The notes under the pieces were generated by a model. That model saw only the letters and a list, made by a program, of their open reading frames with translations. It had not been told where the DNA came from and did not search any database. Below are positions 1 to 64,000 of a stretch of 64,000 nucleotides of DNA, piece by piece (within the stretch, counting starts at the first letter, position 1; every line of letters starts with the position of its first letter). The translations under genes and the position numbers were made by a program. Source of the DNA: a virus (lineage: Duplodnaviria > Caudoviricetes); IMG/VR virus record IMGVR_UViG_2974508059_000001, positions 128,001 to 192,000 of that record; one strand, 5' to 3'.

Positions 1-1245
1 AAACCCGGAACAGGTGTGCAAGGTAATGCGGTTTTGTATTACGACCGTATTGACCTGACATCCATGTTTCCGTTTAACCCCGTGGTGTATTTAAAGTCCA
101 GCATCACCACCGTGAAAGCCGCACTTCCGTACCTCAACGATGCGCTGGGCATCACCTTATCCGAGTCGGACATCGTCGGGCCAGATACAGCCATCACGCC
201 CCCCAATGCTACAGTGCGTTCGCTGACACTGACCGTCACTGCGACGTCTCCGGCGTTTTTGGGTAAGCTTACGTTCAGCTACCAGATTAAGTCCTCGGGC
301 TTTTATCCGAACTCGGGACCGGGACCCAAGAACCTGTTGCAGGGTAACACCGCAATGGGGTATTTCGGGACGGTGGATGCAAAGGACTTGTTCACGCACG
401 CAGAACTGTCCGCGTTGGCCTTCTTAAAAGGAACGAAGCCGGTGTTGTTGGGCGACACCGAGGGTTGGTATAAGTTTTACTACAATGGCAAGATTATCTA
501 CTTGCCGATTACACCCCTCGGCAATACGGTGTCGTGGAACACGTTGTACAGTGAAGGACTGGTGTACGGCACAGACGACAACGGCAAGTACCCGGCAGCA
601 ACGCCTGTCAACCAGAGTCGGATAGTGACCCGTGATTCGGCGAGCGGCGGTCGGTCTTATTTCCGTATTCGCCTGCCGTCGGTAGGGGTTGACCCGATGC
701 CGGCCGGTACGCCGCCTGATAGCAATATCAGCGGCAGTGAGCTGCAGATGTTTAACTATCTGCGTAACGGCACATGGGCATCACTGACCGGTTCGTGGTG
801 GACGCAGTGGATGATTACCCAAAACACGGTTAGCACCGCGGTTGCGAATTCCAAAATTGTGACACTGTCGATCCAAAGCTGGACACAGGTACCGAAAACG
901 GACACCTCTACCGGTTGGTATTGGTTCCCGGTGTTGGAGTTGGTTGATAAGTCCAATACGCTACTGGGTCTGGAGAGTGTGTTTGGAAAAATGGATAGCA
1001 CGCTAACACCAATCGTGTTTGACATTCAGAACAGTCTGCAGGTGCAGCCGTTAGTTCCGGGCATTCCGAAGACCATCGATTTCCTCCCAATCACGTTTGA
1101 TGTCGACCAGTCCTTGGCAGTGAAACCGTTGAACCCGGGCGCACCAAAAACCATTGACTTCCGACCCATTCCGTTCAAGACCGAAATTTACTCGCCAAGC
1201 AAAATTGACCTTGGGTCAACCAGCGGCGAACTTGACGATTTCTAA
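1..1245 (+). CDS. Virion structural protein (type A of ABC cassette), 5'-truncated
   Basis: Frame is open from base 1. Paralogue of 3225..4643 (YDRI/L, GPGP..L..G...GYFG.V, W.KF.Y.GK, PVLE motifs). Confidence 0.7.
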   Translation, partial: KPGTGVQGNAVLYYDRIDLTSMFPFNPVVYLKSSITTVKAALPYLNDALGITLSESDIVGPDTAITPPNATVRSLTLTVTATSPAFLGKLTFSYQIKSSGFYPNSGPGPKNLLQGNTAMGYFGTVDAKDLFTHAELSALAFLKGTKPVLLGDTEGWYKFYYNGKIIYLPITPLGNTVSWNTLYSEGLVYGTDDNGKYPAATPVNQSRIVTRDSASGGRSYFRIRLPSVGVDPMPAGTPPDSNISGSELQMFNYLRNGTWASLTGSWWTQWMITQNTVSTAVANSKIVTLSIQSWTQVPKTDTSTGWYWFPVLELVDKSNTLLGLESVFGKMDSTLTPIVFDIQNSLQVQPLVPGIPKTIDFLPITFDVDQSLAVKPLNPGAPKTIDFRPIPFKTEIYSPSKIDLGSTSGELDDF

Positions 1246-1260
1246 TAGAGGCGTAACCGC

Positions 1261-2262
1261 ATGTCATTTACATTGCGCTGGAGCAATCCCAACACCATCG
1301 CGACGGTGGTTAACATCTATCGCGACACCAAGGACATCTCAGTAGCCGCCCTTCCTGCGCCACTGGCCACACTGAGTAATAATGAAACGTCGTACCGTGA
1401 TAACACGGTCGTTGCAGGACAGACGTATTACTATTTGATGACGGTAACGGCCAACGGTAAAACCGTGGCGACGGCCAGTCAGAAGTACACCGTGGCAGTA
1501 CGTCGGGGCATCGGTCCCAACACGCTTATCACCGGTGATGACCGCTTAGGCTACTACGGGGTGGTGCCACCAGAAGAGCAGTGGTATGGCAATCAATTAC
1601 CCGCAGGGTTTTTGGCCGCGTTTCCCACAGCCTTTGCAGCAACCGATCGTATCCCACTGTTGAAGTTTACCCGCAATGGTAAAATCTTCTACACGCTGGC
1701 CAGCTACTACGCCGGGTGGGCAACGTGGGCAACGCTGTATCAAAACGGCTTGGTGTACGGCACAGGGGATAACGGGCCGGCCAACGGTTACGGTACCCTT
1801 CCGCCAACGTTGCAAGATGCGAAAATCATCTCACAGAACGACACCTACCGGATGCGTCTACCGCGTGGTCTCTCCTCGGCGTCTGCCTCGCCTGTCTTCG
1901 CTTTTAACGACGCGTACAAAGACAAAACGCACGATGAGACTGACCTCATCACGTTCAACGAGTTCAATGACTTGTTGTACCCGCTGGTGATTGATGTGCC
2001 GAACAAGCAGCGCGTGCCGAACGTAATGCAAGCGCAGAGCGGGACACTCGGCTCCCCGGGCAATGCCGCGGGACAAGCGTTTCTCGGCGGGGGGACTATT
2101 TGCATGGAGCACGACAGCGCACAAGACCGTGTGTTGCACCGTGGGCTTTATACCAATGCTGCTGCCACTGTCGTTTCGAATCTGCAAGCAATGCAGCGCA
2201 TCACTTACGTGTCCCCGACACAACAGGGTCGTTATATCCCCCTCTTTGAATTGGTAGAATAA
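1261..2262 (+). CDS. Virion structural protein (type B), FN3/Ig-like N-terminus
   Basis: GAGG RBS. LRW..NIYR..YYY N-terminus plus G.GP..L..G..LGYYG domain. Paralogue of 4663..5652. Confidence 0.7.
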   Translation: MSFTLRWSNPNTIATVVNIYRDTKDISVAALPAPLATLSNNETSYRDNTVVAGQTYYYLMTVTANGKTVATASQKYTVAVRRGIGPNTLITGDDRLGYYGVVPPEEQWYGNQLPAGFLAAFPTAFAATDRIPLLKFTRNGKIFYTLASYYAGWATWATLYQNGLVYGTGDNGPANGYGTLPPTLQDAKIISQNDTYRMRLPRGLSSASASPVFAFNDAYKDKTHDETDLITFNEFNDLLYPLVIDVPNKQRVPNVMQAQSGTLGSPGNAAGQAFLGGGTICMEHDSAQDRVLHRGLYTNAAATVVSNLQAMQRITYVSPTQQGRYIPLFELVE

Positions 2263-2271
2263 GGAGCAGTC

Positions 2272-3213
2272 ATGACCATTCGTTTAAGCTGGCCTTCACA
2301 GGCAAGCAAGGCATTGACGTCCATTGAAATCTACCGCAAGGTGGGGCACAGTGCGACGCTTGACATCAACAACCCAGGCACCCCGACCGCAACGGTTGCA
2401 GGAGACGCGACTCAGTACGTGGAAGACGTGGCGAACCTCACCGAAAAGACCGTTTACACGTATTGGATTGCGGCGGTAAAAGGCACCGAGCGGTTGTTCA
2501 GTGCACCGATTGTTCAAGGTTTCTTCTTGGATACCGGCCCCGGTCCGCAGAAGCTGTTAATGGGCGACTGGTACGCAGGCTACTTTGGGGTTGTCTCAAA
2601 CCAAGAGCTCGCCGCCCGTGAGGACATCATCGGGACTGGGGGCGGATTAACGGCTGCGCAAGCGGCACAGTACAAGTACGCCCAGAACTGGTGGTACAAG
2701 TTCGTCTATAAAGGACGGATTGTGTATTACCCAAATGTTCGAACCGGGTATGCTGCGTACGCAGACACGTATAACGCAGGCATGGCGTACGGCGTTGACG
2801 GTGTGGGACCTATCATTCCTACGGGTGCGAATCCCACTGCTGGGGTTCCACAAACCGCGATGTTCACCAAAAACGGATATAAGTATCGCGTCCGGTTGCC
2901 GTATGGTTTGGATTACAGTGTTAGTGTTGCTTCAACGGACTATGACAACGGCGAGTTTCGTAATACCTTTGCGCGTTTGTTTGCGACCAACACCAGCTAC
3001 ACGGACCCGAAAGACCAAGGGAAGTTTGCCTCACTCGCGCTCCTGTCGAGCGGTACGACAACTACGGAGAATGGGACGACGGCAATGGTGCCCTTGTACA
3101 CCCCGGCAAACGCCTTGTACTGCTACGGCTATAACCCAACGGCCATCACCTACGCGGGCATAAGCGGTCAGACATTCAGCATGTTCTTTGTCCTTGAGTT
3201 GGTCTTACCATAA
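2272..3213 (+). CDS. Virion structural protein (type C)
   Basis: AAGGAG RBS. WPSQ..K.L..IEIYR and DTGPGP..L..G.W.AGYFG motifs. Ends VLELVLP like 5652..6551. Confidence 0.7.
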   Translation: MTIRLSWPSQASKALTSIEIYRKVGHSATLDINNPGTPTATVAGDATQYVEDVANLTEKTVYTYWIAAVKGTERLFSAPIVQGFFLDTGPGPQKLLMGDWYAGYFGVVSNQELAAREDIIGTGGGLTAAQAAQYKYAQNWWYKFVYKGRIVYYPNVRTGYAAYADTYNAGMAYGVDGVGPIIPTGANPTAGVPQTAMFTKNGYKYRVRLPYGLDYSVSVASTDYDNGEFRNTFARLFATNTSYTDPKDQGKFASLALLSSGTTTTENGTTAMVPLYTPANALYCYGYNPTAITYAGISGQTFSMFFVLELVLP

Positions 3214-3224
3214 CGGAGTGAATC

Positions 3225-4643
3225 ATGGGGTTTTATAATGGAACCGCGATGGAGTTACTCTGCCAACAGGTCATCCGTGACAATCCCAGTATGGCGGGGA
3301 GGCTTACTCCTGACGCTGTCACCGTCAATGGGACAGCGGTTGCCCGTAACAACAACGGGCGCAATACGCAGATCACGTTTGTTGGTATCCCGGGGAAAGG
3401 ATTCTTCGGCGAGTTAACCTTGTCTTACGACCGGATTAACTTACTTAACTTCACCGGGAACCTTTATTTCCCGGTGCAGATGTCCGATGGGGTCACCACC
3501 TACACAGAAGCGTTGCCGGACATTAATGACCAGCTCGGACTGAATCTCACCCGGGCGGATTTGGCCGCCCCGGATACGGTCTTGACGGGTGGGACGGTAG
3601 GCTTCACCAGTATCGATATCGCAATCGCTGCCAGTTCTGCGTTGTACAACGGCACGCTGCGGGTCAACTGGCGACGGACACCGGTGGGCAATTACACGGG
3701 CACCGGGCCGGGTCCTACTATGCTACTGGCAGGCGATGAGCAGTCTGGCTACTTTGGTGTTGTTCCTGCAGCAGAGATGTTTACTGCGCAAGAGCTGGTC
3801 AATGCCATTTTAGAAGGCACTGGACTGAGTGCGAACGTGGGCACGGCCTCGTACGACTGGATGAAGTTCTTCTACAAGGGCAAGGTGTTGTTCATTCCAA
3901 AACGCCCGTTGGTCGGTACTTCGTGGGATAACTACTATAAAGCCGGGTCAGCCTACGGTAGCGACGATCCGAATGGGCCGCTGTATCCGGGCAGTGACGG
4001 TGTGGCAGTCCAGCAAAACAAAATCATTGCAAAGCGCAGTGGGGATAAGTCGTACTACTTCCATCACCGACTGCCGCGTGGTGCAGAAAACATCATCGGT
4101 TCGTCAAGCCTGACCGGGGAAGACTACGGTTTGGTGAGAAAGATACTCGGGGGTGAATGGGGTAACGAGCCGGGCACGACCATTGGTCAGGCGGGCGTCT
4201 ACTACATGTCACAGCACATTGGTAATGCGTCACAGCCACAGCTCTTCTCTATCTACACCATGAAGGGTGAGTATTTCAACTCACAAATCTCCAAAACCCA
4301 GACTTACGGATACGTCCCGGTGTTGGAGTACGTGAACCCAGACGACACCGTGTTACCGGTGAGTGATTTCTCAGGCAAGTACAACATCACGGTGACGCCG
4401 CCGGTTGTGACGTACACCCCGCAGGTGAACGAGCTCAGTCCAATCGTACCGCTCGCAACCCGCACAACCCTGCTGACCCCGCCTGCGACCTCAGTAAGCG
4501 CGGATGACGGGTTAATGCCACTCACACCGCTCGCTGCAGCGACGCCGAAGTTGACCCCCGCGACTGTGACCGCCAGTACCCGGGTGCCGAATGCGAAAAC
4601 CTCGCTTAACACTACCAACGGTGTCCTTGGTGACTTTAAATAA
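3225..4643 (+). CDS. Virion structural protein (type A')
   Basis: GGAG RBS. Paralogue of 1..1245, with Pro/Thr-rich C-terminal repeats. Confidence 0.7.
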   Translation: MGFYNGTAMELLCQQVIRDNPSMAGRLTPDAVTVNGTAVARNNNGRNTQITFVGIPGKGFFGELTLSYDRINLLNFTGNLYFPVQMSDGVTTYTEALPDINDQLGLNLTRADLAAPDTVLTGGTVGFTSIDIAIAASSALYNGTLRVNWRRTPVGNYTGTGPGPTMLLAGDEQSGYFGVVPAAEMFTAQELVNAILEGTGLSANVGTASYDWMKFFYKGKVLFIPKRPLVGTSWDNYYKAGSAYGSDDPNGPLYPGSDGVAVQQNKIIAKRSGDKSYYFHHRLPRGAENIIGSSSLTGEDYGLVRKILGGEWGNEPGTTIGQAGVYYMSQHIGNASQPQLFSIYTMKGEYFNSQISKTQTYGYVPVLEYVNPDDTVLPVSDFSGKYNITVTPPVVTYTPQVNELSPIVPLATRTTLLTPPATSVSADDGLMPLTPLAAATPKLTPATVTASTRVPNAKTSLNTTNGVLGDFK

Positions 4644-4662
4644 TGAATAGGAGAGTCGCGCG

Positions 4663-5652
4663 ATGAACTTTACTTTGCGCTGGCGCAATGACAACACCAA
4701 ACCGGTTGTCGTGCGTATTTACCGCAGCACCACGGTCATCGACCCCACCAAGCTACCGGCCGCAATCGCGACCCTCAGTAACGGGGAGACCGAGTGGGTA
4801 GACAACACTGCACTTTACGGTGTTACCTACTACTACTTCACCACTGTCACTAACCCCGCAACCGGCAAAACGGTGAACGGGGTTAACACGACGTACACGA
4901 TTGAGCAACGGCGTGGCGTGGGACCAAACACCCTGCTGTTCGGCAGTGAAACACTGGGCTTCTACGGGGATGTGATTTATGAAGATCAGTTCCCACTGAG
5001 TGCGTTCCAGCAAAAGGTGCAGGATGCCCTCGCCCTTAACAGCAGCACGTTCTCACCATCCTACCGGTTACCGGTGAGTAAGTATATCCGTAACGGTAAG
5101 ATTCTCTACATCCCGGTCTCGCCGCTCACGACACGTTTAACGTGGGCGCAGCTGTATGCCGCCGGCATGGTGTACGGCCGTGATGACAATGGTCCGGCAA
5201 ATGGGCGTGGGGATTTACCTGCAGCTATTCAGGATGCGGGCTGTACGTGGAAAGGGGACAAATACCGGATTCGTTTGATGCGCGGCTTAACGGATGCGCC
5301 AACAGAACCAGCACTGGCGTTCGATGCGAAATACGACGGTGTGTCCCACGACACATCCGATCTTACCGGCTTCAATGAATTCAACGACCTGTTTTACAGT
5401 GTGCAGAACTTGTTCCCGCTGAAACGCCGGTTGGAGGGTGTGCGTTACGCCAGTCCGCTCACAACAACCAACAGCGCGTATGCTGATGGGTATCTGACGA
5501 TGGAGCACGATACCGCATCTAATAAAGCGTTGTCACGTGGCCAAGTCACCTCGCCAATGACGGCAGATTTACTGACCACGATTCGTTATCGTTTACACAC
5601 CTCAACCGTAACTGCTTGGGTGCCGGTTATTGAATTAGTGGAGGACTACTAA
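4663..5652 (+). CDS. Virion structural protein (type B')
   Basis: AGGAG RBS. Paralogue of 1261..2262 (FNEFNDL, MEHD motifs). Confidence 0.7.
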   Translation: MNFTLRWRNDNTKPVVVRIYRSTTVIDPTKLPAAIATLSNGETEWVDNTALYGVTYYYFTTVTNPATGKTVNGVNTTYTIEQRRGVGPNTLLFGSETLGFYGDVIYEDQFPLSAFQQKVQDALALNSSTFSPSYRLPVSKYIRNGKILYIPVSPLTTRLTWAQLYAAGMVYGRDDNGPANGRGDLPAAIQDAGCTWKGDKYRIRLMRGLTDAPTEPALAFDAKYDGVSHDTSDLTGFNEFNDLFYSVQNLFPLKRRLEGVRYASPLTTTNSAYADGYLTMEHDTASNKALSRGQVTSPMTADLLTTIRYRLHTSTVTAWVPVIELVEDY

Positions 5653-6551
5653 TGGGTATTAAATTGCAGTGGCCCTCCCAGAGCGCCAAAGGATTAAGTG
5701 CGATTGAGATTTATCGCACAACCGGTGTGACCCCGTCGCTTAACCGCAACAACTTGCCTGCCCCCTTGGCAACCCTTGCAGCGACAGCAACCGCGTACGA
5801 AGACACCACGGTGGTAGAAAAGACTGTCTACAACTATTGGGTCTGCAACGTGAAGAACGGTGAGCGTATCTTTACGGCCCCAATTCAACGGGGTTATTAT
5901 CTGGATACGGGTCCGGGGCCGACGGAGTTGAAGTACGGGAACTGGGATGCGGGTTACTTTGGCACCGTTGCCGTCAGTGACCTGTTTACCTTTCAGGAAA
6001 TGAACTCCCAACTGGGGATTTCTCTGTTCCAATACACGCCGGATTTCTATCACAAGTTTATCTTTAAAGGGCGCATTCTGTTCTACCCAAACATTCGGGT
6101 GATGGTTCAGACGTGGAGCAATGTCTACTTAGCGGGCTTAGCATGGGGCAGCAATGCGGTCGCCTACATTAAACCCAACGGTCCGGCAGACACCCCACAA
6201 GGTCGCACCGTCAGCAAGAATGGTCGAGCGTATAACGTCCGCTTGCCGTTCAGTGCGGAATACAGTGTGACCGGTGGCCCTACCCTCAGCCAAGATGCAA
6301 TTGCCAATTTGGGAGAGTGGCGAAACACGATGGAGCGGTTATTCCTCGTTCCTGGGACGATGTCGCGCTGGGGCAGTGCGCCGCCAGATTCCCCGAGTAA
6401 CACCTCGAGTCTCCAAACGACGATGTTTGCACAAGCCTACGGCACGGCTAATATCTGGGTGGAACTTGGGGGTGCGCCGCAGGCCATTACCACAAACACC
6501 CAAAACCAAGCGATGTCCACTATGCTGGTATTGGAATTGGTCTTACCGTAA
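5652..6551 (+). CDS. Virion structural protein (type C')
   Basis: TAATG overlap with the upstream gene. Paralogue of 2272..3213. Confidence 0.7.
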   Translation: MGIKLQWPSQSAKGLSAIEIYRTTGVTPSLNRNNLPAPLATLAATATAYEDTTVVEKTVYNYWVCNVKNGERIFTAPIQRGYYLDTGPGPTELKYGNWDAGYFGTVAVSDLFTFQEMNSQLGISLFQYTPDFYHKFIFKGRILFYPNIRVMVQTWSNVYLAGLAWGSNAVAYIKPNGPADTPQGRTVSKNGRAYNVRLPFSAEYSVTGGPTLSQDAIANLGEWRNTMERLFLVPGTMSRWGSAPPDSPSNTSSLQTTMFAQAYGTANIWVELGGAPQAITTNTQNQAMSTMLVLELVLP

Positions 6552-6566
6552 CACAAATAAAAAGAA

Positions 6567-6590
6567 CTACTCTCCCCAAAGGGAGAGTAG
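6567..6590. terminator. Bidirectional intrinsic terminator
   Basis: CTACTCTCCC-caaa-GGGAGAGTAG with A-rich left flank and T-rich right flank, between convergent genes. Confidence 0.8.
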
Positions 6591-6593
6591 CCT

Positions 6594-6695
6594 TTATTTC
6601 TTTTTTCCACCACCGAGCAGACCGCCGACTGCGCCGACGACCGTCCCAACAGCAGAACCAACCCCACCCACGATGGCTGTGATGGGATCAGTCAC
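6594..6695 (-). CDS. Putative 33-aa glycine-zipper membrane peptide
   Basis: GTG start 4 nt after the upstream stop. Sequence MTDPITAIVGGVGSAVGTVVGAVGGLLGGGKKK ends at the terminator. No clear RBS. Confidence 0.35.
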   Translation of the reverse strand: MTDPITAIVGGVGSAVGTVVGAVGGLLGGGKKK

Positions 6696-6699
6696 GGGC

Positions 6700-7209
6700 T
6701 TAGTTGAACCCGTTGAGTTCTCCGTTGGTGCCGGAGAGGTCGGTTTTGGCTTTGCTAATCGTCCACACCACAGCTTCACCGGGGAGAAATTTGGCGTGAC
6801 CGGCGTTGATAGCCACGGTCACGTCCGTTTTGGTTGCGTCTTCTGCGTTAGCATTAGAGGTGATGGTGATGTCAGACAGTGCCAGTGCATCGTCCGCGTG
6901 GTCTTGCTGGAGCATGGTGTTGAAATGCGCGAGCACTTCTTCATCCGTATCCCAGTTGGTCATTGAATCCTCAACCGGCATGTCGCCTTTGGCGTACGCC
7001 AGACGGTTGTAGGTCAGTTCTTTTGACCCAGCGAAGTTGGTGCTTGAACCTTTGGCTGTGATAGTCAGCTTGGTGTTCTTCGCATCTTCTTCAGCGGCTG
7101 CAACAACGGCAGCAAAGTCAACATCAGCCACGGTCAGTGGCGTCGGGAGGCTCGGGTTCGCTGCGTTAAACAGCTCAACCAACTGCTCCTGTGGGGTTTT
7201 AGTAGCCAT
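6700..7209 (-). CDS. Virion protein related to N- and C-termini of type A proteins
   Basis: Start MATKTPQEQ with AAGGGAAG RBS. NP..L....V...NT...G...L.Y.R N-domain; C-terminus KTDLSGTNGELNGFN. Confidence 0.65.
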   Translation of the reverse strand: MATKTPQEQLVELFNAANPSLPTPLTVADVDFAAVVAAAEEDAKNTKLTITAKGSSTNFAGSKELTYNRLAYAKGDMPVEDSMTNWDTDEEVLAHFNTMLQQDHADDALALSDITITSNANAEDATKTDVTVAINAGHAKFLPGEAVVWTISKAKTDLSGTNGELNGFN

Positions 7210-7345
7210 CTCTCTTCCCTTTATAAAGTTGACAACGGTTGTCATAAAAAAGCCCAGTGGGTCAAAATAACGCAAGGCCCACTATAGTATGACCCGTATT
7301 TCCCGGGCAAAAAATAATCGAAAAGCTCACACAGAGGACAGTCTC

Positions 7346-7882
7346 ATGTTACGTTTTATTGCTGCATTTTTCGTTGCAATGTTGTTAGGGGGTTGCGCAC
7401 TTACCACAACCAATGGCCAGTTCTCGACGGCACCTGTCGCCCCAACGGACTTTGTAACGTACACCTGCACCGGTGCACAGGAGACCTTTGTCAACTGGCG
7501 ACCTGATGTGGCACAAGTTAAACTTTACCCGGTTGCCGTGACTGTTATCGACAACGGCAGCAATTGGGTAGCCACCTTCCCCGGTGGGAAAGTGGAATCG
7601 CCTCAGCTCTATAAAGATTTGCTCGGCAAAGTGGACGGCAGTGTTGACCTGTTACAAGGTACACGCTACTACCGCTTGAACACGACCCCGCCCACCTACT
7701 CGTACTCCACGGTTGACATGAGTGGGAACGGTTCGGGAGCCACCTTCTTTCGCTGTCAGGTAGGTACCGGTGACGCTGCTACTGCTGCTGCAACCCCTGC
7801 TTCTTCTCTTACTCCATCTGATGCTGCGCAAGCACCCGCATCTGCCCCTGCGGCTGTCGTAGCCCCGGTGGCGAACAAATAA
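7346..7882 (+). CDS. Lipoprotein
   Basis: GAGG RBS. Signal peptide with lipobox MLRFIAAFFVAMLLGG-C; Ala/Pro-rich tail. Confidence 0.75.
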   Translation: MLRFIAAFFVAMLLGGCALTTTNGQFSTAPVAPTDFVTYTCTGAQETFVNWRPDVAQVKLYPVAVTVIDNGSNWVATFPGGKVESPQLYKDLLGKVDGSVDLLQGTRYYRLNTTPPTYSYSTVDMSGNGSGATFFRCQVGTGDAATAAATPASSLTPSDAAQAPASAPAAVVAPVANK

Positions 7883-7887
7883 AAGCA

Positions 7888-7913
7888 GTACCCCACTCCA
7901 ATGAGTGGGGTAC
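7888..7913. terminator. Bidirectional intrinsic terminator
   Basis: GTACCCCACTC-caat-GAGTGGGGTAC followed by a T run. Confidence 0.8.
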
Positions 7914-7981
7914 CTTTCTTTTTTTATTTGCACACAGAACGCCCTGTAAGCCATTCTAAGCGCTTTACCGTAATAACCGTA

Positions 7982-8668
7982 CTACGCGACCGATTCCAAG
8001 TTAGCGTTCTCGAGAGCGATGCCTGGGTCGGTTAAGAAGGCACGTTTGATGTTGCGGTACTTCACGTTGGTGGCTTCACCGGATTCTAACGCGTGGCGTT
8101 CCCCGATTGGGACTGCCGGTTCAATGTACGGACGAAAGAACAGGTAGTTACGGGCGTACTCCACGGTAGACTCTTTGAACTCGGTGTAGTGGCAATCGGA
8201 GTTGTCATCGTTGTACGCTGACTGGCCGAAGAGGTGCACGGCATCGTAGAACGACGCTGCAATCGCCTCGCCCACACCGGTGGCTTGCATGGTGCGCAAG
8301 AACATCAAGTCCGCAAAGTCTTTATCCACGGCCCCACTTAACCGTCCTGCTGGGGTGTCCGGGTAGGTGGCTACCGACGGGCACTTCTGGTACAGGAGGT
8401 CGTGCAGACATGCCGCCACCGCCCACGGGCCATTGGGTTTCAACACCGACTGAAGCATATCCGGGATACTCGCCATATCGGTGACAAACCCACGGGGTAC
8501 TGTGATGTAGAACAGGTCATCAGGCAGCACACCCGTGAGCGACACCATACGGTCTAGCCCCGGGGCATTACGGTAGATTGTGCGTAGCGTAAACGGGTAG
8601 TGGAAATCCTGCGTCAGGATAAACCATTTCCCCTCCAACACTTTATAAGTGAAATCCATCGGGCTCAT
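7982..8668 (-). CDS. DUF1353 family protein
   Basis: VPRGFVTDMASIP ... AACLHDLLY ... ADLMFL motifs. Confidence 0.85.
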   Translation of the reverse strand: MSPMDFTYKVLEGKWFILTQDFHYPFTLRTIYRNAPGLDRMVSLTGVLPDDLFYITVPRGFVTDMASIPDMLQSVLKPNGPWAVAACLHDLLYQKCPSVATYPDTPAGRLSGAVDKDFADLMFLRTMQATGVGEAIAASFYDAVHLFGQSAYNDDNSDCHYTEFKESTVEYARNYLFFRPYIEPAVPIGERHALESGEATNVKYRNIKRAFLTDPGIALENANLESVA

Positions 8669-8778
8669 TCTTCCACCTTGCCGAACAGGCGACTAATGAA
8701 CAACACCAAAGCGACTGCGCCCAATCCTTGTTGAACTACCGCAGGTTTTTCTTGTACAGCTGCTTCGGTCTTTCGCAT
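8665..8778 (-). CDS. 37-aa single-hydrophobic-segment peptide (not in ORF track)
   Basis: MRKTEAAVQEKPAVVQQGLGAVALVLFISRLFGKVEE. GGGGG RBS after the endolysin stop; ATGA overlap with the DUF1353 start. Confidence 0.6.
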   Translation of the reverse strand: MRKTEAAVQEKPAVVQQGLGAVALVLFISRLFGKVEE

Positions 8779-8786
8779 GTTTCCCC

Positions 8787-9371
8787 CTAGCCAAATAAGG
8801 CCTTCGCGTAAGTACGCATTTCACCCCAGATGCGACCCAACCAACCGTAGGTGAAGGTCTCGTTCGCTTTACGCTTCTCAGAGATATCCACGTAGTGGTA
8901 GGTCTGCATCCCGGTCAAACCAACCAGCAGGTAATTCATGCCCTCTGCACCGCGTTTTGCGAAGAACGCTTTCAGTGCAGTCAGGGTCTTCGTTCCCATG
9001 CCTTTGTCAACCACGAGATCAGCGTAATGGGTCTCTTGGTTGTTCAGCACGTTCAGAAGACGTTGCAGAGATTCCACAGCGTTTGCACGACCGGCATTGA
9101 TAGCATAGTCGAACAGACGGTCAGCCAGAAGCGGATTGAGGGCGAGGATATCATCCAGATAAAGCTTGTTCCACCAAAGTTTAACATAGATGTCTAACGC
9201 CGTTGACTGTGGCATCGAGACCATGGGGCCGGTGTAGCCATAATCCAGTGCCGTTGCTTTTGTGATGCCCCAGATGGTTTCACCACCGAGGTCGTTCTTG
9301 TTGTTGACATATCCCGCCTCGATATTCACTTTGGCGCGGATGATGCCTTCTCGACTGAAACGGTCTGCCAT
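8787..9371 (-). CDS. Endolysin, glycoside hydrolase family 108 with C-terminal peptidoglycan-binding domain
   Basis: EAGYVNNKNDLGGETIWGIT catalytic motif, LFDYAINAG, and ETFTYGWL. Confidence 0.9.
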   Translation of the reverse strand: MADRFSREGIIRAKVNIEAGYVNNKNDLGGETIWGITKATALDYGYTGPMVSMPQSTALDIYVKLWWNKLYLDDILALNPLLADRLFDYAINAGRANAVESLQRLLNVLNNQETHYADLVVDKGMGTKTLTALKAFFAKRGAEGMNYLLVGLTGMQTYHYVDISEKRKANETFTYGWLGRIWGEMRTYAKALFG

Positions 9372-9445
9372 TACTCTTTCCTCTTTCTCTTTGTGATTCG
9401 CACTGCGCGAAAGGTCATAACAAACCGCAAATAAAAAGAAGAAAG

Positions 9446-9463
9446 GGTGCCCCGAAGGGCACC
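9446..9463 (-). terminator. Intrinsic terminator closing the radical SAM operon
   Basis: GGTGCCC-ttcg-GGGCACC on the minus strand, followed by CTTTCTTCTTTTTATTT. Confidence 0.85.
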
Positions 9464-9467
9464 ACTG

Positions 9468-10109
9468 TTATTCTACCGACGGATTAAACTCCGCCGCGTC
9501 GAGTGAGGCGTAATCGCCCTGCTCCGCAAATGCACGGATACGGGTTTTGTACGCGGTCAACTGAACGTGCAGCTGTGCGTTACGTGCGACAATCAGAGAG
9601 TACAGCATCTCTGTGTCTTTCGCTTCCCACTCTTCCAGCGCTTGGTTATCGGCAGTCACCCAATACTCCGGCACGGTGTTCGTTTGCACGAAGCCGGCCA
9701 GGGTGGTCAGGGTCTCACCTGCGGTCTGGAACATGTGGTCTTTGTACGCAATGTCAGCCGTGACCGCTTCACCGTACGCTGCATTAGTGGCCTGAAGTTT
9801 CTTGGCCAGCAGAGTATAGCAATACGCTTTGGTCGACTGCAACTCTTTGAGGTAATCCTTCACCTGAATCCCCAACACGTCTTTGATAAACGTTTTGGTT
9901 TGGCGTAGGGTGTAGTTGGCTTCGAACTGGGTCTGCCCCTGCTCTTGCAACTGACGCAGTGCATCTTTCTCACTGAGTCCCTCTAAGAGTGCGTAGTGTA
10001 AACGCTTGGCCAGCGTGACATCGCCGTTGGGGTCAAAGAACAACCCGTTGCGGTCAATCTGGCCATCGCCGTTTTCAAACCGCGCTTTTATCTCGTCAGC
10101 ACTAAGCAT
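9468..10109 (-). CDS. DUF4376-like protein (tail-fibre-associated family)
   Basis: C-terminal FQT...LT.LA...YWVTADN...A.D...L...I......LH......K..I pattern. Confidence 0.6.
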   Translation of the reverse strand: MLSADEIKARFENGDGQIDRNGLFFDPNGDVTLAKRLHYALLEGLSEKDALRQLQEQGQTQFEANYTLRQTKTFIKDVLGIQVKDYLKELQSTKAYCYTLLAKKLQATNAAYGEAVTADIAYKDHMFQTAGETLTTLAGFVQTNTVPEYWVTADNQALEEWEAKDTEMLYSLIVARNAQLHVQLTAYKTRIRAFAEQGDYASLDAAEFNPSVE

Positions 10110-10636
10110 TCTTTCTCTCCCACGAATCCAACTTTGGTCAACATGTCATAGGACATGATTTCAAAGTCGATACGAAGATCCAGACGGTACTGCAAGTTCG
10201 GCAACGGCTGGTCATTTTCTTGGAACGCCTGCATGAACATCATGTCATCGAAGTAATGACACGCGCTCTCGGGGTTGCGCACCATCCAGACCGGGACATC
10301 CGGGAAGGACAGACACAGTGCCACCAGAGAATCACCGCCACGATCGATAGTGCCGGTACGCAGGATGTTTACCTTTGAAGCAGGGGCCGCCAGAATACGC
10401 GCTTCGAAACCCGGGTTACGCTTTTCGATTTCTGCTAACGAGTCGTGGCCGTTCTCCACGCACTGAATCGGCAGGACAACGTTAAGAGCAAAACGGTTAA
10501 TCAAACGCAGCCAGTGATCGTTGAAATCATCGGCAGGCACGATAGCGTGAATGTTAAACAGCTTATAATGCTGTAAGAACGCTTCGATTTTGCGACTATC
10601 GTACTTCGTAAAATTCTGGAGAAGCAGGCTTTTCAT
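10088..10636 (-). CDS. Hypothetical protein in radical SAM operon
   Basis: Overlaps both neighbours; no recognised motif. Confidence 0.65.
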   Translation of the reverse strand: MKSLLLQNFTKYDSRKIEAFLQHYKLFNIHAIVPADDFNDHWLRLINRFALNVVLPIQCVENGHDSLAEIEKRNPGFEARILAAPASKVNILRTGTIDRGGDSLVALCLSFPDVPVWMVRNPESACHYFDDMMFMQAFQENDQPLPNLQYRLDLRIDFEIMSYDMLTKVGFVGEKECLVLTR

Positions 10637-11993
10637 TCTTGAATTGTTCCTTGCGGTCAGTTTGTTCCACAGCCATGGTCATCTCACGGATGGCGGTGAC
10701 GTGTAAAGGCTGTTCTGCAGCTTCGCGGGTGAGTTTCTCTTCAACAGCAAAGTTGCGCTTCTGTTGGCACTGGTAACAGTTACAAACAGACTTGTCGTAC
10801 TGCGATTCGTACGACCCGAAACGTTGTTTCCACCACTGCGCCACTAAGAGCTTCGCGGTAGTCCAACCACACTGGCGACGTTCGCCGTGATACTCTTTAC
10901 GAGCGTCTTCTTCACCGTCGCCATTTTCATACGCCGCCGCCACGCACGAGGCACACAGGTGCTTCGCTGGGCAACCGATACACTGGTCAGGATACGACTT
11001 CCACTGTTCCTGAACTTCGGCCAGCAGTTTACCGCCGTCGGTGTTCACGATGGTTTGACCTTCGAGCTTACCGATGGCCTGACGGGTGGTTACCGTGGAC
11101 ATGAAGCGGTTACAACCGAAGATGTTACGGTCGAAGCCGAGACAAGTCATGTACACCGTGGTGCCGCAGTGCGGACGCAGACGTTGTGGGTCGTAGCGTA
11201 CAGAGTCATCATGGATGAGCTTCTCACGCCAGTCCGGGTTCCACAGTTGGTCAACATCCAGACCGTCCGGCAGCACGTGACCGATTTCAGAGTTCTGGTC
11301 TAAGTGCAGACCTTTCTCAATGAAATACTCCGCCACTTCGATGAACTGGTTGGCAATCTCGAGTGCCATCTGGCGCGGTAACACGTCTTCGAAAACGACG
11401 TTACCGTACAGACGACCGCCCCCGGTCACATCAATCAGCGACTTCATCCCAGCACCGTACTGCATCAGCGTTTCTTTCGTGAAGGTGGCTTTCACCCCAA
11501 TCTCACGAACACCGATTTCTTGCAGAAGCTTATAGCCGGCGACCGCTGCTTGGTAAGACCCTTGACGGGACGTGGTGAAGATACGGTACTTATCGTGGGT
11601 CTCGGGCAGACCATCGATAGAGACACCGATCGACAGGTAATCTTTCCAGCGATTCAGAATCTCCAGCGCCAGCGGTTTGTCAAACAACGTGCCGTTGGTG
11701 GAGATAGAGAACACGTAAGGCAGATTGTGCTTTTTGCACAGCTCTTCTGCGGTTTCGAAGGCCGCTTTCAGCAGCTTCGGCTGCATGAAGGGTTCGCCAC
11801 CGATGATATCGATGATGATACCGTCGATACCTTGGTTCTTCGAGAAGAAGCGATGTTTATCGCGATTAAAGCAGGCGTGAATAAAATCAACGACATCAGC
11901 GACTTTGTTATTACGCGGATACTTACGCTCGTAGCAATACTCACAGTCGAGGTTGCACGATAGGTTGGTGACTATCTGGTAGGTTGCATCCAT
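10596..11993 (-). CDS. Radical SAM/SPASM-domain peptide maturase
   Basis: CNLDCEYC (CxxxCxxC), IGGEP, STNGTL and SIDG motifs. C-terminal Cys clusters HCG..TC..GC, CIGC.....CASC, QC and CNCYQC. Confidence 0.92.
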   Translation of the reverse strand: MDATYQIVTNLSCNLDCEYCYERKYPRNNKVADVVDFIHACFNRDKHRFFSKNQGIDGIIIDIIGGEPFMQPKLLKAAFETAEELCKKHNLPYVFSISTNGTLFDKPLALEILNRWKDYLSIGVSIDGLPETHDKYRIFTTSRQGSYQAAVAGYKLLQEIGVREIGVKATFTKETLMQYGAGMKSLIDVTGGGRLYGNVVFEDVLPRQMALEIANQFIEVAEYFIEKGLHLDQNSEIGHVLPDGLDVDQLWNPDWREKLIHDDSVRYDPQRLRPHCGTTVYMTCLGFDRNIFGCNRFMSTVTTRQAIGKLEGQTIVNTDGGKLLAEVQEQWKSYPDQCIGCPAKHLCASCVAAAYENGDGEEDARKEYHGERRQCGWTTAKLLVAQWWKQRFGSYESQYDKSVCNCYQCQQKRNFAVEEKLTREAAEQPLHVTAIREMTMAVEQTDRKEQFKNEKPASPEFYEVR

Positions 11994-12005
11994 CCCTATC
12001 TCCCC

Positions 12006-12890
12006 TTATTTTTTAATTGGATTAAGCCAGTTCATGATGTAACGGTAGCCGTGCTCACCGATGGCCAGTGCAATCTTGTTGCAGCCACGGTCCACGACCA
12101 TCTCAACGTTCTCAGGAACTTGCAGGTCGCCATTCGGTTGACTGACGATAATTTCACTACAGGCATTACACGCATCTTCTTCGAAGAACTTCTCGAGCTT
12201 GATGATGGTGTCACGCTTGTTAATGCGGTTGAGCTTACGCATGTTGTCTTGCAGACGCTCAAAGCCGTACACGAAGTTTAACACGTGGTCAGGCGACAGC
12301 ACTTTCTTCATCTGGTTATCGAACAGGTAGTTCATGCCGAGGAAACCAAGATGGTGAATGGCGTCTTGCATTTTCATCATGCCTTCGTGCCAGCGCATGT
12401 CCCCGATCTTCTCACGGGTTAACACTGACCAGAGGATAACGTTGTCCAGCTGGGCGATGACTTCAAACGCTTCGGTATCACCGGAACGAGCAAAGTCCAT
12501 TAAACCACGGGCATCATCTTCGTAACCGTCGATGGAGACCACAACACGATGGAAGGTTTTCAAAAACTCGACTTGCTCTAAACGTAACTTACGTCCGTTT
12601 GTGAAAAGATAGTGCACGGCAGAAGGACGTTCTACGCGCATCATCTCGACCGACTCGACGAGTTTACGGTAAGACAGTAACGGCTCACCCCCCGTCCAGA
12701 TGATCTCTTCCACACCGGGATTCTTTTTCAGTAACTCCATCATTGCCTCTTCATGGGTTTTACGAGACACGTCCCCTTTGACCATGTGAATCTCACCCGC
12801 ACAAAACGAACAATTGAGGTTACACTTCGACGTCAATGCTACGTTAATGGTCTTTGCAGGTGAGTAAACATCTTTACTTAACGTTCTCAT
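12006..12890 (-). CDS. Radical SAM protein
   Basis: CNLNCSFC, WTGGEPLL, FTNG and VSIDG motifs; C-terminal CNAC and GC. Confidence 0.9.
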   Translation of the reverse strand: MRTLSKDVYSPAKTINVALTSKCNLNCSFCAGEIHMVKGDVSRKTHEEAMMELLKKNPGVEEIIWTGGEPLLSYRKLVESVEMMRVERPSAVHYLFTNGRKLRLEQVEFLKTFHRVVVSIDGYEDDARGLMDFARSGDTEAFEVIAQLDNVILWSVLTREKIGDMRWHEGMMKMQDAIHHLGFLGMNYLFDNQMKKVLSPDHVLNFVYGFERLQDNMRKLNRINKRDTIIKLEKFFEEDACNACSEIIVSQPNGDLQVPENVEMVVDRGCNKIALAIGEHGYRYIMNWLNPIKK

Positions 12891-13800
12891 CCGTCATTCC
12901 GTACAGGCGACGTTGGAAAGAGAACAGTGGGTCGGTGTCTCGTACATCTTCACCCGCCTTTAACAGACGTGGTGAGCGATACGCATCGTACAGTGCGTTA
13001 AGAACGGATTGACGCTCACCCATGCGGATAAGGTCGTCCAGTTCAACCGGGGACGAAATAAACGGTTCCAGCGCAGCCTGTTGTTCGTCGGTGAACTCTT
13101 TCAGCTGTGACTGGAGCAGGAAGCGAATCAGTTTGCGATCATCCGCCGTGGAGTTCGGGACAGCGCCAAACTCAGTCTGACAGAGATAGGCCATCCACGG
13201 TTTACGGATGCGGAGTGTTTGCGCATGCGGGTCTGCGATGTAGACCCACTCTTGCTTCTCTGCATCCCATGCAAACTTATAACTAAACGCGAGTAAGTCT
13301 GCCAAGCAGTCGATATTCGCGGCTTCAAGGCCAGAGAACGGGTGATACATTTCACGGTCTTTCTCCACGCTTCCAGTGCCGGCTTCCACCAGTTTGAATA
13401 AGTGGGACCAGCTTCCGCAGTAATCGCTGCTGTAGCTACGCACGCACACCGGACGCATGCCGAGTTCTTTAAAGGACTCGAACATCAGTTCCAGTGGTGC
13501 ACTATAGTTCAGTACCGAATCTGTGAAAAAATACTTGTCGTTGACAAGCTTCCCGGTAAAACCAGAACCGCCTAAGGCGAACTGAATGGATTTCACGTTC
13601 AGCTTGCCCACCGTGGTCGCATCAATCACGGTGTACTCTTTTTTCGTAAAGTTGCGACCGCGAAGCTTAGGCCATTCAAACTGGTCCATGGCAATCAGCC
13701 GCAGCTCGTCGTTGATGTGTGCGTTAACACTGTCCGGTGACGAGATGTGAATTGGGTAATTCATGCTCGTGCGGTACGCAAGATGATCGTTACTCTTCAT
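12874..13800 (-). CDS. Hypothetical protein in radical SAM operon
   Basis: 308-aa ORF coupled between the precursors and the radical SAM gene. Confidence 0.7.
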   Translation of the reverse strand: MKSNDHLAYRTSMNYPIHISSPDSVNAHINDELRLIAMDQFEWPKLRGRNFTKKEYTVIDATTVGKLNVKSIQFALGGSGFTGKLVNDKYFFTDSVLNYSAPLELMFESFKELGMRPVCVRSYSSDYCGSWSHLFKLVEAGTGSVEKDREMYHPFSGLEAANIDCLADLLAFSYKFAWDAEKQEWVYIADPHAQTLRIRKPWMAYLCQTEFGAVPNSTADDRKLIRFLLQSQLKEFTDEQQAALEPFISSPVELDDLIRMGERQSVLNALYDAYRSPRLLKAGEDVRDTDPLFSFQRRLYGMTDENVK

Positions 13801-13812
13801 TAGGTTCCCCTG

Positions 13813-14022
13813 TTAACTCGGGAAGGAGACTGATTTCGCACCGCCTGAGCTACTCCAGCTACAGGTTCCGCCGCAGTTGTACGCGCCAGCACGAATCCCA
13901 CCCAAGTTGTTGGTGTTGTTACACGTTCCACGGTTGGCGATATAATCAACCGCCTGTCCCGTGGTAATATAGCGTTCGATGCTCGCCACGCGGTTACCGA
14001 TGTCTTTCAAGCTTACTGCCAT
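13813..14022 (-). CDS. Short precursor-like paralogue (3 Cys)
   Basis: AGGAG RBS. MAVSLK leader and CGGTCSWS motif. Confidence 0.8.
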   Translation of the reverse strand: MAVSLKDIGNRVASIERYITTGQAVDYIANRGTCNNTNNLGGIRAGAYNCGGTCSWSSSGGAKSVSFPS

Positions 14023-14031
14023 AGCCTACTC

Positions 14032-14460
14032 CTACGGTCCAGAACAGCCTGCTCCACAACTCCCGCCACAGCCACTACCGCAACTTCCCGAGCACCCGCC
14101 AGAACATTTGCCTGAACAGTTACCCGAGCATGTGCCAGAACAACCGCCGGAGCAGCCGCCGCCACAGTTACCGCCACAGCTGCCACTACAACCACCGGTG
14201 CAGCTAGATGAACAGTTGCCCGAACAGGATGACGAACACCCAGACGAGCAGTTACCCGTACAGCCACCAGAACAGCCGTTACCGCACGTCCAGCTACAAG
14301 AGCCGTTACAGTGCAGTGCCGCTGGGGTGAAACCGTTGAGTAAATCAGCATTATTAGTAGTGCGTCCACCGATGTAGTTTTGCACGCCTGCTTCAGTTTT
14401 TAGTGCGGTGTTCTCAATATTGACAACACGGTCACGCACCGATTTTAATGAAATCGCCAT
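14032..14460 (-). CDS. CXXX-repeat precursor peptide (23 Cys)
   Basis: AGGAG RBS. 50-aa leader followed by 23 perfect CXXX units. Confidence 0.88.
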   Translation of the reverse strand: MAISLKSVRDRVVNIENTALKTEAGVQNYIGGRTTNNADLLNGFTPAALHCNGSCSWTCGNGCSGGCTGNCSSGCSSSCSGNCSSSCTGGCSGSCGGNCGGGCSGGCSGTCSGNCSGKCSGGCSGSCGSGCGGSCGAGCSGP

Positions 14461-14468
14461 TTCCGCTC

Positions 14469-14858
14469 CTAAGGGCTGCTACAACCAGCACTGCAGTTAC
14501 TGCTACAGGTGCCAGAGCAACCGCTAGAGCAGCTGCTGCCACATGAACCTGAACAGCCGCTTGAACAGCCACCAGAACACGAGGATGAGCAACCTCCCCC
14601 GCAACCACCAGAACACGAGCCCGAACAGTTACCTGTACACACGCCGCTACAGCTTCCTGAGCAGCTCGAGCAACCGTGACTACAACCTGACGAACACGTC
14701 CAACTGCACGACCCGTTACAACGGGCCCACGTATCAGGTTGGCCTGCCAATAGATTCGCATTGTGAACTTTGCTGTTCACCTGCCCCTCTACGGACGCGC
14801 CGGTTGCTGCTTGGACTCGGTCAAGACGGGCACTTAGTTCTTTAAGTGATATCGCCAT
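14469..14858 (-). CDS. CXXX-repeat precursor peptide (21 Cys)
   Basis: AGGGAAGG RBS. 46-aa leader followed by 21 Cys units (one CXX). Confidence 0.88.
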   Translation of the reverse strand: MAISLKELSARLDRVQAATGASVEGQVNSKVHNANLLAGQPDTWARCNGSCSWTCSSGCSHGCSSCSGSCSGVCTGNCSGSCSGGCGGGCSSSCSGGCSSGCSGSCGSSCSSGCSGTCSSNCSAGCSSP

Positions 14859-14921
14859 TACCTTCCCTTTTTAATAAGACACGGGCACTCGCCATATAGA
14901 CGAGGCCCGTGTGTAATTATA

Positions 14922-16127
14922 TTAACGTGAACCGGCATCAGCCTGTACATCGTCACGTGTGGTCAAGTTGGCGTTGACGTGCACGTTTGCCTGAACCACG
15001 CCGCCATACTGCTTGTGCAGGTACTGGGTGTGTGGATCGGCGGCAGACAGGTGGTTAGCGAGCGTCTGGTTAACACTGGCGATGTTGCCCTCGGTCGTGG
15101 TGACACGACGGGTCAGTGCGGTCAGGTCAACACGCAGCTGGTCAATCTGCTGCTGTGCGTCACCGGCTCCGGACTTGAGGTCATCAATCTGGTCTTGCAA
15201 CCCAACGGCCGTTTGCTTCAACTCATTCACGGTTTTCTGTAACGTCAATACCAGTGAATTGAGGTTGGCCACAATCAACGTCATCTTCTGGTAGTTTTGG
15301 TCTACCGTGTTCAGTTGGTCGTTGAAGGTGGTCAGCGAACTGACGATGGCATCAATGCGCCCACCCAGTGCCGTATCAGCAGCCTTAAGGTCGCCAATCT
15401 GGACGAGGGTTGCATCGATAGCTGCCTGCACGCCGGCAATCAACGCACGGATTTCGGTTGCGGTCAAACCATCAATATCGTGGATATCAAGGTTGTGCAC
15501 GTTACCCGTGGCATTGATGTGGGCATTCAGCGCGTCCAAGAAGTTATTCTTGATGTCGCCGATGATGTCTTTGATTTTCTCAAGCTGAACGGCATCGCCT
15601 GAACCAATCGCATCCAGAATACCCGAGAGCAGGGTAATGACGTATTCAAAACCAAAGATATCGCCAACGTCTTTAAACGCCGGGGCACCCGGTAGCGTAT
15701 CCGGGAAATCGATTAAGTCGGCAAAGTTCACCTTCTTATTATCAATGCCCAGAATCGCAATCGCATTTTCAATCGCAGTCACGTTCGCAGACATTGGCCC
15801 ACCGACAACCTGAGCGGTCACGATGATGTCTGTTGGAATGCTGCTGTTGGTCACTACAACTGCCATCACGACTTCTTTGTTGCCCGAGAGCTTCATGTAG
15901 GCCGGATGAGCGAAAATCAGTTCGTAGTCGGTACCACGTTTATACGGCGTGGTGGGCGAGTTCGTGGCACGCAGTTTAAAACTGTCTGCGTAAAACGGAC
16001 CTGCCGGAAAAGCAAAAGACCGGTTAACTTTACCGGAACCCAAGACCACGGGGATACTTACCGCGTTCGATGTCAGAGTTCCTTTAAGGTCAAGCGGATA
16101 CTGGAAAATAATATCACTCATCTCCAA
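14922..16127 (-). CDS. Tail-fibre-like virion protein with coiled coil
   Basis: N-terminal GPFY...GTDY domain shared with the three large upstream genes, heptad region, and HLSAADPHTQYL fibre motif. Confidence 0.7.
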   Translation of the reverse strand: MEMSDIIFQYPLDLKGTLTSNAVSIPVVLGSGKVNRSFAFPAGPFYADSFKLRATNSPTTPYKRGTDYELIFAHPAYMKLSGNKEVVMAVVVTNSSIPTDIIVTAQVVGGPMSANVTAIENAIAILGIDNKKVNFADLIDFPDTLPGAPAFKDVGDIFGFEYVITLLSGILDAIGSGDAVQLEKIKDIIGDIKNNFLDALNAHINATGNVHNLDIHDIDGLTATEIRALIAGVQAAIDATLVQIGDLKAADTALGGRIDAIVSSLTTFNDQLNTVDQNYQKMTLIVANLNSLVLTLQKTVNELKQTAVGLQDQIDDLKSGAGDAQQQIDQLRVDLTALTRRVTTTEGNIASVNQTLANHLSAADPHTQYLHKQYGGVVQANVHVNANLTTRDDVQADAGSR

Positions 16128-16165
16128 GCTCCCTTACGAGAGGGCATCCCTGCCCTCACCAGTGG

Positions 16166-19100
16166 TTAAGACGACAAATTACTCGTTGGGATTAACATAA
16201 GATTGATGGTTACCTCACCCAGCGTGACCATCTTTCCGTCAGGCCCGAAGAACTTCGAGGCGACAACGACTTCCCGGTTCGACCCATTCGCGCGCTCCAA
16301 GAACGGCGGACAGTAGCTGATTTCCGGAGCCACCACACTCACCACCCCTGTGGTGTCTGCCACCGGAACATAGACATGGGAGACGGTCTCCAACACGTTG
16401 AGGTTACCGGACTGCGTACCTTGGTCTGAGGTGAATGCCACCACCGACGTCCCACTCGAGCGGATTAACTCGCGTTGGGTTGTCCCATTCCAATCGTAGG
16501 CAATAAAAGCAATGTGGCAGATGGTCCCACCGGCGGTACCTGCCTGAATGACTTCGATCCCAACCGTGTGCTGCCCGTTAGACACCGGGAAGTCCTGGGT
16601 GGCGAGCGCGTTTGACCCTTTCGAGGTAATGCCGGATGCCACACGCACGCCATCAATGTAGACGTGACACATGTCATCCACCGCAAACTTAAGTCGCAGC
16701 GTGCCCCCGGTGGTGGTCACTTTGAACTTGGTCGCATACGTACCGTAGCCCGGAATCGTCCGTGGGTTGATGTCAATCCAGATAAGCCCCAACGCATTTG
16801 CATCCGGGTTCTCCGCTGCTGTCACGGCCACTGCACGGGCAGGAGCCCAGAACAGCTCAGGCAACACTGCCCCGGAATACCACGGCTGGGAAGCCGGGAC
16901 ATAACGGTTAATCAGCGGACGAGACAACAATGATCCCACCGCCAGTGACAGTGCGGACTGACCCACGTACCCATCACCCGAGGTCGCAATCGGTAACGGT
17001 TCCAGCAGACCGAGCGGTGACTCTGCCCGTTCACGCACCACGTTCGAGCCGTGGCTGTACGCAACCCCCTCATGCTCCTCTAACTGACGTACCGCCCCCA
17101 GACGTTTCACCGGGGTAATGTTCTCCTCGATGATACGGCTGCTGTCGGTCTTGACGTAACCCACGTAAAGCAGGTTACTGCTGTCAGGGTAACGTTCGGT
17201 ACTGACCCGGTACCGCGCCTTCGTGGTGCCTTCGTCTGGGTAGACTTCAGCGTGGAAATAGAAGGTCTGGTTTCGGTAGTCACTGAACGCCGACGAGAAG
17301 TCAATGCTGTACTGGTCGAGCACGTACTCTTTCGAGTTAATGAACAGTCGCTCTGACTCGGTCAGGTAAAGAATCCACCCTTCCGCCGTCTTCACGCCCG
17401 CCAACACCACCGGTTGCGCATTCGCCGGGGAACCAAACGGACTGGCCATGAAGTCCGCAATCGGATACGCGTCGCCTGAGGAGAACACCGGGTCCAGTTT
17501 GAAATACGAATTCACCATCGCATTCAAATCTTTCACCCACACCCACGTGTTTGGGCTGTACGTTGGTCGGTCAAGCCCCAGTGCCCCGGTGGAGCTGGTC
17601 CACTGGTTACCGGTCAGGGTCAACACCGCACGGAAGTTCAATGCACCCCCATTCCCGACTTGGGCGATACGCAGCACGGACGGCAGATAGAGCACAAACT
17701 TCTGCCCATCGTTGGACACGAGTTGCGGCTGACCAAAGCGGCGGTCTTTTCCACCAAAGCTGAAATCCAATCCGACGTTGGCGATGTTCAAGTCAAGGTC
17801 GTTCTGGAACGTCAACAGTTGGAGGGTGCTGGAGCTAAACGCGAGAATCCCGTTGGAAACCGACGGGTACATCACAAAGTAGTAATGGTCGATTTTATTC
17901 ACACCGTCTACAAAGCGTTGTGCCGTGGCCTGTCCCAAGAAGAGCTGCTGCGGTGTCCCAATCGCAAAGCCCCACAGTGCGACATACAGTTTCCCGATTT
18001 GGTCAGCGGCCATCAGTCGCTCGGATGCGTAGCCGTTCGCTGCACCCGCTGGGGCGTTAGCCAACATGATACTGCGGACTTTCGCCCACTCGGTATCGTT
18101 CAGCGTCAGTTTGTCGGCGGTAAAGTTCGGGTTCCCGGTCACGTTCTTGTACTGCACCGTTTCAGGCTTAGTAAAGAAGCACCCGTTCAGCGTGCCTTTA
18201 TCTGCCGCATTCACTTTCACCATCGCCAGCTGGGACATCGCAGCGTAGGTTGCCGTGGTGATAACACGCCGGTTGTTGGTTGGACCAAAGCCCCCGTAAC
18301 CCGGTACGTCGTAATCCGTGTCGGTTGAATACAACACCTCAACGCACAACGCATCCTTGGTACCGGTGAGCCAGATGGCTTTAGAGTCCCCACCGAAGAA
18401 CAGCGGGTAGGCCATGCCAGAGGCGTACACAGACCCACGTCCTTGGTCGAGTTTGGTGGTGTTACCCACAACCGCACCTGTCGTCACATCGGCTGACAAC
18501 GAGTCGTAATGGTCACCCCCGCCCGGAACACCCATCGTGACTATCTGCACCGGGACATCACTGTCATTACCAACCGAAAGCACAGCGACCTTGTCATCGT
18601 GGTGTGCCACAAAGGCACGCTGGTTGGCTTGGGTCCCTGTCCACTTCAGTGGGTAGTTCGTGGTCAACAAATCCACGCCGGTTTTGTACTTCGCACCGGT
18701 ATCCAGTAACTGCAGTGGGAAGATTTCCGGGTGCTCCAGTGTCACCGTCAGGGTATCGAAGTCGAGCGTGAATGTCGTGTACCAGTTCTTGAAGCTCAAT
18801 GACTCGGTTGCTTTCGCCAGCCAAATCGTTGGCGTCATTGCCACCCGTAACACTTCATCCTCTTGCCCCAACACCCGGTTACACGTTGGCCCGTGCACCA
18901 GATTGCGCCCTACCGTGAAGGTACTGAGTGCGGCTGGGCTGATGTACGCTACCCGGTCGGTCTCGGTGTTGGCGGTGTCGTACCCCCCTTCGGCACGGAG
19001 CAGTAACCACGAACCTGCCACGCCCTTCATCCCGTTCAAGGTTTCAAGGGTAAAGGCCACGTCTTGTGCGCCGATGCTATTGAGTGAAACCGACGCCAAG

Positions 19101-21253
19101 GCCACACGGTAACTGTCGTTCGCCAGTCGGGTGCGCAGCAGATACACTTTACTGCCGTAGACCACGAGGTCATCCGTTTCCCCGGCGGGCACCATTGCCG
19201 CATTACTGCCTGCCACATCCATGATGGTCGGGAACGTCACTCGCACCACATTCAGGTGGCGATTGTGGTCGGCTGTCCCGGCGAGGTCAACGAGGTAATA
19301 CGCCCCGTCGCTGCCTAAACAGATAAGGGCATCCTGCCCCGGCACCACCACTGCACTGAGTGTCACCCCCGGGTACTTGGTGGTCATCCCGGCTGGCTGA
19401 TAGCGCTGTGAAGTTTGTTGGACGTTGCTGAGCGTGTTGTCGTCGTTAAAGGTACCGTAAGCGTAATAGATGTGGCGATCAGTCAGACCGTCCGTTCCGT
19501 TACGCAGAATATACAACCGGTCCCCTTCAAAACGCATCGCCCCGTAGAACTGGCTGTTGTTCTTGCCATACCCTTCGTAGTTACCCTGTGCCGGGATAGG
19601 CAGGAACCCGAGGTTGCCGTACGACGCCCCAATAACCGCCCACGTTGGAATCAGACCGTTGGCTTTGCTTTCCAAATCCGCCAAAGTCTTCTCAAAGAGA
19701 TACCCCTGTTTAGCCGTCACCACACGGTCTGTGCTGGCATCGATAATATCCCAGAGTAACACCAAGCCGGCTGCCGAAGAGCTGGCGTAGGGTACGTTGG
19801 TCACGTCTGCGAGGGTATGGGTGTGGTTGGTCAGGGATTTGTTGGCCACGGCGGCGGTTAACGCTTTGGTTACCGGCTTATCAAGCGGTGCGGTGTTCTG
19901 CATCTTCTCGACACCGACGTCCGCAGGCGTCAGGGTTAAGGTCTGGTCTGCATCAAAACCTTTGCCGTTGACGGTGTAAGTGTCATCGACGTAGTTCCCC
20001 AGCAAATCCCGCATCGCGGTAATACCCGCCTGTGAAATTGCATAACCGTCACTGAGTGAGGTACGGTTGGACGTGACCTTGATCAGACCCCGCACCCCCA
20101 CTGAGGCTTCGGGCAGGTTCGCTTCCAGACGGAACGGGGCGTAGGACTTGCCTGACCCGTAGACCTTCACGGTTTCCGTAGAGGACATGTACGCGTTAGC
20201 TGCTTTGAGTTTCACCTCGTGCAGGTACATCTCCACCATGTCGGGTGTAATCAAATACACCCCGTTGAAGACCGGAGCCAATGCATCAGGGCCCGAGTGC
20301 ACCATTAAGGTGTTCAGCCCCGCTGACATCTCCACCGCCACACCCGGGTTCGTGTTCGCACTGTCTGCGGTGAACCGTAAAGTCTTTTTGGTGGAGACCA
20401 ACACGTTCGGCCCTTTGAAGGTGATAACGTGGTCGTTGTTGGCGGTGGTGTACGTCAGGACATTGTTGTTGAGAACACGCAAGCGACCGAACACGTCATT
20501 AAACGCGGTGTCGTTACGCATCAGCAAATCAACGTGCTTTTGCTGCAAACCGGTTGTGGCCATCAGGGTCACGAGCTGGTCAATGGTGCGACCAAATGCC
20601 CGGGTGGCGTCCACGGCTTTATCCGTGACCTTCAAGGCCCCGATGTCATCCGCAGTGTACGAATGCCCGTGGGACTTCAGCAGGTGGTGCTGATACATCC
20701 CATCGTCGAACACTTTCTTGCCGGTTTGATAGATGAGCTCAGTGACTTCACTGTACGCGGCATCCATGTCCCCTGCCCGCTTAATCAGGCCCAAACGAAT
20801 GTCATTTAACGCGGAGACAATCTCATCGCGGGCAATGGCTTCGTCCAAGTCCTGTGGCGGGTCGATAGCTGGAATGGTCGGCGCATAGCGCATCAACGCA
20901 GACCAGTCTTCGTTACGGGGGTCTTTCAGGTCACTGCTGACCAGCCATTTGCCAATCTCGCTCTGCGGTACGCGGTAATCACGCCCCACAGCGTAGATGC
21001 TGTATTTGATGGCATCGTGGTTCAGCAGCATTATCCCGCCAAACACCGCGGCTTGGAATGCCTCAGCGGCTTCTTTGTAATAGTAGCCGAGGTAATAGTC
21101 CATGCCCTCGATAAGCGGGACATCATTTAAATCGGTGATAACCAGCCCGGTGCGGTAGAAAGGGCCTTCCGGCGGAATAACCGTATTGAAACGGTTTGGG
21201 AACGTCGAGACTTTCAACGTGCCTTCAAACTGGGCCGGGGTTTCCGTCGCCAT
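16166..21253 (-). CDS. Large tail-fibre-like virion protein
   Basis: 1695 aa. GPFY..G.DY N-domain, HTH motif, NTAPLDKPV fibre repeat, beta-rich C-terminus. Confidence 0.7.
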   Translation of the reverse strand: MATETPAQFEGTLKVSTFPNRFNTVIPPEGPFYRTGLVITDLNDVPLIEGMDYYLGYYYKEAAEAFQAAVFGGIMLLNHDAIKYSIYAVGRDYRVPQSEIGKWLVSSDLKDPRNEDWSALMRYAPTIPAIDPPQDLDEAIARDEIVSALNDIRLGLIKRAGDMDAAYSEVTELIYQTGKKVFDDGMYQHHLLKSHGHSYTADDIGALKVTDKAVDATRAFGRTIDQLVTLMATTGLQQKHVDLLMRNDTAFNDVFGRLRVLNNNVLTYTTANNDHVITFKGPNVLVSTKKTLRFTADSANTNPGVAVEMSAGLNTLMVHSGPDALAPVFNGVYLITPDMVEMYLHEVKLKAANAYMSSTETVKVYGSGKSYAPFRLEANLPEASVGVRGLIKVTSNRTSLSDGYAISQAGITAMRDLLGNYVDDTYTVNGKGFDADQTLTLTPADVGVEKMQNTAPLDKPVTKALTAAVANKSLTNHTHTLADVTNVPYASSSAAGLVLLWDIIDASTDRVVTAKQGYLFEKTLADLESKANGLIPTWAVIGASYGNLGFLPIPAQGNYEGYGKNNSQFYGAMRFEGDRLYILRNGTDGLTDRHIYYAYGTFNDDNTLSNVQQTSQRYQPAGMTTKYPGVTLSAVVVPGQDALICLGSDGAYYLVDLAGTADHNRHLNVVRVTFPTIMDVAGSNAAMVPAGETDDLVVYGSKVYLLRTRLANDSYRVALASVSLNSIGAQDVAFTLETLNGMKGVAGSWLLLRAEGGYDTANTETDRVAYISPAALSTFTVGRNLVHGPTCNRVLGQEDEVLRVAMTPTIWLAKATESLSFKNWYTTFTLDFDTLTVTLEHPEIFPLQLLDTGAKYKTGVDLLTTNYPLKWTGTQANQRAFVAHHDDKVAVLSVGNDSDVPVQIVTMGVPGGGDHYDSLSADVTTGAVVGNTTKLDQGRGSVYASGMAYPLFFGGDSKAIWLTGTKDALCVEVLYSTDTDYDVPGYGGFGPTNNRRVITTATYAAMSQLAMVKVNAADKGTLNGCFFTKPETVQYKNVTGNPNFTADKLTLNDTEWAKVRSIMLANAPAGAANGYASERLMAADQIGKLYVALWGFAIGTPQQLFLGQATAQRFVDGVNKIDHYYFVMYPSVSNGILAFSSSTLQLLTFQNDLDLNIANVGLDFSFGGKDRRFGQPQLVSNDGQKFVLYLPSVLRIAQVGNGGALNFRAVLTLTGNQWTSSTGALGLDRPTYSPNTWVWVKDLNAMVNSYFKLDPVFSSGDAYPIADFMASPFGSPANAQPVVLAGVKTAEGWILYLTESERLFINSKEYVLDQYSIDFSSAFSDYRNQTFYFHAEVYPDEGTTKARYRVSTERYPDSSNLLYVGYVKTDSSRIIEENITPVKRLGAVRQLEEHEGVAYSHGSNVVRERAESPLGLLEPLPIATSGDGYVGQSALSLAVGSLLSRPLINRYVPASQPWYSGAVLPELFWAPARAVAVTAAENPDANALGLIWIDINPRTIPGYGTYATKFKVTTTGGTLRLKFAVDDMCHVYIDGVRVASGITSKGSNALATQDFPVSNGQHTVGIEVIQAGTAGGTICHIAFIAYDWNGTTQRELIRSSGTSVVAFTSDQGTQSGNLNVLETVSHVYVPVADTTGVVSVVAPEISYCPPFLERANGSNREVVVASKFFGPDGKMVTLGEVTINLMLIPTSNLSS

Positions 21254-21340
21254 GTGTAAACTCCCACTTCTTAAAGAAAACGGAAGCCGTCCCCCGAGAG
21301 GGACGGCGCTTACGGACGGGTTGTCCGTAAGGACTTCCCG

Positions 21341-24300
21341 TTAGTTCCAAACACCGAGGTCGGTGCTGACCCCTTCTTCTGTTCGCATGATGCCCGTGAC
21401 CCAGTCCCACATTGCGGTGGTCAGGTTAAACGGATGGTATTTGCACAGGAAGAGGGTTGGGGCAGTGTCTTCCATCACCACAACCGCAGCATCGTCATTA
21501 AAGTCGATGGTGCCCACAGTCTGTGCCCCGCTCTTAAAGATAAGTGTGGACTCTAAGAAGAACGGGCTGGCAATGGCCAGTGGGACAAACTCAATGTACA
21601 ACAAATCACCGGCAAAGCCTGTGACCGTTGGCGTCAAACGACTGCTTGCCACGGCCCCGTTCTGCGGGCTGTTGTTGTGCACCGATTTCCCATTGACATA
21701 ACTGCGGAAGTTGTAATTGGCGTTTACCGTCCAATCCAGCGCATCGAAGTCCGCAGGGGCTTCCACGACCAAGGCAAAGCGTCGGCTGTACGCAGCGCCC
21801 CGATAAGGGTTGGCTGTGCTTGACCAGACTTTCGCCCGGGTAATCTCGGCACCCACACGCTGTTTCGACAGGATACGATCCGGATGTGCTACCAACGGAC
21901 TGTACTTACTGCGGGACGGCATAACCGCATTACCGGCAGTGGGCAGTCCGATAAACTCCGTTGCCCCCGACAGTGCTGCCCAGTTTGCAGGTATCCCACC
22001 ACTGAGTAACTTCTGAACCACTCCACGACCATTCCCCTGTACCGCGTAATCGTTGGCACGGGTGTAGGCTTCAAAGAGGCTACGGAAGTAACTGTAGTTG
22101 TGGTAATCGGCAGACGGGTAGATACCGGCATGCAGGATATGCTGACTTGTGGAGGCCAGCTCCTTACGGTTAAAGCCCACAAAGCCATTCATGCAATCCC
22201 GAACATCAAACGGCAGTTCGTACGTAACTTTGCGAATAATCGGTGTTGACCGGTTGTCCTCAAACCGCACCAGTTCCACACGCAAGGTGTTGGTCTTCGG
22301 TACGTAGCGGTAACGCACGATATAACGCGACGCTCCTGTCTCCTTGACTTCCTCACCCCAAACACTCGGGTCAGTTGCCTCCACCAAACTCATGTCGTAC
22401 GGGTGCACATCGAACGGCGTAACCGCCGGTGCTGCACGGTTAGCACTGTTGGCAGCGTTTACGGGCAACTCCGGCATGTACCCATATTCGGCCTCATTGG
22501 TGAACACGTTGATGTGGAAGAATTTGTGCTGACCGTTACGCGCTTTCTGTGCAAAGGTCAGCCACAAGTCCAACTGGGTGTTACCCAGCACACGACGAAT
22601 CGGAATATACAGCGCCAGTGAGCCCTCGTACGTGAGCAGGTTGTTCTCATACGGGTTCGCCGGGGTCATCCACTGCTGCGGACCACTGTACCGGGTATCC
22701 ATCCACATCGTCAGGGGGCCGGTACCGTCAACCGTCGGTTTGAGTGTGAGCACACTCGCTGCGAGGTTTGCTGTACCCGCCACACCCGCCACAATGTAGT
22801 CAGGTTTGTCGGAGGCAATGGGCAGACGTTTCATCCCCGGGTTATCCGAGAGATACCAGTCACTCGACTCAGGGACATGTGCCGGAATCAGATTCTGGTG
22901 CGTACCCATCTCTTGGAACTGACCAAAGTCTGCCACCGTGTCAAACTCAACCGTTGTCGTGGTCATTCCTGCCGGACCACAATCCACATACCCGACGTAG
23001 GTCTGGGTAATGCTGATGTCGTTGGAGGCAATCGGTTCAGCACGACCAAACAGTGAATTGGTGCTCATGTTGAGATACACAAAGTGGCGATTGTTACGCG
23101 GGTTGATAAACTCGCTTAACTGGGCCAGCTTCGTATCAGGCGATGATGCCACGATAGGATAGTTGTTATCCCAAATCTCAAATGCCAATGCTGCCGGTTT
23201 GGTGCTGTCGTTGCAATCCGCCCGTAAGGCGACCGTGTGCACCGGGGATGCCGTATCCACATCAAATACCCCGTCAACCGTCGGCGCACCGGAAGTCACG
23301 AGGGTGCCGTTGATGTAAACACTGATGTTTCCCCCGGCCGAGGCGATCACCCTCAGACGGCCTGAGGAGCACGCTACGCGCTCTTTAGCCAGAACTGAGA
23401 TAATGGACAGATCGCCCTGCTGCGAGGCGCTGAGGCCGATTGTGCGTGCGTATAAAGGAAGTGTGGTGGCACTGGAGGTTAAGGCCAACTGCGTATTGTG
23501 CAGAACACCCTTTGCCCAGTTACGCTCGATGACATTCGTCGGCTGGTACCAGTTGAACATCGGGGTGGTTTCCAAGTTCACTGACCCGGTTACCCGGCCT
23601 TCTTTGCGACCACCGTTGGCCATGTAGAAGTATTTCAAGTCCTGCACTGACAACGCCAGCTTGGAACTCGCTACCGACCACGTTGCCCCGCCAATCACCG
23701 CATAGTCCGTCACGGCTTTGGGGTTGGCCCCTTTGAGGTTCTCTGCCACGGCTGCCAGTTGCAGCTGCAGTTGATACAACACATTGGGTGCCACACCCCG
23801 ACCGTCTGCCAGCGAGGCTTCGGTTGGCGCAATACGAATCACCCCAAGGTCGGCTTCAGTAGCATTCGGGATATTGAGGGAGGCCCACGCATGTTTGTGG
23901 CCTTTGTCAGACTTGCCCGCGAGTGCGGTTTGCAAATCACCTGACAACGGTTTGTCCACATCCGCGGTGTTGTCCGCATCCCCTAACCCGATATCCGCTT
24001 TACTGAGGACACGGGCACCGTCGTCCATGGCCACCGAGTTCAGTCGGGTCGCTTTCGGGACGAACTGCCCAAGCGTCGTATCGTACGCTGCCACTGCACC
24101 CGGGGTGACTGCTTGTCCGGTTGCCACATCGCTCTTCGCAGTCACCAATGTCACCGCGCCGTCGGTTGTGGTCGTGGCATCCGGCAGGGTGACGTTCCAT
24201 TTCACCGGGTCGGCTTTAGAGCCTTTCCCACTCGGGGTCAAGCCTTGCGTTTCAGACTGGACGTAAAGCTTGGAGTCATCCGGGTCAGTTCCGCCCCCGT

Positions 24301-25375
24301 CATCTTCGGCTTGGTAGTCCATCAGCGTAGTGGTGGTCAGTAGGGTTACCCCATTCACCGAGAGCTTATCCATGCCGAGTGCGTTGCCTGAAGACTCGAT
24401 ACGCATGACGTTCGAACCCGCGACCCATTCGAAATACGCCACATCGCCTTTATAGCCTGCCCGCAGTGCAATCCCACCCGTGGTGGTCAGGTCAAAGCCG
24501 GTGTCCGTAAAGAGCACGCTGGACGCCCCGTTCTTGGATTTAAAGAGTGGACGGTTGGCCTGTACCAACTGCACAAACGTACCTTGGATGTCTTTAAACG
24601 CCCACGTCTCGATATACTTGTCGATATCGGACTGCTGCAAACCCAGTGCCCGAATCTCTGCGGTTAACTCCCGCAGGGTTTTCCCGTAGGCGAGGAAGGT
24701 ATCCGCCGCTTTCAGGGAAATCGGGTGTGCCCCCATTTGGGTGACATTGGTTCCGTGGGGGTTTTTGGCATTGACGTGTGACGGATAATCGAAGGCTTCA
24801 ATCTCTGTGTGCAGACTTTCGACGGTGACTTTCAGCTGGTCAAGTTTGGCTTTGATTTGATCGTTGGCCGAACCGGCATCGAGTTCCACGTCATGAATCG
24901 CAGACGCCACGTACTTCTTGTTCAGCAGGTCATGCCACGAGGTGGCTGCCGGCATCACGGGATACAAAGAAGGGCGGTTGTCCACATTCAGCCAGCGTGC
25001 ACTGGTTGGGTTGTTCAAATACTTCACTAACGTGTCGAAGGATTCCAACAGTCCGTCGTAATACGTCCCGCCCAAGTGCTGACCGGTGAAAATCAGTGAG
25101 CCCTTGATGGCCGGGTTAATCACGTTAACCCCGCAGAACACCGGACTGGCCACTGAGTCGTCCAGCTCTGTCAGCTGATAAGCCAACTCGTAATCGACGC
25201 CCTGAGTCAGAGGGTTAGAGGCAGTTGCCTGCCTCACGGAAAACCCAGACTGGAAGAACGGACGGTGCTGGAGTACCAGCACACGTTCCGAGGCGATGTC
25301 CGATTCGAGAATACGCTCCTCAGTAAACTGATTGGTCTTGGCGGTGCCTTTCCAATCGTAAGGAATCGCACTCAT
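21341..25375 (-). CDS. Large tail-fibre-like virion protein
   Basis: 1344 aa. PFF..GVDY N-domain, NPHG, DIGLGDADNTADVDKPLS and HKH motifs. Confidence 0.7.
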   Translation of the reverse strand: MSAIPYDWKGTAKTNQFTEERILESDIASERVLVLQHRPFFQSGFSVRQATASNPLTQGVDYELAYQLTELDDSVASPVFCGVNVINPAIKGSLIFTGQHLGGTYYDGLLESFDTLVKYLNNPTSARWLNVDNRPSLYPVMPAATSWHDLLNKKYVASAIHDVELDAGSANDQIKAKLDQLKVTVESLHTEIEAFDYPSHVNAKNPHGTNVTQMGAHPISLKAADTFLAYGKTLRELTAEIRALGLQQSDIDKYIETWAFKDIQGTFVQLVQANRPLFKSKNGASSVLFTDTGFDLTTTGGIALRAGYKGDVAYFEWVAGSNVMRIESSGNALGMDKLSVNGVTLLTTTTLMDYQAEDDGGGTDPDDSKLYVQSETQGLTPSGKGSKADPVKWNVTLPDATTTTDGAVTLVTAKSDVATGQAVTPGAVAAYDTTLGQFVPKATRLNSVAMDDGARVLSKADIGLGDADNTADVDKPLSGDLQTALAGKSDKGHKHAWASLNIPNATEADLGVIRIAPTEASLADGRGVAPNVLYQLQLQLAAVAENLKGANPKAVTDYAVIGGATWSVASSKLALSVQDLKYFYMANGGRKEGRVTGSVNLETTPMFNWYQPTNVIERNWAKGVLHNTQLALTSSATTLPLYARTIGLSASQQGDLSIISVLAKERVACSSGRLRVIASAGGNISVYINGTLVTSGAPTVDGVFDVDTASPVHTVALRADCNDSTKPAALAFEIWDNNYPIVASSPDTKLAQLSEFINPRNNRHFVYLNMSTNSLFGRAEPIASNDISITQTYVGYVDCGPAGMTTTTVEFDTVADFGQFQEMGTHQNLIPAHVPESSDWYLSDNPGMKRLPIASDKPDYIVAGVAGTANLAASVLTLKPTVDGTGPLTMWMDTRYSGPQQWMTPANPYENNLLTYEGSLALYIPIRRVLGNTQLDLWLTFAQKARNGQHKFFHINVFTNEAEYGYMPELPVNAANSANRAAPAVTPFDVHPYDMSLVEATDPSVWGEEVKETGASRYIVRYRYVPKTNTLRVELVRFEDNRSTPIIRKVTYELPFDVRDCMNGFVGFNRKELASTSQHILHAGIYPSADYHNYSYFRSLFEAYTRANDYAVQGNGRGVVQKLLSGGIPANWAALSGATEFIGLPTAGNAVMPSRSKYSPLVAHPDRILSKQRVGAEITRAKVWSSTANPYRGAAYSRRFALVVEAPADFDALDWTVNANYNFRSYVNGKSVHNNSPQNGAVASSRLTPTVTGFAGDLLYIEFVPLAIASPFFLESTLIFKSGAQTVGTIDFNDDAAVVVMEDTAPTLFLCKYHPFNLTTAMWDWVTGIMRTEEGVSTDLGVWN

Positions 25376-25385
25376 TTAGTTCTCC

Positions 25386-28300
25386 TTAATCACGAAGCAC
25401 CACGCCGGTGTATCGTTTATTCACTTTGTCGGTGTAAAGGATGAGGTCAGCCGTGGAGATGAAGCGCGGAATGCCACTGTAGTGCGTGTCGGTGTTTGCT
25501 TTCACAATCGCCGTTCGCAGTTGGGTGTCAGTCATGGCCAGCATCTCGGTGGTCAGCACGCCTTCAATGTACCGTGCACGTTCCAGACCCGAGAAGTTTT
25601 CTACAAAAGAAACGAGGGTGTTGTAAACGTTGTTGTCCGACATTGCAGCCGGGGCGTCAACGCGACAACGGAACAGGCCACTAAAGCTCCCACCAACGCC
25701 GTAGTGACGTTTTAGGTTAACATTGGTAGCTTCGGCTAAGGTAATGCCTGCGGCGCTGAGACGGCTGTTCAGGTCGATTGTCTGCGTACCCATGGTGAGC
25801 ACACCGGTAGCGAGGTTTAAGGTCACCACCGCACTCGACGGTAACGACACCGTAAAGCGCAACGTCGCCGCATCCGCAAAGACTGCGACCGTGGCAAGCA
25901 GGCTGGCCCACGTGTTGGCATTGTTCACCGGGTAGTCAGACGCCCCGATGATAATCTGCTTGGGACTGCCGTAGTTAATGGCAAACCCTAAGTGGCACAG
26001 ATTACCGTTGACATCCGAGATGTAGTTCGAGCGACTCACCAACACCGAGAACCGGTTAAAGTTCCCGCGACTGTCAGTGAAGCCCAGCCCCATCACCTCG
26101 AACAGGGTGTCATCGTTTCCGGTGACATCGGTTGGGGTAAACGTGACGGACGCATCCTGCATCGCGTAGTAGGGGGTAATGCACTGCATGATAAGGTGGT
26201 CAGCAGCGTTGACACCGCCCGCACTGAAGACCAGACCCTCGTAGGCGGCGTTTAACGCACCCCAGCGCACGTTCTCACGGCTACGCCACCCATCCACACC
26301 ACGTGCCCGCCAATCGGCGTCACGACGCAGTGAACCCTTCATTCCGCCTACCCACTCTTCACCTTTGTTGTTAAAGGTAAAGCCGAACTCCGCCTGTGTC
26401 ATGGCCCGGTGACTATGGTCGTTTTTCGACGCCGCATGTTCGACCAGTTCACGGAACTCACCCAACCGCGTAACGTTGCTGATGGTTGAATCCAACACAC
26501 TGCTGTCATCCGTGGTAAAGCTGCCAATCTCCGTCAGCGTTGCCGACTCAGGAAGCTTGGTCAAACTCACCCGGTACAACCCGGCATTGTTCACAACGTC
26601 CACGTACACAAAGAACGTTTTGTTGCTGGGTGAAGACGTCAGCTGGGTCAGGTTAAAACTCCCCAGAGGCACATCGTAGCGCAGACGCACGAAATAGGTG
26701 TTGGCTTTGATGCTCACCATCCAACCCGATGCAGTTAACGCATTCGGAATGGCGGTTGCACCCGGGGTACCGTAACGGATGATGTCAATCACGGCACCGG
26801 AGTCAACACTGCCTGCGGTGGTGGCCAGAGTGTCGGTACGGGTCACCAACGGGGTCACGGCAGCAGCATCAAGTGCGGCCGTGTTATCGTCAACCAGCTT
26901 ACCGGTTTTCACCAACCCTTTAACCTTGTCCGTTCCCGCCACAATACCGAGCTGCGCCGGTGTGTGGGTATGGGTCGTGTCAGCGTACTTATCCAACTCC
27001 GTCTGCTGCGCGGTGGAAACCGGCAACAGGGTATCCGGGGTGTTGGACACGGCACTCAGGTTAAAGGTGAGCTTGTCGATGGTCACAGACGAGGAGAGCG
27101 CCATACCGTTGATATTGGCTTTGGCTAACAACAACTTACCGGTGAACAGGGCATCGAGCTTACTGAGCAGCGCCGGGGTCGCCAGCAAGTCATCGCTGGT
27201 ACCGAAGTCCACGGTCAGTTTACGCAGTGCCGAGGTATCCCGGTTCGCGTTGCTCGGTGCTTGCCACTGCACCTTAAACGGCACGGTTTGAATCCCGTTA
27301 CCGTTAATGGTAAAGGTCGCGGTATTCTCGCCGTAAAACAGCCCATCCCCACTGCCTGTGACGCCCGGCAAATACGGAATCACGGTCGTCGGGTCAAGCA
27401 GAGGCTTACCTTTCCACTGCAACTTACGGCTGTCGCTGTACAACACCAGTTCGTTGGTACCCGCTTTTGCCGAGGCATTTTGGGTGGTCACATGCCGTTG
27501 GAAGGTTTTTGACAGAAGACGAATCATCTTGTCATCAACGGTACCAATGGTTTCCACACCGGCCGTTTCATTGGCAGCCGACGTTGATGTGATTTGACCC
27601 AAGCCCGGTTGCAGGGTGAACGCCCCCGGTACCGGAGTGTTGTTCCCGATACGCAGAATGCGGTTGTTCAGATCCGTTGCTTTTGGTAACAGGTTATTGA
27701 TGTACACGGCCAGTGCCGCTTGTGTGCGACCAAACGCCAAGGCCGAGTCAAAGGCAATGTCGTTTAACGGCAGTGCACCAATTGAACCCGGGGTATCTTC
27801 GTGCGGGTCGTTCGTGTCCCCCACGTGGTCGTGTGCCGGCGCACCACGGTACAACTCGTTGACAATCTCGGCGTAGTCTTTCAGTAATGCTAAGACCGGC
27901 GCGTTATCATCTGCGCTATACCCGTATCCCGGGAAGTCATTAAACGAGAACGTATCGTTAACGCCGACATCGAACTGCAAACGCAAATCAGTTGTGCGGT
28001 CACTGAGTTTCGAACGGACATTAAACAACGTCCATTCCGCAGAAACCGACGCCGGTGGGTTTTGGATATCCACCGTGTAGTTAAGAACAGTTTGCCCTTC
28101 CTGCGTCACAACCACCGACACTGTGTCGTGCGTCTTGCTGTTAATGACGGTAACCGTAAAGGGCTTGTTAAAGATAGCCAAGCCCTTCCCTGCTGCCGCA
28201 ATTGGGTAATAGGTATACGTGTTGTCACCGGCGTAGAGCGCCAGTTTCAAATCACCATCCATGTACCGCAGATGCAGACCAGCAAAGCCACTGCCCCAAT

Positions 28301-29048
28301 AATTGCGCAAAAGCATCGCAAAAATAGGCGGGGTCACTTGACTATACAACGACTTCAGATTGAAATTAACAATCAGCCGGTAATCGCCCATCCCGTTTGA
28401 ATTATACCCGGTAATGGTATAAAACGGCCCGGTGGGTTTCTTCTTAACCAAATAACTGAGGTCGTTCTGGTAAACCACTTCGCCACGACTGAAAAAACCT
28501 TCGTGGTTGGTTGTGGGTACAGACGAGGTGGTGTAGGGGTCAGGCAGGGCGGGTTTTTCGGCAATCTTCTTACCGATGGCCGCGATGGCCTGCATCAGTT
28601 CTAACTCACCTTGCCAGTTGGCTTTGTCGAATTGGATATCGACCGGGGGGAAATAGACTTCACCAATCACTTCTTCCCACTGGCAATCAACCGGGTACTT
28701 GTCGGCGTTTGCCTGACGTTCCGCTGCGATTTGTGCTGGGGTGGCGATACCACTACCAACTGCATGGTAGTCCACGGCAAAGTTATTGACGTAGTCTTCG
28801 TTGGTTATCCAGATGCTGGCATGGATGTTTCTGCCGGTGCGTTGGATGCCGGTCATGAAGCGATGCCCAAACACGTAGTCACGACCGAATTTCAGTGTTT
28901 TACCGTTAGAGGTAACCACGACAGAGCCGGTGTAAAAAGGGGCGTTTGCAGGAATGAGCACTCGGTACTTCGAACCGATAGGCGTTACCGCCTCTTGGGG
29001 AATGAGATTCCCGCTTTCTTTCTGATGTGGGTCAAAGACGACTGCCAT
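25386..29048 (-). CDS. Large tail-fibre-like virion protein
   Basis: 1220 aa. APFY..GRDY N-domain, NDPH and HTH motifs. Paralogous to its neighbours. Confidence 0.7.
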   Translation of the reverse strand: MAVVFDPHQKESGNLIPQEAVTPIGSKYRVLIPANAPFYTGSVVVTSNGKTLKFGRDYVFGHRFMTGIQRTGRNIHASIWITNEDYVNNFAVDYHAVGSGIATPAQIAAERQANADKYPVDCQWEEVIGEVYFPPVDIQFDKANWQGELELMQAIAAIGKKIAEKPALPDPYTTSSVPTTNHEGFFSRGEVVYQNDLSYLVKKKPTGPFYTITGYNSNGMGDYRLIVNFNLKSLYSQVTPPIFAMLLRNYWGSGFAGLHLRYMDGDLKLALYAGDNTYTYYPIAAAGKGLAIFNKPFTVTVINSKTHDTVSVVVTQEGQTVLNYTVDIQNPPASVSAEWTLFNVRSKLSDRTTDLRLQFDVGVNDTFSFNDFPGYGYSADDNAPVLALLKDYAEIVNELYRGAPAHDHVGDTNDPHEDTPGSIGALPLNDIAFDSALAFGRTQAALAVYINNLLPKATDLNNRILRIGNNTPVPGAFTLQPGLGQITSTSAANETAGVETIGTVDDKMIRLLSKTFQRHVTTQNASAKAGTNELVLYSDSRKLQWKGKPLLDPTTVIPYLPGVTGSGDGLFYGENTATFTINGNGIQTVPFKVQWQAPSNANRDTSALRKLTVDFGTSDDLLATPALLSKLDALFTGKLLLAKANINGMALSSSVTIDKLTFNLSAVSNTPDTLLPVSTAQQTELDKYADTTHTHTPAQLGIVAGTDKVKGLVKTGKLVDDNTAALDAAAVTPLVTRTDTLATTAGSVDSGAVIDIIRYGTPGATAIPNALTASGWMVSIKANTYFVRLRYDVPLGSFNLTQLTSSPSNKTFFVYVDVVNNAGLYRVSLTKLPESATLTEIGSFTTDDSSVLDSTISNVTRLGEFRELVEHAASKNDHSHRAMTQAEFGFTFNNKGEEWVGGMKGSLRRDADWRARGVDGWRSRENVRWGALNAAYEGLVFSAGGVNAADHLIMQCITPYYAMQDASVTFTPTDVTGNDDTLFEVMGLGFTDSRGNFNRFSVLVSRSNYISDVNGNLCHLGFAINYGSPKQIIIGASDYPVNNANTWASLLATVAVFADAATLRFTVSLPSSAVVTLNLATGVLTMGTQTIDLNSRLSAAGITLAEATNVNLKRHYGVGGSFSGLFRCRVDAPAAMSDNNVYNTLVSFVENFSGLERARYIEGVLTTEMLAMTDTQLRTAIVKANTDTHYSGIPRFISTADLILYTDKVNKRYTGVVLRD

Positions 29049-29116
29049 TATACACTCCTCTTATCACAAGGTCGTCGAGTTCATACTATGACCTTTACCC
29101 TTAGAGGAATTCGCCT

Positions 29117-30373
29117 GTGGCCGCTGTATATCAAGTGCAGGCTGACCGTGCGTACGGCTTTAATCGTTCTACCCGCAGATGGGAAGCCGTCGACGTTTCA
29201 CGCCCGCTCAATCAACTGGTGAGCGACTACCAAACCTTCGAAGTGGGTCTGGAGTCATTAGATCGCCAATACACGTTCTTCAGCCAGTACCATCTGGCTG
29301 CATTACAAAACCGAACTGACACCCTGCAAGACTGGTTGAACGAACAAGCCGGTGTTGCGATTCCGACGCTGAAAGAGGGCTACCCGGTTCTCGAGTATAA
29401 CTTCGCGCATTACCAATCCCTGTTCTGTGACTTCCAACCACAGCCGCACTTATGTCCGCCGGGGTATCACTTCACGCAGGACTTTGCCTTAGAAGATGCC
29501 ACCGATGTAGTGCTGGAGCTGCCGGACGAATACAAAGACCAGTATCGTCACAATGTGCTGTTTAATGTGGCAGGGCAATGGGTCTCGCACCAGAACGACA
29601 GTGTGGGGGTAAGACTTAACGGTGCGGGTCGGATTGTGCAGAAATGCCACGAACCGGGCATGGGCTGTTTGGTATTAAACGATGTGGGGGAGTTGCGTAC
29701 CTATCCACTGAGTGGCTTAACGGTCACGCGATTGGATGAGACCCGCGACTTCTACAGTCGACTGATGGTGTCGCTGCCAGAAGACCTGACGGGGAAAACG
29801 GTGGCGTACGTTATCGGGGGGATTTTGCATTGGCTGCCTGCGTCCATGTACTTCAGCCAAAAGGCGGTGATGTTATCACTCTCGAACCTGAGCGTGTTAA
29901 AGCTGATTCATGAAACCCGGGAGTATTACCACTGGGATGACATCGGTGTGGATGACTTGTCAGTACCGAGCTCCACCTACCGTATCCTGAACTCCTCAAC
30001 CCTGCAAGCGTTGCTTAAACACGAGTCCTCCTTTATGGTGGTGATTGACACCCCGTATCTGGAGATTGATGAAGTGGCACTCAACCTTGCCAGTTCTTAC
30101 GGCCGGTTCCATTTACGTGACCCGAATGACATTGACAGTAAACTTCCGCTAGGAATGATTGTCAACGATTTCGGTAAGTGCGTAAACTACTGGCCAACGT
30201 GGGAAGAGGGGGAGTGGACGTTTCACACCCAAGAGCTGGACCGTCCGAATCTGGTGGCGTCTCATGCCCGTTGGAAGCAGCAGTCTGTGGTGAACGATGC
30301 CCAGCCGATTGCAACGGAACGTGCGTGGCGAGACACCCAAGTCTGGATGCGTCGACTCAAGGCACGCAAATAA
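29117..30373 (+). CDS. Putative virion structural protein
   Basis: GAGG RBS and GTG start; long ORF divergent from the fibre operon. Confidence 0.55.
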   Translation: MAAVYQVQADRAYGFNRSTRRWEAVDVSRPLNQLVSDYQTFEVGLESLDRQYTFFSQYHLAALQNRTDTLQDWLNEQAGVAIPTLKEGYPVLEYNFAHYQSLFCDFQPQPHLCPPGYHFTQDFALEDATDVVLELPDEYKDQYRHNVLFNVAGQWVSHQNDSVGVRLNGAGRIVQKCHEPGMGCLVLNDVGELRTYPLSGLTVTRLDETRDFYSRLMVSLPEDLTGKTVAYVIGGILHWLPASMYFSQKAVMLSLSNLSVLKLIHETREYYHWDDIGVDDLSVPSSTYRILNSSTLQALLKHESSFMVVIDTPYLEIDEVALNLASSYGRFHLRDPNDIDSKLPLGMIVNDFGKCVNYWPTWEEGEWTFHTQELDRPNLVASHARWKQQSVVNDAQPIATERAWRDTQVWMRRLKARK

Positions 30374-30546
30374 AAGAAAAAGCGCCCCACCCCTCGGAGG
30401 GTGGAGCTGTCCAATGGACAAAGTCGATACTCGTAACTGAACGCGTGTTATAGGGGGTAGGTCTAATTGGCGTCATCCAATGCAACTCATATCCCCACAT
30501 AAAGACTCAAGTGTACGTAATTTTTGAGACAAACAAAAGAAGGGTA

Positions 30547-30568
30547 CCCCACTCCCGAAGGAGTGGGG
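30547..30568 (-). terminator. Intrinsic terminator (UUCG loop)
   Basis: CCCCACTCC-ttcg-GGAGTGGGG on the minus strand, followed by a T-rich tract. Confidence 0.8.
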
Positions 30569-30577
30569 ACCTTTTAC

Positions 30578-31138
30578 TTATTTGGTATCTTGCTCTGAAT
30601 CCAGTGTAGTCTCTGGGGCTGCACCGGTATTCTGCTGTGGAGCAGTACCTTTTTCAACGTCGGCATCCTGCGCAACCGGATCAGGCTCTACAGCATGATG
30701 CTCGGTTTTACCCGCAGTTGGATCGGCACCTGTTGACGCTTGGTTAGCACGTGCGATGTCAGACTTGGCATTCGGGTCAATGTTGTCATTGCCCGGGAAC
30801 ACGGTCTGCGCGGTGTCACGTTCAACTAACGCTTCGCCACGGTTAACGTTTTCCATGCCCGCCACTTCTTCGCGTCGTAACGCGATAGCTGCGGCTGCGT
30901 CTTCCTTTGTCGCGTGTTCGTACTTTTTGGCACGGTCACGACGATACAGGATGGCTTCGCCAGCGATACGGTCTTTGCCGGTGTAACCGACAATTGCGTA
31001 TGCCTCAGCGCCGTTGTCTTCTGCCTGTTTCGCAAGCAGGTTCTCAACGCCGTCTGGGCTATCCGCTGCAGCCTGAACACGGTGGTACTCTTTCCACTCG
31101 TCCAGTTTAACGTCATCAGGTGATTTGAATACTTCCAT
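30578..31138 (-). CDS. DUF1471-like N-terminal domain plus acidic low-complexity tail
   Basis: SPDGVENLLAKQAEDNGAEAYAI...AGEAILYR. GGAGG RBS. Confidence 0.55.
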   Translation of the reverse strand: MEVFKSPDDVKLDEWKEYHRVQAAADSPDGVENLLAKQAEDNGAEAYAIVGYTGKDRIAGEAILYRRDRAKKYEHATKEDAAAAIALRREEVAGMENVNRGEALVERDTAQTVFPGNDNIDPNAKSDIARANQASTGADPTAGKTEHHAVEPDPVAQDADVEKGTAPQQNTGAAPETTLDSEQDTK

Positions 31139-31202
31139 TTCGTCCTCCAGAACGTTTAGTTGAAAAACAACTTTCCCCGCCCAGAACGAGCGGGGTTAAG
31201 TT

Positions 31203-31436
31203 TTACTCAGATACAGCGTCTGAGTGTTTGTAGATGATGGCAGAACCGTGCTGCTTGTTGTTGCCGCCAGCAGAGATGACTTTGAAAGCGTCAGCACCTT
31301 TTTCTTCGGCCTTGCGAGACAGGGCTTCAGTAACTTCATCCAGCGTGCTTAAGCCAGAAACCGACACGTGGCCGATTTCTTCGTATTCTGCTGGAATGGT
31401 CTCAGATGATTGAAACTCTTTCATTTTACTCTCCAT
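31203..31436 (-). CDS. DUF1471 (YdgH/BhsA/McbA-like) protein without signal peptide
   Basis: IGHVSVSG.STL..V..ALS.KA...GA..F.VISA.GNN..HGSAIIYK. Confidence 0.8.
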   Translation of the reverse strand: MESKMKEFQSSETIPAEYEEIGHVSVSGLSTLDEVTEALSRKAEEKGADAFKVISAGGNNKQHGSAIIYKHSDAVSE

Positions 31437-31506
31437 TATTGGTTGAACTACAGTGGGTAGCTAACATATCCTACATACAAATGCTCAGACCCTGTAAAAA
31501 AGAAGA

Positions 31507-31532
31507 GTCCCTACCCCGTAAGAGGTAGGGAC
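31507..31532 (-). terminator. Intrinsic terminator
   Basis: GTCCCTACC(t/c)C-ttac-GGGGTAGGGAC followed by TCTTCTTTTTT on the minus strand. Confidence 0.7.
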
Positions 31533-31827
31533 GCCTGCAATCTTTTTTTGCTGAAAAAAGTGGCTTTGCAAGCGACGGGTTGTGTGTAGTGCTACAAGTG
31601 TAGCCATCGACAGTATCGTCACAATACAGAGACCATCTGTATTTTTGTAGTCTATTGAACCATCGGCATTTCGCACGCACGAATCTGTCGCATAAGCTGC
31701 CAGTAACGTGTTGGGTTCTTTAATGCAATTTCAATACCCCGACGGGTACGGTGTGGCAGTTGCTTACACAACTTATCGACACGGGCCTTGTGTAGCGCCT
31801 TGGCGTCCATGAGCTGTTCTCCAGAGG

Positions 31828-32754
31828 TTAATGTGGTAGTCCGACATCATTACCGTCGCCCTGCTCTTTGTGCGAGTGTTTCGAGAACGTAATGTTTGCG
31901 ATGATGGCTTCGCTGACCGTAAACGTACCAACACCGGTACCTTTACCGCCGTACTTGAAGTCTTCGGTGACTTCGAGTGGGCCTTTGAACATCGACATCT
32001 CAGACGTGGTGAGCCAATCTTTGGTGGTCCACTGCATCGAGGCGGTTGCACTACTGATACGTTTCTCGCACTTCTCACTGATGAGTTTGGTTTCGAGGTA
32101 AATCGCTTTTTTAGAGAAGATGAAGACCTCCTCTTTATTGGCATTCACCTTGGACAGCATGGCGTTCTCAAACCCCACATCGTCCTCAATGGAATTAATC
32201 CAATACTTGTTACCTTTGTGGTCCTGACATACCCATGTACCGTCACGTGTATTAAACTGGTGCATAAAGGCGGCTTTCTCGCCATTCACCATACAGGTGC
32301 GCAGGGTAATGTGGCCTTCTTTGGGTGACACGTTCAGCATGTACGCATTCGAGAAGTCGTCCGCCATTTGGTTGGCAGGGTCCGCTGCCCAGGCGTAGAT
32401 GACGTTCTCCAGTCGCTTCACGTTCGAGATGTTAAAGTCCATCCAGAAATACATGTCGGTATCACCCAACTGGAATAGCATCACCGAGTCTTCTTTACAG
32501 ACATCGGGCGAGGTCACGCGGTTGGTGTTCCATTTCCACCACCGAGCACGAATGCTGTTGCCCCCTTTGATTTTCAGGTTGTCCTGTGACCCGTTACTGA
32601 TATGAGTAAATTCATCCTCCGACGTTTCTGCGTCGACGTTGGTCGGATCGACAAAGTTCACCTCAATGGCGATAGCGTCGATATAATCGGTACCTTGAGG
32701 CTTGTCTTTCGCCACAATACCGATTGAGTAAAACTTCACCTGTGAGTTGATCAT
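31828..32754 (-). CDS. Baseplate central spike protein
   Basis: N-terminal OB-like region, beta-repeat C-half, and terminal HxH (KHSHKEQGDG) iron-binding tip motif as in P2 gpV-type spikes. Confidence 0.7.
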   Translation of the reverse strand: MINSQVKFYSIGIVAKDKPQGTDYIDAIAIEVNFVDPTNVDAETSEDEFTHISNGSQDNLKIKGGNSIRARWWKWNTNRVTSPDVCKEDSVMLFQLGDTDMYFWMDFNISNVKRLENVIYAWAADPANQMADDFSNAYMLNVSPKEGHITLRTCMVNGEKAAFMHQFNTRDGTWVCQDHKGNKYWINSIEDDVGFENAMLSKVNANKEEVFIFSKKAIYLETKLISEKCEKRISSATASMQWTTKDWLTTSEMSMFKGPLEVTEDFKYGGKGTGVGTFTVSEAIIANITFSKHSHKEQGDGNDVGLPH

Positions 32755-32934
32755 GTCGGTCTCCTGTTATCATACAAACAGGTACCTCAGTTTTTACAGA
32801 TAAGCGATCTATTGTGTCTGAAATAGAACACACGGGGGTAGGGGGACTATGTGATACCCTTTGACAGGGGCGGAGTCTGAGGGACGAAGACGACTTCCTT
32901 TATCTTGGGTTTGGGTTTAACGAGGAGAACAAAC

Positions 32935-33351
32935 GTGGAAGCGGTGTTACGAGGTATTCGACACAAAGACCCGATCGAGATGCTCGAGGGGTTTGTCAAA
33001 GAGGTGTTGCCGGCAGTCTTACCCGAATGGGTAGTGGGCAATATTGAAACCTACATTCAAGGGAAGTTGCTCTACCCCTACACGCACATGATGATGTGGG
33101 AAACGCAAGCGCCGTTAAGGACGGTCGCCGGGCCGTTACTGGACGCTGTGGAGTTGGAGATTGCCCGCACGGGGATGTTGGTCTACGGCATGAACTGTCG
33201 GGGGATGGCACAGGTGCGCTTGGCCGACCACCCGCAGTTTACGTACGCGGTGCGGGTTGAGCTTGCGGTGATTATCCAGCCGCTAGGCCACCCACCGAAA
33301 CACCCGCTGCGAATACAGGCGGTGGTCTCGTTACGTCAACCCTTAAAATAA
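32935..33351 (+). CDS. Hypothetical protein
   Basis: GAGGAG RBS before a GTG start. Confidence 0.6.
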   Translation: MEAVLRGIRHKDPIEMLEGFVKEVLPAVLPEWVVGNIETYIQGKLLYPYTHMMMWETQAPLRTVAGPLLDAVELEIARTGMLVYGMNCRGMAQVRLADHPQFTYAVRVELAVIIQPLGHPPKHPLRIQAVVSLRQPLK

Positions 33352-33354
33352 TAC

Positions 33355-33374
33355 AGATAGATATCATCTTTGTG
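33355..33374 (+). promoter_or_regulatory. Putative early phage promoter motif
   Basis: AGATAGATATCATCTTTGTG; one of 4 intergenic copies. Confidence 0.65.
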
Positions 33375-33442
33375 CACTAACGTTTCCTAAACCCCTCACA
33401 TTGAGTTGGGTTGGAGGTTAGTTGCTCTAAAAGGATACTACC

Positions 33443-34099
33443 ATGGCTTTTTACGATGAAGACCCATCTGAATGCAGCTCCTCTCTTGCCCGTGACTACC
33501 CTGTTTCGGAGTTCTTCCCGTCGATGGAGAGTAACTGGGAGAAAGCCTCGCGCTGTCTCCAACCGATTTTACCCCGTTGGATTCAGAGTTTGATGTACGG
33601 GAAGGTGCTTTCGCGCAACAACGTCAAAATCATTCACCAGTACGAAGAACTCGCCGAGGTGCAAAAGTTTGTGTCGAAACAACTACAGCACAATCTGCAG
33701 CAGGAACTCAAAGGCGGGTCGCAGGTCACCGTGTCGGCGGCGTATTGCAAGGTGGAGATTAATAACATCGTGTCGTTTGGTGCGATGATTAATATCACCC
33801 AAATTAACAACCCGGATAAGCCACACCTCTGTCGCACCTTTGAAGGGTTCGTGAACTTCCAAGACCGTACCAAATGGGACATCATGGAAACAGCGGATGC
33901 AGACGACCGCAGCATCAACGACCCGGCATGGCTCATTCCCTCAACCCGGACCCGTCAGAACGGCCATCCCGAGTTCCCCATGGCGATGCGCCTTGACATG
34001 GCGGGGCAGTTTCTCGTGGAGAAAGGCTGGACTGCGTACCGGGTATTGGGCCAACAGTTATTATTAACAGTTGAGCTGGTTATTAAGAAAGGGCAGTAA
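33443..34099 (+). CDS. Hypothetical protein
   Basis: AAGGA RBS; followed by a terminator at 34110-34129. Confidence 0.7.
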   Translation: MAFYDEDPSECSSSLARDYPVSEFFPSMESNWEKASRCLQPILPRWIQSLMYGKVLSRNNVKIIHQYEELAEVQKFVSKQLQHNLQQELKGGSQVTVSAAYCKVEINNIVSFGAMINITQINNPDKPHLCRTFEGFVNFQDRTKWDIMETADADDRSINDPAWLIPSTRTRQNGHPEFPMAMRLDMAGQFLVEKGWTAYRVLGQQLLLTVELVIKKGQ

Positions 34100-34154
34100 C
34101 ATTCAGTACAAGAGGGTCCCGGCCCTCTTTTTTTCTTACCTCTAAGGAGCAATC

Positions 34155-34706
34155 ATGCTGTTACGTCGCTATAAAAAAATTGAAGAATTCAAAGCAGACT
34201 TTCCAAAGCAGTTAGCGCAGTTAGATTTTTCCAGCATTGAAGACAACATCATCAAAAGCGGTGGACGCCTGGCCGTGGCCATCGACGGTGACGCCATCGT
34301 ATCCATCTTTGCCGAAGTGCACCCCAACCCGATTGTGACGGTGCTGACCTGTGTGGCGAACTTTGCCCCGGTCATCGCCCAAGACCTGTTTAATGACTAT
34401 CGCCTTGAGCACAAGCTCGGCTTTTTGCTGGTTGATGTCCCGACGTGGTTAAACGTCGACGGTTCCGACCCGCTGTCTGTGATTTGTCGCAGCCCCCGCT
34501 CGACGCTGGGTACCCCGCTCGAACAGTTTCAGGTCAAAGACCAAGATAACCTGCGCAAGCGTCTGCGCCACATTCGCAACAGTAACCAGCCCTACGACTA
34601 CCAAATCCAAATCATGGGTTGGTCAGCCGAGGAGGTCGAGCGTGGCCGTGCGCACCTGTCTGCGCTGTCTTATGAGCCCGTACGGCATCAGTACGCGATT
34701 AACTAA
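34155..34706 (+). CDS. Hypothetical protein
   Basis: AAGGAG RBS. Confidence 0.7.
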   Translation: MLLRRYKKIEEFKADFPKQLAQLDFSSIEDNIIKSGGRLAVAIDGDAIVSIFAEVHPNPIVTVLTCVANFAPVIAQDLFNDYRLEHKLGFLLVDVPTWLNVDGSDPLSVICRSPRSTLGTPLEQFQVKDQDNLRKRLRHIRNSNQPYDYQIQIMGWSAEEVERGRAHLSALSYEPVRHQYAIN

Positions 34707-34717
34707 GAGGCAAACCA

Positions 34718-35254
34718 ATGAAGGTCACCGCATTTCTGGCAGTTCCCGGTAAATCTGATTCCCTGCCGGAACTCACGCCCAGTTACACACTGGTAAAAGA
34801 CGCCAATGCACTCAAGGCATCTATTGACCGCCAGCGCGGCGAGTCAAGTGACCCGTACACGCTGATTGAAACCGAAGTGAACATCAACCGTTTCTTCGTC
34901 AACGATCGCAAAGGCACTTACGTCAAGCTGCAACAGATTGAAGATTTGATGGGCCGTGATTTCGCCATCACCTTCGCTGTGCGTAACGAACACGAAGTGC
35001 AAAAGACCCCGCACTACAAAAAGATTCGCGAACTCAATCCGGGTGTGAATCTGCGTAGCCTGCTGAAAGACACCCTGCCGGTGCTGCCGGACGTTGACCT
35101 GTTACCGGGCACCGTGTTTGGCAACAAGCAGATTGTCGAGCGCCTGATTAAAGAAGGCTACGACGGAGCCAGCCTGCTGGGCAGCGACGGCATCCCGCAA
35201 TACTTTGTCTTCAGTGCTGAACAGCTGAAGGTCAAACGTACCAGCACCGTCTAA
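34718..35254 (+). CDS. Possible ADP-ribosyltransferase-fold (ART-PolyVal-like) protein
   Basis: C-terminal LIKEGYDG...YFVFSAEQLK motif. Confidence 0.4.
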   Translation: MKVTAFLAVPGKSDSLPELTPSYTLVKDANALKASIDRQRGESSDPYTLIETEVNINRFFVNDRKGTYVKLQQIEDLMGRDFAITFAVRNEHEVQKTPHYKKIRELNPGVNLRSLLKDTLPVLPDVDLLPGTVFGNKQIVERLIKEGYDGASLLGSDGIPQYFVFSAEQLKVKRTSTV

Positions 35255-35260
35255 GAGTAA

Positions 35261-35284
35261 AGGTTACACCTTCGGGTGTAACCT
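35261..35284 (+). terminator. Intrinsic terminator (UUCG loop)
   Basis: AGGTTACACC-ttcg-GGTGTAACCT followed by a T run. Confidence 0.85.
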
Positions 35285-35344
35285 ACTTTTATTTTTTACG
35301 TCTAATTTTCATCCTTTGGGGTATGTTTGAACGAAAATGATTTC

Positions 35345-35364
35345 AGATAGATATTATTTTCGTG
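35345..35364 (+). promoter_or_regulatory. Putative early phage promoter motif
   Basis: AGATAGATATTATTTTCGTG. Confidence 0.65.
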
Positions 35365-35478
35365 GAGTTGTGCATTACTCCTTTCATCCTAACTTAACTC
35401 GTCGCTATCGACAGGACCTCCCACATGGCCTTTGGTTCCGTGTGCCTGCTTCGAATCCGACACCCAGAGTATTACCGC

Positions 35479-36999
35479 ATGAACAACCAACAGAAATTCC
35501 AAACCATCGTCGAGCGTGAACTTGCCAACTTAAAAGGTAAGTTTCAAAAGAGTTCTGAACTGGCAGTGGCGCTGCACGAAGCCGTTGTGGCAGCCGCAAA
35601 GAAAGAAACTGATCTTTCTGTTATCCGGCTTTCAATTCACTCGCCCGACCTGAAGAACAATGTAACCGATATCAATGCCGATTTGCGACTGTGTCTTAGT
35701 TTAGCCAACGGGGAAGAATTAACCGCTTACATTGCCACCGAAGCATGGTTAAACGCCCTTCCACTTGAGTGGAGTTTCCAAGGCATTCTTCCAGGGCAGG
35801 TGACGACTACCATTGGCACGCTTCTCGTAAACATTGATGGGGCAAACAGTCTCGAAGAGGCGGCGCTAGTCGTTGCGCAAACTGCCGCCAAAGAATTCCC
35901 GGGCTATGTCATCTACCACACAATGGACCGTGACGGGATGTGGGTGGTCTATTTCCTTGAAAGAAAAACCACTAAAGTAGCGATTGTCGGTTCGTGGGCG
36001 TTAGCGGATTTCTTCCCGCGTTTAGCCACACAATCTACACAGTCTGCCATTAAGGTCACGGTCGACAGTATCCTGAACATGTTAACTCCACCACAAGAGC
36101 TGCAGGGGTTGGGTGGGATACAACGTTCGCCTGAGAACCTTTTCATCGCAGTCAAAACCTACCTGCGAAATCTGCGGGACTATTACCGTGTGGCGTTCCC
36201 GTTCACCTACCAAGTGCTGTGGGCAACCTCCACCGATAACTTGGCGAAACCGGTGTTGGAATTGATTGGCAGTGCTGAGCTGTCACTGGTTGCTGAAACA
36301 GATGCCATCATTAGCATCATCGAGCGTAGGATTGGCGATGATGCGGAACTGCGCGAGAAGTTCATGGCGCACGTGCGCAACCCCATGCATATCGCAACCC
36401 ACATCATGGTCCGTATTACCGTTGACGTAGGGGTTACCAAAACGTGGTTCAGTCCGATTGCGGGCATGGTTCGAGCCTCGGGGTCTTATGATGTCAACAC
36501 CAATAACCCACACCTGCCTTTGTGGGTCGTAGCGTCGTTCCGTGAGGTCATGACACCACCACCTCGGCCGCGTAACACACGCAATGCACTGGAAGACCAT
36601 GTTCATGACTCGGTTGAAAGGCTGGGTCAGGAGTTTGGTAAAGGGTCTGTCTTTGTCCCGTGTCTGAAGGCCAACATTGCGACACTGTGGGGTTCAGTCG
36701 TTGAGAACCACGCGAAGCCGCAGTTAGGTTTCCAAGCGCCGTACCGCATGGTGCGCACCATCGTTGCGGATTTTGCTCAGTGGCTCGACCACCACGGCAA
36801 AGATCTGATGATGTCTGATGACGACTTCTCCATGCATGTTGTGCCAGCGCAGTTCGCAATTGAAGTTGTCTTCACCGACCACAGGACAGGCCGTACCGAA
36901 ACCGTGTTGTTCACCTATGCGGATTTAGACGGGCAGATTAAAGCGGGTCTGGATTGGCACCCTGAAGCGCCAACCTTCTTCATCCCCCGCGAGTTCTAA
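35479..36999 (+). CDS. Hypothetical protein
   Basis: Long ORF; start uncertain (35425 or 35479). Confidence 0.7.
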   Translation: MNNQQKFQTIVERELANLKGKFQKSSELAVALHEAVVAAAKKETDLSVIRLSIHSPDLKNNVTDINADLRLCLSLANGEELTAYIATEAWLNALPLEWSFQGILPGQVTTTIGTLLVNIDGANSLEEAALVVAQTAAKEFPGYVIYHTMDRDGMWVVYFLERKTTKVAIVGSWALADFFPRLATQSTQSAIKVTVDSILNMLTPPQELQGLGGIQRSPENLFIAVKTYLRNLRDYYRVAFPFTYQVLWATSTDNLAKPVLELIGSAELSLVAETDAIISIIERRIGDDAELREKFMAHVRNPMHIATHIMVRITVDVGVTKTWFSPIAGMVRASGSYDVNTNNPHLPLWVVASFREVMTPPPRPRNTRNALEDHVHDSVERLGQEFGKGSVFVPCLKANIATLWGSVVENHAKPQLGFQAPYRMVRTIVADFAQWLDHHGKDLMMSDDDFSMHVVPAQFAIEVVFTDHRTGRTETVLFTYADLDGQIKAGLDWHPEAPTFFIPREF

Positions 37000-37008
37000 T
37001 ATCGACAC

Positions 37009-37028
37009 GGGCAACCTTCGGGTTGCCC
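37009..37028 (+). terminator. Intrinsic terminator (UUCG loop)
   Basis: GGGCAACC-ttcg-GGTTGCCC-TTTTT. Confidence 0.85.
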
Positions 37029-37051
37029 TTTTTCATGGCAAGGAGTAATCA

Positions 37052-37297
37052 ATGGAACTGGTTTATACCGATAAGAATCACGAAGTCATCGATAGCTATC
37101 GGGTGATTTCTTGTAGCAAGAATCTGGGCGACGTGGAAACTGTGGTCATCACGTCAGCGGGAAAAGTTGCACTGTTGTTAAGCAACGGACTCTCACAGCC
37201 GAACCTTTCGGACTTTAGCCTGCATCTGGCTCACTCAGACAAAGACCGCATTAACCGTCGTGTGAACGTCGTGGATAACCACGTACAGCCACACTAA
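37052..37297 (+). CDS. Hypothetical protein
   Basis: AAGGAG RBS. Confidence 0.6.
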   Translation: MELVYTDKNHEVIDSYRVISCSKNLGDVETVVITSAGKVALLLSNGLSQPNLSDFSLHLAHSDKDRINRRVNVVDNHVQPH

Positions 37298-37340
37298 CCT
37301 TACCGGAGACAGATGTCTCCTCTTTTTGGGATTACAAGCA

Positions 37341-37706
37341 ATGCGCAAAGCAGTTCTTTTGGCGTTCCTGTTGGTCGCCACCACCACCGCCGTTTCAGCC
37401 CCGAGTGTGTTACCGGCCGTGTTTAAACCCACCGAAGACTCTATGCCGGTTGACCCGGATGAAGTTGTTGTCGAGCTGGCCAGTAAAAGTGAATGGACGG
37501 TCTATCGTCTTGCCACGGTCACCAACCGCTGTACGGGTCTGGTACTGGCGAACACACGTACCCACTATTTCCAACGCTTACGGGATATCTCCTGTGACGA
37601 TGGTGTGACCTCTGCGCACATCATCCCACTGCGTCAGAATGGGGTGTACGCGGTGGACTTCTACAACGAGTCAGAGCTTATCGGACGCTTAACCGTTAAG
37701 CGTTAA
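37341..37706 (+). CDS. Putative exported protein
   Basis: Signal peptide MRKAVLLAFLLVATTTAVSA; two Cys. Confidence 0.6.
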   Translation: MRKAVLLAFLLVATTTAVSAPSVLPAVFKPTEDSMPVDPDEVVVELASKSEWTVYRLATVTNRCTGLVLANTRTHYFQRLRDISCDDGVTSAHIIPLRQNGVYAVDFYNESELIGRLTVKR

Positions 37707-37776
37707 ATTTACGTGTTCACCTCATCCTTTATAGGGTGGGGATTCCTTTATTTATTTTCCTATAAGGAAAGTCAAA

Positions 37777-38172
37777 ATGAAACGAGTCTTTATCGCCCTA
37801 GCGCTCCTCATGAGTGCATTCGCTGCCCAAGCATTGACATTGGAAGTGCCCGATGTTGTAAAGGATGGGGACGCTCCTAAATCTAACGCGCAGTTCTGGT
37901 GTAATACAAAGACCACCGCTACCGGCCAGTGTGAAACTGTGCAGGTTGACCAAACCTTTACTTACATCTTAGTTCACCAACCCGGTACGGAACAGTGCCA
38001 AGCCGGCCGTTGGAGCTATATCAACATTGATACCTCAACAGGTTATCGGGTTCACACCAAAACCAACACCTGTCGGGGTAACATCCATGCGAAGCTCTTT
38101 ACCGTGGATAACAAAATGGCGGTTGTCTTCTTAGATGACACCACCCCTGTTGAAATCGTTTACATTAAATAA
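37777..38172 (+). CDS. Putative exported protein (4 Cys)
   Basis: Signal peptide ending AQA; HQPG.E.C.AG motif. Confidence 0.75.
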   Translation: MKRVFIALALLMSAFAAQALTLEVPDVVKDGDAPKSNAQFWCNTKTTATGQCETVQVDQTFTYILVHQPGTEQCQAGRWSYINIDTSTGYRVHTKTNTCRGNIHAKLFTVDNKMAVVFLDDTTPVEIVYIK

Positions 38173-38190
38173 TCTTTTTAGGAGAAGTCC

Positions 38191-38589
38191 ATGTTTCGTG
38201 CCATTCTGATTGTTATTGGTTTTATCGTTGCTGCGGCTAACATCTCGGTTGTGCGTGCTGCCCCCTCGTTTGACGGTGTGTTGATTAAGCCCTACAAATA
38301 CCAGCCAGCGGGCTTTGACAAATGCTCCAGCAATCCACTTGTGGCGAACAGTTGCCGGGAAACCGAGAAGATGGAACAGTTCACAATCCTGCATCAGCCG
38401 GGCGGTGAAACCTGTCCTGCGGGCTACTTCTATTTACTCGACGACAAACAGCAAGCCGCGTCAGCCCTGCCCACCGAGGAATGCGACCCCTCAGTTGTAC
38501 TCAATTTTGTGAAGAACCCCACGAATAATCAGGTCTTCATTGTCATGTCACTGCATGGAGAGCCAGTGTCGAAGTTCACGATACAATAA
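38191..38589 (+). CDS. Putative exported protein (4 Cys)
   Basis: Signal peptide; HQPG.E.C.AG motif. Paralogue of the previous gene. Confidence 0.75.
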   Translation: MFRAILIVIGFIVAAANISVVRAAPSFDGVLIKPYKYQPAGFDKCSSNPLVANSCRETEKMEQFTILHQPGGETCPAGYFYLLDDKQQAASALPTEECDPSVVLNFVKNPTNNQVFIVMSLHGEPVSKFTIQ

Positions 38590-38601
38590 AAGGTAGGTCG
38601 C

Positions 38602-39009
38602 ATGTTCAGATTGTTTGCTTTGCTTGGGATATTAATTGCGGGGGTCGCACACGCAGAATTCGATGGGGAGCAAATTCCCCATTACCGTGTGAACAACGGC
38701 ACCCCGATGAAACGCTGCACAGTGGAAGCATTCAAAGATGGACGCTGCTTCGAGGTTGCCGAACAGGGCAACCTCGTTATTCTGGCGTTCGAGCTTGGGC
38801 CCTGTAAACTCAAACGACCAGAAGACTACGGGTATGTCTTGTTGAATACCCGCTCTAAACTGGTCACCCCATTGAACATCACTGGCGAGCACTGTGGCGA
38901 AATGCCGGTGCCACGTTTTAGTGTGTCGACGGATAACGAAGGCGAGACCCAGCCGGTTATTTCATTTTTTGCCAATAACCAACAGATTCAAACCTTCTAC
39001 TTGAACTGA
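38602..39009 (+). CDS. Putative exported protein (4 Cys)
   Basis: Signal peptide ending AHA; FDG..I motif shared with 38191. Confidence 0.75.
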   Translation: MFRLFALLGILIAGVAHAEFDGEQIPHYRVNNGTPMKRCTVEAFKDGRCFEVAEQGNLVILAFELGPCKLKRPEDYGYVLLNTRSKLVTPLNITGEHCGEMPVPRFSVSTDNEGETQPVISFFANNQQIQTFYLN

Positions 39010-39018
39010 GGGTAGTCT

Positions 39019-39399
39019 ATGTCTCAGAGTGAACTGGCAGAGTATGCCGAATCGTATCGAAGCGATAACAACGACGGAAGCGAATTCTTCTTTCCCGCTC
39101 ATGAAGGGCATTGGGAGGAACGGGTTTTACACCCATCCGACTTTTCTGATTTGTGGTCAACTTCGGCTGAAGCCAGAGAGTATCTGGAAGCCGAAATCCG
39201 CATGCGAGTGAAAGATGAACTGCCCCACGCTGATTTTGTAGATATGTTACGCCACGGGGTTAAGTGTGCGGTAATTGCCACCTGCATCAATGGCCGGTAT
39301 CGACTCTGGGATGGACACCACCGAGTAGCCACGGCTATTATCCGAAACGAACCCATCACCGCCGTGGTGGGTTACCGTTGTCTATCCCAAGTAATTTGA
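39019..39399 (+). CDS. ParB/Srx-like domain protein
   Basis: YRLWDGHHRVATA motif. Confidence 0.65.
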   Translation: MSQSELAEYAESYRSDNNDGSEFFFPAHEGHWEERVLHPSDFSDLWSTSAEAREYLEAEIRMRVKDELPHADFVDMLRHGVKCAVIATCINGRYRLWDGHHRVATAIIRNEPITAVVGYRCLSQVI

Positions 39400-39418
39400 G
39401 ATAGATATTACCTTGGTG
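39399..39418 (+). promoter_or_regulatory. Putative early phage promoter motif
   Basis: AGATAGATATTACCTTGGTG. Confidence 0.65.
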
Positions 39419-39538
39419 AGAGAACACATCACTCTCTCACATTGGTAGTCTGTTGGCCCTGTAGTTCAACCCCCAGAGTTTTTGGCTACAGGGCCCTTTT
39501 TAACTTAATCGACTTTTGTTACACCCTAGGAGCCCATC

Positions 39539-40048
39539 ATGTTAGAAGTTAAAAATATCCACGACCATGCGAAGTATTTCGTTAATCTGATGACAGCGTT
39601 TAATGTTGACGGCGATGCCCTGCGCAGTATGGTATCAACGACTACCAAAGTGCTGGAACTGCAGCAAATGATGCACCGGAATGAGAACGTCGGGGTTATC
39701 GCGCAAGCTGCTACGAAAATCAGCCTGACGTGGTTTAACCATGCGTTCCGTCATCCTCTCTTTAACAAACACACGCAGAACTTCTTCTACGTGAAGCGTC
39801 AGCTCCATGCACTCGACATCGAGTTGCAGGACACCTCACGCAACTACCCGCACGACGCCACCACGCGCTACATGGTCATTGCTGACCCGACAGCCGGCGG
39901 TATGGAGATTCTGGATTTAGAATCCGGTGAGCGTCTCCCGGCAGTTGCGGCCTTTACCACCAACGGTGCACTGTCTTCGGGCAAGGCCACCATTAACCAC
40001 AAAGAGGAGCGCGTCTGGAACAGTTCTCCAGATGCTCGCTTCCTCTAA
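39539..40048 (+). CDS. Hypothetical protein
   Basis: AGGAG RBS; followed by a hairpin terminator. Confidence 0.7.
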   Translation: MLEVKNIHDHAKYFVNLMTAFNVDGDALRSMVSTTTKVLELQQMMHRNENVGVIAQAATKISLTWFNHAFRHPLFNKHTQNFFYVKRQLHALDIELQDTSRNYPHDATTRYMVIADPTAGGMEILDLESGERLPAVAAFTTNGALSSGKATINHKEERVWNSSPDARFL

Positions 40049-40096
40049 CAGTGGCCCCTGCGGGGGCCCTTTCTTTTTGTTTGATGAGAAGAGAAC

Positions 40097-40645
40097 ATGA
40101 CCGACATCAAATTGATTGCCATGCTGGAAACGCTGACCAGTCTTAAAACCAACAGCTACATGAAAGTCCGTGTCGAGATTTCCGAAGACGAGTACAAAAC
40201 GCTGGTGAAGAATGCCTTCATCAAAGCCTACCTCGACAAAACCTTCCCCGAGCAGATCAAAGTGCTGGACGAGTGGGTCGCCACTCCAACGAACCTGCGG
40301 GATGCCAGCAAGAAGCCGTTCTGGCCACGTGCGATGACAGGCCGTATGCCACAGCGGGTTGTCTGGTTCTACAAAGACGGTGACCGCCTGAAAGGGAAAA
40401 TCATCGGCTGGGATGCACCCGATGCGGATATCGATATTTGCCCAGTGGGTGAGTGTCAGCAGCCTACCTTCGTGGGCGCACTGTATCCGTACAACAATCC
40501 ATCGACCGGGTACCTGACACCGGTGTTTGTGGATGGCGTGGTGCCGCCGTATTATCACGAGCTGGCTATCTGGCAGACCGAGCAAGGCTTAAACGTCATG
40601 CGCTCGTCCGATGGCTACACATGGGGTGACATGTTAGAGGCATAG
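40097..40645 (+). CDS. Hypothetical protein
   Basis: ORF followed by a UUCG hairpin at 40653-40676. Confidence 0.65.
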   Translation: MTDIKLIAMLETLTSLKTNSYMKVRVEISEDEYKTLVKNAFIKAYLDKTFPEQIKVLDEWVATPTNLRDASKKPFWPRAMTGRMPQRVVWFYKDGDRLKGKIIGWDAPDADIDICPVGECQQPTFVGALYPYNNPSTGYLTPVFVDGVVPPYYHELAIWQTEQGLNVMRSSDGYTWGDMLEA

Positions 40646-40747
40646 CGGTGCAGCGGGAATCCTTCGGGATTCCCGTGGTACTAATTTTTTTACAGCAAGG
40701 GTCTAGGATATGGTAGATGTTTTGTTTCCTTTTTGGAACTCTTGCAA

Positions 40748-43261
40748 ATGTTAAAAGTCGAACGCATTATTCTCAAAGGTTTCACCGGTATGGGCTTGCA
40801 CGATATTGTCAAGTTCGACTTCACGGTGACCACCCCTGTGACCATTATTCTCGGTGGTAATGGCTCAGGAAAAAGCAGTCTCCTTTCCGTATACCTTCCT
40901 TTATGTCCCGCAAAAACTGATCTCTCTGATGGGGGTGAGTACACAAACTTTTCTCTTGTTGGTATCCAACGTTTTAAATTCCATGTCCGCCGTAAAGGCA
41001 GCAGTCTGATTTGTTGTATCGATAACCTCACCACCGGTGAGAACGTGGTCACTGACGTTAACCCGAAAGTGTATAACACCCACGTGGAATCCATGACCGG
41101 TCTTACCAAAGAAATCAAAGAACTTATTAACGGTGAGATCCAGCTGACGCGCGCGAATACCCCGCTGCGTAAAACGTGGTTCAGTAAAATGTCCACCTCG
41201 GACTTGGCCCACGCCTTGGGCTTTTATACCCGCTTGCGCAAACACTACAATGCGCTCGGTAACCAGATTGATTACGTCAGTGGCAAAATCTCGGACTCGC
41301 GTGTTCGCGTCATCGAAGACCAAGAGGCCCGTGAACGTTTAGAAAGTCGCATGGAAGAGATGCAGCAGGAAATCTCGCAACTCAACCGTGTGCTGGAAAA
41401 GCGCCCACCCACTGACCGTGCAATGACCCCCGCTGCGTTAAAAGAGCAGATGGAGAAGATGCGCAAAATCACCGACATGATTCTTGACGCAGACACCGTC
41501 ATTCCGACGCAAGAAATGATTGATGAAGAACAGCGTCTGTTGTTGGAAGCCCGTGAATGGGTTGCCTCCTCAGAAGCCACGCTCAAGGCGTATAACCGTG
41601 AACTGTCACAGTTAACCGATGAGCAAAACCGTCAGTCTTATTTGATGCGTAACCACAGTGGCCTGCAGACCACCATTGCCAGACTGGATGGTGAGTTGAC
41701 GACCCTGAAAACGGTGCGTCGGGTCTTCAGTGATTTGTTCGATGCCCAACGTTTCGTGGTGCCGGTGTTAGTAGATGCGGAAAGTCATGCCACTGAATTC
41801 ACAACGACCCTGACTCGCCTGATTGACCGCTTGCAGACCAACCGCCGTCTCAAGGAGATGGAAGAGGAATTGCAGCAGTACGACGTCAAGTGTTCGTACC
41901 AGAACGAAAAGATTGGACGCTGTGAGAATGTGTTGCGTAACCTGCAACACGATTTAAAGCATTACCACGATACCAGTGAAGTGGATTGCCCACAGTGCCA
42001 GTTCCATTTCCGTCCGGGTGTGACCCGCAGTCTGGAAGCGTTAACCGGTGAGTACAACCAGAACGAGACGTATCTGGCCCAGCTCAAAACGGACATGGAC
42101 ACGTTGATGCGTGACCGGGGTGAGATAGAGGAGGAGGTATCGAATCTGCGCAACATTCGCGGCATCATCATGACCTACTCCCGTGACCCGGTGCTGTCTA
42201 TCCTCTTCAAGCGTCTGCAGGAAGAGGAGGCGTTTACCACCAACCGTTCACGCTTCGGTAGTTTAGTGATGGCATTCTTTGATGAGCTGCGCGAAGCCCA
42301 GCATTATCTGCGCTTGGTGGAGCAGCTGGATAAGGCCAATCGGGAGTGGCAGGAAGCCGCCATGACGGTCGGGAATGTCGATACGGTGTTGCCTGAGAAG
42401 ATCCGTCGTTTAGAGGAACAAATCAACACTACCACACAGGCGCTCTCAGAGCACCGTCAGTACGCGCAAGAGAAAAACCAGAGTGTGAGTCGACTGAGTG
42501 TGTTAAACACCTCTGTAGCGGCGTTTGAGGCTTTCTACGCGGACTTCCAGCGCAGTTTGGTTGTTGCCCGTAACACAACGATTGTCGAGCACCTCAATCA
42601 AGCCCGTGAAAGCAAGCTGGATGCTTACGCCACGGCCCGCGACCGTTATCGTCAAATGACCAACGAGTTAGACCAGTTGGCCACCATGGAAAAAGATTTG
42701 GCTGCCCTGCAAGCTGAACGCCATGAGGCAAGGCAGATGATAACGGCATGGTCACCGGAGCAAGGTGTGCTGCGCAAATATTACTACAAAGCCATCGTGC
42801 GTATCACCGAGATGATGAACCACTATGTTGACTTGGTCTGGTCGTACCCAATGCGGGTCATGCCCTGCGACATGTCCGACGGCGAGTTGGATTATTTATT
42901 CCCCTTTAAGCTCAAAGACAAGGAAGAGCTGGCACCCGATGTCTGTAAAGGATCGAAAGCCCAAAAGGCAATGTTTGACTTGGCATACCGCTTAACGAGT
43001 TACAAGGGACTGGGTTTACAGAATTTCCCCTTGTTATTAGATGAGCCTTCTGAGGGCATGGATGAAGCCCACCGTCACCGTTTGGTTGATTTTATTAAAC
43101 GGTTATCTTCCAGCGGTGAGTTTTCTCAGTTGATCGTTGTATCGCACGATTCGGATGTGCATTCCAAACTGAACGAGGCCTCGTATTGCGTGGTCGAACC
43201 AGAAGGCGTGACGTTGCCGGACGTGTATAATGAACATGTCAAGATTCAATACGCGGAATAA
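40748..43261 (+). CDS. sbcC: SbcC/Rad50-like ATPase
   Basis: Walker A GGNGSGKSS, coiled coils with CPQC zinc hook, Walker B LLLDEP, H-loop VSHD. Confidence 0.88.
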   Translation: MLKVERIILKGFTGMGLHDIVKFDFTVTTPVTIILGGNGSGKSSLLSVYLPLCPAKTDLSDGGEYTNFSLVGIQRFKFHVRRKGSSLICCIDNLTTGENVVTDVNPKVYNTHVESMTGLTKEIKELINGEIQLTRANTPLRKTWFSKMSTSDLAHALGFYTRLRKHYNALGNQIDYVSGKISDSRVRVIEDQEARERLESRMEEMQQEISQLNRVLEKRPPTDRAMTPAALKEQMEKMRKITDMILDADTVIPTQEMIDEEQRLLLEAREWVASSEATLKAYNRELSQLTDEQNRQSYLMRNHSGLQTTIARLDGELTTLKTVRRVFSDLFDAQRFVVPVLVDAESHATEFTTTLTRLIDRLQTNRRLKEMEEELQQYDVKCSYQNEKIGRCENVLRNLQHDLKHYHDTSEVDCPQCQFHFRPGVTRSLEALTGEYNQNETYLAQLKTDMDTLMRDRGEIEEEVSNLRNIRGIIMTYSRDPVLSILFKRLQEEEAFTTNRSRFGSLVMAFFDELREAQHYLRLVEQLDKANREWQEAAMTVGNVDTVLPEKIRRLEEQINTTTQALSEHRQYAQEKNQSVSRLSVLNTSVAAFEAFYADFQRSLVVARNTTIVEHLNQARESKLDAYATARDRYRQMTNELDQLATMEKDLAALQAERHEARQMITAWSPEQGVLRKYYYKAIVRITEMMNHYVDLVWSYPMRVMPCDMSDGELDYLFPFKLKDKEELAPDVCKGSKAQKAMFDLAYRLTSYKGLGLQNFPLLLDEPSEGMDEAHRHRLVDFIKRLSSSGEFSQLIVVSHDSDVHSKLNEASYCVVEPEGVTLPDVYNEHVKIQYAE

Positions 43262-43264
43262 TTA

Positions 43265-43444
43265 ATGCGCACTTTACTCACAGCAATCATTTGGGTTTTT
43301 GGTTTCCTCATCGCAATGGGTTCGATTATCGCCCTTGCCCTGGCCTCGTTTTTGTATTACATCGTGCCAATGGTCTTTGTTATTCCCGGTCGCGTCATCG
43401 GCTGGACTGAACAAGGTGCGGAGCCATGCCTAAAGAAACGTTAA
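43265..43444 (+). CDS. Small membrane protein (59 aa, not in ORF track)
   Basis: Highly hydrophobic MRTLLTAIIWVFGFLIAMG...; starts right after the sbcC stop. Confidence 0.5.
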   Translation: MRTLLTAIIWVFGFLIAMGSIIALALASFLYYIVPMVFVIPGRVIGWTEQGAEPCLKKR

Positions 43445-43812
43445 GTAAACTACACGACGTTGCCATTCCGCTGTACGGCATTAACTTATTGGTGGCGGTC
43501 TGTCCTGACGCTGCCCGTGAGTTTGACCCGTACATGGACCTGCACCCAGATTGTTCGGCTGAGGTGTACGTGTTCCATCACGGTGAACGCCGTCATGCGT
43601 ATATCGGTGTGGTGTTTGAAAACGTGAACGCTGCGGATGCGAATACCGTGGCGCACGAAGCAGTTCATGCGGCGTGGCGAACGTTGGAGTGGGTTGGGAT
43701 TAAGGCTACGGTTGACAACCAAGAAGCGCTTGCGTATCTGGTGGGATGGGTGGCTCAGGAAATAACTGATTTTGTTACGCCTCATCGTAAGGCAAAAAGG
43801 AAGAAGAAATGA
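43426..43812 (+). CDS. HExxH-motif putative metalloprotease-like protein
   Basis: VAHEAVHAA ... NQEALAYL. Confidence 0.55.
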   Translation: MPKETLSKLHDVAIPLYGINLLVAVCPDAAREFDPYMDLHPDCSAEVYVFHHGERRHAYIGVVFENVNAADANTVAHEAVHAAWRTLEWVGIKATVDNQEALAYLVGWVAQEITDFVTPHRKAKRKKK

Positions 43813-44023
43813 TTACTGGACTCGTGTTATCGGGAGTATGTCTGTGGATTATCGCCAAGGCATTCGGTTATATCCTCCGGGATGTAAAACGCAAGGAGGC
43901 CTTTCGTGAAGGGTGACTTGTGGTTTAGTGTTCTCACCAAAGGTGAGATGGTAGTAGGCGGCCTGATGGCCGTGGTGTTTGGTTTGGCCGTGTTACTTGA
44001 TCAATATAAACGGAGAAAGCGTC

Positions 44024-44329
44024 ATGGAAGAGATGACCATTTTTAGAGTAATCTGCAACAGCATCTGTTTGTTTGCGTTGTTTGGTGAACTGGCGCTGTT
44101 GACATTGGTGCGCGCTCGTTGTAATTGGGTTTGCCCCTGCACAGCGGAACTGCGACCGGTTGCTTGGCTGATTGTGATTGACACCATTGGCTTCACAGTC
44201 GGTATGGTCTACGCCAACTTGAGTGTCATGATACCGTTGACGTTGTTTGTCAGTACGTTATACATGGGACGCACAATCTGGCGTTGGGAAAAGAATGTTG
44301 ATACAAAGCGCGGATCTTCCTTATGCTAA
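44024..44329 (+). CDS. Membrane protein
   Basis: GGAG RBS; about three hydrophobic segments. Confidence 0.55.
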   Translation: MEEMTIFRVICNSICLFALFGELALLTLVRARCNWVCPCTAELRPVAWLIVIDTIGFTVGMVYANLSVMIPLTLFVSTLYMGRTIWRWEKNVDTKRGSSLC

Positions 44330-44867
44330 AATTTATCGTGTGGTGTGGTAAGATGGTAATCTACGTTGGCGCAGCCAGCGTAGCCACTGTTTTCGGTGCT
44401 GTCTTAGCACTCACGCAAGGCTGGTTCTAATTTCAGAGGAGTAAGGTGTGGACAAATCTGAAGGACGATTGATACGACGGGTTGGCGGTGCGGTTATGCC
44501 GGACAGATGTCGAACGTTCACGTTCGAGGTCGAGCAGCAACCAAAGGAGAACCCCGAACGAATGCGGGGCGATGGGCGAAGGGAACTTCGCAGTACGCGG
44601 TCTGGGTTTACCTACCCGGTGGCGAGGCGACGTGGCTGACGAACCGTTAGATGAACGTGAAGTGGTAGTGGTGGGCATGGGTTACATCGGTTTGGTTGGT
44701 TCCAGGCTGCGACCCGACCCTGCCAGCGGGTTTCCTTTTGCACAGGAAGCTGAGGTCATGGGTACTCGCAAACTAGCACGCTACGAATCCGGTGAAGACT
44801 GGAGAGGGACTCAGCGACGCCATCAGGCGAACCGTAAGTATCGGAGGTAAATCTGGAACTTTCGGAT

Positions 44868-45323
44868 TTGGGTGTAGAATACGTGACGGACGAGCAAGCG
44901 CTAGCTCAAGCAGATCACAATACACTCTTAGCTATGTATCAGCACTTTCTGGAAGAACACGGCAGAATGGTGCAGGGTACAGACGTAGTAAAACCAAGTG
45001 TGCATGCGCTGCTGGATAACGACATGTGCCTTGTTACTGCCCGATGGAAGGGCGGCTTAATCGGTTTTGTGACGTTCGGTATAACGGAAACACGCAATAT
45101 AGCGTTGCACGTTGTCTATACGTTACGCGAACGACGAAGGCGGGGCGTTGCGTCTGCATTGTTGGATGAAATACGCAGACAGCATCCGGAAAAAAGAATG
45201 GTAGCGGAAGTCTACCAGCGTAACCAACCTGCTTTACGTTTGTTCACGAAACATTATTTTACTTTCGTATTCTGTACTGGCTGGGCTAGTGCAGTTCGAG
45301 AAATAGGAAATCCGTATCCATGA
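44868..45323 (+). CDS. GNAT acetyltransferase
   Basis: VYT...RRRGVASALL (motif A) and N.PA..LF. Confidence 0.75.
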   Translation: MGVEYVTDEQALAQADHNTLLAMYQHFLEEHGRMVQGTDVVKPSVHALLDNDMCLVTARWKGGLIGFVTFGITETRNIALHVVYTLRERRRRGVASALLDEIRRQHPEKRMVAEVYQRNQPALRLFTKHYFTFVFCTGWASAVREIGNPYP

Positions 45324-45802
45324 CCACCGTTACAATTTTGGCAGACATTCATTCGTTATCTGATTCACAGCAAAAGCAGTTGTTGGCATTGCATTATAAA
45401 TTTCTTAACTATCAGCGAATGGTTTTGAAAGTCGACCATGTTGTACCAAATGTAACGCTGGCGGCCATCGCTGCAGGCAACCAGTGTGCAGTTGCATTTG
45501 ACGATAACCAGACCGTTATCGGTTATTGCTTCTTCCGTTCGAATGCTGTCCAGATAGGCTTGCGTTGCCTGTTTGTCTCTGAGGCACATCGTCGTAAGTA
45601 TGTAATGACTGCTATCCTTTCTGCCGTGTCAGAAAGTTCGAACCACGAGTCTATTTCAGCCACTGTCTTCAAAGACAACTACCTCGGTGTGCAGATGTTC
45701 AAAGCACTGGGGTTTGTTGATGAAGAACGCAACGGATGGCTTGACTTTAACCTGAAAGTCAAAGCAGGCATTACTCATCCTAATGCCCTGCAGTCTGCCT
45801 AA
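45320..45802 (+). CDS. GNAT acetyltransferase
   Basis: LFVSEAHRRKYV and N..GVQMFKALGF. Confidence 0.7.
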   Translation: MTTVTILADIHSLSDSQQKQLLALHYKFLNYQRMVLKVDHVVPNVTLAAIAAGNQCAVAFDDNQTVIGYCFFRSNAVQIGLRCLFVSEAHRRKYVMTAILSAVSESSNHESISATVFKDNYLGVQMFKALGFVDEERNGWLDFNLKVKAGITHPNALQSA

Positions 45803-46302
45803 GTAACACTACCTCGCTTCCCTTACGTATTGAGCCTATTACTCTGAGAGTAAATTCGCTCTTTTTACGTAGGGGAAGCTTTTTATGTTAAAACGCCAAA
45901 TTGCTGTCAACACAAAATCCTCCGGTATCAATACGGATCTGTGTTGGAATGAATACCAGCGCGCTGCGCCATTCTTACAGGAGTTTCTCAATGGAGTTAA
46001 GTCAAAACGAGCGGATGTTGGACGGGTCGAAAGGGCACCCCTGCTCGCTGGTCCTGAGTTGGCAGCCGCCTGAGCCCGTGAGTCGTCGTAACGTTCTGGT
46101 TTCTTTTTTTGCCCAGAACGGAAACACCTTTTGTAACGTGGGCACTATTGGTCACGTTGATTGGGGGATGTCGCCTTTAACGGCTGCTGTACTTTATAAT
46201 CTCCCCGCTGCCCGTCACAAACTAAAAAGAGGTCGCGACTGGCTGATGCCTGATCACGTCCCCTATTACACACAAGCCCCAGTTTTTTAAGCAGGTAGCC
46301 GT

Positions 46303-46689
46303 ATGGATTGGCCCATTTACCACGTCTTTGGAACATCGCAGTTGGATGACTCTGATTACGCTGCGTTACTGAATCAATTGGCACGTATTGAGTCTACGCG
46401 TCTTCACATTGGCAACAGTGTCGAGACGCCGCTTTCTCGTTTAGTCGGTTCAGACTTTCGGTTGTTCGATGCAGAACACCTGAGGGAGTCTTGGATAAAC
46501 ACAGCACTGTGGCGTGAAGCGTACATGCTCCAGTGGGCAAAAGTGGATATCGAGAAAGTATGGGATTCCTTCGTGGATGACCGCCAGAAAGCCCAAGTCA
46601 TGCACGTGATTGAACTCATGAATCGCAAGACGGTTCGGCATGAGGGCTTGGACGCCGTTTTTGCGAGTTGGCAAAAAAGGAATAAATAG
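46303..46689 (+). CDS. Hypothetical protein
   Basis: AGGT RBS; in an operon chain. Confidence 0.55.
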   Translation: MDWPIYHVFGTSQLDDSDYAALLNQLARIESTRLHIGNSVETPLSRLVGSDFRLFDAEHLRESWINTALWREAYMLQWAKVDIEKVWDSFVDDRQKAQVMHVIELMNRKTVRHEGLDAVFASWQKRNK

Positions 46690-46946
46690 TGGTAGACGAG
46701 AAAGGGGATTGGCTGGAACGATTGTTGCGGCCTTTCCATTCGAAGAAACCCGAGGAGAGAAAAGAACCGGAGTTGGCATACACTGCCATGGCGGCCCTTG
46801 AGTTGGATATCGAGCGGTCGATGGCGGATGAAGGCTATACGCAGGCGTTTGTGCGGGTGAGTACCAACACAACCACGATGCGCTTTACGGGGGACGGTAG
46901 ACGCACCCCCATCACGGTAACTATCAAAGTAGAGGAGGGATCATGA
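46689..46946 (+). CDS. Hypothetical protein
   Basis: Overlapping stop/start. Confidence 0.5.
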   Translation: MVDEKGDWLERLLRPFHSKKPEERKEPELAYTAMAALELDIERSMADEGYTQAFVRVSTNTTTMRFTGDGRRTPITVTIKVEEGS

Positions 46947-47188
46947 AGATTATCAGTATTAAGTCCATGCCGGATAACTCCGGTATCGTTGAGATGTTTA
47001 ACGATGATGGCACGCTGTTTGGATTCGCTTTTGAGCCTTCGAAGGCCCACCGCGACGCGATGAAAGCTTGGACTGTCCCAACGCCCATCCCGAGCGGGAA
47101 TTTGCAGTGGGGTCAGTGGACGACGTACAACTCGCCCCTCACGGCAAAAATGGCACAGGTCACGTTGGCGGGGTTGCAACATGGATAA
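46943..47188 (+). CDS. Hypothetical protein
   Basis: GAGGAGG RBS; ATGA overlap. Confidence 0.6.
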   Translation: MKIISIKSMPDNSGIVEMFNDDGTLFGFAFEPSKAHRDAMKAWTVPTPIPSGNLQWGQWTTYNSPLTAKMAQVTLAGLQHG

Positions 47189-47274
47189 CGAACAGCGAAA
47201 ACACCTCAAGGTGATCGTTGCTCGCTATGCCAATCGCCTTCTCAAGCAAATGAAAGAGAAAGAGAAAAACTAAT

Positions 47275-47766
47275 ATGTTAACATTGCACGATGAACTGAC
47301 CATACGTCAGAATCTGTTTAATGCGCCTCAGCGCTATAAGGTTGTGACGGTCAATTGTGTCGGAGCAATGGGCAAAGGCATCGCTCTCGAATGCCGTGAA
47401 CGCTACACACAGCTCTACCATGATTACCGTGCGCGTTGTCGCGCGGGTGAAATCGTCGTTGGTGAACTGACGGTTTATCAAGACGAAAACGTTATACTCT
47501 TCCCGACGAAAGTCCATTTTAAAGACCCCACACAGGTGTCTTATGTAACTCCTGCTTTGCATCGCCTAGCAGAACTTGCAGAACGGCTCGAGGGTGGCAT
47601 CGCACTGCCGCCTCTGGGTATGGCAAATGGTTGGCTTAAGTATTATCAGCGGGTGGAGGTTTGGAAAGGCTTACAGAACATTATTGCACCACTTGACGCG
47701 ACCGTGGACATGTACTTACCAACATGGCTACTGGAAGAAGCACAGCAAATATTCAGTGAAAAATAA
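47275..47766 (+). CDS. Macrodomain protein (Poa1p/DarG-like)
   Basis: VTVNCVGAMGKGIAL, ILFPTK.H and IALPPLG..NG motifs. Confidence 0.85.
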   Translation: MLTLHDELTIRQNLFNAPQRYKVVTVNCVGAMGKGIALECRERYTQLYHDYRARCRAGEIVVGELTVYQDENVILFPTKVHFKDPTQVSYVTPALHRLAELAERLEGGIALPPLGMANGWLKYYQRVEVWKGLQNIIAPLDATVDMYLPTWLLEEAQQIFSEK

Positions 47767-47877
47767 TTGAGACATATTTTATCAGCTTGAACTATCACAG
47801 AGGAGTGAATTGGCTGACCGCGCCGTTACGAATCGTTCGAAACGGAAAAGAAATACATCCTTTCGGAGAACCCATCC

Positions 47878-48585
47878 ATGTTTAAGTTTCTAACCATTTC
47901 CCTGTTAAGCTTAGTCGCCTTTACTGCACAAGCTTCTTATCAGGCAGAATACCAGGACCACTTGCAAGACCGTTTCGAAAAAGTACAGCCACTCATCTTA
48001 GAAGTGGCCCGTCAGCAGAATGTTGACCCGGTGTTACTCACCACCGCAATGTATAAAGAGTCGCGCTTTGACGTCAAAGCCAAGAACCCCAAAAGTACCG
48101 CCCGGGGTGGCATGCAAATGCTCAAGGGTACTGCGAAGGCCATGATTAGCAAACACGGCAAGGAGTTAGGCATTGCGCACGGCGCGAACCTAAACAATCC
48201 CCGTGTGGCGTTGAAACTCTCAGCGGCCTACCTTAAAGACATTGAACAAGAAATGAACGGTCGTCTTAAACGACCAGTGTCGAACAGCGAGATTTACCTC
48301 GGCTATAAGTTTGGCCCCGGTACCGCCGCTTCACTGATTAAATCCGGTAAACACCGCAAACGCAACGGCACCATTGCACAGTTCCGACGTGCAGCTGCTT
48401 TCTACGCAGACCTTACTCCAGCAGCCCCGAAGAAAAAGGCTGGGAAGTCCGTGCGGTTGGCTTTTGCGAAGACAAAGGATAACGACCTGAAAGAACTCCA
48501 AGGGGTCTGGACATCGCTTTACGGTAACGCTGTAACGAAACCGAACCCTGACACTGTACTGGCATCAAACCGCAATCTCTTTTAA
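47878..48585 (+). CDS. Lytic transglycosylase (SLT domain) with signal peptide
   Basis: KESRF...A....STARGGMQ and Y..Y..GPG motifs; signal peptide ending AQA. Confidence 0.8.
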   Translation: MFKFLTISLLSLVAFTAQASYQAEYQDHLQDRFEKVQPLILEVARQQNVDPVLLTTAMYKESRFDVKAKNPKSTARGGMQMLKGTAKAMISKHGKELGIAHGANLNNPRVALKLSAAYLKDIEQEMNGRLKRPVSNSEIYLGYKFGPGTAASLIKSGKHRKRNGTIAQFRRAAAFYADLTPAAPKKKAGKSVRLAFAKTKDNDLKELQGVWTSLYGNAVTKPNPDTVLASNRNLF

Positions 48586-48596
48586 TAAGGATCAAT

Positions 48597-49112
48597 ATGA
48601 ACATCGTAGAACAACCGTGGTATCCTAAGCTGGTTCTCGCTGCCCAAGAAACGGCACGCGACGTTTACCAATTGGTGAAGGGCAGTGTGTCCGCAGAAGA
48701 CTCAGAGCAGTTTGATGAGAACTTCGCCGAGCTGCATGATTTCTTTGATGCGTTCCCAAGCGCCTTTGGGGATGACGAAGAAGAGATGATCGAGTTCGAC
48801 TGGAATGCGAACTTAGCACTGCTGTGGATCTGCGGTCTGCGTCCGGTTGTGGAAGAGACCGAAGTGGGTCATGTGCTGCTGTGGTTGCCGAAAGCCGGTT
48901 ACAGCCAAGACCTTATCTTCCGCGACGCGTACATGCAGGCAACGGTTGAACTGCAAAACCTCTTCTTTGAGAAGAGTGAGTATGCACAGCGTAGCTTCCT
49001 GACGATTCTGGAAAAGCTGGCCCGTACCCACACCCTGTGGCGTTCGGACGAAGCCCCGGAACATCAGTTCGTACTGGAATATAAAGTGGTGCCAAACCAA
49101 CCACTTATCTAA
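48597..49112 (+). CDS. Hypothetical acidic protein
   Basis: AAGGA RBS; UUCG terminator at 49125-49148. Confidence 0.65.
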   Translation: MNIVEQPWYPKLVLAAQETARDVYQLVKGSVSAEDSEQFDENFAELHDFFDAFPSAFGDDEEEMIEFDWNANLALLWICGLRPVVEETEVGHVLLWLPKAGYSQDLIFRDAYMQATVELQNLFFEKSEYAQRSFLTILEKLARTHTLWRSDEAPEHQFVLEYKVVPNQPLI

Positions 49113-49170
49113 AAGTAATCCTACCCCGGTGGACTTCGGTCTGCCGGGCTTTTATTTTAAGGAGTGCCTG

Positions 49171-49482
49171 ATGCAGGCTTTCTTATCATTCATCTCCGGT
49201 CGTGTTTGGTTGTGGTTAAACCGCAACGAACATTGGTTGATTCCGCTTCTACGCAAAGCAGAGCACCCCATTCCTGAGAAGTCAGTGTGGCTTGTGTATT
49301 TCACACTGTGGATTCTTTTCGTCACCTTGCCGTTCCTCATTGTAGGATGGCTCTTTACACTAACACCCATCGCCGAGATATGTCGGATGGCCCTGTACAC
49401 AGTCTGGCTGATTTTGATGGTACCTGTCAGTCGCGCTGTGTTCGACCCGTTTACAGTCTGGCGTCGCACCAGGATTAAGTAA
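49171..49482 (+). CDS. Membrane protein
   Basis: AAGGAG RBS; two hydrophobic segments. Confidence 0.6.
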   Translation: MQAFLSFISGRVWLWLNRNEHWLIPLLRKAEHPIPEKSVWLVYFTLWILFVTLPFLIVGWLFTLTPIAEICRMALYTVWLILMVPVSRAVFDPFTVWRRTRIK

Positions 49483-49749
49483 ATGAAAACCCCCACCACG
49501 TTAGAACGCGCGGTCGCCCGTGATTTGTTTCTCGCACTGGCATGTGTACTTGGGCAGTTGGCGTATACGTCAATTGCAGTATTGGTACTGTACCATTACA
49601 CGAAAGTGGATCTTGATGATTTGCTAGCGTGGTGGTTTACCTATTTAGGTATTGGTCTTCCTTTAATCACAGCTTACGTGGTTGACTATGTCACCACACT
49701 CGAAGAACGCTCCCACTACGGTCGTCGTCTGGGAGACATTAAGCAGTAA
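49483..49749 (+). CDS. Membrane protein
   Basis: Two hydrophobic segments; abuts the previous gene. Confidence 0.6.
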   Translation: MKTPTTLERAVARDLFLALACVLGQLAYTSIAVLVLYHYTKVDLDDLLAWWFTYLGIGLPLITAYVVDYVTTLEERSHYGRRLGDIKQ

Positions 49750-49779
49750 ACCCTCATCTACCTTTAAGGATACTTTATC

Positions 49780-50700
49780 ATGTCTTTACCTTTAGTCGTT
49801 ATCGAGCAACTGGCCCGTACCCTGCGTAACCGCGAAACCACCATCGCCCTGCAAGCCATGAACGCCTATACCCGTATCGCACGTCGTGCGCTGCTGGCCG
49901 TGGGTCAGTTCACTGCCGTCGACGCCATGGAAGTTTACACCAGCCGTGTCCATGACGTGCTGCCACTGCCGTTTGCTGAGCACACCTTCTCTGATGACCA
50001 CTCTTACGTCAAGTTCGATTCCCACCATCTGGTACCCAACGACGGTGTACGCACCGGCCCGGTTGAGTGGATGATTGTTGCCCGTGGTGACCTCGGTGTG
50101 AGCTATGTGCTGGCTGCGCAAGACCCGCATGTTTTCAATCCGGGTGAGCTGGTTGCGCCAATCGACTTGGCGGCGTACGAACGTGAAACCCCAGTCAAGT
50201 ACAACAACCTGATTCTGGCGTCGAACGTTGCCATCTACATCATTGATAGCTGGGCAGATGCCGCAGTGATTCTGAACGGCCTGTTCAACCCGGTCGGTAA
50301 CGAACAGTTCACCATTGACGTTACGGTGGATATTGCGCCAAAAGAACCAGAGCAGACCACCGCCGAACTGACGCTGCCGGGCACGCATGTGCATCCAAAC
50401 GGCGTCTCTATTCTGGGTGGCGTGCAGAAGAGCAGCGGTGTGACGATTGATCTGCCAGAAGACTTCACCGCAGAGCAACGCGGTCTGGTAATCGAATACG
50501 TTGAATCGTTGGCGGCTAAAACTTCTGCGCCGGCCGATGAGAAAGACGCCGCAGTGGATGCGCTGGTTAGCCGCCTGTACACCCTGTACGGTGCGGACTT
50601 CCGTAAACTGCTGGGTCGTATTGACGGTAACGTGTCGGATATCAAAATCCGCAAAGCGTTCAAAGACTACTTCGTTGCGAAGTGGAACCTGAACAAATAA
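49780..50700 (+). CDS. Hypothetical protein
   Basis: AAGGA RBS; strongly biased codon usage. Confidence 0.7.
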   Translation: MSLPLVVIEQLARTLRNRETTIALQAMNAYTRIARRALLAVGQFTAVDAMEVYTSRVHDVLPLPFAEHTFSDDHSYVKFDSHHLVPNDGVRTGPVEWMIVARGDLGVSYVLAAQDPHVFNPGELVAPIDLAAYERETPVKYNNLILASNVAIYIIDSWADAAVILNGLFNPVGNEQFTIDVTVDIAPKEPEQTTAELTLPGTHVHPNGVSILGGVQKSSGVTIDLPEDFTAEQRGLVIEYVESLAAKTSAPADEKDAAVDALVSRLYTLYGADFRKLLGRIDGNVSDIKIRKAFKDYFVAKWNLNK

Positions 50701-50707
50701 AATAAAG

Positions 50708-50734
50708 GTGACCCACTCCTTCGGGAGTGGGCAC
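50708..50734. terminator. Bidirectional terminator
   Basis: GTG(A)CCCACTCC-ttcg-GGAGTGGGCAC between convergent genes. Confidence 0.8.
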
Positions 50735-50742
50735 TGCCTTTC

Positions 50743-51378
50743 TTATTTTTTTGCCTCGGGAGCGTTCTCGGCATTAGCAGCAACAATCGCCATCAGGCTA
50801 TCATTGAGCTTTTGCAGTTCGGCATTACGAGACAAGGCATTCTCCAGTTGCTCAGACAGCGGAATCGTTTCGCGAATCCGGGCTTTGCGTTCAGCTTCCA
50901 TACGTACGTGGTCTTCATCACTGATAACCCCCTCGTACGCAAGCGTGGTCACACTGGCGGTGACCTGCACACCCAATCCCTTTGCCAACACAGCCACAGC
51001 ATCGGCATTCATCGCATTGATATCCACGTAGTCCGGTACCGGGCCACAATCCCACACCAACACATTCCTTACGTAACTGACCCCGGCAGCACCGGGGTAG
51101 GTTTCGATGTAGGTATCGGGGATAAACACCAACTGTCCGTCATTGGACTTAAAGGTGATTATCGAGGCCCCGACTTTGGCATCCTCCAAGTAATCGCTGT
51201 TGCTGATTCCCAGCGGGGCGTAATACTTGGCGTACGGGTCTTCGTTACGGCGCACCACGTCAGCGAAGTTCGAGATGGCATCCACCCGGAACATCACATC
51301 TTGCGGTAAACTAAACGGGGTGTTGACTTTAAAGATACCCTCGGTGTTTACCGGGGGCGTCAAGGGTATACGCGCCAT
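50743..51378 (-). CDS. Putative virion structural protein
   Basis: GGAGG RBS; co-oriented with 51389..52771. Confidence 0.55.
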   Translation of the reverse strand: MARIPLTPPVNTEGIFKVNTPFSLPQDVMFRVDAISNFADVVRRNEDPYAKYYAPLGISNSDYLEDAKVGASIITFKSNDGQLVFIPDTYIETYPGAAGVSYVRNVLVWDCGPVPDYVDINAMNADAVAVLAKGLGVQVTASVTTLAYEGVISDEDHVRMEAERKARIRETIPLSEQLENALSRNAELQKLNDSLMAIVAANAENAPEAKK

Positions 51379-51388
51379 TTAGCCTCCC

Positions 51389-52771
51389 TTAGCTATTGGT
51401 GGGTGCAGCAGGTGTACCCCAGACCGCTTTGCGGGCGACGATACGATACTCCACGTTCTGGTATTCGAACACAAAGAAGTAGAGTGCCGGGTCCGTGTCG
51501 TCCACGAGTTTCACCACATCCAACGGCGTGTCGTACGGGTGGTATTCTTCGGCCGCAACCAGTGCTTGGAAGAACAGCTTCAGCCACTCCGTTGTGTTCT
51601 TCGACACACGAGCAATATCTGCGTTCTGGGTAGAGATAAGTGCGTAGTCAGGGATGACCTTGTTTAAGGTATCCTTGTCAATCGCATTCTCTGGCCCCGC
51701 AATCACTGCACATGACAGTGACTTATAAATGCTCGGGAAGAATTGCACATCGGTTGTCGGTTTCGGCAACTCGTTGGAATTTTTTTGTGCGACGGTTTGT
51801 GCGCCCCACTCACCAAACGCTGTAACGGCATCCGCAAGAAAATCATATGGGAGGATGGGCGAATACAATGCCGCAATGTCTTCTTCGTTGGGCACTCCTC
51901 GGATGGCCCAACCCGGCACGAACGTGAACTTGGTCGTGGTGAAGATTTCTGGAAACACTTTCACCCAATCCGACACCGGGTAGTCAGAGTTCTCGAGGAT
52001 GTACTCTCGCAGTGCCTCTTTCTGCTTGGTCGGATTTAGCCCCGCACGACCATAGATGAGTAGGGAGATGGGGACCAACAACGTTGCATCGTAGTCCTCA
52101 CGATCGTGCCATGTATAATTATGGGTCACCAGTGCGGTGTACGGGTAGCCGGCCGCACGGGCATTGATGGCATTATGATGGTCGGGTAAGTTAAACGCCT
52201 CCATCGCTTTCGCCACCGCAGATTTGACACCCATGAACACATCCACCGGTGAGATGGGCATTTGGGGATAAATCTCACAACCGGTGTAGTTCTGACTGAA
52301 GTCGGCATCGTCGAACCAAACGATAATGGTGTTATCCACATCGCTTGGGTCTTCTACCCCCGACGCCGTGACTTCTAATTTCCAGCTGACCCAACGCGGG
52401 AACCAGTTCGAGCCCGAGGCAATCATGGAACCCGATTGAACATCGCCAATCGTGGTACTGAATTGACCTAACAGGAGACGCTGGAATTCAACTTCATCAT
52501 TTTTGAAGTTACCATTAATGGACTGGGTGTAAATCCATTGACTCAAAGTTAAGATGTGGTCTGAAAAGACCGAAGGAACAGTGATCGTTGTTTTGTCACG
52601 CTTCGATGTGAAGGAAACCAACTCCACCTGAAGGCCTGCTTTGGTGAAGTATTGTTTGCTGCGCGCGAAGGAATGTGACAGTTCTGACAGCTCGCCCACG
52701 ACCGCTGTCTGACCGGGTTCGTTGTTAATTAGCGCCCCGATTTGGATAAAGCCTTGTATATCTAAACTCAT
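51389..52771 (-). CDS. Putative virion structural protein
   Basis: GAGG RBS; G.....VGELS..S..F motif typical of jumbo-phage virion proteins, recognised from memory. Confidence 0.55.
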   Translation of the reverse strand: MSLDIQGFIQIGALINNEPGQTAVVGELSELSHSFARSKQYFTKAGLQVELVSFTSKRDKTTITVPSVFSDHILTLSQWIYTQSINGNFKNDEVEFQRLLLGQFSTTIGDVQSGSMIASGSNWFPRWVSWKLEVTASGVEDPSDVDNTIIVWFDDADFSQNYTGCEIYPQMPISPVDVFMGVKSAVAKAMEAFNLPDHHNAINARAAGYPYTALVTHNYTWHDREDYDATLLVPISLLIYGRAGLNPTKQKEALREYILENSDYPVSDWVKVFPEIFTTTKFTFVPGWAIRGVPNEEDIAALYSPILPYDFLADAVTAFGEWGAQTVAQKNSNELPKPTTDVQFFPSIYKSLSCAVIAGPENAIDKDTLNKVIPDYALISTQNADIARVSKNTTEWLKLFFQALVAAEEYHPYDTPLDVVKLVDDTDPALYFFVFEYQNVEYRIVARKAVWGTPAAPTNS

Positions 52772-52795
52772 TATAAAAATACCTCGAGGTGAGCA

Positions 52796-53296
52796 ATGTT
52801 AGCATCACTGTTAAAATTACTTCCAATCTTGCAGTTGCTGATGGAAGTCTTTCGGCCGGGTGACGGTGAGAAGGTTACCCGCACAGCAAAAATTACTTCA
52901 CTTGCAATGACGTTAATCTTGGTCTATTCCGGCTTCGTCTCGTACCTGTACTTCCAGCAGTATCATTTACTGGTGCAGGTGCGCGAGCACGATCGCTACA
53001 TGGCGACCGGATACGACGAGAAAAAAGGCCTGGCTGACAAGCAGGCCGATGACATAAGAGACCTGTACAGGCAACTGTTTGTCTGCTTGGGCAAGGAGCC
53101 ATATGATAGTTCGAAGAGTGCACCTGTAACGATGTCTACCATGCCCCCACCTCCGGTGGTTGCGCCCGAAGTGCCGGTTCACTCAGACCCAGCACCCGTA
53201 AAGAAGCGCGAAGCAGCCAAACGCCCCGTTGGGGTGGCTGAGACCAACATGTTTCGTCAATCCATAATCGACCATCTCAATGGGGAAATAAAATGA
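52796..53296 (+). CDS. Membrane-anchored protein, i-spanin candidate
   Basis: Transmembrane segment followed by a helical region, a Cys and a Pro-rich linker. Confidence 0.45.
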   Translation: MLASLLKLLPILQLLMEVFRPGDGEKVTRTAKITSLAMTLILVYSGFVSYLYFQQYHLLVQVREHDRYMATGYDEKKGLADKQADDIRDLYRQLFVCLGKEPYDSSKSAPVTMSTMPPPPVVAPEVPVHSDPAPVKKREAAKRPVGVAETNMFRQSIIDHLNGEIK

Positions 53297-53763
53297 AACC
53301 TTTCTGTCTGGGGGCACTCCTGCTGTTGTTGGCAGGCTGTGTCCCTCACGACAAAGGTACCCCGCTGCAACCGCAGCGGGCATGGCCGACGAGGCAGCTA
53401 GACAGCCCACCAGTGGCCGCGAAATATCCTTTGGGTAACGACGATCAGAAAGCGTTTGAGACATATGTTATCGACGTGAACATCTATGCGTATTATGTCT
53501 ACACGTACGCACGTAACCTTAACGAATATGTCGCCGCGCGTGGTTGGCATCCACCTCGGGTCGCACCTTTGTGTGAAGAGTTTGAAACACCGGACCTCCA
53601 TCCGATTCCAGACCGCATTACGCTTGACCGCAACTCACGAACCCCGGAGCAGATTAGTCAGGACATCGCTAATCAGTTTCGTCAAATTCTTGAGAACTAC
53701 CGGGCAGACCGTAAGGCGTTTCGGCATAACTTCTCACAGCACGAGCAGACTTGTTTAAACTAA
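53293..53763 (+). CDS. Lipoprotein, o-spanin candidate
   Basis: Lipobox LLAG-C; ATGA overlap with the upstream gene. Confidence 0.55.
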   Translation: MKPFCLGALLLLLAGCVPHDKGTPLQPQRAWPTRQLDSPPVAAKYPLGNDDQKAFETYVIDVNIYAYYVYTYARNLNEYVAARGWHPPRVAPLCEEFETPDLHPIPDRITLDRNSRTPEQISQDIANQFRQILENYRADRKAFRHNFSQHEQTCLN

Positions 53764-53766
53764 GCG

Positions 53767-53798
53767 TATCCTCCACCTCCTTCGGGCGGTGGAGGGTA
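53767..53798 (+). terminator. Intrinsic terminator (UUCG loop)
   Basis: TATCCTCCACCTCC-ttcg-GGCGGTGGAGGGTA followed by a T run. Confidence 0.75.
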
Positions 53799-53838
53799 TC
53801 TTTTATTTTACATCATCAACATTTCTAATGTATATCCA

Positions 53839-54552
53839 ATGGAGCGCAAAATAATGCAAAACGTAGTTATCCCCTCAATTGTAGTAGGCACAGACGTTGA
53901 AACCAAGTCGTTACGACCGGATGCGTATATCCTGAGTATTGGCTTGGCTGCGTTCGATATCGCAACTCTGCGCCTAATTGGGGCGTCGTATCAGGCCATC
54001 GATCCTAACGATGCAGACGCCGATCGTGTCTTCCATACTGACCCTGCAACTATCGGTTGGTGGGAAGGTAAAGATAATCCGGACTATGCTCCGTCTGAAG
54101 CCGCTCGCAAAGAAGCGTTCTCAGGCACCACGAACATCAAAGATGCACTTTGGACGGCTAAGAAGTTCCTCGACGATTTGGGGAATAAGCCGATCGTATT
54201 GGCTATGCGTGGCCCAGACTTTGATTCACCGATTTTGATGAACGCCTTCGCCCAGTGCGATGTGCCACCGGGTAAGTTCCGTAAGTTTTCTATGCTGGAC
54301 TCTGACCGTACCACAGAACGTCTGGCACATGCGTTTGGTCTGCAACCGGATATGGAAGCAGAAGCCCACAACTGGACACGCGGCAAAGACTTCGTCCTGC
54401 ACCACTCAGGTTTCGATGCTGCTAAAGAAGGGTATCTGACGGCACGTTTCTATCACCTTGCGCTAGTTGCGCGTACGCACGGTTTCCCGCGCATGCTGGA
54501 AGCTCACGAGCAAATGCGTACCGGTGAGTACATCCCGACGATGTTCCTGTAA
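53839..54552 (+). CDS. DEDDh 3'-5' exonuclease
   Basis: DVET (Exo I), GPDFD (Exo II), H.SGFDA (Exo III). Confidence 0.8.
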   Translation: MERKIMQNVVIPSIVVGTDVETKSLRPDAYILSIGLAAFDIATLRLIGASYQAIDPNDADADRVFHTDPATIGWWEGKDNPDYAPSEAARKEAFSGTTNIKDALWTAKKFLDDLGNKPIVLAMRGPDFDSPILMNAFAQCDVPPGKFRKFSMLDSDRTTERLAHAFGLQPDMEAEAHNWTRGKDFVLHHSGFDAAKEGYLTARFYHLALVARTHGFPRMLEAHEQMRTGEYIPTMFL

Positions 54553-54562
54553 GAGAGGATTA

Positions 54563-56083
54563 ATGAAAGAGTACGACGTCGCCGTGCTATACACGGACGG
54601 GAGTCACACCACTGCCCCCTTAGGTTCGGGGGCGGGTATTCATGGCTACCTGTACAATAAAGCTGATTTTAAATCAGAACGTGGCTATTTCGCCGACGGG
54701 GTACCGGAGGCGGTTACGCCAGAAGAGTACCAAATCATTTCGCAGGCGGAGAAATTGCCTGCTATGCCTGAGGGCTTAGTCGAATGGGTTAACTGCACGA
54801 TTCCTGTACCCAAAGAACAATTCTCGGATGTCGGTGAACTGGTGGCCTTTATCTCGGCCTTTGATGGTGCACCGTTTAAGGCAAAGAAATACGTTATCCA
54901 CGTGGATGCGACCTACGTACTGAACTCCTTCAATAAGTGGCTGGAAGGTTGGGCCAGTCGGGGTTGGTTACGGGCTGACGGGACACCGGTTGCGAACCTC
55001 AAACTGATGCAGCGTATCTGGGAGCTCAAACAGGGCTTCAAGAAAGACGGCATCTCAGTTAAGGTCGTGAAGATTAAAGGGCACTCTGACCGCTACGGCA
55101 ACGACCAAGCGGATAAGATGGCCCGTCTTGGTTCGACTATGACGGCGACGTTTGAGAATGTGGAGTATCGCCCATTCTGGACAACCGAAGAGATGCCTGC
55201 GAAGGAAGAGAAAGAGCAGGCAGTCGATGTTGGTATCAATCTCTCTTTACTGCCGGCTATCAACACGCAGAAGTTCCACTACGTGCAGGTGAATGAACCC
55301 CACCCGATGTGCACCGTGAACGGCGAGCAGTGGTATTATCTGTCCTCAGGCAACCATGCCAAAGACAAAGACGATATCGTGCTGCTTGGGAAGATGATTC
55401 CCGATGCGATGTTCTCGGTGACCTTTGCTAAGAAACCGTGGGAGAACCTTTACTTCCTCGCCAACGCCCATGCCAACACCGCGTGGCAGGACACCCCGGC
55501 ACTGAAGCGGTTTGACCCGATTGCGATCATCACCGGTGATTTCCTGAAGCGTAAGAAGTTTCAGGAGGCGTGCAAGGAGGGAATACCGATTGAGCGCATG
55601 ACCTTCTCAGAAGACCGCAACGTGTGGTTCTTTGAGGACTTGGCCATCAGTCGTATTCTGCGCCCTGCGCTGCTGTCGTATCGGGCGATTGGTTTTCGTG
55701 ACGAACTGGCTCAGATGCTGAAGTCGGTCATGCAAAAGGAAGCGCATATCGTTTTAAACGACATCACCGATCTTCTCTTTGATGAGAAGGGGAAACCTTC
55801 CAAAGAGGTCTACCGTAACGTTGATAAGTCGTTTGAGATTCAGGCGAAGATTCCCTTCAACGACACGCAAACCATTCCCATCATCCTGACGCGAGGTATT
55901 GACCTACCGCAACGTACCGACATTAACCGCATCAAAGAACCCACTGGTCGCTTCTACGTGGCTTGCTGGCGTCCTGAGGAGCGTTACGTGCGTTATGCAG
56001 TGATTTATCTCGGGGAAGAGTATAACGGGTTATGGATAGCCTACTACGCTGCAAACCGCATCCTGCCGACTGACATTAAGTGA
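54563..56083 (+). CDS. rnhA: Ribonuclease HI with C-terminal extension
   Basis: YTDGS, GELVA, VDATY, W...GW....G.PVAN and KGHS..YGN..AD motifs. AGAGGA RBS at 54563. Confidence 0.85.
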   Translation: MKEYDVAVLYTDGSHTTAPLGSGAGIHGYLYNKADFKSERGYFADGVPEAVTPEEYQIISQAEKLPAMPEGLVEWVNCTIPVPKEQFSDVGELVAFISAFDGAPFKAKKYVIHVDATYVLNSFNKWLEGWASRGWLRADGTPVANLKLMQRIWELKQGFKKDGISVKVVKIKGHSDRYGNDQADKMARLGSTMTATFENVEYRPFWTTEEMPAKEEKEQAVDVGINLSLLPAINTQKFHYVQVNEPHPMCTVNGEQWYYLSSGNHAKDKDDIVLLGKMIPDAMFSVTFAKKPWENLYFLANAHANTAWQDTPALKRFDPIAIITGDFLKRKKFQEACKEGIPIERMTFSEDRNVWFFEDLAISRILRPALLSYRAIGFRDELAQMLKSVMQKEAHIVLNDITDLLFDEKGKPSKEVYRNVDKSFEIQAKIPFNDTQTIPIILTRGIDLPQRTDINRIKEPTGRFYVACWRPEERYVRYAVIYLGEEYNGLWIAYYAANRILPTDIK

Positions 56084-56090
56084 GGTCTTT

Positions 56091-56828
56091 ATGCTGCGTG
56101 TTTTTAGTCACGTATTGACGCTACACAGCGACAAGTTAGTTGAAGCCTTGGCCGAGTATTACGCACTGACGTTTTACCGCTACGGCAAAGCCATGAAGCT
56201 TACCCCAACGGAGCAGAAGGCGATTGAGGAAACCACCACTGCGGCAGCGCGGTGGATGGTGGCCAACATCCTGCTGGAAGGGATAGCGCTGGCAAACGCC
56301 CGGACACATCTCTCGCCGTCATTGAAAAGCTTCGATGTTTATGGCGATGCGATGGCTGATTACTTCACCGACCCCGCGTTAGAGAACCACCTGTCGCCGA
56401 GTGTGACCGTGGGTGAGTTCTTTGCCCACATCGTTTCTACCCGACCCCTCTCGGCGTTGCTGGAAGGGGCGATGAAATGGTTCGTCGATCAGTTCATGGA
56501 CGAGGTGTATAACCTGCTGGGGAAAGACTCCTTCTCGATTGATAAGTACACGGGTATCTACATGACCCGCGACATGCTTATCAAGCAGATGGAAAACCAT
56601 AAGGTTATCCTGCCGTTCATTGAGCCGTTGGAGTGGACGTTCATTGCCATCGTCAAATGTGAAGATGCGCATGAAGCAGTGCTGGGTCTCGACCACGCGT
56701 TTGTCGTGCAGGGCGATGCGTTTATCCTGCCGGAAACTTTCCCCACCATGATTGCCCCCGTGCCGGGTGAGGATGTCGAAGTCTACGAGCTTCTGCCCCG
56801 TATCGTTGAGGAGCTGAAAAAGCTTTAA
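56091..56828 (+). CDS. Hypothetical protein
   Basis: GAGG RBS. Confidence 0.65.
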   Translation: MLRVFSHVLTLHSDKLVEALAEYYALTFYRYGKAMKLTPTEQKAIEETTTAAARWMVANILLEGIALANARTHLSPSLKSFDVYGDAMADYFTDPALENHLSPSVTVGEFFAHIVSTRPLSALLEGAMKWFVDQFMDEVYNLLGKDSFSIDKYTGIYMTRDMLIKQMENHKVILPFIEPLEWTFIAIVKCEDAHEAVLGLDHAFVVQGDAFILPETFPTMIAPVPGEDVEVYELLPRIVEELKKL

Positions 56829-56847
56829 GATAGATATTATCTCCGTG
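56828..56847 (+). promoter_or_regulatory. Putative early phage promoter motif
   Basis: AGATAGATATTATCTCCGTG. Confidence 0.65.
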
Positions 56848-56868
56848 GTAAATCGTTAGGAGTCATTT

Positions 56869-57588
56869 ATGTTACGTGTGGTTATGCCCGAACTCTTTCA
56901 GTTTACAACGCCTACCGCGACGAAGCTGTTTGAGAAGATATGGGATCGCTACTGCCCGGAGAAGCTTGCTACTCGACCTGAACTGTGGGTACGCCGAGAT
57001 GAGTTCTATCTGGGCGCTTTCCCACTGTTCGTTAAAACGTTTGCAGTGGCCATTACCGGGATGTTGGATGCGGTCAACCTTGGTCGTGATTTTGACATTC
57101 ACGAGTTGGAATTTAGCTACGAGGATATTTATAACGATTATCAGCATGAGGAATTCGACGGTGAGATGGAAGGGGAAGTGTTACTCTTCATGAACTTCGT
57201 CGAAGGTGTGTTGGGTGAGAAGGACAAGTTCTTAAACGAGCTGGCGGATAAACTGACAGGGGCGTATCAGAACCTGTTGGCACTGCGCAAGCAACACGAC
57301 ATCGTTGGCTTTTGGCTGGATGTCTATTCGATGGACATGCGCATCTGGGAAGACAACCCGTCGGTGTTCGCTATTCAGAACGGGGACTTTGAACCGCAGT
57401 GGCATGACCGTTACACCACCGGCCCCGGCAGTATGTTCTACGAGCTTTCAAAAGACGACGGTATGGAGTTCTACCTGTGGATGGATTGCATCGTGGCCGA
57501 GTCGCCACGCATCACGATTCCCGAAGGCGAACCGGTAACGTTGTGTCATTTAACCCATGAAGCCATTGCCTTTATGGAACCCGTCTAA
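56869..57588 (+). CDS. Hypothetical acidic protein
   Basis: AGGAG RBS. Confidence 0.7.
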   Translation: MLRVVMPELFQFTTPTATKLFEKIWDRYCPEKLATRPELWVRRDEFYLGAFPLFVKTFAVAITGMLDAVNLGRDFDIHELEFSYEDIYNDYQHEEFDGEMEGEVLLFMNFVEGVLGEKDKFLNELADKLTGAYQNLLALRKQHDIVGFWLDVYSMDMRIWEDNPSVFAIQNGDFEPQWHDRYTTGPGSMFYELSKDDGMEFYLWMDCIVAESPRITIPEGEPVTLCHLTHEAIAFMEPV

Positions 57589-57610
57589 AATAAATCGTAA
57601 GGAGTAATAC

Positions 57611-57991
57611 ATGAAACTGAATGACCTGATTGCAACGATGATCAAAACCAGTCGGAAGAACACCACTTTTGAGGGGGGGCTGATTCTCCTCACGGTTGAC
57701 CAGAATGCCGAGCCGCTAGTGCGCCTCCAACTTCCGGACGCGCTGGTCGCGGAACCCAACGATCGTGGTCTGCTGCGTACCCTGCGTGAGGACAGTGTGC
57801 GTGACCGTACTGATTGGCCGCGGGTTGTGGTGTGGTGTCACAATCCGCACATCTCCCTTGGTAATGAAGCTGACATTGTGCTTCACGTCTGGAAGGATGG
57901 CGACGATGTCAAAGTTCGCTGCGAGAAGTTCCGCAGCCTGATGGACCGCCCAAGCGATGTGTGGACACTCGGGGAAGAAGCTACCGCGTAA
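57611..57991 (+). CDS. Hypothetical protein
   Basis: AAGGAG RBS. Confidence 0.7.
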   Translation: MKLNDLIATMIKTSRKNTTFEGGLILLTVDQNAEPLVRLQLPDALVAEPNDRGLLRTLREDSVRDRTDWPRVVVWCHNPHISLGNEADIVLHVWKDGDDVKVRCEKFRSLMDRPSDVWTLGEEATA

Positions 57992-58003
57992 CCTGATTGA
58001 GGA

Positions 58004-58450
58004 GTGGTGATGTTAACCGTTCAAAGCGAAACACTGATGAACGTGGATAGGCTCTTCCTCCGTAAGTACGATAAGATAATCGCCGCCGAGCCCCTTAACT
58101 GGACCCGTGTGGCGGTTAAATATTTTTTAATGCGTACGGTACTGGGCGATCGGGATATTGCAGGTGAGGAGTTGGTGACAGCAGTCCAAGAAACCAAAGC
58201 CTGCTGGGTGGAGGCCGGTCTACCTGATATCAGTTGGTTTCGGGTAAACCAGTTCTTGCTTTACCTCGGGCAGTTCTCGCAGCATCCCATCCACGCACTT
58301 AACCACGAGCTGCAACGTATGCTCGAACAGAATTACGTTGAAATACAATACAGTGCCCACAATCTGGTCTTCAATCAGTATCAGGTTGTTCGCGCAACTG
58401 ACTTGTTGATGTCCCATGCATTATTGGAGCCTTTCAATGCAGCAAGTTAA
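58004..58450 (+). CDS. Hypothetical protein
   Basis: GAGGAG RBS; start may be 58010. Confidence 0.6.
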   Translation: MVMLTVQSETLMNVDRLFLRKYDKIIAAEPLNWTRVAVKYFLMRTVLGDRDIAGEELVTAVQETKACWVEAGLPDISWFRVNQFLLYLGQFSQHPIHALNHELQRMLEQNYVEIQYSAHNLVFNQYQVVRATDLLMSHALLEPFNAAS

Positions 58451-59069
58451 GATGCACATCCTCATGTCGTTGGAATCTTATCTCAAAGGTCTGTCGTTTC
58501 ATGAGGAGGCCGTGAAAACTGCCTACCTTATTGTTGCAAGAGAAATCGCAAAGCAGGATTACATCGAAGATTGGGCACCCCTTTCCGGAATGTGGCAGGC
58601 GATGCGCTTTATTGTTCACGAGGGCGGCCTTGAACTCGCCTTGGCCGAAGAGTACGTCGAGCCGCGGATGGTGAAAAAAGTACGTCAGCTTCTCTTAGCT
58701 TTGATGGGGGACTTTGATAACTTTCCGCGACACTCCATGGATGTGAACCGCAGTTACCTCGGTAGCGTCAGTGAAGTGAAAGCCGCACTCGACATGCCGC
58801 TTGTGTTTGCGCGGGATGAAGACCTGCTGAATCACAACCTGTGGTTTGCCGGTTCCATGGAGAGTCCATGCTACGTGGAAGAGCGGGAGATTATCAGCTC
58901 AGAACAAGAGTGGGGTAATCTGGTTGTCAAATACCCACACGGTCCGTATATGTGGCGAGCCGATTGGGATGCGTTTGTACCGCGTGCTGACTCGATGCGT
59001 CACAAGCACGTTATGATTCTTGATGTTGAAGCAGAGCGTGAGCGTTTCTACGCGCTCTTTAAGGAGTAA
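58437..59069 (+). CDS. Hypothetical protein
   Basis: GGAG RBS before the ATG at 58437. Confidence 0.6.
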   Translation: MQQVKMHILMSLESYLKGLSFHEEAVKTAYLIVAREIAKQDYIEDWAPLSGMWQAMRFIVHEGGLELALAEEYVEPRMVKKVRQLLLALMGDFDNFPRHSMDVNRSYLGSVSEVKAALDMPLVFARDEDLLNHNLWFAGSMESPCYVEEREIISSEQEWGNLVVKYPHGPYMWRADWDAFVPRADSMRHKHVMILDVEAERERFYALFKE

Positions 59070-59071
59070 CC

Positions 59072-59674
59072 ATGCAAGTCATTTTAAACATGGCTCTCGG
59101 TGAACAGGCTAACCAAATCAGCGAACTGATGGTCGACCTGCGTAAAGACCTGAACTTTGAGCTGCACGACATTATCAGTAAATACGAACGCAGTCTGCGC
59201 GAGGACACCGACAAAGTGCACCACGTTGTTGATGCTCCGAAGATTGTCGATGAGTTAACCGCGCTGATTGTTGACCAAGCCAAGGACGTGTTGCAAAAGA
59301 CGTTCACCATTGGCATCAACGGTTGGGACACCGTGGATGAGCTGGCCCTGCGGGTAGAAGAAGCGTTCACGAAGGGGGTAACGGACTTAGAAAGTTACGT
59401 GCACCTGAATGCCCACGAAACCTTTGTGGCCTGTGGCAACTCCGGTGAACGCACACTGACGTTCCAAATGGAATCGCTCCACGATCTCTTTGGGGCAACC
59501 GACACCATGAAGGTGGAAGGCATTGTGATGAAAGCCAAAGAGAAGGTTGGCATCCTTGCCCGTCAGGAAATGGAAACCCTTCTGAGCAAGCTCCAACTGT
59601 ACAAACTGACGCCAGAGCAAGTGGATGGTGTTCATGAGATGGGCCGTGGTGAAATGACCGTTAGTCGTTTCTAA
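59072..59674 (+). CDS. Helical acidic protein (paralogue array 1)
   Basis: AAGGAG RBS; MQVILNM N-terminus. Confidence 0.7.
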   Translation: MQVILNMALGEQANQISELMVDLRKDLNFELHDIISKYERSLREDTDKVHHVVDAPKIVDELTALIVDQAKDVLQKTFTIGINGWDTVDELALRVEEAFTKGVTDLESYVHLNAHETFVACGNSGERTLTFQMESLHDLFGATDTMKVEGIVMKAKEKVGILARQEMETLLSKLQLYKLTPEQVDGVHEMGRGEMTVSRF

Positions 59675-59718
59675 GAAAGGCGCAGTTAATAATCAACTTC
59701 AACGAGTAAGGATAAATC

Positions 59719-60396
59719 ATGAAATTGTACCTAAATCTGACTACCGATGAAAACCGTAAAGTTTGGCCTGCTCTGATGATGTCGATGTACGACGATGTCG
59801 AGCACATCATTGCCCACCACTACGCCTCTCAGCCAGACAAAGGCCCGCTGATCCGTCAGGCGGCTACCCAAGCGCTGTTACCGATCACCATGGGCATGTC
59901 TCGTTTGCAGGATACTTTGCTGGAATTCCGCTACGATGATATCGACAGTGCTGAAGGTGTTATCGACACCACCATCGATATCTTTACGGCAGATAACAAC
60001 GCAGCACGTATCCGCGATGAGTGGGTAAAAGAAATGCGTGAGCGGACAACGGTACACTTCCAAGACTCTGTCGGTGATGAGCATGTTTTGAATCTCAAGG
60101 AAGAAGAGATTGAAAACTTCATCGAAATGGCGGACGAACGCGTGAAAGAAATTACGGCATCTCTTTGGGCGTCGGTATCGAAGCAGATCAAATCGATTAC
60201 CATGCGTTTCACACCACACACTCACTTCCCCGCCACCGGCCGGGCAGTTGGGCGGGATGTTCCAAATACCCAGAACGCGCCAAGTGAAAGCGGTGTCGAC
60301 ATTCATCTGGATGACTCCAATGTCGATCTCGAGCTGACCCCTCCTGCTGCTGACGCGGTTGAAAAGCTGAAAGAAGAGCTGAATAAGGACGACTAA
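59719..60396 (+). CDS. Helical acidic protein (paralogue array 2)
   Basis: AAGGA RBS; MKLYLNL N-terminus. Confidence 0.7.
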   Translation: MKLYLNLTTDENRKVWPALMMSMYDDVEHIIAHHYASQPDKGPLIRQAATQALLPITMGMSRLQDTLLEFRYDDIDSAEGVIDTTIDIFTADNNAARIRDEWVKEMRERTTVHFQDSVGDEHVLNLKEEEIENFIEMADERVKEITASLWASVSKQIKSITMRFTPHTHFPATGRAVGRDVPNTQNAPSESGVDIHLDDSNVDLELTPPAADAVEKLKEELNKDD

Positions 60397-60869
60397 TGCG
60401 CATCTATATCTCGTTTGATACCGATGATGTCCTAAAGACCATTGGTGAATTGCGTCGAGATATCGTGGTGTTCGGCCGTCAGTTTCTGATTGACGCCATG
60501 CAAGAGGAGCCGGCCTCACTTAAAGAGTACGATGACTTCGACTTCATCAATAGGCTGTCTGTGGCGTTGGCTTCAGGCTGGACAGAGTTTCTGGAAGCGG
60601 TGCAGCACAAGCTGTGGCTGCTCGATGAAAAGACGCTTGATAGCGGGGACAGCTTAGACTGGTGCGTGAAAGAGTTCACGCCCATCTTTGAAGGAACCCC
60701 ACCTACCATGCGTCGGAACGTCTTAGCGCTGAACTGTCCGGTTTACGACATCATGGTCATGGAGTTGCTTACTGAACGTGCCGAGGCGGGTTATCGTGAC
60801 ATGCTTAATACGCTCACTGCTGAGTTGGAGCAAGTCTTCGAAAAGGCGTGGCAGCTCTTTAAGAAATAA
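60396..60869 (+). CDS. Helical acidic protein (paralogue array 3)
   Basis: TAATG overlap; MRIYISF N-terminus. Confidence 0.7.
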   Translation: MRIYISFDTDDVLKTIGELRRDIVVFGRQFLIDAMQEEPASLKEYDDFDFINRLSVALASGWTEFLEAVQHKLWLLDEKTLDSGDSLDWCVKEFTPIFEGTPPTMRRNVLALNCPVYDIMVMELLTERAEAGYRDMLNTLTAELEQVFEKAWQLFKK

Positions 60870-60877
60870 GGAGGGTT

Positions 60878-61354
60878 ATGGTAATTTACATTGACACTGC
60901 ATCTCCTAAAGTGAAGAAGCGGCTCTTTGGGCATCTGGAGAAACTCCACGACAAACTTTGCCAGAAGATGCTGAAGGCGATGCCGTTTGAGGAGTTCGCA
61001 AAAGGAAAACCCCACACTCGCATTAACAACACGGTGTCGCGCTGGATACGCATTTTAGCGGAGCCCTACAGTCGGGTGCTCACTGGACAACCGCTGAAGG
61101 TAGGGGTTAGTGATTGCACCGCCAAGCGCGTCGAGGAATTCTGGGCGGCTTTCTGGGGCATGGGTGAGGACATCTTGAGTAATATCATGGAAGAGGTCCG
61201 GGAGGGCAAGTTGAACTTCTCCACGCTTTTTAATGAGCAGGAGAAGAAAGACGTTGCCGCCCTGATAAGGCATACCCAAGCCGACATGCAGGGGACGTTG
61301 GAGGGCTTGATAAACCAACAGGTCAATGCGTCGCTGCGACTTGTGGAAAGGTAA
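60878..61354 (+). CDS. Helical protein (paralogue array 4)
   Basis: AAGGAGG RBS; MVIYIDT N-terminus. Confidence 0.7.
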   Translation: MVIYIDTASPKVKKRLFGHLEKLHDKLCQKMLKAMPFEEFAKGKPHTRINNTVSRWIRILAEPYSRVLTGQPLKVGVSDCTAKRVEEFWAAFWGMGEDILSNIMEEVREGKLNFSTLFNEQEKKDVAALIRHTQADMQGTLEGLINQQVNASLRLVER

Positions 61355-61357
61355 CGG

Positions 61358-61852
61358 ATGCGCATTTACGTAGACATGAACACCACCAACATCTACGACG
61401 CCTTCTCCATCGGTTTCGAAGGTATGCTGGAACGCACACTGGAGTACCACCGGATGTTGGTCTCGGGGCATGAGAATGAACGCGTCAGAGAAAACGCTGA
61501 CTACTTCAAATCGAAAGCCTACGAGGGTCACCTCTCTGCACTGCTGTTAAAAGGGTTTGGGCATTTCCATACCCTCATCAATTCACAGTTGGTGTGTTTC
61601 AACACCGAACTCACACGGGTGTCGCAAGATGACCCGGTGACGCGGTTGATGAATACCTGTACCGCAGATGTGGTGGGTGAACTGGTGAATTTCCCCGATG
61701 GGACGAAGCTTGAGTACGCGCTCTTTGACGAGGCGGTGATGGATGACCTGTACGTGGAACTGGAAGCGTTTCGCGAAGAGCTCATCCGTATCGTTAATGC
61801 CGAAGTCAACGACGCGCTCAAAGCCGCTATCCTCATTGTGAAAAATAAATAA
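61358..61852 (+). CDS. Helical acidic protein (paralogue array 5)
   Basis: MRIYVDM N-terminus. Confidence 0.7.
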   Translation: MRIYVDMNTTNIYDAFSIGFEGMLERTLEYHRMLVSGHENERVRENADYFKSKAYEGHLSALLLKGFGHFHTLINSQLVCFNTELTRVSQDDPVTRLMNTCTADVVGELVNFPDGTKLEYALFDEAVMDDLYVELEAFREELIRIVNAEVNDALKAAILIVKNK

Positions 61853-61857
61853 AAGTC

Positions 61858-61881
61858 ACCCTACTCCGAGTGGAGTAGGGT
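61858..61881. terminator. Bidirectional terminator
   Basis: ACCCTACTCC-gagt-GGAGTAGGGT between convergent genes. Confidence 0.8.
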
Positions 61882-61896
61882 ACTTCTTCTTATCTT

Positions 61897-62652
61897 TTAT
61901 TTTTTGCCTTCACGCAACAGTTTCAAACGATCGGCGGTGGCGTTCAACGCTTCCAGCAGTTCGTTGGTTTGTTTCATGAAGAGACCGAACAGCTCAACCC
62001 AGTTAGAGGCCATGTCGAGTGCCAGTGTGAGTTGCTCAACCACCTGCGGATGCACCTCTTGGTCAGCCAGTGCGTCTGCAGAAGCCCCGATAGAGTCAAC
62101 CAGGCGGGTAACGTCTTTGCGAAGCTTCTTGCTGATGTCCGCACGCAGGGCACGGGCACGGTTGAAGGTGGCGTCGATTTCACTGGCGCTGTGATACGTC
62201 TTTTCAATCGGACGCTGGTCAACGACCGCGTTGCTGTAGGACTGGGCGAGCTTTGCCACCAAGTCCTGTGGCTCGATGTTCTTCAGCGGGTATTTGAAGT
62301 CCTTGAAGCGAAAGCCCACAGGCAGGGTCAGCATCCCTTTCTGGTGCGTCATGCCGGCCAGCAACTTATCAATCGGTTGCAGCACACCCGGCAGGATATC
62401 TTGCAGCACATCCCACACAGACTCCAGACGCTGAAGGTGGTCCATCACGTAGGTGTTGAAACCCGGTGGCACCGGTACCAGCATACCTTGGAAGTTCAGG
62501 AACTTCTCTTTCTGCATCCAGTTCGCCATGTTCGACATGTCGTCGTACGTGGTCAGGGCCAGCTCTTGGTCGTTGTTGGTAAAACCTTTGGGTAAAATAA
62601 CCGACGCTTTGGAAGCAAATGCTTGGAGCGCGGCGATGGGATTCAGTGTCAT
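61897..62652 (-). CDS. Putative virion protein
   Basis: GAGG RBS; TATG upstream; divergent from uvsX. Confidence 0.5.
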   Translation of the reverse strand: MTLNPIAALQAFASKASVILPKGFTNNDQELALTTYDDMSNMANWMQKEKFLNFQGMLVPVPPGFNTYVMDHLQRLESVWDVLQDILPGVLQPIDKLLAGMTHQKGMLTLPVGFRFKDFKYPLKNIEPQDLVAKLAQSYSNAVVDQRPIEKTYHSASEIDATFNRARALRADISKKLRKDVTRLVDSIGASADALADQEVHPQVVEQLTLALDMASNWVELFGLFMKQTNELLEALNATADRLKLLREGKK

Positions 62653-62753
62653 TATACTTCCTCGGAGACGGGTGATTGGGCTACATACTAAGTCTTTTTA
62701 CGTGTCGCCGTGTCTTTATGTAGAACACAAACCTAATAAACACGGAGCTTTCG

Positions 62754-64000
62754 ATGGCAGGTCCAGCTAACCAAGTAGTGGGTGAGGTAATCCGCCCTCG
62801 CTTTAACGTCTATACCATCATGGACCACGCTTTAGGTGGTTACGAACGCGGTTCGGATGGTCTGTATTACCTCAATGGTGGCTTTGCACACATCATGGGC
62901 TTCTCAGGTCGTGGTAACAGCTTTAAGAGTACGTTGCTCGACTTCTGTATCTTCCAAATAATGTTGCGCTACCGTGCAGCGTGGGGCTCTAAATACGACA
63001 CCGAAGTTTCGGCGGCATTAGACCGTCTGGAAACCGGCTACCGTTCCGCCCAGCGTGCATCCGGTATCGAAGATGGCACCAGTGTGCTGTCCATGATTGA
63101 CGAAGGTCGTTATAACTTCGTGGCGTCTGATATGTTGCCGGGTGAGCAGTATTACTCCGAATACATCCGTAAAGAAATCGAGAAGCGCTTCGCCGATTAC
63201 GTCAAGAAGAAAGACGTGCGTGAGTCGCCGTTCCCAGACCCGGTTCGTCGTCAGAACAAAATGATGCTCGACCCGTGGTTCTATACCATCGATTCCCTGT
63301 CTGAATTCCACACGTCTGATATCGAAGGCAAACACGCCAAGACCGACGTGGGTGATTCCGATCAGAACATCCTGAACGCCCACGACTCCCTGCAGAAATC
63401 GAACATGATGGGACGTTGGCCATCTGGTCTGGCACGCGGTCACATGTACATGGGCTTCGTTGTGCATCTGGCCGATGACATGGGCGGAGCCATGAAGAAC
63501 GGCGGTAAGCCGTCTGCGGATAAACTGCTGGACGATATCTCCGGCGAGTTGAAATTCTCGAACGTTCCACGTCGTGCGATTTCCTTCTTAACGAACAGCC
63601 TGATTGTTGCCACCAAAACCGGTGAGCTGAAAGCAGACAGTTCGTACGATGCGAAAACCGCGACCAACGAACCGATGTACCCAACGGCCCGTAGCCGTAC
63701 CATGAACTCGTCAGCCAATGACTTGAAACTGGTTCGCTACACGCAGTTCCGTGCCAAGGGTGGTCCAACCGGTGTTAAGTTTGAGCTTATCTTCTCGCAG
63801 TCGCTGGGCTTCTTCTATCACTTATCCCTGTGGCATTACATCTCTAAAACGCTGAGCACCGACTACGGTTACACCCGTACAGGCGCTAACTATGAGCTCC
63901 ACATCTTACCGGGTGTTAAGTTCATGCGTACCACGATTCGCGACATGATTGATGAGAACCCGCGTCTGCGTCGTGCGTTAGAGATTACTGCGGCCATGGC
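62754..64000 (+). CDS. uvsX: UvsX/RecA-like recombinase, 3'-truncated (not in ORF track)
   Basis: GGAG RBS. MAGPANQ... with Walker A GRGNSFKST, YDTE, and Walker B TIDSLS. No stop seen before the window end. Confidence 0.8.
   Translation, partial: MAGPANQVVGEVIRPRFNVYTIMDHALGGYERGSDGLYYLNGGFAHIMGFSGRGNSFKSTLLDFCIFQIMLRYRAAWGSKYDTEVSAALDRLETGYRSAQRASGIEDGTSVLSMIDEGRYNFVASDMLPGEQYYSEYIRKEIEKRFADYVKKKDVRESPFPDPVRRQNKMMLDPWFYTIDSLSEFHTSDIEGKHAKTDVGDSDQNILNAHDSLQKSNMMGRWPSGLARGHMYMGFVVHLADDMGGAMKNGGKPSADKLLDDISGELKFSNVPRRAISFLTNSLIVATKTGELKADSSYDAKTATNEPMYPTARSRTMNSSANDLKLVRYTQFRAKGGPTGVKFELIFSQSLGFFYHLSLWHYISKTLSTDYGYTRTGANYELHILPGVKFMRTTIRDMIDENPRLRRALEITAAM

Follow-up and report, generated by a model that had tools for sequence, protein, structure and literature searches.

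The region examined here lies in a 64,000-nucleotide stretch of DNA (positions 128,001 to 192,000 of the IMG/VR record IMGVR_UViG_2974508059_000001, referred to below as the window) from a 245-kb SPN3US-like jumbo phage. Eight minus-strand open reading frames run from position 14858 to 9468, with gaps of 8, 9, 12, -17, 12, -41 and -22 nt between them, and each is preceded by a purine-rich stretch just upstream. Together with the flanking elements, the features of the locus are as follows.

14922 to 16127, minus strand: short tail-fibre-like protein, orthologue of SPN3US gp167, proposed carrier of the small proteins.
14879 to 14912, minus strand: conserved hairpin with an invariant TATG (14896-14893) at the loop, candidate gp167 terminator plus phiKZ-type late promoter.
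14469 to 14858, minus strand: pepA, 129 aa, with an N-terminal helix, a junction motif and a 21-Cys Gly/Ser ladder.
14032 to 14460, minus strand: pepB, 142 aa, with the same N-terminal module and a 23-Cys ladder.
13813 to 14022, minus strand: pepC, 69 aa, with the same module and only the first two ladder Cys.
12874 to 13800, minus strand: 308-aa accessory protein of no known family or fold, candidate substrate-recognition or scaffold subunit.
12006 to 12890, minus strand: short radical SAM protein, 294 aa.
10596 to 11993, minus strand: radical SAM/SPASM maturase, 465 aa, without an N-terminal RRE.
10088 to 10636, minus strand: 182-aa protein of unknown function.
9468 to 10109, minus strand: DUF4376-like protein, probable tail-fibre assembly chaperone.
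9446 to 9463, minus strand: intrinsic terminator-like hairpin with a UUCG loop and a U-rich tail.

The observation made in the preliminary description, namely a tightly coupled operon of these eight genes ending at a UUCG hairpin, was confirmed. In PepA the 21 Cys are spaced by four residues except for one 3-residue step, in PepB all 23 Cys are spaced by four, and PepC has 3 Cys in total, while some of its orthologues continue into variable C-terminal domains, giving total lengths of 139-226 aa. The eight genes are conserved in 58 sequenced relatives, and the small Cys genes are real genes under purifying selection: in comparisons with three relatives most differences fall on third codon positions (72 of 100 for pepA and 75 of 103 for pepB against pEa_SNUABM_11), and no Cys is lost or gained while Cys codons change synonymously.

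Three points of that description required correction. Firstly, the last protein, which had been called DUF4376-like, gives no Pfam hit itself; the assignment rests on its 33%-identical SPN3US orthologue, which passes PF14301 (36.9 bits, cut-off 25), and on an Atlas feature match (0.91), while fold searches with a model of the 213-aa protein gave only generic helical-hairpin hits (best Z 7.6, a designed protein), so that membership of the window protein itself is neither confirmed nor ruled out by these data. Secondly, the adjacency to the endolysin is not conserved, as in SPN3US the lysozyme orthologue lies about 3 kb away on the other strand, and a coupling to the endolysin was rejected for this reason. 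Thirdly, the unit probably starts at the hairpin at 14879-14912, whose TATG is invariant in 12 phages and matches the phiKZ late promoter consensus (PMC4666361). Single-sequence folding of this hairpin gave z-scores of -3.1 to -4.6 in the 7 sequences tested, although RNAalifold found no consensus on the gapped alignment, and its function has not been shown. A sigma-70 promoter scan gave no excess over chance. RNA libraries of an SPN3US-like phage, examined only as contigs, cover the operon and in two studies stop 6-8 nt after the DUF4376 gene, with depth falling 6- to 9-fold, while a third contig bridges the place, which is a weak hint rather than proof of transcription.

Both enzymes pass the Pfam Radical_SAM cut-off (PF04055). 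The short one has three invariant C-terminal Cys (241, 244, 270), inferred to be twitch-like, is present in 58 records, is fused to the SPASM enzyme in one open frame in locus L038 (L numbers denote the loci compared) and is duplicated between pepA and pepB in L008 and L015. The 465-aa enzyme carries the CxxxCxxC motif (Cys 13/17/20) and seven invariant C-terminal Cys of SPASM pattern (276, 294, 338, 341, 347, 350, 375), although no Pfam SPASM hit was reported. Its best family is TIGR04115, the CXXX-repeat maturase, at 113.8 bits, well below the cut-off of 350, followed by the PapB family at 107.7 (cut-off 340) and SCIFF maturases; other members of its clade score 144-189 and members of the sister clade 385-502 against TIGR04115. 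Its closest solved structure is 5WGG (E 1e-39, aligned from its residue 103), with anaerobic sulfatase maturase as the second structural hit. The radical SAM domain starts at residue 4-13, leaving no N-terminal RRE, and PF05402 is absent from the 99%-complete genome, although a divergent stand-alone recogniser is not excluded. PepA and PepB pass TIGR04114, the CXXX-repeat target (23.7 and 24.4 bits, cut-off 20), whereas PepC gives no hit.

In a quick tree (a more thorough search was not completed) the SPASM enzyme falls in a phage-only clade with SH-aLRT 100, sister to loci that pass TIGR04115. All ten representatives of this clade carry a Cys ladder, a second radical SAM and a homologue of the 308-aa protein, which was found in none of the other loci examined and thus marks the clade. 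It had been stated in advance that a routine occurrence of homologous radical SAM genes without Cys-repeat genes would speak against a dedicated pairing; when this was examined, a ladder was found beside the enzyme in 10 of 10 clade representatives and 18 of 19 sister-clade representatives, against 3 of 27 other radical SAMs, and the pairing was therefore not refuted. Long multi-repeat hits in the representative search (P0118, P0119, P0122, P0124, P0127, P0129, P0132, P0134, P0135) are summed weak repeats without ladders and were rejected. A model of the 308-aa protein (pLDDT 84) matched nothing in PDB or Atlas (best Z 4.3), and a profile of the shared N-terminal region of the small proteins gave only non-significant coiled-coil hits among solved structures. 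The 182-aa protein was found only in the jumbo-phage loci where the ladders are free-standing.

In unrelated phages the ladder is the C-terminus of the gene in the tail-fibre slot in contigs of three tail types, often with the same junction motif. In the P2-like L035 the protein has a PF12571 collar N-terminus (E 2e-40) and lies after tail I and before the sheath, with L022 and L039 as further P2-like cases; in the lambda-like L030, L036 and L040 it follows the GpJ-like tip gene; in the T7-like L025 it follows nozzle and T7-tail genes; and L038 also has tail-fibre PHROG hits at E 1e-31. The motif before the first Cys is shared between the free peptides and the fusions (profile E 2e-13 for L025 and 2.5e-8 for L039), and the same loci carry the 308-aa homologue and the short radical SAM. 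It has to be noted that these fusions come from uncultured contigs, and that in the phage studied here the ladders are not fused to any fibre. Here the gene just upstream encodes a protein with a baseplate-anchor N-terminus shared with the upstream fibre paralogues, a long coiled coil and no evident tip domain; it is 64% identical to SPN3US gp167, a tail protein in virion mass spectrometry (PMC10052503), belongs to PHROG 2163 and is full-length in 60 records, versus 58 for the cassette. Its role as a carrier is an inference resting on adjacency and co-distribution; trimer formation and binding of the small proteins to this fibre were not examined.

These findings bear on the earlier suggestion that a lytic phage encodes its own multi-crosslinking peptide-maturation pathway, whose product may be built into the virion or released at lysis; this interpretation is supported only in part. 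The dedicated radical SAM/CXXX-repeat pairing, the absence of an exporter (PF00664 is absent from the genome, and no operon protein has a transporter or peptidase hit) and the guess of a virion component are supported, whereas a free RiPP-like product or release at lysis is not. A true RiPP, with leader-core precursors matured and released at lysis or acting inside the infected cell as antibacterial, anti-defence or host-takeover peptides, and with the fibre fusions as a separate use of the domain, would fit the anatomy of three short paralogues with a shared N-terminus and variable core, the TIGR04114 matches and the small ladders and exporters of bacterial sister loci, and a lytic phage needs no exporter. 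However, in every non-jumbo locus of the clade examined the ladder ends a longer protein in the tail module, none is a free peptide, and the "leader" motif is internal, looking rather like a fibre segment. In addition, a DUF4376-like gene is in the operon, no peptidase is recognisable there, and the cassette co-occurs with one fibre type, so that this alternative is regarded as unlikely.

The preferred model, to which a probability of about 0.6 is assigned, is that the operon is a tail-fibre tip module with its own maturation enzymes. In this view, three small paralogous proteins are made late in infection, oligomerise through their N-terminal helix and junction motif, probably as a trimer, and dock on a tail fibre, most likely the short gp167-type fibre, helped by the DUF4376-like chaperone. 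The SPASM enzyme, with the short radical SAM and the 308-aa protein standing in for the missing RRE, would abstract hydrogen atoms and link the ladder cysteines to nearby carbons, probably as thioethers; as the ladder has almost no Asp or Glu, the acceptors would have to be Ser, Thr, Gly, Asn or another Cys. The result would be a thin, redox-independent, protease-resistant rod of about 80-90 residues at the fibre end, used in adsorption or sensing. Of this, the analysis demonstrates that the small genes are real, and the absence of enzymes and chaperone from the particle is shown for three SPN3US orthologues, whereas the late promoter, the docking and the role of the chaperone are inferred, and the chemistry is deduced from the enzyme family alone. 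No experiment shows modification or virion location, neither of which was measured here, and the enzyme is far below every curated maturase cut-off, which leaves its reaction open. The model is further supported by the variable C-terminal domains of the pepC orthologues, as found in receptor-binding tips, and by the DUF4376 family being described as fibre chaperones (PMC10579305, PMC7882524).

Proteomic evidence from SPN3US also counts for the model. The orthologues gp161 (the DUF4376 protein), gp162 (the 182-aa protein, detected at trace level) and gp163 (the SPASM enzyme) are expressed but classed as non-virion, gp165 (the 308-aa protein) is absent from the virion tables, and gp167-170 are tail proteins. 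The small proteins are likewise absent from these tables, which speaks against the model only weakly, because they are missing from the GenBank annotation, gp166 is a wrong-frame ORF and the published tables list annotated ORFs only; they were thus probably never tested, although the search database itself was not seen. The three correct ORFs lie at L001 6094-6486, at 6497-6901 and, with a GTG start, right after these, and the N-terminal halves of their products give several Cys-free tryptic peptides of 7-13 residues. The same absence would also suit a different explanation, in which the ladder proteins are transient assembly factors, that is, an enzyme-stiffened trimerisation clamp or chaperone removed before the virion is finished. 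The extreme C-terminus is where cleavable intramolecular chaperones sit, and the genes appear to be co-transcribed with a chaperone gene. This is considered the least likely of the alternatives, since the ladder proteins have no protease motif or S74 domain, the variable domains of the pepC orthologues suggest an exposed tip, and twenty or more conserved Cys and two enzymes are costly for a discarded piece.

A further alternative, unlikely but the strongest of the three, accepts the ladder as a fibre part and contradicts only the thioether chemistry: the cysteines could bind metal or Fe-S clusters between three chains, or the enzymes could epimerise residues, desulfurise Cys or oxidise it as sulfatase maturases do. 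Acidic acceptors are nearly absent (5 Asp/Glu among 481 CXXXC units, none in the window ladders), so that PapB-type chemistry does not fit (PMC12373016); position i+4 is itself Cys; there are two different enzymes, of which the short one has no close characterised relative; an anaerobic sulfatase maturase is among the structural hits; and metal-bound fibre tips occur in T4. On the other hand, the best families of the SPASM enzyme are the TIGR04115, PapB and SCIFF maturases, its closest structure, 5WGG, is a Cys-thioether enzyme, and metal binding alone would not need two SAM-cleaving enzymes with intact CxxxCxxC motifs.

Radical SAM peptide maturases are known for bacterial natural products and a few enzyme subunits, not for building virus particles. 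Literature searches on radical SAM, SPASM, RiPP and thioether chemistry in phages and tail fibres, on SPN3US and on the TIGR families found no description of this system. If the model is correct, phages use RiPP-type chemistry to make structural rods, and many "phage RiPP clusters" and part of the uncharacterised TIGR04115 family are really tail-morphogenesis genes. A bolder version, which is tentative and judged slightly less likely than not, is that phages of all three tail types encode a mobile two-enzyme radical-SAM cassette stitching 10-35 thioether links into the distal end of a tail fibre, which would represent an undescribed enzymatic step in virion morphogenesis, a new thioether-ladder structural motif and processive Cys cross-linking onto non-acidic residues. 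The model is directly testable, as SPN3US has amber genetics and existing virion and tailless-head spectra; it bears on host recognition by phages used against Salmonella and Erwinia (SPN3US uses flagella, PMC11428620), and offers enzymes that may cyclise many cysteines without acidic acceptors or an RRE.

Among known systems, SPN3US (Seoulvirus, Chimalliviridae) gp161-gp167 are orthologous, in the same order and 33-64% identical, but have been published only as "putative radical SAM superfamily protein 1 and 2" and hypothetical proteins. The NCBIfam CXXX-repeat system (TIGR04115 maturase, TIGR04114 target repeat, TIGR04119 CXXX_matur), which to our knowledge is itself a genomic prediction without biochemistry, shares the Cys every 3-4 residues and the adjacent maturase. 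It differs in that a TIGR04119 domain, present in the bacterial locus L108, was found neither in the operon proteins nor elsewhere in the phage genome, and that three bacterial TIGR04115 loci have an ABC exporter, whereas the phage operon adds a second short radical SAM, the 308-aa protein and a DUF4376-like gene, and has targets that are fibre ends or fibre-like. The ranthipeptide maturases CteB (SCIFF; PDB 5WGG) and PapB (freyrasin) likewise combine a radical SAM with a seven-Cys SPASM domain and act on multi-Cys substrates, but PapB needs an acidic acceptor or a C-terminal carboxylate (PMC12373016), which the ladder lacks, while the phage enzyme lacks an N-terminal RRE, its substrates have 20 or more Cys each, and there are no secretion genes. 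QhpD (TIGR03906; 66 bits, far below the cut-off of 453) installs several thioethers into the gamma subunit of quinohemoprotein amine dehydrogenase, a small subunit of a larger protein assembly and not a diffusible peptide, but it is a bacterial enzyme using Asp/Glu acceptors for three links. Finally, the tail fibre plus Tfa/DUF4376 chaperone modules of phage Mu, the CJIE1 H-fibre and Alteromonas V22 and A5, and separate-chain tip adhesins such as T2/S16 gp38, resemble the locus in the position after fibre genes, the DUF4376-like gene and a Gly-rich small protein as a candidate distal tip, although no known fibre module includes modifying enzymes or a Cys ladder.

The window is part of a 244,950-base virus record that is 99% complete. 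The 465-aa radical SAM protein it encodes is 93% identical to that of Erwinia phage pEa_SNUABM_11 and about 64% identical to SPN3US gp163, and 58 phage records cover at least 80% of it, all of them SPN3US-like jumbo phages of Erwinia, Salmonella, Cronobacter, Escherichia and Proteus (the host of the present phage is not known). The same count, 58, was found for the 308-aa protein, the short radical SAM and the pepB N-terminus.

The eight ORFs, their Cys counts, their tight spacing and the terminator are all as the preliminary description gave them, and its observation therefore holds. The three small ORFs are conserved in order in the relatives examined and evolve as proteins, in that third-position changes dominate and no ladder Cys is lost against three relatives. 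In GenBank they are often missed: in SPN3US (locus L001, 6094-7150; JN641803.1) pepA and pepC have no CDS and gp166 is a wrong-frame ORF over pepB; all three are unannotated, and CR5_157 is likewise on the opposite strand over pepB. Upstream of pepA lies a hairpin that is kept in all relatives folded (z -3.1 to -4.6), occupying the same gap in loci L001-L013, L033 and L034, its stems differing in sequence between phages:

14879-14912, minus strand: hairpin with an invariant TATG at the loop, possibly both the gp167 terminator and a structured late promoter

TATG is the phiKZ late-promoter consensus (PMC4666361), so a late transcript starting here is plausible, although this has not been shown.

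The 465-aa protein has CxxxCxxC at 13-20 and seven invariant C-terminal Cys of SPASM type. Its best family is TIGR04115 (113.8 bits against a cut-off of 350), followed by PapB. The closest solved structure is 5WGG, to which it aligns from residue 103 of that structure; 5WGG is CteB, the first part of which is an RRE, so the phage enzyme lacks the RRE. No PqqD domain exists in the genome. The 294-aa enzyme has CxxxCxxC and three further invariant Cys, and no close characterised relative. The two enzymes are read in one open frame in phage locus L038, and a second copy of the short one is inserted between pepA and pepB in two other loci (L008, 4542-5453, and L015, 4543-5454), both of which point to a shared pathway.

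To examine whether enzyme and ladder travel together, 80 viral and 80 genomic loci were fetched with the enzyme profile and reduced to 56 representatives, from which a tree was built by a quick method. The enzyme of the window falls in a 10-member, phage-only clade (SH-aLRT 100), sister to the loci that pass TIGR04115. Routine occurrence of homologous radical SAM genes without Cys-repeat genes had been named at the outset as grounds for rejecting the preliminary interpretation; instead, a run of six or more Cys spaced 3-4 apart lies within the locus for 10 of 10 clade members and 18 of 19 sister members, as compared with 3 of 27 other radical SAMs. All clade representatives also have a short radical SAM and the 308-aa homologue, the latter occurring in no other locus in the collection. 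It has to be noted that related sequences share ancestry and these are not independent events, but the contrast with the controls is clear. In L048 and L058 the ladders, of 31-35 Cys, appear only when TAG is read as Gln, so these gut phages probably use an alternative code. A jumbo-phage locus, L023 (3492-11239), has four radical SAM genes (two short, two SPASM-type) around ladders of 31 and 33 Cys, and in L105-L107 (Candidatus Termititenax / Margulisiibacteriota) proteins of about 660 aa with 112-122 Cys, whose prophage context was not checked, lie beside sister-clade maturases.

In other phages the ladder was found in the tail module. In L035, a P2-like tail operon, the gene between tail protein I and the cassette has a Pfam tail-collar fibre N-terminus (E 2e-40) and ends in a Cys ladder, with the sheath following. 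L022 and L039 have the ladder gene after baseplate J, with tail-fibre PHROG hits, whereas in L030, L036 and L040 it follows a lambda GpJ-like tip gene, and in L025 it follows the portal, tube, nozzle and T7-tail genes of a podophage. In L038 the ladder ends a 437-aa tail fibre (E 1e-31). Sister-clade TIGR04115-like phage loci (L042, 6134-6802; L071, 3849-4919) also lie beside baseplate genes (DUF2612, Baseplate J). In L022, L025, L028, L030, L036, L039 and L040, the 20 residues before the first Cys and the first ladder unit match the free peptides, so the so-called leader is, at least in part, an internal fibre segment. In the jumbo phages (window, L021, L023, L031) the module is split into separate small genes, and only these loci have the 182-aa protein. 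Some pepC orthologues continue into unrelated domains of 70-150 residues, and L023 has a protein with a similar N-terminal helix (E 0.001) and a tail-fibre-like end but no ladder. In L031, another large phage, an Acb2/Tad1-like hairpin gene (anti-defence family; 6848-7069) lies just upstream of the ladder genes, with a Cpn60 gene downstream.

The SPN3US orthologue of the last gene of the operon passes DUF4376, a family described as tail-fibre chaperones (PMC10579305, PMC7882524). The gene upstream of pepA is the orthologue of tail protein gp167 (PMC10052503) and shares its anchor domain with gp168-170, the baseplate/fibre paralogues (PMC5694885, PMC5105663). It is full-length in 60 records against 58 for the cassette, while about 118 other records, including phiKZ, share only its N-terminal part and lack the enzymes. 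Two further features of the window were noted:

7982-8668, minus strand: match to PHROG 1158, "tail assembly chaperone"
16-6551, plus strand: tandem array of paralogous virion proteins (PHROG 1062/3589 for those scanned), probably SPN3US paralogue family B

DUF1353 genes also flank the cassette in L023, L026 and L035. SPN3US gp161-163 were seen at 3-4 spectra and classed as non-virion, so they are made but not structural (PMC10052503). The genome has no ABC exporter and no TIGR04119, whereas the bacterial sister loci L108, L112 and L121 pair small ladders with an exporter.

Taken together, what is shown comprises the genes, their conservation, the pairing of enzyme and ladder, the fusions, and the non-virion status of three orthologues. 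Beyond that the model rests on inference, namely that the small proteins oligomerise and dock on the gp167-type fibre, that the enzymes act on the ladder, which is likely (about 0.85), that the product is located in the virion (about 0.75), and that the chemistry is that of thioether formation (about 0.6). Ladder positions are Ser/Thr, then Gly/Ser, then Gly/Ser/Thr/Asn, with almost no Asp or Glu, so PapB-type acceptors are excluded (PMC12373016) and the linkage would be to small residues or another Cys; metal binding and epimerisation remain as rivals to this chemistry, and a released peptide and a transient chaperone as rivals to the fibre model. The preliminary interpretation, in which a lytic phage matures its own multiply cross-linked peptide, perhaps for incorporation into the virion or release at lysis, is partly supported.

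No paper describing this system was found in the library searched, which did not extend to subscription papers, and there is a substantial chance that it represents an undescribed step in virion assembly. It works like the CXXX-repeat / ranthipeptide systems, but differs from them in that it is not a member of TIGR04115 by score and lacks RRE, TIGR04119 and export.

Follow-up and report, generated by a model that had tools for sequence, protein, structure and literature searches.

The locus lies in a 64,000-nucleotide stretch (positions 128,001 to 192,000) of the IMG/VR record IMGVR_UViG_2974508059_000001, referred to here as the window, which belongs to an SPN3US-like jumbo phage with a 245-kb genome. 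Three small minus-strand genes, here called paralogues A, B and C, are located between a set of genes for tail and fibre proteins and a gene unit encoding a helper protein and two radical-SAM enzymes (Table 1).

Table 1. Features of the Cys-ladder locus and its surroundings, in window coordinates
Position	Strand	Feature	Supporting observations
9446..9463	-	Terminator-like hairpin with a T-rich tail that closes the unit	
9468..10109	-	213-aa last gene of the unit	SPN3US counterpart gp161 is annotated as DUF4376; no Pfam hit above the cut-off here
10088..10636	-	182-aa conserved protein of unknown function, overlapping its neighbours	Syntenic in all 16 related contigs; no Pfam hit
10596..11993	-	465-aa radical-SAM/SPASM enzyme (SPN3US gp163 equivalent)	PF04055 at 5e-12; CxxxCxxC starts at residue 13
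12006..12890	-	294-aa radical-SAM enzyme without a SPASM domain (SPN3US gp164 equivalent)	PF04055 at 1.2e-14; phrog_1802; syntenic in all 16 related contigs
12874..13800	-	308-aa helper protein (SPN3US gp165 equivalent)	phrog_8030 at E 3e-134
13813..14022	-	Paralogue C, 69 aa: full head with RVASIE and CGGTCSWS, no ladder (3 Cys)	phrog_6085
14032..14460	-	Paralogue B, 142 aa: 50-residue head with RVVNIE, ladder of 23 Cys at strict 4-residue spacing	phrog_6085; TIGR04114 repeat at 24.4 bits (cut-off 20)
14469..14858	-	Paralogue A, 129 aa: 46-residue head, ladder of 21 Cys spaced 4-4-4-4-3-4...	phrog_6085 at E 7e-28; TIGR04114 repeat at 23.7 bits (cut-off 20)
14879..14912	-	14-bp hairpin between the gp167-like gene and paralogue A; weak U-run, possibly a partial terminator or a stabiliser	-28.1 kcal/mol, z -2.9
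14922..16127	-	401-aa gp167-like tail protein: fibre-family N-terminus plus a coiled coil, no distal domain	phrog_2163 at 1e-101; N-terminus homologous to those of the large fibres (BLASTP 6e-8 and 5e-4)
16166..21253	-	1695-aa fibre/baseplate protein (SPN3US gp168 family)	Contains DATRAFGRT, residue 244 of the stop-to-stop frame
21341..25375	-	1344-aa fibre paralogue	Contains DTFLAYGKT, residue 225 of the stop-to-stop frame
25386..29048	-	1220-aa fibre paralogue	Contains DSALAFGRT, residue 438 of the stop-to-stop frame

The translations contain every motif listed in the initial annotation, and we conclude that its observation is correct. Specifically, A starts with MAISLK followed by LKELSARLDRVQ, NANLLAG and CNGSCSWT; B starts with MAISLK followed by LKSVRDRVVNIE, NADLLNG and CNGSCSWT; and C starts with MAVSLK followed by LKDIGNRVASIE, NTNNLGG and CGGTCSWS. 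The three proteins are clear homologues: a profile HMM of the head scored them at E 5e-29 to 6e-24, while nothing else among the window ORFs reached E 0.1. Across 48 heads, positions 3, 5, 8, 12 and 15 are 94–100% I/L/V/M, R11 is 81% conserved, E/D16 88%, G43 96%, and C51, G53, C55 and S56 100%. The annotation also stated that no double-Gly cleavage site is present at the junction of leader and core. Indeed, none abuts the first Cys; however, the conserved Gly of NAxxLxG, 8–9 residues upstream, is preceded by G, A, S or N (GG in C and in many orthologues) and, therefore, a GG/GA-type site is not excluded by sequence alone.

To examine whether the locus is conserved, we compared it with 16 related phage contigs. 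All of them carry the trio in the same order in the synteny gp167-like > A > B > C > helper > radical-SAM > radical-SAM/SPASM > 182-aa protein > DUF4376-like, and all 17 jumbo genomes have exactly three paralogues. A always has 21 Cys and the same irregular 3-residue gap, B has 20–23 Cys and C has 2–4. The trio, including the short third paralogue, recurs in the divergent systems L024, L026, L033 and L034 (L numbers denote loci from the comparison; number and order were found conserved in three divergent systems), and relatives of the helper occur in L021, L033, L034 and L035. Three sequences with odd C-termini (P0003, P0004 and P0010) were set aside as likely frameshifted or chimeric assemblies. 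Other searches returned nothing: a word-indexed homologue search with the head of B gave no candidates, a head-pattern scan of 185,579 species genomes gave no relatives, a head profile search of PDB sequences gave nothing below E 1.7, and the best ESM Atlas score with the head was 0.80, which is at noise level.

Residues 5–16 of the head form two heptads with I/L/V/M at positions 5, 8, 12 and 15, and this register corresponds to the published R(g)-h(a)-x-x-h(d)-E(e) motif of trimeric coiled coils (PMC3653964). In its strict form, R-[ILVM]-x-x-[LIV]-E, the motif is present in B and C, while A has RLDRVQ, with Gln in place of Glu, and fits the relaxed form only. Family-wide, the strict form occurs in 22 of 51 heads and a relaxed form in 40 of 51, compared with a background of 1.3e-4 per residue; of note, these counts are not independent because the sequences are related. 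An AlphaFold model of the B monomer based on a 36-sequence alignment (mean pLDDT 43) has two modest helices, residues 5–19 and 23–36, with block-mean pLDDT of 60–69, and a disordered tail at 30–38 without a fold for the ladder; a monomer model carries no information on oligomers.

The initial annotation further proposed that NAxxLxG recalls the DATRAFGRT, DTFLAYGKT and DSALAFGRT segments of the large upstream fibres. These segments do occur in the three fibres, but the proposed likeness is not supported: the head HMM did not hit any fibre in the window, and we estimate that so loose a pattern occurs about once by chance in 4,260 residues. By contrast, head residues 8–32 match the 29-residue repeat of a 654-aa phage fibrous protein (hmmsearch E 6.6e-4 over 1.84 billion proteins; hhalign 89%, P 2.3e-6), although this match is weak and is built from short, low-scoring and compositionally biased units (bias 30.5 of 36.3 bits). 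An RTX-type repeat protein (P0021) that hit the head profile at 4.9e-8 was rejected as a summed chance match because its five stretches each score 8.4 bits or less on their own.

More distant relatives carry the same Cys ladder fused to tail-fibre N-termini in P2-like and lambda-like tail modules. The protein at L035:4345-5052 hits phrog_4209 and phrog_3100 at about 3e-6 and phrog_6085 at 6e-12 and lies after Baseplate_J and Tail_P2_I; the ladder protein P0025 hits phrog_5073; and P0027 lies directly after a gpJ-like protein. Moreover, the closest cellular relatives of the maturase lie next to baseplate, tail-fibre or minor-tail genes of prophages in 8 of 12 bacterial loci inspected. In the 76-kb contig of L025/L026, however, the neighbours are not recognisably tail genes.

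Next, we considered the enzymes. In the SPASM enzyme, C13, C17 and C20 of the cluster motif and seven cysteines in the C-terminal half (C276, C294, C338, C341, C347, C350 and C375) are invariant in 13 diverse relatives, as in radical-SAM/SPASM enzymes. Its best NCBIfam hit is TIGR04115 (113.8 bits, cut-off 350; residues 7–365 aligned to positions 7–341 of the 359-position model), followed by PapB (107.7 bits, cut-off 340; E 7e-31) and, therefore, it belongs to neither family by threshold and the reaction cannot be read from family membership. These low scores, and a density of about 21 Cys in about 80 residues, which is metallothionein-like, would fit ladders that fold around metal ions or disulphides while the enzymes, which fall below every family cut-off, act on another target. 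We consider this very unlikely, because the ladder protein, the SPASM enzyme and mostly the helper travel together through very different phage backgrounds, and because the only two radical-SAM genes in the genome directly follow the ladder genes.

A second alternative, which we also regard as unlikely, is an ordinary RiPP, in which the head is a leader that guides the enzymes and is cut off by a host or unknown protease, and the cross-linked cores are set free at lysis to act as an antimicrobial, a metal chelator or a signal. In favor of this, A and B pass the TIGR04114 cut-off while C, which lacks the ladder, has no hit; the best hits of the enzyme are peptide maturases; the ladder is predicted to be disordered, as RiPP cores are; and a conserved G/A/S-Gly pair precedes the first Cys. 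However, a search for Peptidase_C39 found none in the genome, while the control was positive in 7 of 14 genomes, and no exporter was seen, although this search was limited to one protease type and cleavage by a host protease remains possible. Both enzymes begin at the CxxxCxxC motif (residues 13 and 22), which leaves no room for an N-terminal leader-binding domain; the helper gave a good AlphaFold model (pLDDT 84.7, pTM 0.81) that matched no solved fold (Foldseek TM 0.1–0.17; best Z in a wide VIA search 4.5), which does not exclude a leader-recognition (RRE) role for this protein. In addition, conservation of the very N-terminus (MAISLK) is unusual for leaders, relatives carry N-terminal regions of 95–155 residues, two of them matching tail-fibre families, in place of a leader, the system keeps to tail-fibre slots in unrelated phages and prophages, and the number of paralogues and of cysteines is fixed.

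In SPN3US, gp167 is an abundant tail protein and gp168-170 are tail proteins. The retrieved rows of the virion table list nothing for gp164-166, and gp163 is only a trace non-virion protein. The three ORFs, at L002:8598-8990, 9001-9405 and 9421-9627 in SPN3US, are not listed in the virion proteomics; they are not annotated in the SPN3US record, where gp166 is called in another frame, and the genes are mis-annotated or missing in most GenBank records of these phages. Because the enzymes are missing as virion proteins from these rows, tail-fibre modules often hold chaperones and the unit ends with a gene whose SPN3US counterpart is annotated DUF4376, the modified proteins could instead act inside the cell, as a scaffold or chaperone for the neighbouring fibres or as a metal or iron-sulphur store. 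We consider this improbable, because missing enzymes say nothing about their unannotated substrates, fusions of the ladder to fibre N-termini fit a structural part better than a chaperone, and the fixed ladder length suggests a structure.

Based on these observations, our working hypothesis, to which we assign a probability of roughly 0.6, is that the three genes encode a fixed set of small fibre-type proteins that are probably enzyme-modified parts of the tail fibre and not leader-plus-core peptides. What the analysis establishes is the architecture, its conservation and its gene neighbourhood: a head with a two-heptad coiled coil, a second helix and a linker N-x-x-x-L-x-G...Y that ends in the invariant C-x-G-x-C-S-W, after which A and B continue into ladders with a Ser/Gly/Thr filling while C stops after the first unit. 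The chemistry, the oligomeric state and the place in the virion are inferred, and on present evidence no data place these proteins in a virion. In this view, the heads stay on the proteins and bundle three chains, possibly as A:B:C, and the bundle would dock on the tail-fibre apparatus, most likely at the C-terminal end of the neighbouring gp167-like stalk, which shares only its N-terminus with the fibre family and whose last 40 residues are its most conserved part. The two radical-SAM enzymes and the helper would modify the ladders in the cytoplasm before or during assembly, by analogy with related maturases most likely by thioether cross-links from Cys sulphur to nearby carbons, and the result would be a stiff, protease-resistant distal element of defined length. 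The interpretation in the initial annotation, that a retained leader docks a (hetero)trimer with crosslinked or metal-loaded Cys tails in a modified virion appendage, is partly supported.

A bolder version of this hypothesis, which we hold tentatively and judge somewhat less likely than not, is that the distal element of the tail fibre is a (hetero)trimer of RiPP-like proteins with retained coiled-coil heads that dock on a stalk protein and with ladders covalently laced by phage-encoded radical-SAM enzymes. If so, this would be the first virion structural protein matured by radical-SAM chemistry and would recast the whole catalogued CXXX-repeat peptide family, which is uncharacterised, as a tail-fibre maturation system of phages and prophages. 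Because radical-SAM/SPASM maturases are known for making small secreted peptides, cross-linking of part of a virion would be a new use of the chemistry and a new way of building a host-recognition organ, and would add unlisted parts to the virion parts list of SPN3US, a model giant phage.

Compared with known systems, short helical segments with a trimer register and a small, separately encoded protein that completes a fibre end are themes of segmented coiled-coil fibres and fibre-tip proteins (T4 fibritin; gp38 adhesin of T2/S16-type phages), but the PDB profile search gave no sequence match, no fold match was found, and none of those proteins is known to be modified by radical-SAM enzymes or to have a Cys ladder. 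With the short parallel three-stranded coiled coils of coronin-1, ccbeta and GCN4p-M3, the heads share Arg at g, I/L/V/M at a, L/I/V at d and Glu at e (Gln in A) within about two heptads, while their own trimeric state is inferred. The ranthipeptide maturase PapB likewise is a SPASM radical-SAM enzyme acting on a run of evenly spaced cysteines, in its substrate freyrasin, and its product is a chain of small thioether rings; however, the ladders have almost no Asp or Glu acceptors of the CX3D/E type (Ser 39%, Gly 33% and Thr 12%, with Asp and Glu not among the 12 commonest non-Cys residues), the enzyme here has no room for an N-terminal leader-binding domain, and the targets are 129–142-residue proteins in a virion gene module. 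Another of the closest known systems is the NCBIfam CXXX-repeat system (TIGR04114 target repeat, TIGR04115 maturase), which is catalogued as a peptide-maturation system and for which literature searches found no paper on its chemistry, on any link to phage tails or on radical-SAM enzymes in tail-fibre modules, nor a description of the present system. Both have a Cys at every fourth residue in a Ser/Gly-rich tract next to a radical-SAM/SPASM enzyme, and the system described here differs in the low score of the enzyme, in having two radical-SAM enzymes and a phrog_8030 helper, and in having three paralogues with a coiled-coil head.

To examine the gene neighborhood of the three small proteins, we first mapped the genes on the minus strand and found that they lie in a tight row (table below), in which the gaps between P1, P2, P3, and the 308-aa gene are 8–12 bases. 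The initial annotation had described these proteins as starting with MA(I/V)SLK and as carrying the motifs N(A/T)xxLxG and C(N/G)G(S/T)CSW(T/S), and this observation held because every motif listed is present in the translations. The virus record, of which the window covers bases 128001–192000, is 244,950 bp long. Its nearest GenBank relative is Erwinia phage pEa_SNUABM_11, genus Wellingtonvirus, with 82.5% identity over 5.7 kb, and the gene row is shared with Cronobacter phage CR5 and Salmonella phage SPN3US. Of note, the strong hairpin between the 401-aa gene and P1 has a weak U-run and could set the ratio of stalk to ladder transcripts. The antisense frames of the ladder genes are also open and would encode Pro/Gln/Glu-rich repeats, but these are most likely mirror artefacts of the Cys/Ser/Gly codons and not genes.

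Coordinates of the cysteine-ladder gene row and of features in related contigs (window positions unless a contig is named)
Feature	Position	Strand	Remarks
Large fibre gene	25386-29048	-	
Large fibre gene	21341-25375	-	
Large fibre gene	16166-21253	-	
401-aa gene (gp167-like)	14922-16127	-	
Hairpin	14879-14912	-	14 bp; -28 kcal/mol, z -2.9
P1 (paralogue A)	14469-14858	-	
P2 (paralogue B)	14032-14460	-	
P3 (paralogue C)	13813-14022	-	
308-aa gene (phrog_8030 helper)	12874-13800	-	
294-aa gene (radical-SAM)		-	
465-aa gene (radical-SAM/SPASM)		-	
Two further genes		-	
Terminator-like hairpin	9446-9463	-	end of the row
Antisense open frame	13979-14377	+	132 aa
Antisense open frame	14509-14679	+	56 aa
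Cysteine-ladder genes, SPN3US	L002:8598-9627		mis-annotated in GenBank
Cysteine-ladder genes, pEa_SNUABM_11	L001:15302-16348		mis-annotated in GenBank
Cysteine-ladder genes, CR5	L003:6597-7624		mis-annotated in GenBank
Extra short radical-SAM paralogue	L012:6418-7326		between A and B
Extra short radical-SAM paralogue	L014:6418-7326		between A and B
Trio with four radical-SAM genes	L033:3492-11239		84-kb phage contig

We next assigned the gene products to families. P1, P2, and P3 all belong to phrog_6085, a family of unknown function, and P1 and P2 pass the CXXX target-repeat model TIGR04114 of NCBIfam. The 465-aa protein is a radical-SAM/SPASM enzyme and the 294-aa protein is a second radical-SAM enzyme without a SPASM domain; these two are the only radical-SAM genes in the genome. 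The 308-aa protein belongs to phrog_8030 and gave a confident AlphaFold model (pLDDT 84.7, pTM 0.81) with a beta-rich N-terminal half and a helical C-terminal half that matches no solved fold among the structures searched, and it may represent a new fold. The 401-aa protein belongs to phrog_2163, shares about 220 N-terminal residues with the large fibres, continues as a coiled coil, and has no distal domain. Its last 40 residues are its most conserved part, with a column identity of 0.82–0.86 compared to 0.51–0.54 in the coiled coil just before.

To determine how widely this arrangement is conserved, we performed a pattern scan of IMG/VR, which returned 16 contigs of 107–248 kb. Each of these has exactly three paralogues in the same order: A is 127–132 aa and always has 21 Cys with the same single 3-residue gap after the fourth Cys-Cys interval, B is 130–142 aa with 20–23 Cys, and C is 68–74 aa with 2–4 Cys. 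The whole row, from the gp167-like gene to the DUF4376-like gene, is syntenic in all 16 contigs. While the heads have diverged to 34–58% identity in all but the two nearest relatives, the paralogue set and the cysteine count are fixed, which points to a defined structure; a drifting low-complexity array would not keep them. In two jumbo contigs (L012 and L014), an extra paralogue of the short radical-SAM enzyme (about 40% identity) is inserted between paralogues A and B. The same A, B, C trio also appears in the much more distant systems L024, L026, L033, and L034; in the phage contig L033, two of the four radical-SAM genes lie before the trio and two after it.

As a test of the suggestion that the N-terminal segments are trimerization elements, we aligned 48 heads and found that positions 3, 5, 8, 12, and 15 are 94–100% I/L/V/M, while R11 is 81% conserved and E/D16 88%. 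Positions 5-8-12-15 make a 3-4-3 a/d pattern, and R11-h12-x-x-h15-E16 is the R(g)-h(a)-x-x-h(d)-E(e) motif, which is described as specifying parallel three-stranded short coiled coils (PMC3653964). The strict motif is present in 22 of 51 heads and a relaxed form in 40 of 51, and it also occurs in L024, L033, and L034, whereas the background is 3 occurrences in 22,844 residues of window ORFs. P2 (RVVNIE) and P3 (RVASIE) carry the strict motif while P1 (RLDRVQ) carries the relaxed form. It is important to note that these counts are inflated by relatedness and that the cited paper warns that the motif is not exclusive to trimers. AlphaFold on monomeric P2 gave helices at residues 5–19 and 23–36, with a block-mean pLDDT of 60–69 for residues 1–30, and a ladder with pLDDT 30–38 that is predicted to be disordered.

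To examine whether the head is fibre-like, we performed a profile search of 1.84 billion representative proteins, which found 27 hits, most of which are family members. Three of the hits are informative. P0026, a 654-aa phage fibrous protein, has about ten tandem 29-residue units that align to head residues 7–32 (E 6.6e-4, but with a bias of 30.5 of 36.3 bits), and a profile–profile comparison of the head with those units gave a probability of 89% and a P of 2.3e-6 over 25 columns. The other two, P0025 and P0027, have the same linker and ladder behind N-terminal regions of 140 and 155 residues, respectively, and the N-terminus of P0025 hits a tail-fibre family, phrog_5073. The search also returned P0021, a 1061-aa metagenomic RTX-type calcium-binding repeat protein that hits the head profile at E 4.9e-8 through five weak repeats ("RLERVEFADGT...QV"), which we take as a chance or convergent match. 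By contrast, the head HMM found nothing in the window's own fibres. The initial annotation had likened the NAxxLxG motif to the segments DATRAFGRT, DTFLAYGKT, and DSALAFGRT of these fibres; however, we estimate that the pattern [DN][AST]xx[LFA]xG is loose enough to occur about once by chance in their 4,260 residues, and this part of the argument fails.

We then considered the context of cysteine-ladder proteins elsewhere. In L023, the locus of P0027, the ladder protein lies directly after a lambda-type gpJ central fibre and is followed by a radical-SAM gene, while in L021, the locus of P0025, it is followed by a radical-SAM gene, a phrog_8030 relative, and then a radical-SAM gene. In L035, a P2-type module (GpU, gp25/W, Baseplate_J, Tail_P2_I) is followed by a 161-aa fibre-like protein, the 236-aa ladder protein, a radical-SAM gene, the helper, and a radical-SAM gene; residues 4–72 of this ladder protein match tail-fibre N-termini (phrog_4209 and phrog_3100, about 3e-6) and residues 66–176 match phrog_6085 (6e-12). 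In L034, the ladder protein lies after two fibres with Peptidase_S74 domains, and in L033 after a gp167-like protein. One phage contig (L025/L026) has no recognizable tail genes nearby. The nearest cellular relatives of the SPASM enzyme are 22–35% identical over the best matching segment, come mostly from gut and anaerobic bacteria, and sit next to ladder proteins of 184–667 aa. In 8 of 12 of these loci inspected (L036, L043, L044, L045, L046, L047, L050, and L051), the flanking genes are baseplate wedge, tail-fibre, or minor-tail proteins; two more (L052 and L064) have only non-specific phage-family hits, and two (L037 and L041) have none. In Margulisiibacteriota and Termititenax genomes (L038–L042), proteins of 495–667 aa carry 79–122 cysteines in CXXX-type ladders next to a related SPASM enzyme, and because the one locus of these that was checked (L041) showed no phage genes nearby, a non-phage version may exist.

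In the available proteomics of SPN3US, gp167 is an abundant tail protein with 880 spectral matches in wild type compared to 5 in tailless particles, gp168–170 are also tail proteins, and gp163 is a trace non-virion protein. The retrieved rows run from gp163 straight to gp167 with nothing for gp164–166. However, the SPN3US record annotates gp166 in the wrong frame and leaves the three true ORFs out altogether; if that annotation served as the search database, these spectra never tested whether the three proteins are in the virion. Mis-annotation is general: many records show no feature at all under the match, pEa_SNUABM_11 annotates A in another frame and omits B, and CR5_157 is on the opposite strand. 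The GC-rich repeat is open in several frames, which misleads gene callers.

Our working hypothesis, as the most economical account, is that these are small fibre-type proteins in which the N-terminal head is kept and bundles three chains, that the Cys ladders are modified by the adjacent enzymes, and that the assembly joins the tail-fibre apparatus. In this view, the gp167-like stalk is the obvious docking candidate because it has a conserved end, no distal domain, and an adjacent gene. While the sequence architecture, its conservation, and the gene neighborhood are documented by the analysis, the retention of the head, the trimer, the modification, and the place in the virion are inferred. 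The interpretation in the initial annotation, that a retained leader docks a (hetero)trimer with cross-linked or metal-loaded tails in a virion appendage, is partly supported. An ordinary released RiPP is less likely because no C39 peptidase was found in the genome, neither enzyme has room for an N-terminal leader-binding domain, the extreme N-terminus is conserved, and relatives replace the "leader" with long N-terminal regions, some of which match tail-fibre families. A non-virion assembly role and a purely metal-binding role of the ladders remain possible.

The trimer motif in the head, the match of the head to a fibrous repeat, the fixed trio and fixed cysteine counts, the conserved end of the gp167-like stalk, and the omission of the three proteins from the SPN3US annotation are new in this work. 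The pairing of CXXX repeats with a radical-SAM enzyme itself is already catalogued in NCBIfam but, as far as our literature searches reach, is uncharacterized, and we found nothing linking it to phage tails. The best hits of the 465-aa enzyme are TIGR04115 (113.8 bits) and PapB (107.7 bits), both far below their cut-offs. By analogy with such systems, thioether formation is the best guess for the chemistry, but the ladders lack the Asp/Glu acceptors of PapB substrates.
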